Shown: piece by piece, positions 1 through 24,904 of the stretch
Position numbering within the stretch: position 1 is the stretch's first letter
Layout of the letters: every line of letters starts with the position of its first letter
Source of the DNA: Chthoniobacteraceae bacterium
GTDB lineage: Bacteria > Verrucomicrobiota > Verrucomicrobiia > Chthoniobacterales > Chthoniobacteraceae
Direction of reading: 5' to 3'
Length of the DNA stretch: 24,904 nt
Assembly: GCA_031409335.1 (NCBI GenBank)
Contig: JANNWY010000009.1
Location: forward strand, 1 to 24,904
Made by a program: the position numbers and the translations under genes
Notes under the pieces: generated by a model
Told to the model about the DNA's origin: nothing
The model's input: only the letters and a program-made list of their open reading frames with translations
Databases searched by the model: none

Positions 1-1748
1 CGCACGCATATCAGCCGACTAACCGCAGGGGACCAGACACCCGCCTGACTCGCCGCTCCAATTCCCCGGCCACGGTTCCCATCCCCAAGCGCAAAGTTAC
101 TCGATCCAAGTAATGAAGAAATCCTATTTTCCTGTTGCAAAAAAGACAGCCATATCAACGACCCCAAGCTCAGCGACTGCGGAGGGCGGCGCAGCCTGTG
201 CGGAAAGGCGGTGGGGGCGAAGGTGGCGGGAGCACAGGCTGTGACGCCCAGGTCATGTTGCCTTTTTGTCAGTTCTTTACAGGTTGATGAACCTGTGAGG
301 GTTATCTCGATCGCCGACTCGCCCACGATGATTTTTTCCGTGAGGCTTTCCACGATCTGGCGCTTTTCTTCCCGACTCAATTTTGGCCACGCATCGTGCA
401 GCGTCGCCGCTTCGGCGAGGATGCCATCCACGGAAAGTTGATCCACTTTGGCGAGGTCCACCTCCGCCTGGAGTTTGGGCAGCGTCGAGGTGACCTGTTC
501 CAATCGCTCTTCCAGCGGACCGAACAGACTGGCGAACGTTTCCCGCTTGATCTGCTTCTCCCGAAAAAGTGCCAGGATCTCATTCATTTCGGTCCGGATT
601 TTCTCGCGCTCCCGGTGCATGGATTCGAGCAGGGATTGCTTCTCGTGGAGCATTTCATTTCCCTTCGCAACACTTGCGGCCACCTGTGTCGGATCGAGAA
701 AGTAGCCCTTGAGTTGCTCCAGGAACACCGCTTCCAAATCGACCACCGGGATTTTGTTTCGGCATCCTTTCCGGAAGCAGGTGTATTTCGGCACCGCCGT
801 CGGAACATACATTTTCGCGCCGCACTGGCAGGTCGCGAGGCCGGCAAAGAGATGGACTGGCCGTTTGCCGGGTGGCAGGGATGTCCGCTTCCGCTCATCC
901 AGAATTGCGTTGCACCGCTCCCAGATTTCCTCCGACACGATCGGCTCCACTTTGATCCAGAGCCACTGATCCCGCGGTTTGATTACGCAGCGTCTCCTGT
1001 TCTCCGTGGTCGTGAAAAGCGTCCGCTTCTGCCCTTTGGCGGTCGGATCTTTGATCAAAAACTTGATCGTCGAGTCAGAAAACATCGCCCCTTTGCGGGT
1101 GCGGTAACCGCGCTCATTCAAGATCGTCGCCACCGTTTTGAGGCGGCGAGTTTCCAGAAAGAGATCATAGATCATCTTCCGCACCGCGGCTTCCGCGGGT
1201 TTCGGGACGTATTCTTTCCGTTCGTTCCAGTGGTATCCATATACGGGCACGTTCCCTACCGGTCGGCCCATTTTGGCGCGCGTCTCGACCGAAGCTTTCA
1301 CACGGCTCGCCGTCTCCTCGCGCTCGCACTGCGCCATCGCGGCGATAAGCGTGTAAGACATCCGACCGTAGGGACTCGATGTGTCGATGTTCTCCCCGAG
1401 CGAAATCAAATCCGCGCCGTGTTCATTAAACAATTCCGAGAACTCCAGAAGTTGTTTCGTGTTCCGCGCGAGCCGCGCCAGCTTTGAGAAAATCAACCCC
1501 GAAATCCGCCCCTTCCGCACGTCCCGGAGCATTCTCTGAGCTTCCGGATGTTCTCCGACCGATTTTCCTGAAACGCCCGCGAGATCGTAAACCTCAACCA
1601 CCTCCCAGTCCTTGGAATCGGCATACGCGCGCGCCCGAATCTGATGAAGTTCCGGGCTCTCCCCTTTCGCCTGTTCCTCCGTGCTTACCCGAATCCAGAT
1701 TCCCACCGGTTTGCGCACATTCGTTGCTGCGGAAATTGATGTTTTCAT
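1..1748 (-). CDS. Large serine recombinase (resolvase + recombinase + Zn-ribbon + coiled coil); frame runs off the left window edge
   Basis: Manual translation from ATG 1748: MKTSISAATNVRKPVGIWIRVSTEEQAKGESPE (catalytic RVST), VSGKS, GLIFSKLARLARN, ENIDTSSPYGR, AAMAQCEREE, YGY, TCQCG...YTCFRKGC (Zn ribbon), KRQIVESLTEKIIV...IEITL. No in-frame stop down to base 1; the recombinase-like part ends near 255 (~500 aa). Confidence 0.93.
   Translation of the reverse strand, partial: MKTSISAATNVRKPVGIWIRVSTEEQAKGESPELHQIRARAYADSKDWEVVEVYDLAGVSGKSVGEHPEAQRMLRDVRKGRISGLIFSKLARLARNTKQLLEFSELFNEHGADLISLGENIDTSSPYGRMSYTLIAAMAQCEREETASRVKASVETRAKMGRPVGNVPVYGYHWNERKEYVPKPAEAAVRKMIYDLFLETRRLKTVATILNERGYRTRKGAMFSDSTIKFLIKDPTAKGQKRTLFTTTENRRRCVIKPRDQWLWIKVEPIVSEEIWERCNAILDERKRTSLPPGKRPVHLFAGLATCQCGAKMYVPTAVPKYTCFRKGCRNKIPVVDLEAVFLEQLKGYFLDPTQVAASVAKGNEMLHEKQSLLESMHREREKIRTEMNEILALFREKQIKRETFASLFGPLEERLEQVTSTLPKLQAEVDLAKVDQLSVDGILAEAATLHDAWPKLSREEKRQIVESLTEKIIVGESAIEITLTGSSTCKELTKRQHDLGVTACAPATFAPTAFPHRLRRPPQSLSLGSLIWLSFLQQENRISSLLGSSNFALGDGNRGRGIGAASQAGVWSPAVSRLICV
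184..249. repeat. 18-bp imperfect inverted repeat with a G-rich 30-nt loop, next to the presumed att junction
   Basis: gggcggcgcagcctgtgc (184-201) pairs with gcacaggctgtgacgccc (232-249) at 16 of 18 positions by Watson-Crick pairing. Confidence 0.6.
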
Positions 1749-1886
1749 CGGGACAAGTTAGCAAAACTTCAACAACTGTCTTGCGCAACCTTCATTCGCT
1801 TTTGCCTCACACAGCACAGGTCGCGAGCGCATTTTTTCTGCATACCTGCGTTCTAAAATTGAGCAGCGCGAAGTCTGCAACACGAT

Positions 1887-4800
1887 CTAATCGAATCTCG
1901 CGAACCTTTCTCTGAACATCGGACGCGTGATGCCCGGTGCATACCGCGAGGGCAAGCGTGTCTTCCGCGTTCGCCCCGATACCCGCGTCGTTAGCGCTCG
2001 CAACATCGCCCCTGCCACCGGTTTTAGCTTTCCGATAAAGACGACGCAATCATTGCTGTCCTGCTTTGCTTGCACCGCGACAATCAAGAGCAAGCCCCTC
2101 TCCCGTAATCGGGAGAGAGGCTGTTGCTTTTGTCCGGAAGTATCGTTCTGCCAGGCGCGTACCCGCAGCGCGCAAGTGTCACTCACCGACGAATCCTCTG
2201 GTGAAGACACTGTAAGCATGATTCGGTGAATTCGCCGGTGCGGGACGCTGCTGTTCACTCCAACCTCCACTTTGATCGGGAGGTATTCCTCAGAGCCAAG
2301 TCCGTCAAAACGGTACTTTCCCTCGATTACCTGGGCCGTGATGTCCTCGCGACCGCGCAAATATCGCACGCTGAACTTTCCCGCGACGCGTGCAGTCCCG
2401 CGAACGAGCAGTGATGTTGGCTGGGCTCCCATGTTCTTCGGAGCATAGATCGCGGTGCGCTTTGTGCCGCGAGCCACATTGATGACAATTTCCTGCCCAG
2501 CAGCATCGTTGTTGATCACGCCCCAACCGACAAGGCGCGCGGCTGACATGCCGATTGCTCCATCGAGTTTGACGGTTTCGGTAATGGTAATTGTTGCGGG
2601 ATTGACCGCACCCAGAGTTGCGCCGTTCGTGGGATTCAACAACGTTGCAACGAACGTTTCGTCATTTTCGACTTCACTGTCGTCCGTTATCGGCACAAGA
2701 ACGTCTCTCTGCGTTTGTCCTTCTGCAAAAGCGACTGTGATTTCATCCACAGCAAAATCGTCAGCACTTGCGGTTCCCGGCGTGAGCCGAAGTGTTACGC
2801 TAGTTGCCTCCGTCCCAACGGTTCGGATAACTGGAATCGTCACGTCCGGTGTTCCCTCCACAACCCGGTAGGTTGACGAGCCGAATTCAATAACGCTTCG
2901 ACGTTCGGAGTTGAATACTGCCGTGATGTTCTTGCTAGTGTTCATCGTCACCTGTAGCGGGTTCTGGGCTCCGCTCGCATCTCCGCCCCAGCCCGTGAAC
3001 TGGTAGCCGTCGGCCGGCGTAGCGGTGAGCGCAACCACGGTCCCACTTTTGTAATTCGTCAGGTTCGGGCTCTTTGCCACCGTGCCGTTGATTGCGTTGA
3101 TGTTCAGGGTGTACCACTCGTCGACGTGAATGAAGCTCGCTGTGATGGCCTTATTGGCATTCATAGTCACCGAAAGCGGGTTCTGCATCCCGCTCGCATC
3201 GCCGCTCCAGCTACTGAATATGAATTTGATACCACTATTGCTCGGTATCGCTGTCACCGTGACAACGGTTCCATCCGCATACTTTCCGTCAGTGCCCGGC
3301 TGCGGATTAACTCCGATGCTCCCTCCCGTCGTCGGATTCAGATTCAGCGTGTAGCGCTGAGGCGAAGCATTGGTGATATTCCCAGTGCCACCGATCATTG
3401 CCCCCACGCCATCGAAGCTCGCGGTTCCGTTGAAGCTCCGCACACCGGCGGTGCCGACTGGCGGTGTCGCCCGATAGTTCAATGTCCGCGAGGTGTTATC
3501 GAAAAACGGCCCCCATTTCACCTTGCCGTTCACGGCATCCCAAACTCCACCGTTATCGATGTTGCTCACAGTCCACCCGATTGGCGGGGCGTCCTCGATA
3601 GCATATGCGGAAGTGCCAGCCGCCGGGCTCGCAGTAATCGCGATATTCACTGGGCTACCCGCCGCATAGGAAGAAGGAAGACCGCGAATTGCCGAAGCGG
3701 TTGACGCCGGGGCCAATGTAACCTGGCTTCGGGCGCTTTGCGCGGCCGCTGCGGACCCGGTCTGCCATGATAATGGTGCAGTCTGGCTGGAATCGTAATG
3801 ATAGAGCTCGCCGTTTTTCCACAGATACCCGGCTCGGGTCACATAGTTCACGTCGATCGGATTTGGAGACACCGGCCACGATGAACCTGTCTTCCACGCC
3901 GAGCCGTAGGCTGTGAGTTCATTGATCACGATTTGGAGGTCGTTATTCGTGTCAGTCGGGTGGAACTGGAGATTCGACTTGTCCAGCGAGCTGCCACCGT
4001 CGATAGGCGCGGATTGTCCGTCAAAGCTGGCGCTGCCCGCGAAGGTCTTCGCGCCGGTTTCGCCGATTGGCGGAGTCACCTGATACGTTAGCGTTCTCGC
4101 GGCGTTATCGAAGAACGGCCCCCATTTCACCTTGCCATTGACCGTGTCCAAGGTGCCGCCCTGTGAGATGTTGCTTACTGTCCAACTGGCAGGCGGCGCA
4201 TCTTCCACCGCATAACTCGACACTGACGCTGCCGGGTTCGCAGCAATCGCGACCGACAAGGCTGCGCCGGGCGCATAGCCAAATGAAGGCAATGTGCGCA
4301 TCGCTGAGCCCTTAACTTGTATCAAGATGTAAGGCCCCGTCGCCGCCGCCGTCTGGTTTGCGACTACTGCGATCGCCTGGTTGCCCGGCGTCGTCCATCC
4401 GGTGATTGCCTTGAACGCAACCGTGTGGTTGCCCGCCGACAATCCGTTCACCGTCGCGCCACTGCTCTGGAATGGCCCGCCGTCCACTTGCCATTGCGCC
4501 CCGGCATTCACCGCGTCCGCTGGTGTCAGCGTGACTCGCAGAGAGCCCGGCTGCGGAGTATTGAAATAGCCGCGGAAGACGGCCCAATCCCAGTTCACCG
4601 GGTCGGTATGATGGTGCAATCCGCCACCAAGTCCCGCGTTAGTCGGGTCCGGCACTTGATTGTGACCGATGATTCCAGAACCGCTCGCAGGACTCGCCAG
4701 CATGATCCCCGTCGGGAATGTCGTTGGGACACTGAAGCGTTGTTGGATCGACTTAACCAAATCCGCAGCAACCGAATACTGGATCGAAGTCGGTGTTTCA

Positions 4801-6338
4801 ACACCAGACTGCTCAATCTCAATGTTGATTGACGCAAGGTTGTAAGAGTAGTTTCCGGCAGTGTAAGCTACGTCTCCCTCGCGGACGAACTGAGTAACTG
4901 CTCCCGTGCGTGCGACCATGTAGTGGGCACTAGCCTTGCTTACCGGGTTTTGAAACCACGAGATTGTCGCCGCCGCGGATCCATCTGTGGTGTGGATGAT
5001 GATCCAGGGCACTGTAGATGAGCTGCGATTGCCTGTCTCATAGTTGCCCACTGCAGCGGCAGCCCATGTAGCTCCCGGGTAGTCTGTTGCCGGAGGCACG
5101 CCGGTTGCAAAGCTGAGATTATTACTTGCCGCGCTCCAGCCGACGGAGTTTTTCGCGAAAGCGTGGACGGTATAGGTAGTGCCTGGCGACAGGCCGGTCA
5201 ACGCATGGCTAAAGGACGTGCCGTTGACAGGCACTGTGTCGATCACCGTGCCAGGAAAGCTCGAGGACGTGTATTCAAACCGCGCGTCGGTGATCGCTCC
5301 ACCGCCGGTATTTGTCACGGTCGCGTTCAATGTCGCGCCAGTCGCGCTCACATTCGTCGCAGAATCGGTGCGGACGGTAGGCGCTGTCAGGATCTGCTCG
5401 ACGGTGAAACTCCAAACGTCGCCTGTCGTTTCCCCGGCGGTGTTGATGGCATCGATCTTCCAGTAATACGTCGTGCCGGCATTCAGCCCGGTCGGAGCAA
5501 AGCTCGCGCCTGCCTGCGTTCCTTGCTCTTCACCGCTGTCCGGAGTCGCGTCCGTTCCAAAATATACCCGATAACTGGTCGCCCCGCCCCCGTTGCTCCA
5601 AGTGAGCGAGGACGGTGCGGTGACGGTTGTAATGTTTCCGGGGCTCGGATTCGTCGGTTTTAGGGGCTTCGTTCCCGGCGTCTGGAAATACCGCACGGCG
5701 GTGTAAGAGGAGAGGCCCGTCGCGTTACCCGCCGCCACGTTCCAGCGATACGTCTTGCCCGCCGTCAGCGCGGTCGTATAGCTCGCATTGGCCGTCGTGG
5801 TGTCCACGACCAGCGCACCCGTGGCAATATCGCGCACGCCGATGTCGTAATACGTCGCTCCGGGCGACGCGCTCCAGCTCATCGTCACCGTGCTGCTTGC
5901 CTGGATCGGCCCCGGACTGCTCGCCGTTCCCGGAACCGGATTCGTCGGCGTGGCGGGAATTACTACCACTGTCGGCGTCTGGAAATACCGCACGGTGGTG
6001 TAAGAGGAGAGGCCCGTCGCGTTACCCGCCGCCACGTTCCAGCGATAAGCCTTGCCCGCCGTTAGCGTGGCAGTGTAGCTCGCATTGGCCGTCGTGGTGT
6101 CCACCACCAGCGCACCCGTGGCAATATCGCGCACGCCGATGTCGTAATACGTCGCTCCGGGCGACGCGCTCCAACTCATCGTCACCGTGCTGCTTGCCTG
6201 AATCGGTCCCGGACTGCTCGCCGTTCCCGGACTCGGATTCGTCGGGGTGCTCGGAGCCCCGGACGCCGAGTGCGAAACAGACAAAGTGACCCAAGCTATC
6301 AGCAGGGCTATGAAGGATGATAGATATTGGTTTTTCAT
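1887..6338 (-). CDS. Secreted multidomain surface protein with an N-acetylmuramoyl-L-alanine amidase (Amidase_2-like) domain, Fn3-like domains, cohesin/dockerin-like modules, InlB B-like repeats and Calx-beta
   Basis: Signal peptide MKNQYLSSFIALLIAWVTLSVSHSA; ~4 Fn3-like domains. Amidase motifs IIIHTT, SAHY, SINIEIE, IIGH, HTDP (~4570-5090). Two beta-sandwich repeats (..VEDAPP..WTVSNI..NGKVKWGPFFD) flank DTNNDLQIVINE. Two Y-G-V-TA-P-F-W-GDASG repeats, then Calx-beta (FAEGQTQRDVLVPITDDSEVENDETF). Confidence 0.9.
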   Translation of the reverse strand: MKNQYLSSFIALLIAWVTLSVSHSASGAPSTPTNPSPGTASSPGPIQASSTVTMSWSASPGATYYDIGVRDIATGALVVDTTTANASYTATLTAGKAYRWNVAAGNATGLSSYTTVRYFQTPTVVVIPATPTNPVPGTASSPGPIQASSTVTMSWSASPGATYYDIGVRDIATGALVVDTTTANASYTTALTAGKTYRWNVAAGNATGLSSYTAVRYFQTPGTKPLKPTNPSPGNITTVTAPSSLTWSNGGGATSYRVYFGTDATPDSGEEQGTQAGASFAPTGLNAGTTYYWKIDAINTAGETTGDVWSFTVEQILTAPTVRTDSATNVSATGATLNATVTNTGGGAITDARFEYTSSSFPGTVIDTVPVNGTSFSHALTGLSPGTTYTVHAFAKNSVGWSAASNNLSFATGVPPATDYPGATWAAAAVGNYETGNRSSSTVPWIIIHTTDGSAAATISWFQNPVSKASAHYMVARTGAVTQFVREGDVAYTAGNYSYNLASINIEIEQSGVETPTSIQYSVAADLVKSIQQRFSVPTTFPTGIMLASPASGSGIIGHNQVPDPTNAGLGGGLHHHTDPVNWDWAVFRGYFNTPQPGSLRVTLTPADAVNAGAQWQVDGGPFQSSGATVNGLSAGNHTVAFKAITGWTTPGNQAIAVVANQTAAATGPYILIQVKGSAMRTLPSFGYAPGAALSVAIAANPAASVSSYAVEDAPPASWTVSNISQGGTLDTVNGKVKWGPFFDNAARTLTYQVTPPIGETGAKTFAGSASFDGQSAPIDGGSSLDKSNLQFHPTDTNNDLQIVINELTAYGSAWKTGSSWPVSPNPIDVNYVTRAGYLWKNGELYHYDSSQTAPLSWQTGSAAAAQSARSQVTLAPASTASAIRGLPSSYAAGSPVNIAITASPAAGTSAYAIEDAPPIGWTVSNIDNGGVWDAVNGKVKWGPFFDNTSRTLNYRATPPVGTAGVRSFNGTASFDGVGAMIGGTGNITNASPQRYTLNLNPTTGGSIGVNPQPGTDGKYADGTVVTVTAIPSNSGIKFIFSSWSGDASGMQNPLSVTMNANKAITASFIHVDEWYTLNINAINGTVAKSPNLTNYKSGTVVALTATPADGYQFTGWGGDASGAQNPLQVTMNTSKNITAVFNSERRSVIEFGSSTYRVVEGTPDVTIPVIRTVGTEATSVTLRLTPGTASADDFAVDEITVAFAEGQTQRDVLVPITDDSEVENDETFVATLLNPTNGATLGAVNPATITITETVKLDGAIGMSAARLVGWGVINNDAAGQEIVINVARGTKRTAIYAPKNMGAQPTSLLVRGTARVAGKFSVRYLRGREDITAQVIEGKYRFDGLGSEEYLPIKVEVGVNSSVPHRRIHRIMLTVSSPEDSSVSDTCALRVRAWQNDTSGQKQQPLSRLRERGLLLIVAVQAKQDSNDCVVFIGKLKPVAGAMLRALTTRVSGRTRKTRLPSRYAPGITRPMFRERFARFD
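2093..2122 (-). terminator. Terminator/REP-like hairpin inside the last 90 codons of the 1483-aa ORF
   Basis: agcccctctcccg-taat-cgggagagaggct, 13-bp stem. The single mismatch is a G-U pair on the minus-strand RNA; only a weak U-rich tail follows. Confidence 0.55.
5676..6245 (-). repeat. Intragenic near-identical direct repeat (two Fn3-like domains, 297-nt offset)
   Basis: ~5676-5948 and ~5973-6245 both encode PTNP.PGTASSPGPIQASSTVTMSWSASPGATYYDIGVRD...RYFQTP with few nucleotide differences. Confidence 0.95.
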
Positions 6339-6342
6339 GATG

Positions 6343-6453
6343 TTATATGTTCAAAGCTGAGTTAGCCTGGATCGTATCGCCGACGACGAGGCCGTGCATA
6401 GTGCTGGCGAAAACGAAGGCGATTGACAGACAAAGGAAGTAAGGGCGTATCAT
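6343..6453 (-). pseudogene. 36-aa ORF: signal peptide plus the start of a possible SH3b-like domain; probable gene remnant
   Basis: MIRPYFLCLSIAFVFASTMHGLVVGDTIQANSALNI*; the stop lies 4 nt before the ATG of the 1483-aa gene. Confidence 0.5.
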
Positions 6454-6550
6454 AGCGACGGAAGCTTGAGATGCGGTCTGCTGTTGAGTAGTTGTGGAGT
6501 GGTGAACCAGAGTTGAGAAACTGACGCGGTAAGTGCTTCAGCGGTGAAAA

Positions 6551-6991
6551 CTACATCCCCATCATGAACGCGGAGCGGGACTGGCCCCACTGGTAGTCAG
6601 TCACCCGCCCGGCGGCATTAAACGTAACCATCCCGGTTTTCATCTTCGCCGCCAGATTGTAGTAAGGGATGCGGAATTTCCATGCGTCGAAGGTGTAGCT
6701 CCAGGTTTCTCCACGAGGAGAGTTTTGCGTCCATTTCGGTCCACCGTAGCGGGCGCGAACTTGGGCGCGCGTCATTCCGATGGACGGCGGGATGGTCCTG
6801 TCGAAGCCTTGATCTGCCTCGACTTTACGCTCCTTTTTTTGCGGTCTGGCAGTGGCGCTTTGGTTCGCAGCGCGGGACTGCGGCCGTGGATCTGACGCAC
6901 TTGCGGGCAGCAAGCTCATGAGCGAAGCGCAGAGGAGCAGAAGGCACGTGCGGTTTTGGGTTTTGGAGGTGGTGCGGATTGTCGGTTTCAT
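6551..6991 (-). CDS. Small secreted protein with a SmpA/OmlA (BamE)-like domain, 146 aa
   Basis: Start chosen at ATG 6991 (MKPTIRTT...CLLLLCASLMSLLPASA signal). Motif IGMTRAQVRARYGGP...ETWSY...VTFNAAGRVTDY. Confidence 0.75.
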   Translation of the reverse strand: MKPTIRTTSKTQNRTCLLLLCASLMSLLPASASDPRPQSRAANQSATARPQKKERKVEADQGFDRTIPPSIGMTRAQVRARYGGPKWTQNSPRGETWSYTFDAWKFRIPYYNLAAKMKTGMVTFNAAGRVTDYQWGQSRSAFMMGM

Positions 6992-7057
6992 AGGTAGGAG
7001 TTTTGATTGAGTTGTTCCGAGGCCGGTGACGTGGATTTGGTCACGCGCCCGTCCTCG

Positions 7058-7090
7058 CCCCTGTCTCCGAAAAACCGCGAGTGTGGTAAC
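7058..7090 (-). promoter_or_regulatory. Candidate ECF promoter, copy A
   Basis: Minus strand GTTACC-acactcgcggttt-TTCGGAG-ac-AGGGG, ~70 nt upstream of ATG 6991. Confidence 0.6.
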
Positions 7091-7150
7091 ACCCGATCGA
7101 GTGTTTTTTTTGCGCCCACTCCTCCCGAGTGGCGGCGCTTCCAAATTCGC

Positions 7151-10100
7151 TTACCGTGCCCGGGCGCGATTCTTCGCAGCAGTCGCTTTCGCCGCTGCTT
7201 GATCGGCGCGGAGCGATTCACCAAGCAAACGCAGAATCTTTTCCGCGTGAAGGCAGACGCCTTCGTCTGATGGAAGGTGCGATATGCCGTATTCGTAGAG
7301 GAATTCCGCCCGCACGCGATCTGCTGGTTCACAAGCCCCCAAAGCGAGATGGACCAGCGGATGGGCGGGGTCAATCCGATAGGCCTTACGCGCCACGCTG
7401 GCGCACCGATCGAGTCCGCGTCTGTCGTCTGCCGACGGGTCGGCGGCACGCTGCGCAACGATCCAGTCAATTTCCCGTTCGATGTATTCCAAGACAGACG
7501 GTGATCCGTTCGGCGAAATCGTCCGTGCTCGCGGATCCGTCAGCACCCAGCGCATGGCCCGCGTCCATGCACCGCCATCGTCGCGGACACCAAGCAGCCA
7601 TTCCCGGTCACTTTGCCGTCGAACCGGTGTTAGCGAGCGTTCGTGGCCCTCACGAGTCAATTCGCGGCTCGCAAGCATCGCCAGAAGGCGCGGCACCCAG
7701 GTGGGGGCCGGGCCTTCCGGGATGCGATGTTCCCACAGGCGGGCGTCACCGTCTGCCCCGGCGGTCACAATCCAGCGGCCATCCGAACTGAAATTGGCGT
7801 CCCACGCTTCGCGACTCGTCGCGCTGGCAATGTCCACTGCCTGATCTTCGGCGTTCACGGCGCTCGCGTGGCAAAGAGGGGCACCCCACGGCGTTCCGGT
7901 TAGCCCGTCCCACAGCCGCGCGACGCCGTCAAATCCAGCCGTAAGGATGAGCCGACTATTCGGGCCGAAGGTGGCGCTGGAGACTTCCGAGCCATGCTGC
8001 AAGCCGATTTTACGACCGCTCTTCGGCTCCCAAAGCAGCGCTCCGGGATTGCCTTCAATCGAGCCTGCAAGCACGATGCGCGTGCCCTTTTCATTCGGAA
8101 CTGCACTCCGCAAATTGCCGCGATCCTGCTTCCATTCCGTGGCGATGGCTAAAGTGCGCGCATCCCACAGGCGAACGGTGAGATCCGAACACGCTGTCAC
8201 TATCCAGCGACCATCGGCACTGAAGCAGGCGCGTCGGACAGAATCTGGATGCACCAGCGGCGGCGAGGCCGGTTCCCCGGTCTTTGTGTCCCAGAGTCGC
8301 GCCGCGCCATCTTCACCGGAGGTGATTATGCGAGCGCCATCGGGACTAAATGCGACGCTCGTAACCTGTGCGTCGTGCAGCAGGCGCGGCTCGATCGCTT
8401 CGCCGGTCCTCGCATCCCAGAGCGTCGCCTCCGATCCGCTTGCAGTAACGATGCGGGTGCCGTCCGGGCTGAATTCCGCCCACATTACACGCTTGGAATG
8501 TCGCAGTGGCGCAAGCGCCGCTTGTCCGTTTTCGACATTCCACACCCGCACTCCGCCGTCCCAGGATGCCGTGAGTAAAAGTCGATTATCGGGACTGAAA
8601 ACGGCGCGTGTCACCGGGCCGTCGTGGTGGAATGTATTTTCTATGGATTGTCCCACAGACCAATCCCACAACCGCGCAGTGTGATCGTCGCTCGCGGTCA
8701 AAATCTGAAGCGCGTTGGCGCTAAATTCCACACTCCGAATCGCCCCCTCATGAAGCAACGGCAGCCCGAGCGGTTCACCACTCACGGCATCCCACACTCG
8801 CGCCGTGCCGTCCTCGGTTGCTGTGACGATCAGGCATCCATCGCCGCTGAATCGTGCGTCAATGACCGCGGATGCGTGTTGCAACGCAATCCCCAGTGCT
8901 TCTGAATCCCCGCCGCCACCAACGTGCCAGATCACCACCTTGCCATCGGTACATGCGGTCGCGATGCGTGTTCCGTCGGGAGAAAATGATGCGGCATTGA
9001 TCGTTGTGTCATGCTCAAGGGCCAGGCCTGAGACCTTGCAGGACACAGGGTCCCAGATTTGCGCCCGGCGGTCCGATATTGTCAGCACCTGCCGGCCATC
9101 ACGGCTGAAGCAGGCTCGCGAGACCGGATCATTGTGCGGCAGCAGCGGGCCAATTTGCGCGCCTGTTTCAGAGTCCCAGAATCGCGCTGATTTATCGGAA
9201 CTCGCACTGAGCATCCGCCGACCATCCGGGCTGAAAGCTACCGTGTTCACCGCATCTGCGTGCACCATTGATGGACCAACGGGCTGTCCATTACTGGTAT
9301 CCCACAAACGTGCTGTGTTGTCTTCTGAACCAGTGGCAAAACGGGTGCCATCAACGTTGAAGGCGATACTTGTCACGCGACCGCGATGACGGAGTGGGTC
9401 GCCGCGGAGTGTGCCGGTTGCGACGTTCCAAAGCCGCGCTGAACCATCGTTGCTTGCCGTGGCGACAAACCTGCCGTCCGGCGAGAATGCAGCAGCTACC
9501 ACTGCCGACTCGTGTTGCAATCGAGGACCGACGCTTTTACGAGTTCGTGAGTCCCACACCTGCGCGGTACCATCGGCACTGGCCGTTACGATGAATCGCC
9601 CATCTGGACTGAAAGCAGCCAGCCACACCCGATCGGCGTGTTGCAACGGTGGCTCAAGCGCCCATGGAGCGATCTGGTCTCGCGTACGAAGCAGTTGCGT
9701 ATAAGCCTCAGTCGCGGCCACACGACTGGTGGGATCTTTTGTCAGCGCGTCCGCCAGTTGCATGAACGCCACCTCGGGTCGCCCTTTCCTATCTCTCTCC
9801 ATTCGCGCCACCTCCACACTTTGCGCTGCGCTCCTCTGGTGCCGCGCCAGTTCCTCCCACTCGTGCCACACGGCAAACCCACCAAATGCCGCAATTGCGA
9901 TTCCTCCCGACCACGCCAACGTTCGATGGGTGCGAAGCCATCGCCGGGACAGAACCGACAGCCATGCTCCGCTCCCTCCGACTAACGGCCGTTCGCCCCG
10001 TCGCCAGCGCGCCAGATCATCAGCCAGCGCACCCGCCGTTTCGTAGCGAAATTTCGGTTCACGCGCGAGTGCCTTTAAGATGATTAACTCAATCGCGCGA

Positions 10101-11128
10101 TTGACACGCTCATTGGCCTCGCGCGGTCGCTTCGGCTCTTCTGTTGCGATACGATGCATCAGTTCCTCGCTTTTCCCCACCCCATACGGATGCTTTCCCG
10201 TGATTAGTTCATACAGAATCACCCCGAGGCTGAATACGTCGCTGGCTGGCTCGACCGCCTGACCACGCACCTGTTCTGGAGACATGTATTTTGGCGTCCC
10301 GACAACATGCCCGGTGCCAGTAAATACTTGATCAATCGCTTGATCATCGGCCAGCACCTTCGCGACGCCAAAATCCAAAACCTTGGGTTCGCCCGCAGCA
10401 GTAACCCGAATATTCGTTGGCTTGAGATCACGGTGAATAATCTTTTCGGAATGTGCATATTGCACTGCCCGACAAACTTTTTCCGTTAGCTCGATGATTT
10501 GATCGTGAGACAACTTCCGTTCCCGTACGTAATCCCCGAGGTCCTGACCCTCGATGTACTCCATCACAAAATACGGCACGCCTTCGCACTCACCTCCGTC
10601 GAAAATGCGTGCGAACTGCGAACACTGAAAACGTGCGGCCAATCGCATCTCCTGCTGAAAGCGCATAAATTGCGGAGAAGCACCGTCAAAGGAAACCCTC
10701 ACTCCCAGGCAAATCTTCACGGCCACCTGTTGCTCGGTCGCCGTTTGGAACGCGAGCCAGACTACACCCATTCCGCCTCGTCCAAGTTCCCGGACCATTT
10801 GATATCCGGGAATAGCAGGTGCAGAGGGTTCGGTTGCTTTGGCCGCAACTTCCGAACTGTTCATCGCGGCATCGAACATGCAACGCGGGCATACCCCGCC
10901 TATCGCGTCCGCGTCCAGGAGCACCCCGCAATAGGCGCACCGTGCAGGGTCCGCCGGCAAAGTGGTTGGATCACTTTCACTGGAGGAGTCTGCCTCGGAT
11001 CGGTTCATAATGAGAGGAGTGCGCCACCGCAGGCCCATTCGCCGCAGCGCGGCTCCGATCGTCAATTGAAAAATCGGGAAAATGCTACGAATTCCGTCCA
11101 AGCGCAGCGGAATTGGAGTGCGGTTCAT
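7151..11128 (-). CDS. Hanks-type Ser/Thr protein kinase with N-terminal Zn-ribbon, TM helix and ~15 WD40 repeats (alternative start ATG 11008)
   Basis: CAYC...CPRC; GRGGMGVV, VAVK, HRDLKPTN, DFG, GTPKYMSPE, DVFSLG all intact; TM LAWSGGIAIAAFGGFAVW; repeats of LxH...V..A.FSPDG...TAS.D..ARLWD. Confidence 0.96.
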   Translation of the reverse strand: MNRTPIPLRLDGIRSIFPIFQLTIGAALRRMGLRWRTPLIMNRSEADSSSESDPTTLPADPARCAYCGVLLDADAIGGVCPRCMFDAAMNSSEVAAKATEPSAPAIPGYQMVRELGRGGMGVVWLAFQTATEQQVAVKICLGVRVSFDGASPQFMRFQQEMRLAARFQCSQFARIFDGGECEGVPYFVMEYIEGQDLGDYVRERKLSHDQIIELTEKVCRAVQYAHSEKIIHRDLKPTNIRVTAAGEPKVLDFGVAKVLADDQAIDQVFTGTGHVVGTPKYMSPEQVRGQAVEPASDVFSLGVILYELITGKHPYGVGKSEELMHRIATEEPKRPREANERVNRAIELIILKALAREPKFRYETAGALADDLARWRRGERPLVGGSGAWLSVLSRRWLRTHRTLAWSGGIAIAAFGGFAVWHEWEELARHQRSAAQSVEVARMERDRKGRPEVAFMQLADALTKDPTSRVAATEAYTQLLRTRDQIAPWALEPPLQHADRVWLAAFSPDGRFIVTASADGTAQVWDSRTRKSVGPRLQHESAVVAAAFSPDGRFVATASNDGSARLWNVATGTLRGDPLRHRGRVTSIAFNVDGTRFATGSEDNTARLWDTSNGQPVGPSMVHADAVNTVAFSPDGRRMLSASSDKSARFWDSETGAQIGPLLPHNDPVSRACFSRDGRQVLTISDRRAQIWDPVSCKVSGLALEHDTTINAASFSPDGTRIATACTDGKVVIWHVGGGGDSEALGIALQHASAVIDARFSGDGCLIVTATEDGTARVWDAVSGEPLGLPLLHEGAIRSVEFSANALQILTASDDHTARLWDWSVGQSIENTFHHDGPVTRAVFSPDNRLLLTASWDGGVRVWNVENGQAALAPLRHSKRVMWAEFSPDGTRIVTASGSEATLWDARTGEAIEPRLLHDAQVTSVAFSPDGARIITSGEDGAARLWDTKTGEPASPPLVHPDSVRRACFSADGRWIVTACSDLTVRLWDARTLAIATEWKQDRGNLRSAVPNEKGTRIVLAGSIEGNPGALLWEPKSGRKIGLQHGSEVSSATFGPNSRLILTAGFDGVARLWDGLTGTPWGAPLCHASAVNAEDQAVDIASATSREAWDANFSSDGRWIVTAGADGDARLWEHRIPEGPAPTWVPRLLAMLASRELTREGHERSLTPVRRQSDREWLLGVRDDGGAWTRAMRWVLTDPRARTISPNGSPSVLEYIEREIDWIVAQRAADPSADDRRGLDRCASVARKAYRIDPAHPLVHLALGACEPADRVRAEFLYEYGISHLPSDEGVCLHAEKILRLLGESLRADQAAAKATAAKNRARAR

Positions 11129-11380
11129 TTAACGGAAATTCCTTTCGCTCGGATCGATAGTTCCGACCGGTTCGACTTCGGAGCTTGGCGCAGTTGGAGG
11201 CTCAACGGGCCTGCCGAAAGATATTGCCACTGATGATGTCGTCTTTGACCCATCCTGTGAGGCAGGCGGATTCGCGAGAGGGATTGGCGAGGCGTCGAAT
11301 TGCGATGTGTTTCCGATGGATGGGAAGAGGGCAATGACAATGAGGGTAACGGCAGCGCGTGTGATAAGAATGATCTTCAT
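11129..11380 (-). CDS. 83-aa secreted or membrane-anchored Pro/Ser-rich hypothetical protein
   Basis: Hydrophobic N-terminus MKIILITRAAVTLIVIALFPSIG; its TAA is directly followed by the kinase ATG (TAAATG). Confidence 0.6.
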   Translation of the reverse strand: MKIILITRAAVTLIVIALFPSIGNTSQFDASPIPLANPPASQDGSKTTSSVAISFGRPVEPPTAPSSEVEPVGTIDPSERNFR

Positions 11381-11415
11381 GAGTTGGATTGTTAGGGCGG
11401 TGTCGATGCGGTCTT

Positions 11416-11445
11416 AGGGCCAGCGGACCCATGTCCGCTGGCCCT
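11416..11445. promoter_or_regulatory. Perfect 13-bp hairpin in the leader of the peptide-kinase unit
   Basis: agggccagcggac-ccat-gtccgctggccct; no U-tract on either side. Confidence 0.6.
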
Positions 11446-11520
11446 GTTCACCGCCGCCTACCGAGTGAACTGCACCGACTTGCTGGAACGCAGGCCCCGG
11501 GTCCGATTCAGAAAACCATT

Positions 11521-11556
11521 CCCCTCCTTACTCCGAACTTTCCCGGTAGCGGATAC
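11521..11556 (-). promoter_or_regulatory. Candidate ECF promoter, copy B
   Basis: Minus strand GTATCC-gctaccgggaaag-TTCGGAG-ta-AGGAGGGG, ~150 nt upstream of ATG 11380. Confidence 0.6.
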
Positions 11557-11687
11557 GGATGACCTGCAAATGTTTTTCCCGTTCCTACAGCAATTGAGCC
11601 GCGACCATGGCGCAGGCTGACCGCACAGTGTAGTGGCGCCCAAACGAAAATGCGGTCTGGCCGCGTGGCCTGCCGTGGGGGCTGGCC

Positions 11688-12443
11688 TTAGCCCAAAGCG
11701 GCCCGCAGAGCAGCCATCTCCTCTTCTACCTCCGCTTCGCTACTTACCGTTTCCGCAACCTCAGAACGGAACGCCTTGCGATAGCGTTCCCTCAACCGGG
11801 ATAGAATCATCTTCGTATTCTCGTTTGTGACGCCGAGCGCTTTCGCTATTCGCAGTACATTCTCATGATCCAGCGGCACCAGAATGTAGGGATTGAGAAT
11901 TGCGAATAGTTCTTCCTTCCCTTCCTGCTGGTAAACATCCTTCAGCGCATCAATTGCCCGGTGCAGGAGGGTGATCGCCCAGCGCCGATCGCATAGTTGG
12001 TCAGGCGATTCCACATCGATTGGTTCGGCAGCGTAGCGAGTCTCAGCGTCCAGGGCATCGAACGAAACGATTTCCTTCCCTCCGCCGCGCTTTGCGGCCT
12101 GGCCGCTTCGCCACTCATCCGCCAGAAAGTTCTTGAAGGCATTTAGAAGGAAGGCCCGCAGTTTCCCTTTCTCGCGGTCCGCTTTGGCGAACAATTCCCT
12201 TTCGAGCAGCACGCAGAAAAATCCCTGTACCGCATCCTTCGCATCCTCGGGCTGATGCCCGTGCCGGCGGGCGTAGCAGTAGAGCGGATACCAGTAGAGC
12301 TTGCACAAATCATCGAGCTCCCTTTTTGCTTTCGGTGAAAGTGCTCCGTCCGCATCGAGTGCAATCCTCACAAGCGACCAGCGAGTGGTGACGAATGAGC
12401 CGTCGCGATGATCGGATGGTTTTTCGGGAGGAGTGTCGCTCAC
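11688..12443 (-). CDS. ECF sigma-70 factor of the Ser/Thr-kinase-associated PVC type (~251 aa, probable GTG start)
   Basis: FVTTRWSLV, LCKLYWYPLYCYARRHG...DAKDAVQGFF, KGKLRAFLL, AAKRGGG, and region-4 HTH IAKALGVTNENTKMILSRLRERY. The ORF-track extension to 12965 overlaps the divergent gene and was trimmed. Confidence 0.9.
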   Translation of the reverse strand: MSDTPPEKPSDHRDGSFVTTRWSLVRIALDADGALSPKAKRELDDLCKLYWYPLYCYARRHGHQPEDAKDAVQGFFCVLLERELFAKADREKGKLRAFLLNAFKNFLADEWRSGQAAKRGGGKEIVSFDALDAETRYAAEPIDVESPDQLCDRRWAITLLHRAIDALKDVYQQEGKEELFAILNPYILVPLDHENVLRIAKALGVTNENTKMILSRLRERYRKAFRSEVAETVSSEAEVEEEMAALRAALG

Positions 12444-12540
12444 GGCTTGAGTCGTGGATTTTCCAGAACGCCGCGCAGGACGCAAGCCGTTCCTTCCGGC
12501 TCGACACGCCGCGCCAATCCGGACGAACGTCTCCGCTGCG

Positions 12541-13716
12541 ATGTCGCCTGCTAATCCTCGATCCCGCCGGGTCCGTCTTGTAGCGGCCATCTTCACGGGT
12601 GCCGTGATCGTAGCAGTGGTAGTGCGCTGGCGCGAAGCGGGCGGCACCTCGCGCAAAGGTCCACCGGTTTCATCCTTTTCACCTGCCGGAAAACCATTCG
12701 TCGAAACAGAATCGGCACCGGCCGCACGGCGCAGCGGGGGAACCGATAACGAAGATGGCATCGAGCTCGCTTTCACCCAGCTTGCGACAGCGAAAAACGC
12801 TGAGGAAAGCCGCGCCATCCTTCGTGAATTGCGCGATCGGCTTGGCGCGTTGCCACCGGAAAGTGCGATCCGGATCGTGACGACGTTCTTCGCCTCGCAG
12901 CAAGATGCCGGCACGCAACTCGACTTCACACTGGCGCAGGGCGGAAAACTTGCCGACGCCCCCACATTGCGGGTTTTCCTTCTCGACTACCTTGGCCAGA
13001 TCGACGCGCAGGCCGCGCGCGAACTGGCGGTGCAAGTTCTCGGCACGAAAAGCTCTCCCGATGAATGGGCGGTCAGCCTCCGCAATTACGCTTGGGCCGA
13101 TCCGTCAGCCGAGAGCCACGCATTTCTCCGGGAGCGAACTCGCGAGCTGATCCGTAACGACGCATGGCGCGAAAAACCGTCCGTCGGGTATCTCGAAGCG
13201 TTCGACGTGATCGTTCACACGCAGGACTTCGATTTGGTGCCGGACCTCGCGAAGCTGGCGCGCGACCGGGACAGCCGTGGCGTGGCATACGCCGCATATC
13301 TCACGCTGGATCGCCTCACGCTCGCAGCTCCCGCACGCGCCCTGGCACCGCTGGTCGATCGCCCGGAATTGATGACCGGCCGGGAGAAAACGAGGGCCAA
13401 CTTTGTCGCGCGGGCCGACGTCCGCGATCCAGAGCAGGCAATGATCGTCGAGCGTTATCTGATCGACGAGGGCCGTACCGCCGAGGAACTCGAAACCTTT
13501 TCCGGGATCTTCCCGAACGCCAACTACATGGTTTCAAACAATCTCCTCACGCCCACGGTCACTCTATCGCGCAACGAACTCATGCAACGGGATCAAGCCA
13601 GCCTTACGAAAGTCGGCGAATGGCTTAACGACCCGCGTTTTGAGCGGCTTCGTCCGCACCTCACAATCATTCAAGACCGCCTCCGCACATTTGTTTCGCA
13701 GACCTCCACACCTTGA
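12541..13716 (+). CDS. Membrane-anchored, mostly helical hypothetical protein (~391 aa), divergent from the ECF gene
   Basis: Long ORF; basic N-terminus plus TM (LVAAIFTGAVIVAVVV), low-complexity linker, Leu/Ala-rich helical body. ATG 12541 preferred over GTG 12454. Confidence 0.8.
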   Translation: MSPANPRSRRVRLVAAIFTGAVIVAVVVRWREAGGTSRKGPPVSSFSPAGKPFVETESAPAARRSGGTDNEDGIELAFTQLATAKNAEESRAILRELRDRLGALPPESAIRIVTTFFASQQDAGTQLDFTLAQGGKLADAPTLRVFLLDYLGQIDAQAARELAVQVLGTKSSPDEWAVSLRNYAWADPSAESHAFLRERTRELIRNDAWREKPSVGYLEAFDVIVHTQDFDLVPDLAKLARDRDSRGVAYAAYLTLDRLTLAAPARALAPLVDRPELMTGREKTRANFVARADVRDPEQAMIVERYLIDEGRTAEELETFSGIFPNANYMVSNNLLTPTVTLSRNELMQRDQASLTKVGEWLNDPRFERLRPHLTIIQDRLRTFVSQTSTP

Positions 13717-13768
13717 AGTCCCGCGGATCGTATGAGCGACACTGCTGAGTGGGCTGTGGTTCGGGGAT

Positions 13769-16700
13769 TCATCTGACGCCTTTGTACCCATCCGGCTCGC
13801 TCACTACCCCAACAAACGAGTTCAATTTGAGCATTCGCGCGCTCTCAGTGGAAGTCTTCCGAATCGCTCCACTGCCGAGGAGCGTGCGCGCTCCTTCTGC
13901 TGATCCAAATTTCAGTCTCACTTGCATAGGCGCATCATAGAATCGGGTTACGCCACTTTGGGCGGAATCGACACCGGCGGCCGCGAGAATTGCATTCCGA
14001 TCGAAAGCTCCACTCACTCCTGCGGCTTTCGCATCCCAGATAACCGCGCGCATCCGGAGCCGGCTGGAATCCCAAGAGAAGCTCACATAACCAACCTTCC
14101 TCAAACGAGGCGATCCCGCAATCCCCGGTAGCTTCTCTGTGAGATAGAAGATCGCGCTCGGCTTTTTGGCATCGAATGGTTTGTGTCCCTGAGCGCGTCC
14201 ACCTCGACGCCCTGCGTCGTCGCCGAGCATTCCCGTAAAGCTGAAACCACCGATGGACACCGCAACGGGCATCCTTTCGTCGATTTCAGAGAAGGAAAAC
14301 GTGGAAAGATCTGCCACCAAGGTCGCGCGCAGCCAGTGCCGCGTCACGGGCTTCCCATATCGAATGGAACCCCCACTTCTGAAGACTGGCACCTTCTCCA
14401 GAAGAGTCTCGGTCAAGGTAAAAATCGGGGTGTACTGGTGATCACCGCCCCCGGCCAGGATATTGCGTCCCGAGATGGTTCCACCCGCGGAGTCCATGGG
14501 AGTTTCCATTTCTTGCGGAATCATCGCCACATCTGGAAGGTCCACAACGGCAGGTGGGGATTCGAGCGTCAGCGTTCCGCCGGCGCCAATGACAATGCTC
14601 TCAAACGTGCCGCCGGCGGTAGTCATCGATCCGCCGGGCGGCACGACAATGCTTGGGAGCGTAATTTGGAAGCTGCGATCCACGGGAGTGGCCGCGGCAT
14701 AGTTGGCGTTGCCCGTCTGTCGGGCACGGATCGTCACAGCACCGAGGCCGGTGAGGGTCACGGTGCTGCCGTTGATCGTTGCCGGACCGGAGATGCCGAG
14801 ATAACTCACAGGCAACCCGGAAGTGGCTGTGGCATTCAGCGTGAATGGGGCTGAGCCAATTACCCGATTGGAAAGAGCCGCAAAGCTTATCGTTTGCGGC
14901 GCTGGCTGGACGGTAAGGCTCGCCGCGTTGCTCGTCAGAGAGCCGTTCGACCATGTCACCACGACAGAGTAATTGCCCTCGTCGGCGTCTTTCAGATTAC
15001 TGAGGTTTAGAATCCTCGCCGTCGCGCCGGAAATCGTCGTGCCATTGGCATTAACGCCGTTGCTTAAATTCACGCCGTTGCGCCGCCACTGATAGCCTGT
15101 TCCAGTCAACGGCGTTCCAGCGACACCGACGGTAAAGCTCGCGTTGCCGAAAGCCACCTTCGAGAGATTCACCGGATGCGACGTGATTCCGTTGTAGCTC
15201 ACCGTGACCGTGACCGAATTTGGCGTCGGATGAGTGCTGTCGTTCATGGCGATGCTCTTGGCGGCTGGGGTGAGATACCCAGCCACGCTGGTAAAGGAAA
15301 TGGAAACCGGATTCGTAATGATATTTGTTCTCGTCACGCTGCTATTGTAGTTCATGCCCAGGTAGGTCCACTGCGCTGTGCTGGGCGCCAGATTTACTGT
15401 CAGTCTGGAAGTACCGCTCCCGAGAGAGCTATAGGTAATGGAAATTCCCCCGTCACCCTGATCGTCTCCAAGACCCCCCCCGATCTCAGCATTTTTGAAC
15501 AGTTCCAGGACGCCGCTGTCGATCGCGCGCACCACCGTCTGCCCCGTCCCGCCGAGAAATATCGCCGCAGGGTAGTAGGCACCGCCCTCGAACTGCACGC
15601 ACAGAGGACCGCCGGAGTTGCCATTGCCGCTGCGCATCGCAGTGGTCGAGTATGTAAAATCGTGCGCTTTTGTCAGCGCCGTGCTCACGGGTGGCGTGCC
15701 GTGCATCCGCCCGTAGTTATTGGAAAGGATCTCCGCCGCCGGATCGGTCGGATATCCCACCAGAGTTTTTAGCGCGGAGGACGTGAGCCATTCGTTTTGG
15801 ACCGAATCACTCGCGAGATAACCGCTGTAGCCGCCGCGGCCCGCGTCTTCGAGGAAATAGACTGCCGCGGCATCGAGGTTCTGTGACACGGGTGAGCTTT
15901 GGCCGGGCGTGTTTTCCAGTTCCCGTCGCTCCGCGTAGCTCGTAAAAAGATGAAAACCCCGCGGAATCTGCGGTGCGGGTTCGTAGTTGCCTTTGTCGCG
16001 CTGGAAAAGCCACTGCAAGCCGGTCGCCGCCGAGAGCGTCCCGTCGTCGAAGACGACATGCGCCGCGGTCGCCACCACGTGCGCCTTCACCACAAAGCCG
16101 CTCCCAGCCCCCACGTCGCTGCGGAGCTGCCCCACCCATTGGTAAGGCAGGCCGGGGCTTGTCGTCACCGTGTCATAAGAGAGCACTCCCGGCACCACGC
16201 CCGACTGCGTTGGAGCCAGATAGTAGATCGCTGTCGCCGGAGTGGTATCGTTCTCGATCACATTCACCGAGATCGGAGTAGGAGTCGTTCGGGCAGGCGT
16301 GATTCCTGATAGCGGCTTGAATTCCACCAGATAAGTTCCCGGCGCCAATTCCGAGAGCGTCGTCCCGCTATCGCGCCATTGCGGGTCATTCTCGCCGAGC
16401 AAGCGCCACTGCGCGCGCTGATTCACGGGAAGTGTCTGGGTTGTCAATGAGTCAGGCTTGATGGTGATCGTCATCCCACCATTGGCTTCACCACCACTTG
16501 CGGCAAGATACTCAGCCATCACGAACGTTGCCTCTCCGCCGCTGATGATCGTTACCGGCTCCGGCGAAGGTGTGACACGGCCCGGGACCGGGCGAAATTC
16601 GATCACTCGGTCACTCGTTGTCAGTCCAAACACCGGCACTCCTGAAGATCGCCACTGCTGCTCGCCCGCAAAGCGCCATCCTGCGCCGACGAGTCCGTTG

Positions 16701-19700
16701 GGCAGCACTGTTACAATGGCGCCGCCCTGCCGGTCTTCGATTGGCACCGCCGTTGGGGTCTGCTGGAGGAAGCCCGAAATCCCGTCCAGATTGAACTGCG
16801 CCAGACCGCCCGGTTCCGACACCCCGCCCGCACTCATCCCCCGCACCTGGTAGTAATAGGTCACACCTGCCGTCAGGTTAACTAGGTCCGCCGTTACCGG
16901 CGTAACCGCATCGCCCGTTACCAAGGCCGGCGCCGCGGATATCCAAGTGAAGTTCGAACCATCGGTGCTGTAGCCGAATTCGACTGACGCATTCGAGTTG
17001 CGCGCCCGCACCGTCCCATTTACTCGCGCGCTCGTCGTCGTCAGCGCAAAACTCCCGCCCACCGTGGCAATCGGCGCGATCAGCGTCGTGAAGCTCGCCG
17101 TGCCGCTCACCGCCGTCCCTCCCGCGCTCGTCGCCCTGATCCGATAGGAGTACGTCGTCCCCGTGGTCAGTCCGGCCACCGCCGCACTCACCGACACCGG
17201 CGCATTCCCCGTCACCGTCCCTGGCACTGCAGGCACCGAGTTTGGGAAGCTGTTCCCATCCGTGCCCCACTCAAAGGTCACTGTCGCATTATAGTTTCGC
17301 GCGTTCACCGTGCCATTGAAGCGCGCGCTCGTCGGCGCGATCTCGCTCGCTAGGCTGATCGCCACTACCGGTTCTGCCAACGTAGAAAAACTCGCCACCA
17401 GGCTGACCATCGTCCCAGCGCTGCTCACCGCGCGGAAGCGGTAGTAGTAGGTCGTGCCGGGCGCCAAAGCATCCAGCGTGGTCCCGACTAGCGTCGTTTG
17501 GTAGCCGGTCAGATTGATCGCGATGGGCACGACGTTTGGGAAATTCGCTCCGTCGGTCCCGTATTCGAGCGACACCGTTGTCGCCGCTCCACGTGCATTG
17601 ACCCTGGCCTCGACTATGGCACCCGCACCGCCTTGGGTCACGGCCTTCCCCGTGACAACCAGCGGTGCGCCGGGGAATATCAGCCGGTAGACAGTTCCAT
17701 CGCCCCCAACTGTCGTTCCGTAGAGATTTCCATCGGCAGCCGCGATGAGGCCCGCCATTGGAAGACCACCCTCCGAGAACGAAAGAAACTCCCAGACGGT
17801 CGTCAGCACGCCCGCAGGCGTCATCTTGAACACAGTGCCAGCGTTATTCGCGCCGCCAAATCGGGTTGTCCCGTAGAAGTGGCCGTCGCTGCCCTCCACC
17901 AACGACGCATACGGACCTTGGCCCTTGTTCGCCCCACCAAACTCCACCAAGGTCGTCAACACGCCCGCAGAGGACATCTTGAACACCGTGCCACTGTCGT
18001 TCGCGCCACCTTGGTCCGTGGTCCCGTAAAAGTGGCCGTCGCTGCCCTGCACCAACCCAGCATAAGGGTTACTGCCCTTGTTCGCTGCCCCATTACCAGT
18101 GAACTCCACGAGAGTTGTCAGGACGCCCGCGGGCGTCATCTTGAACGCCGTGCCAAGGCCATTCGCGCCGCCGGCTATAGTCGTCCCGTAGAAGTGGCCG
18201 TCGCTCCCCTCCACCAGCGCCCCATAAGGGCCGCTGCCTTTGTAAGGCGCCGCGTTGCCGGTGAATTGCAACAAAGTCGTCAGCAACCCCTCAGCCGTCA
18301 TCTTGAACACCGCACCAAATTGGTTCGCGCCGTGGTAATAAGTCGTCCCGTAGAAGTTGCCATCGCTGCCCTCCACTAACCCCGCATAAGGTTGACGGGG
18401 CCCGGCTGCAGTGAACTCCACTAGTGTCGTCAGCACGCCAGCAGTCGTCATCTTAAACACTGTGCCACGTTCCGCCGCGCCGCCAAACTCGGTCGTCCCG
18501 TACAAGTTTCCGTCGCTGCCCTCCACCAGCGCCGCATTAGGAAATCGCCCCTTGTTCGCCCCCCCGAATTCCACCAACGTCGTCAGCACGCCACCTGGCG
18601 TCATCTTGAAGACCGTGCCGATGCCTTCAGAACCAAACGTGCCTCCCGAGTGAGTCGTCCCGTAGAAGGTGCCATCACTTCCCTGCACCAACGGCGCATA
18701 AGGCTGACTGCCTGTGCTCAACGCACCGCTGCCCGTGAACTCCACCAAAGTCGTCAGCGTGCCCGCAGCCGTCATCTTGAATACGGTGCCAAAGTTGTTC
18801 GCGCCGCCTTGTTCCGTCGTCCCGTAAAAGCTGCCATCGCTACCTTGAATCAACGGAGCCCAAGGAACTTCACCCTTGTTCGACGCCCCGTTGCCAGTGA
18901 ACTCCACCAAGGTTGTCAGCACGCCCGCAGCCGTCATCTTGAACACCGTGCCAAGGTTGTTCGCGCCGCCGTTTGAAGCCGTCCCGTAAAAGTTGCTGTC
19001 ACTGCCCTGCACCAACGCCGCGAGTGGAAAACGCCCCTTGTTTAACGCCCCATTCCCGGTGAACTCCACCAACGTCGTCACCCCACCGGTAGGCGTCATT
19101 TTGAACACCGTGCCAACACCGATCGCGCCGCCTTGTTCCGTCGTCCCGTAGAAGTTGCCGTCGCTGCCCTGCACCAACCCCGCAAAAGGGCGGCTGCCCT
19201 TGTTCGATGCCCCATTGCCGGTGAATTCCACCAAGGTCGTTAACACGCCCGCAGGCGTCATTTTAAACACAGTGCCAAGATTGTTTGCGCCGCCCGCTTT
19301 AGTCGTCCCGTAGAAGTTGCCGTCGCTACCCTCCACCAACGCCGCAAAAGGCTGACGGCTCTTGTTCGACGCCCCGTTGCTGGTGAACTCTACCAAAGTC
19401 GTCAGCACGCCTCCCGGCGTCATCTTGAACACTGTTCCAAAGTTACTCGCGCCCCCGAATTCGGTTGTCCCGTAGAAGTTGCCCTCGCCGCTTTGCACCA
19501 GTGCCGCGGCAGGAGACCTTCCCTTGTTAGACGCCCCGTTTCCTGTGAACTCCACTACGGTCGTCATAACGCCCGCAGGCGTCATTTTGAACACCGTGCC
19601 AAAACCGATCGCGCCGCCTTGTTCCGTCGTCCCATAGAAGTTGCCGTCGCTGCCCTTTACCAACGCCGGAACAGGAAGTCGGCGCGGGCTCGATGCTCCA

Positions 19701-19999
19701 TTGCCTAACTCAACAAGAGTGGTCACCGCGCCCGAAGGGGTCATTTTGAACACCGTGCCTGAATCATTCGCGCCGCCGAAGTAAGTCGTGCCGTAAAAGT
19801 TGCCGTCGCTGTCCTGCACCATCGCTGCACGAGGGGCCTTTCCCTTGTTGGCAGCTTCGGCCTCCCGCGCTTGTCCGAAGTCGAACATCTTCTCATACAC
19901 CTGCCCCGAAGCCGAGGGAGCCCACACCGGAAACGAGAGGCCAAGGACCAGAACGATCCGACCGAAAACCGCCCGCAGGCGCATAAGATTCTGACTCAT
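13769..19999 (-). CDS. Giant secreted protein (~2076 aa): 14 GloVer (Gloeo_Verruco) repeats, 3 Fn3-like domains, PEGA-like domains, trypsin-like serine protease, Ig domain, C-terminal domains
   Basis: Signal peptide after ATG 19999 (MSQNLMRLRAVFGRIVLVLGLSFPVWAPSASG). Repeats LVxGSDGNFYGTTxxGGAxxxGTVFKMTPxG. Protease triad ATAAH / NLDAA / GNSGGP (~15500-16150). Ig-like YQWRRNG...DEGNYSVVV. Confidence 0.93.
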   Translation of the reverse strand: MSQNLMRLRAVFGRIVLVLGLSFPVWAPSASGQVYEKMFDFGQAREAEAANKGKAPRAAMVQDSDGNFYGTTYFGGANDSGTVFKMTPSGAVTTLVELGNGASSPRRLPVPALVKGSDGNFYGTTEQGGAIGFGTVFKMTPAGVMTTVVEFTGNGASNKGRSPAAALVQSGEGNFYGTTEFGGASNFGTVFKMTPGGVLTTLVEFTSNGASNKSRQPFAALVEGSDGNFYGTTKAGGANNLGTVFKMTPAGVLTTLVEFTGNGASNKGSRPFAGLVQGSDGNFYGTTEQGGAIGVGTVFKMTPTGGVTTLVEFTGNGALNKGRFPLAALVQGSDSNFYGTASNGGANNLGTVFKMTAAGVLTTLVEFTGNGASNKGEVPWAPLIQGSDGSFYGTTEQGGANNFGTVFKMTAAGTLTTLVEFTGSGALSTGSQPYAPLVQGSDGTFYGTTHSGGTFGSEGIGTVFKMTPGGVLTTLVEFGGANKGRFPNAALVEGSDGNLYGTTEFGGAAERGTVFKMTTAGVLTTLVEFTAAGPRQPYAGLVEGSDGNFYGTTYYHGANQFGAVFKMTAEGLLTTLLQFTGNAAPYKGSGPYGALVEGSDGHFYGTTIAGGANGLGTAFKMTPAGVLTTLVEFTGNGAANKGSNPYAGLVQGSDGHFYGTTDQGGANDSGTVFKMSSAGVLTTLVEFGGANKGQGPYASLVEGSDGHFYGTTRFGGANNAGTVFKMTPAGVLTTVWEFLSFSEGGLPMAGLIAAADGNLYGTTVGGDGTVYRLIFPGAPLVVTGKAVTQGGAGAIVEARVNARGAATTVSLEYGTDGANFPNVVPIAINLTGYQTTLVGTTLDALAPGTTYYYRFRAVSSAGTMVSLVASFSTLAEPVVAISLASEIAPTSARFNGTVNARNYNATVTFEWGTDGNSFPNSVPAVPGTVTGNAPVSVSAAVAGLTTGTTYSYRIRATSAGGTAVSGTASFTTLIAPIATVGGSFALTTTSARVNGTVRARNSNASVEFGYSTDGSNFTWISAAPALVTGDAVTPVTADLVNLTAGVTYYYQVRGMSAGGVSEPGGLAQFNLDGISGFLQQTPTAVPIEDRQGGAIVTVLPNGLVGAGWRFAGEQQWRSSGVPVFGLTTSDRVIEFRPVPGRVTPSPEPVTIISGGEATFVMAEYLAASGGEANGGMTITIKPDSLTTQTLPVNQRAQWRLLGENDPQWRDSGTTLSELAPGTYLVEFKPLSGITPARTTPTPISVNVIENDTTPATAIYYLAPTQSGVVPGVLSYDTVTTSPGLPYQWVGQLRSDVGAGSGFVVKAHVVATAAHVVFDDGTLSAATGLQWLFQRDKGNYEPAPQIPRGFHLFTSYAERRELENTPGQSSPVSQNLDAAAVYFLEDAGRGGYSGYLASDSVQNEWLTSSALKTLVGYPTDPAAEILSNNYGRMHGTPPVSTALTKAHDFTYSTTAMRSGNGNSGGPLCVQFEGGAYYPAAIFLGGTGQTVVRAIDSGVLELFKNAEIGGGLGDDQGDGGISITYSSLGSGTSRLTVNLAPSTAQWTYLGMNYNSSVTRTNIITNPVSISFTSVAGYLTPAAKSIAMNDSTHPTPNSVTVTVSYNGITSHPVNLSKVAFGNASFTVGVAGTPLTGTGYQWRRNGVNLSNGVNANGTTISGATARILNLSNLKDADEGNYSVVVTWSNGSLTSNAASLTVQPAPQTISFAALSNRVIGSAPFTLNATATSGLPVSYLGISGPATINGSTVTLTGLGAVTIRARQTGNANYAAATPVDRSFQITLPSIVVPPGGSMTTAGGTFESIVIGAGGTLTLESPPAVVDLPDVAMIPQEMETPMDSAGGTISGRNILAGGGDHQYTPIFTLTETLLEKVPVFRSGGSIRYGKPVTRHWLRATLVADLSTFSFSEIDERMPVAVSIGGFSFTGMLGDDAGRRGGRAQGHKPFDAKKPSAIFYLTEKLPGIAGSPRLRKVGYVSFSWDSSRLRMRAVIWDAKAAGVSGAFDRNAILAAAGVDSAQSGVTRFYDAPMQVRLKFGSAEGARTLLGSGAIRKTSTESARMLKLNSFVGVVSEPDGYKGVR
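17690..19850 (-). repeat. 14 tandem GloVer repeats, mostly ~180-nt period
   Basis: 14 counted (F/L)YGT(T/A) cores; recurring DNA words such as gtcccgtagaagttgccgtcgctgccct and gtcatcttgaacaccgtgcc. Confidence 0.93.
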
Positions 20000-20134
20000 G
20001 GGATTTGGGTTCTTGGGGGTTTCTGTTTTCCGCCCCCGTTTTTCGCACAAAGCGGTGGCGAAGACGACAAGAAAGCCGCCGTGCAAGTCGTTTGTGGAAG
20101 TGACCCGCGGTGCATCGGAAGTGCGTTTGCTTTT

Positions 20135-20167
20135 CCCCTCTCTCCGAGAAATTGCGCCTCCAGATAC
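20135..20167 (-). promoter_or_regulatory. Candidate ECF promoter, copy C
   Basis: Minus strand GTATCT-ggaggcgcaattt-CTCGGAG-ag-AGGGG, ~140 nt upstream of ATG 19999. Confidence 0.6.
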
Positions 20168-20224
20168 GCGCGCCGTGAAAGAATCCCGGCTGGAGCAAGC
20201 CGACGTCTCATCTACGCGAAAGGG

Positions 20225-20638
20225 CTATGCCCCGACCGGCAGCATCCAGTCTTCGACGCGCAGTCCTTCGACGCGGTTGAATTCGCCGGTGTTGGAAGTG
20301 ACGAGCGTGTGATCGTGCGCAAGGCAGATGGCGGCGATGAGCAAATCGTGCGGACCGATGCACTGCCCGGCGGATTCGAGCCGGTGCCGCAGTTCGCCAT
20401 AACGCTCCGCGGCGGCATCGTCGAAAGGCAGCGAGGTGTAAGGCGCAAGCGTTTGCGCGACGAGGGCGAGGCGCCGCTCAGGCTGGCCGTATTTACTCGC
20501 CCCGTGGAGGAGTTCGGCGCGGACGACCGAGCAGGAGACGATTTGCGCCGGGGAGTGGAGCGAGAGCCGGTGCCGAACGGGGCTTTGGGAATTCTTGAGG
20601 TAGTGAATCCACGCGTTGGTATCGAGCAGGAACGCCAT
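20225..20638 (-). CDS. vapC: VapC-family PIN-domain toxin, 137 aa
   Basis: MAFLLDTNAWI, VVRAELLHGA, IGPHDLLIAAICLAHDHTLVTSNTGEFNRVEGL; TAATG overlap with the upstream antitoxin. Confidence 0.95.
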   Translation of the reverse strand: MAFLLDTNAWIHYLKNSQSPVRHRLSLHSPAQIVSCSVVRAELLHGASKYGQPERRLALVAQTLAPYTSLPFDDAAAERYGELRHRLESAGQCIGPHDLLIAAICLAHDHTLVTSNTGEFNRVEGLRVEDWMLPVGA

Positions 20639-20880
20639 TACCAAGTCTCCCGAACTTCAAACTCCCCCTCTGGCGGACGCTCAAACGGCTCCCCCGCCAG
20701 CGCCCCCGCCAGCGCCCCCGCCGTCGCCTCGAAATAACCCGGCGGCCACCCCTGCGCGGCGCTTTCCCGACGGGACTCCGCCAGAGCGAGAGCCTCGCGG
20801 ATGAGCTTTTCGACGTGCGCCTGGGCGGCGGGGTCGAGGCTTTGCAGGCGGGCGTGGAGTTCAGCGGCGATGGTGCTCAT
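20638..20880 (-). CDS. Putative antitoxin (VapB-like), 80 aa
   Basis: Small gene coupled to vapC; acidic C-terminus WPPGYFEATAG...FERPPEGEFEVRETW. Confidence 0.8.
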   Translation of the reverse strand: MSTIAAELHARLQSLDPAAQAHVEKLIREALALAESRRESAAQGWPPGYFEATAGALAGALAGEPFERPPEGEFEVRETW

Positions 20881-20900
20881 GGCTGAAAGGTGATGGAAAA

Positions 20901-20935
20901 CCGGCGATCTGCCAAGATGGCATTACTATCACCGG
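20901..20935. promoter_or_regulatory. Imperfect palindrome, candidate TA autoregulatory operator
   Basis: ccggcgat-c-tgcca-aga-tggca-ttact-atcaccgg, 20 nt upstream of the antitoxin ATG. Confidence 0.45.
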
Positions 20936-20974
20936 CGAGGAGGAGCAAGTGACAAATTGAAACGCTCGGAGGTT

Positions 20975-21343
20975 TCATCGGGGCGGAGGAGAAGTGAGCC
21001 GTGAGCGGATTTTCGCCGCGAGGGCGGTGACGTTTTCGAGCTGTGCGCGGAGGGCGGGCCAGTCGGGATCTTCGAGATCGAAGCCGGGGTAACGATCGCT
21101 GAAGTAAGCCTCGGCGAGGGTGTCGCAGAGGGGGCGGATTTCGGCAATGAGGTCGGACTTCCGCACGGCGAGATAGCCGCCGAGTTTGCGCAGATCGTGG
21201 GTCTTTTCGAGAATCCAGCCGAGACGGATCAATTCGGCTTTCATCACCTTTTCGAGCAGCTCTGCGAGCTTGCTGCGGCAGAGGACATAGCTCAGCTCGC
21301 GCTCGACGCCCACGCTGAGAAGCTCCAGATCGGATTCGTCGAT
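20975..21343 (-). pseudogene. HEPN-domain gene, 5'-truncated by the RIT-type element
   Basis: IDESDLELL...EKVMKAELIRLGWILEKTHDLRKL...DRYPG. The frame hits TAA at 21346-21344 inside the element-associated palindrome and has no ATG-started N-terminus. Confidence 0.8.
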
Positions 21344-21369
21344 TTATGTGGAGCTCCACATAAATCGAC
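21338..21369. repeat. Perfect 32-bp palindrome at the element-host junction
   Basis: gtcgatttatgtggag|ctccacataaatcgac. Confidence 0.97.
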
Positions 21370-21460
21370 TAATGTGGAGTGCTCAATAATGTGGAGTTGG
21401 GCGGCGGGGGCTTGTGCTGGCGGGCTTGGGGCGGGGGTTGGACTTCACATTATTGACGGG
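21370..21460 (+). repeat. Left terminal inverted repeat (91 bp)
   Basis: 89/91 identical to the reverse complement of 24814-24904; contains TAATGTGGAG at 21370 and 21387 and inverted CTTCACATTA at 21443. Confidence 0.97.
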
Positions 21461-21504
21461 GGTGCCGCGGCTTTGTCTGCTGGCCGAATGACCTAACTTT
21501 ATCC

Positions 21505-23787
21505 ATCCTCACTCAACTCCGGCCTCAATCCCATCTCCGTTGGCGGGCTTTGCCGGTCTTCGGTTCCATCCTTGATGACTTTGTGCGCTGGCTGCATGTG
21601 GAGCGCGGTTACACGCGGGCGACGGCGAGCGTTTATTTGAATGGGGTGTCCGGGGTGGTGCGGTGGTTGCGGCGGCGGGGGATCGAGTCTCTTTCGGGAT
21701 TGACCCTGCGGGATTTGCAGGCGGCGCATTGCAGCTTCCTTGGCCGCAACCCGACGGCGAGAAATGCGGCTCGCACCCTGGAGCTGTTTTTGCGGGCCAA
21801 CGGAAAAGTCGCGGAAGGTGCGTTGCCGATCCCATCTCCGACCGAGATGGAGCTTGCGCGTTTCGCTGCCTACCTATGCGAAACTTGCGGGCTTTCGAGG
21901 GTGACGATCCGGGGGCATCGGCAACGGGTTGGGGCATTCCTGAAGTTCCTGCGTTTCGAGCATAACCCGGCGCGCTTGAGCCAGCTTCGGTCACGGGACA
22001 TTGATGCGTTTCTGCGTCAGGCTGCGCGGACGAACTGCCGTTTGAGCATGGTGCATTTTGTGGCTTCGGTGCGTGCCTTCCTGCAATGGCGTTATGCCGG
22101 GGGAAAGCTGGCGGAGCCTCTCCATCAGCGGATCGACACGCCGCGAATCTGGCGCGGAGAACGGTTGCCGCGGGCTCTTCCGTGGGAGCAGGTACAGGCG
22201 CTGCTGGGTTCGATCGCGCGGTGCGGCCGCTGCGGACAGCGGGACTTTGCGCTGCTCTATCTGGCGGCGGCGTATGGGTTGCGCAGCGGGGAACTCGTGG
22301 CTTTGAAACTCGATGATATCGACTGGCAAGCCCGCACGCTGCGGGTGAGGCAGAGCAAGACGCGGCAGGCGCTGCTGCTTCCTCTTACTGATGAGGCGGC
22401 GACGGTGCTGATCGGCTATCTGCGCGAGGGTCGTCCGCACAGCGCGCATCGCGAGTTATTCCTGCATGCGACTGCGCCGCGAGGGCCGTTACAACCAACG
22501 GCGGTGCATGCGGTGATGGCTCGCCGGATGGGTGCCAGCGGCCTGGATCTGCCAGCCTGCGGAGCGCACGTCCTGCGGCATTCCTTTGCCATGCGGATGA
22601 TGCAGGAGGGTGTGGCTATCAAAGGGATCGCGGAGGTGCTGGGCCATCGGGATATGGAAAGCACGTCGGTCTATCTGCGTCTGGCGGTGGACGACTTGCG
22701 CGAGGCGGCCCAGCCGGTGCCGTCCGCGGAGCCATGCGGTGTTGCCGTAGAGTTAGTCGCCTCGAAAAGCCTTCCGCGGATCAGAGCTGCTCGTCCACTA
22801 CTCCGACTGTCAGCACGCTTTCAAAGCTGGCTCGCGCCATCCCTTCAGCGCTACGTGGATCTCAAGCGAGCGCTGGGCCGCATCTTTACTGGTGAAGCTT
22901 CGGTGTTGGGACAATGGGACGACTTTGTGCAACGCGAGTATCCGCGTTCCAGAAAAGTGCGCGGCTATATGTTTGCGGAATGGACCAGGGAACTCCGCCG
23001 CATGAGTCCCACCAGCCAGCGCATCTATCAATGCCGTGTCCGGAGCTTCCTTGTCTTTTACGCCCGCGATCACGCCGGCACCTTCATCCCTGACTTGCTC
23101 ACTTTCCCAAAGTCAGTCCCCGTCGTCGCTCCGCGTCTCATCACTCCGGCGGAGATGGGTCGCCTGCTCGCCGCGACCCGGCAGCTTCCCCGCACGCCCA
23201 GCCATCCCCTGCGCGCGGAAACCATCCGCATCGGGGTGCTCCTGCTCTTCTGCTGCGGGCTGCGGCGCGGCGAACTCCTGCGCCTTCGCCTCGGCGATTT
23301 TGAGGCCGGAGAAACCGTGCTCCGCATCCGGCTCACCAAGTTCTACAAGTCCAGACTCGTTCCGCTCTCGCCGTCCGTTTCCCTCGAGATCAGACGCTAT
23401 CTCGATCAGCGACGCAGCGGGAAAGCGCCCGCCTCCGCAGAGTCATTCCTCCTGTGGAGCCCGCGGTCGTCGGAAGTCTATTGCGCCACACAGCTAGTCA
23501 ATCTTTGGCATCAGCTCTGTGTGAGCGCCGGCGTGCTGGATCGTCGCGGCCATCCGCCCCGGCTGCATGATTTGCGACATAGCTTCGCCGTCAATGCGCT
23601 GCAGCGCTGGTATGCGCAGGGCGCGGACGTCCAGGCCATGCTCCCGCATCTCGCCACCTATCTGGGCCACGCCAATGCCGCGAGCACCCACTACTATCTA
23701 ACACTCACTCCAGAGCTTGGCGCAGCCGCCAGCGAACGCTTCCGCCAGCGCTTCGCCGCACTCTTCAACACCGGAGGCCTCGCGTGA
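21505..23787 (+). CDS. Double tyrosine recombinase (RitA-RitB fusion); start uncertain (ATC 21505 or TTG 21550)
   Basis: Domain 1: GLRSGE...HVLRHSFA...LGHRDMESTSVY. Domain 2: GLRRGE...HDLRHSFA...LGHANAASTHYY. One uninterrupted frame. Confidence 0.93.
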   Translation: MLTQLRPQSHLRWRALPVFGSILDDFVRWLHVERGYTRATASVYLNGVSGVVRWLRRRGIESLSGLTLRDLQAAHCSFLGRNPTARNAARTLELFLRANGKVAEGALPIPSPTEMELARFAAYLCETCGLSRVTIRGHRQRVGAFLKFLRFEHNPARLSQLRSRDIDAFLRQAARTNCRLSMVHFVASVRAFLQWRYAGGKLAEPLHQRIDTPRIWRGERLPRALPWEQVQALLGSIARCGRCGQRDFALLYLAAAYGLRSGELVALKLDDIDWQARTLRVRQSKTRQALLLPLTDEAATVLIGYLREGRPHSAHRELFLHATAPRGPLQPTAVHAVMARRMGASGLDLPACGAHVLRHSFAMRMMQEGVAIKGIAEVLGHRDMESTSVYLRLAVDDLREAAQPVPSAEPCGVAVELVASKSLPRIRAARPLLRLSARFQSWLAPSLQRYVDLKRALGRIFTGEASVLGQWDDFVQREYPRSRKVRGYMFAEWTRELRRMSPTSQRIYQCRVRSFLVFYARDHAGTFIPDLLTFPKSVPVVAPRLITPAEMGRLLAATRQLPRTPSHPLRAETIRIGVLLLFCCGLRRGELLRLRLGDFEAGETVLRIRLTKFYKSRLVPLSPSVSLEIRRYLDQRRSGKAPASAESFLLWSPRSSEVYCATQLVNLWHQLCVSAGVLDRRGHPPRLHDLRHSFAVNALQRWYAQGADVQAMLPHLATYLGHANAASTHYYLTLTPELGAAASERFRQRFAALFNTGGLA

Positions 23788-24800
23788 AAACGAACCCATC
23801 AGCCACCCTTGCCCTGACGCTGCGCGGCTTCTTCACCGACTATCTACCCCGCCAGCGCGCGCTCAGTCCCCACACCCTTCTGAGCTATCGCGACAGCCTC
23901 AAGCTATTGCTCAAGTTCGCCGCCGGAAAGAAAGGCGATCCCAGCCAGCTCACCGTGGAGCATCTTACCGTCGAAAAGATCACCGCATTCCTGCAAAGCC
24001 TCGAAAGCGCCCGGCACAACAGAGTTAGCACCCGCAATGTCCGCCTTAGCGCCATCCATAGCTTCTTCCGCTATCTCGGTGGAGAGCATCCCGGGCATCT
24101 GGCGCAGGTCCAGCGCATCCTCGCCATCCCCTTCAAACGCACCGGCACCCGCGAAATCGCCCACCTCGACTTCGAGGAAATCCAAGCCGTGCTTACCGCC
24201 GTGGAAGTCGCACGCCCAAACGGCCACCGCGACCTCGCACTCCTGAGCCTTATGTTCAACCTCGGCGCACGCGTCAGCGAAATCACCGGCCTGCACACCG
24301 ACGACCTTCGCCTGACCGCACCCAGCAGCGTCCTGCTCCGGGGAAAAGGCCGCAAAGAGCGCACCTGCCCGCTCTGGCCCGAAACCGCGCGTCTCCTCCA
24401 AACCCTCATCGACCGGCGCGGCCTCCCGTCGAACCAGTCCGCACCCGTGTTCCTCAACGCCCGCGGCGGACGGCTCACCCGCTTCGGCGTGCGCACGATC
24501 CTCCACAAATACATCGTCAAAGCAGCCCGGCAGAAACCGTCCCTCAGCAACAAGCGCCTCCACCCGCACTCGCTCCGGCACAGCACCGCCATCCATCTCC
24601 TGCGCTCGGGAGTCGATCTCAGCACCATCGCCCACTGGCTCGGCCACGCCAGCATCAACACCACCCACAAATACCTCGCCATCGACCTCGAGGCCAAACG
24701 GGAGGCCCTCGCCAAGGCAAAACCCTTGCTCAAAAAAACCCGCCACCTCGCCGACTGGCGCAAGGATCCAAACCTGATCGCCTGGCTGGAAGCGCTCTGA
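23784..24800 (+). CDS. Tyrosine recombinase (RitC-like), 338 aa
   Basis: SPHTLLSYRDSLKLLL, GARVSE, GKGRKER, HSLRHSTA, LGHASINTTHKY; GTGA overlap with the upstream gene. Confidence 0.95.
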   Translation: MKTNPSATLALTLRGFFTDYLPRQRALSPHTLLSYRDSLKLLLKFAAGKKGDPSQLTVEHLTVEKITAFLQSLESARHNRVSTRNVRLSAIHSFFRYLGGEHPGHLAQVQRILAIPFKRTGTREIAHLDFEEIQAVLTAVEVARPNGHRDLALLSLMFNLGARVSEITGLHTDDLRLTAPSSVLLRGKGRKERTCPLWPETARLLQTLIDRRGLPSNQSAPVFLNARGGRLTRFGVRTILHKYIVKAARQKPSLSNKRLHPHSLRHSTAIHLLRSGVDLSTIAHWLGHASINTTHKYLAIDLEAKREALAKAKPLLKKTRHLADWRKDPNLIAWLEAL

Positions 24801-24813
24801 GACGCGGAATCGG

Positions 24814-24904
24814 CCCGTCAATAATGTGAACTCCAACCCCCGCCCCAAGCCCGCCAGCACAAGCTCCCGCCGCCCAACTCCACATTATTGAGCACTCCAC
24901 ATTA
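24814..24904 (-). repeat. Right terminal inverted repeat (91 bp), ending at the last base of the window
   Basis: Reverse complement of 21370-21460 with 2 mismatches. Confidence 0.97.

What the first reader, a model, noticed from the sequence alone, without database searches (positions are those of the whole stretch)
21505..23787. RIT element with RitA and RitB fused into one protein with two complete active sites
Seen: a single 745-760 aa ORF with two full R...HxxR...H...Y sets joined by a ~35-aa linker (QPVPSAEPCGVAVELVASKSLPRIRAARPLLRLSARF), followed by a coupled RitC-like gene. Known: canonical RITs encode three separate overlapping recombinases, and tyrosine recombinases act as tetramers. 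Inference: the long linker suggests an evolved fusion rather than a frameshift. It would fix A:B at 1:1 and suggests that A and B act as a heterodimer, which is a handle on the poorly understood RIT mechanism.
Basis: partly seen in the sequence, partly recalled or inferred. Interest (0 to 1): 0.75.

Follow-up and report, generated by a model that had tools for sequence, protein, structure and literature searches.

The report
Natural single-chain twin recombinase transposon
This 3.5-kb element belongs to a lineage of 'recombinase-in-trio' jumping genes whose first two DNA-cutting enzymes are joined into one protein with both active sites conserved, which likely makes them work as a fixed pair and would make the untested way these elements move easier to test.

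Summary
Confirmed. One open frame (21550-23787) holds a RitA and a RitB recombinase, each with a full R-K-H-R-H-Y set, joined by a linker of about 32 residues; ritC follows with a 4-bp overlap. Contigs of four runs (two studies) cross the junction without a gap, so it is no artefact.

The fusion is a family trait: 250 junction-spanning relatives, 83 of 85 fetched loci fused, members down to 29% identity. Both active sites are under purifying selection (dN/dS 0.16 and 0.18; linker 0.46). A single origin is not rejected (AU p 0.89).

The element is 3,535 bp with 91-bp inverted ends. Relatives land mostly in Walker-B codons and usually carry a 20-bp palindrome 6 bp outside one end, in the pattern X-[element]-reverse X-palindrome-X. 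That points to a circle with a palindromic joint (inferred).

That A and B act as a 1:1 pair is inferred, not shown. I found no fusion in the papers I could read; the main RIT survey (Ricker 2013) was not held. This scan noted the same fusion before on another genome (e1-7761499). Verdict: new variant of a known kind.

The parts
21370..24904 (+). Whole two-gene RIT-type element, 3,535 bp
   Evidence: Bounded by the inverted ends; 40 of 44 relatives with both ends measure 3,525-3,547 bp
21370..21460 (.). Left terminal inverted repeat: two direct boxes (TAATGTGGAG) and one inverted box about 44 bp further in; likely recombinase binding sites
   Evidence: binding is inferred
24814..24904 (.). Right terminal inverted repeat; the contig ends here and G000:C284 continues it with a 141-bp overlap
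21550..23787 (+). RitA-RitB fusion gene, 745 aa from the TTG; the true start is likely about 19-20 codons upstream
21550..22722 (+). RitA half: two helical core-binding domains and a catalytic domain; catalytic Tyr375 at 22672-22674
   Evidence: 40-46% identical to the first gene of five annotated plasmid trios
22723..22818 (+). Linker, about 32 residues, Pro-rich then Arg-rich; almost no regular secondary structure in the model
22819..23787 (+). RitB half: one core-binding and one catalytic domain; catalytic Tyr716 at 23695-23697
   Evidence: 36-41% identical to the second gene of the same trios
23784..24800 (+). ritC, 338 aa, full catalytic set, conserved C-terminal extension
21344..21363 (.). 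20-bp palindrome made of two end-like boxes (TTATGTGG-AGCT-CCACATAA); it likely travels with the element
   Evidence: absent from an uninterrupted homologue of the target gene in run X4
21364..21369 (.). Inner 6-bp spacer ATCGAC between palindrome and element; reverse complement of the outer 6-mer
21338..21343 (.). Outer 6-mer GTCGAT, the likely crossover overlap with the target
   Evidence: role inferred
20975..21343 (-). 3' part of a HEPN-domain gene cut by the insertion
   Evidence: Pfam HEPN; a homologue in run X4 runs on past 21342 into coding sequence without the palindrome

Best explanation
This is a RIT-type mobile element from a lineage in which RitA and RitB are fused into one chain with two conserved active sites, which likely act as a tethered 1:1 pair, likely together with RitC, to move the element by Xer-like site-specific recombination. 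Shown: the fusion, both catalytic sets, selection on both, the ends, the palindrome pattern and the target preference. Inferred: the linker runs from A's catalytic domain to B's DNA-binding domain and holds the two at neighbouring places in the four-subunit recombination complex, which would favour A-B pairs over A-A or B-B pairs. Inferred: the moving unit is the element plus spacer plus palindrome. It would close into a circle whose joint reads end-reverse X-palindrome-X-end, and would cross over at the 6-bp X with a target of the form hydrophobic codons-Asp|Glu (Walker B). That puts an element end against the front half of the target and the palindrome against the back half, as seen. The element body, flanked by X and reverse X, would be able to invert. 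Which subunit binds which half-site is not known.
For: Four runs cross the junction without a gap. 250 proteins match the junction; of the 120 listed, 104 are 700 aa or longer. Among 105 full-length sequences 9 of the 12 catalytic positions are invariant; His340 is His in 95 (Asn 6, Gln 4); His707 and Tyr716 are kept in 102, with 3 gaps. All 17 distant fusions checked (22-56% identity) keep both sets, two with Tyr for A's first His, and have 46-56 residues from A's Tyr to B's first helix. dN/dS over 22 non-overlapping pairs: A catalytic 0.16, B catalytic 0.18, linker 0.46; ATG is never among the common linker codons and start-type codons are scattered. ritC has a full catalytic set in 60 of 60 complete copies. 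Palindrome-side inner 6-mer equals the reverse of the outer one in 25 of 41 ends, against a shuffled mean of 2.1 and maximum of 8; the full pattern holds in 12 of 21 elements with one palindrome. Front flanks end in an Asp codon in 37 of 50, and the base pair after X on the palindrome side is G then A in 37 and 38 of 41 (near-copies not removed). Complex prediction, fusion residues 190-745 with RitC: weak support, 0.44 against best control 0.00; the mark was reached by 116 of 157 solved and 2 of 215 mismatched pairs, but at 0.60 or under by only 18 solved pairs and both mismatches; runs agree in at least 74% of contacts, partner pLDDT at least 76; it may reflect likeness to solved recombinase oligomers. 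An engineered parallel exists: fusing two Cre-type monomers with a 24-residue linker enforced heterodimers (PMC8776779, passages).
Against: Nothing here shows activity, expression or an A-B interface. The folded model is confident per domain but less so overall (pLDDT 85.5, pTM 0.63). Linker sequence is not conserved among distant members, only its length and basic character. Unfused trios are the rule: no fused copy among 400 other genomes of the phylum, 2 among 150 of the family. 16 of 41 palindrome ends break the reverse-X rule; 8 of 34 elements show no palindrome by my test and 4 show two, several with identical flanks at both ends, so assembly collapse at the long repeats blurs these counts and may explain the 11:10 left-right split. 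In the window the far 6-mer does not match the outer one, and the two flanks belong to different genes. The junction search covered residues 330-520, so conservation of H340-Y375 is partly circular; R245, K270 and all of site B lie outside it.
Confidence: 0.6

Rival explanations
1. The fusion only fixes dose and location: A and B are tethered but work at different sites or steps, each in its own complex.
For: Linker sequence drifts among distant members; overall model confidence is modest (pTM 0.63); most RITs persist unfused; each insertion has three junctions, which could be shared among three enzymes.
Against: Linker length stays within 46-56 residues down to 22-29% identity and 48-52 in the core family, which suggests a distance constraint. 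Fusions without a linker are scattered and mostly garbled.
Confidence: 0.25
2. One half has become a non-cutting DNA-binding or scaffold subunit and keeps its motifs only for structure.
For: A's first His is replaced in 10 of 105 close and 2 of 17 distant members. Three enzymes are more than a four-strand exchange needs (PMC3414803, section 11).
Against: The catalytic Arg, Lys, Arg, His and Tyr are kept in both halves in every sequence that covers them, and dN/dS is the same for both catalytic domains.
Confidence: 0.08
3. The gene is fused but the working proteins are not: B is made from an internal start, or the linker is cut.
For: The linker is extended and exposed in the model. GTG stands at codon 390 in 25 of 58 sequences.
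Against: Codon 390 is the Val of RitA's terminal LPVP motif and is a start-type codon in only 28 of 58; no linker position holds a conserved start codon.
Confidence: 0.05
4. The fusion is an assembly error or a recent one-off frameshift.
For: Such cases exist in other RIT lineages: linkerless A-B and B-C joins, mostly single sequences with garbled stretches, scattered across the trees.
Against: Independent runs agree; 83 of 85 loci are fused; the matching stretch of the nearest unfused plasmid trio is about 100 bp shorter (2,135 against 2,235 bp), so sequence was added.
Confidence: 0.01

Closest known systems
RIT (recombinase in trio) elements, ritA-ritB-ritC; archetype Rmet_1271-1273 of Cupriavidus metallidurans CH34 (PMC10214605, PMC3414803)
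   Same: Order A-B-C on one strand, about 3.5 kb, inverted ends, catalytic Tyr in all three units, 4-bp overlap before ritC, two core-binding domains in A. The 20-bp palindrome is also beside unfused RITs.
   Different: A and B are one reading frame with an added linker; ends are 91 bp against the 28-34 bp quoted for the archetypes.
Unfused plasmid RITs of Bradyrhizobium, Mycetohabitans, Paraburkholderia, Ensifer and Rhizobium (L130-L134)
   Same: Nearest annotated relatives: A 40-46%, B 36-41%, C 44-48% identical; they group with the fusions in both trees (98 and 99); four of five lie beside IS21 genes.
   Different: Separate A and B genes with a 4-bp overlap or an 11-bp gap, and no linker.
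XerC/XerD (recalled) and solved XerA, XerD, XerH, lambda Int and Cre structures
   Same: Same fold and catalytic set; two different subunits around a 6-bp overlap is the inferred model.
   Different: Separate polypeptides; all matches shown cover one recombinase unit only (targets 266-356 residues).
RecF8, an engineered linked heterodimer of Cre-type recombinases (PMC8776779)
   Same: Two active tyrosine recombinases in one chain, linked to enforce a heterodimer.
   Different: Man-made; the present protein is natural, with a 32-residue Pro/Arg linker.
SEs, GInts and Tn554 (PMC10214605, Table 1)
   Same: Mobile elements with several tyrosine recombinases; SEs carry 6 bp of flank in their circles.
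   Different: Different gene sets with an accessory protein; no fused double recombinase in the passages read.

Membership tests
RIT element | Three separate, adjacent, overlapping recombinase genes | tested here: not met
   Two genes: the A-B fusion and ritC. Filed as a derived two-gene variant, not a canonical member.
RIT element | Three recombinase units of distinct subfamilies in the order A, B, C | tested here: met
   Each part's best match is the first, second and third gene of annotated trios and of the trio in G000:C14
RIT element | RitA has two core-binding domains | tested here: met
   Two helical bundles (residues 5-84, 97-201) before the catalytic domain; unfused RitA proteins match profile positions 7-415; feature from PMC8138268
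RIT element | RitC has an extra conserved C-terminal helix | tested here: inconclusive
   C-terminal W334, L335, L338 invariant in 39 sequences; RitC's secondary structure was not read out
RIT element | Catalytic motif with Tyr in all three units | tested here: met
RIT element | About 3.5 kb with terminal inverted repeats | tested here: met
   3,535 bp, 91-bp repeats
RIT element | Moves as a unit | not testable with these tools
   Indirect only: the same ends against unrelated target genes. Listed as not tested for RITs in PMC10214605.
Tyrosine recombinase (Xer-like) | R-K-H-R-H/W-Y catalytic set in the lambda-Int fold | tested here: met
   Twice in the fusion
Tyrosine recombinase (Xer-like) | Cleaves DNA through a phosphotyrosine in a four-subunit synapse | not testable with these tools
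   Needs biochemistry

The most novel reading that the evidence does not exclude
A natural single-chain heterodimeric tyrosine recombinase: RitA-RitB fills two neighbouring places of the recombination complex with both sites cutting, and with RitC it moves a unit that includes a 20-bp palindromic adaptor, through a circle or hairpin joint, into Walker-B codons. The fusion and the end pattern together would give the first workable model of RIT transposition and a natural scaffold for linked designer recombinases.
Probability: 0.45. Interest if true: 0.8.

Novelty: new variant of a known kind. Interest (0 to 1): 0.6.

Why it matters
How three tyrosine recombinases share a four-strand exchange is an open question (PMC3414803, section 11), and RIT movement and target choice are listed as untested (PMC10214605, Table 1). 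The fusion reduces the system to two polypeptides and says which two units belong together. The end and target rules give exact substrates for an assay. A natural chain with two live tyrosine-recombinase sites also offers an evolved linker for a problem that engineers solved by selection (PMC8776779).

Tried and rejected
Stop-codon read-through as the route to the fusion: three genomes have RitA and RitB in one frame split by a single TGA, but they are not the sister group in any tree. Rejected.

A 565-579 aa RitB family whose extra N-terminus resembles RitA's core-binding region (hhalign 94.5%, against 2.6% for RitB) first looked like a fusion that had lost A's catalytic domain. A 458-aa RitB with a similar extension sits between intact first and third genes on a plasmid, so it does not show that A's site is dispensable. 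The viral scan gave matches to the RitB part only.

The palindrome as a pre-existing target feature: rejected, because targets are coding sequence and an uninterrupted homologue lacks it.

A second assembled copy in G000: none found. Contig depth in X1 was 19.8 on the element and 10.8 on the flank, but the tool says depth is no copy number, so this is a hint only.

Expression: no RNA holder listed.

Fold search gave single-unit recombinases only. The search of earlier scan notes by sequence gave nothing.

Literature: eight searches listed no paper on a fused RIT; 'fused' and 'fusion' occur 0 times in the main text of PMC8138268, PMC3414803 and PMC10214605. Ricker et al. 2013 was not held.

The first script for element ends had a wrong pattern and found nothing; it was redone.

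Full report
Observation. The frame is open from 21460 to 23787 and gives 745 aa from the TTG at 21550. Pfam finds two integrase catalytic stretches. Both carry a full set: R245 K270 H340 R343 H366 Y375 and R572 K597 H673 R676 H707 Y716. ritC follows with a GTGA overlap. The inverted ends of 91 bp define a 3,535-bp element. The window is the whole contig G000:C9; C284 continues it.

Not an artefact. Contigs cross the A-B junction without a gap in X1 (0 other letters over 21413-24638; possible source), X2, X3 and, from another study, X4 (46 other letters in 749). These are assembled contigs, not raw reads.

A family trait. A search with residues 330-520 found 250 proteins among 2,728 candidates; 104 of the 120 listed are 700 aa or longer. 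Of 85 fetched loci (5 genome, 80 metagenome) 83 are fused. The other two break inside RitB, not at the junction: a frameshift at residue 475 and a stop near residue 435. The 80 were the best of 215, ranked against the whole fusion, so this count leans towards fused forms. Named carriers are four Verrucomicrobiota MAGs and one 3.3-kb contig of a Solirubrobacterales MAG. The fusion is uncommon: none in 400 other genomes of the phylum, 2 of 150 in the family, and none among the 30 plasmid rows listed of 275. A profile search reached fusions down to 29% identity, and one at 22%. A search for stand-alone RitB relatives returned mostly fragments of fused proteins.

Both sites are kept. In 105 full-length sequences nine of twelve catalytic positions are invariant, His340 is kept in 95, and the last two B positions in 102 with three gaps. 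All 17 distant fusions keep both sets, two with Tyr for A's first His. From 58 unique coding sequences (61 before duplicates were dropped) I took 22 non-overlapping pairs: dN/dS is 0.16 for A's catalytic domain, 0.18 for B's and 0.46 for the linker. The stretch from A's Tyr to B's first helix is 48-52 residues, and no linker position holds a conserved start codon. The model shows two core-binding domains and a catalytic domain, an extended linker, then one core-binding and one catalytic domain (pLDDT 85.5, pTM 0.63).

Origin. In trees of the A and B halves the 26 linker fusions form one side of a branch with weak support (61 and 75), next to unfused proteobacterial plasmid RITs. With the nearest unfused RitA proteins added, the free tree needs three changes (P0376 left out). 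The tree that holds all 17 fusions together is not rejected and has the higher likelihood (p-AU 0.89). One origin is therefore allowed, not shown.

Ends and targets. A 20-bp palindrome of two end-like boxes lies 6 bp outside the left end (21344-21363). The same arrangement lies beside most RITs examined, fused or not. Among fused elements with both flanks, 22 of 34 have one palindrome, 4 have two and 8 none. The inner 6-mer is the reverse of the outer in 25 of 41 ends (shuffled mean 2.1); the pattern X-[element]-reverse X-palindrome-X is exact in 12 of 21. Plain flanks end in an Asp codon in 37 of 50; palindrome flanks mostly go on with Glu or Asp codons, as in Walker-B motifs (motif names recalled). 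Here the right flank is a TrwB/HerA-type ATPase gene cut at its Walker-B motif and the left flank is the back half of a HEPN gene. A homologue of that gene in X4 is whole and has no palindrome. The two flanks belong to different genes, so the assembly likely joins halves of two copies, or a rearrangement followed. Palindromes at RIT ends are mentioned briefly in PMC3414803 and PMC5737581, without this pattern in the passages I read.

Mechanism. Inferred from these patterns and from general knowledge of Xer and Cre: a circle with a palindromic joint crosses over at a 6-bp overlap with the target. A-B works as a tethered pair and RitC joins it. The complex prediction gave weak support (0.44 against 0.00; at this level more often wrong than right unless likely beforehand, and possibly from likeness to solved oligomers). 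The main rival is that the tether fixes only dose and location.

Start codon. 61 of 77 relatives have an in-frame ATG about 19-20 codons upstream of the TTG position; 14 have it out of frame, often before a run of A; 2 have none. The window has the out-of-frame form, as do its two closest fetched relatives, while the upstream codons still match the family motif. Slippage or an unusual start is likely; reduced expression of this copy cannot be excluded.

What I read. PMC3414803: passages and all of section 11. PMC8138268, PMC5737581, PMC10214605, PMC8776779: passages. Others: search listings only. Ricker 2013: nothing, not held. No supplements were read; the datasets of PMC8138268 could list fused proteins. 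The claim of novelty rests on eight searches and is limited by these gaps.

Verdict. Real, evolved and a coherent sub-lineage of RITs; a new variant of a known kind; interest 0.6.

Noticed in passing
G000:C49:15942-15961 (L049): A lone 20-bp palindrome of the same type joins two back halves of ATPase genes head to head, both starting at a Walker-B IDEFH motif: likely a scar of RIT activity.
   Followed up: partly
G000:C14 (L047:1167-4464): A canonical three-gene RIT in the same genome, with 32-bp inverted ends and its own 20-bp palindrome beside one end.
   Followed up: yes
window 21488-21549; L050-L054, L056, L060, L061, L063, L064, L075, L103, L115, L120: The ATG of the fusion gene is out of frame in 14 of 77 relatives, often just before a run of 5-8 A: possible slippage control of expression.
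   Followed up: partly
L036-L039 (G189, G225, G321): RITs with RitA and RitB in one frame split by a single TGA. G189 (one contig) has two copies of about 5 kb with the same palindrome at two similar target sites.
   Followed up: partly
P0250-P0271 (16 aligned), L144: A RitB family of 565-579 aa with about 250 extra N-terminal residues resembling RitA's core-binding region and a single catalytic domain; genomic context not found.
   Followed up: partly
P0240; P0237, P0241, P0249, P0260: Linkerless fusions in other RIT lineages: a clean A-B join (730 aa, 6 members) and four B-C joins.
   Followed up: partly
L128, L129: A 2,863-bp deletion form of the fused element in which RitB is cut and joined in frame to RitC.
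   Followed up: no
window 20225-20880 (-): A PIN-domain gene and a small upstream gene, likely a VapBC-type toxin-antitoxin pair, just downstream of the cut HEPN gene.
   Followed up: no
window 13769-20086, 7151-11128, 1887-6338 (-): Large ORFs read by eye only: a repeat-rich secreted protein of about 2,100 aa, a Ser/Thr kinase with WD40-like repeats next to an ECF-sigma-like gene, and an amidase/fibronectin-like surface protein.
   Followed up: no
run X2/X3 loose end at window 21368: In other contigs a palindrome of this type is followed by the end of a different RIT (TTATGCCG boxes), so different RITs may share or reuse it.
   Followed up: no
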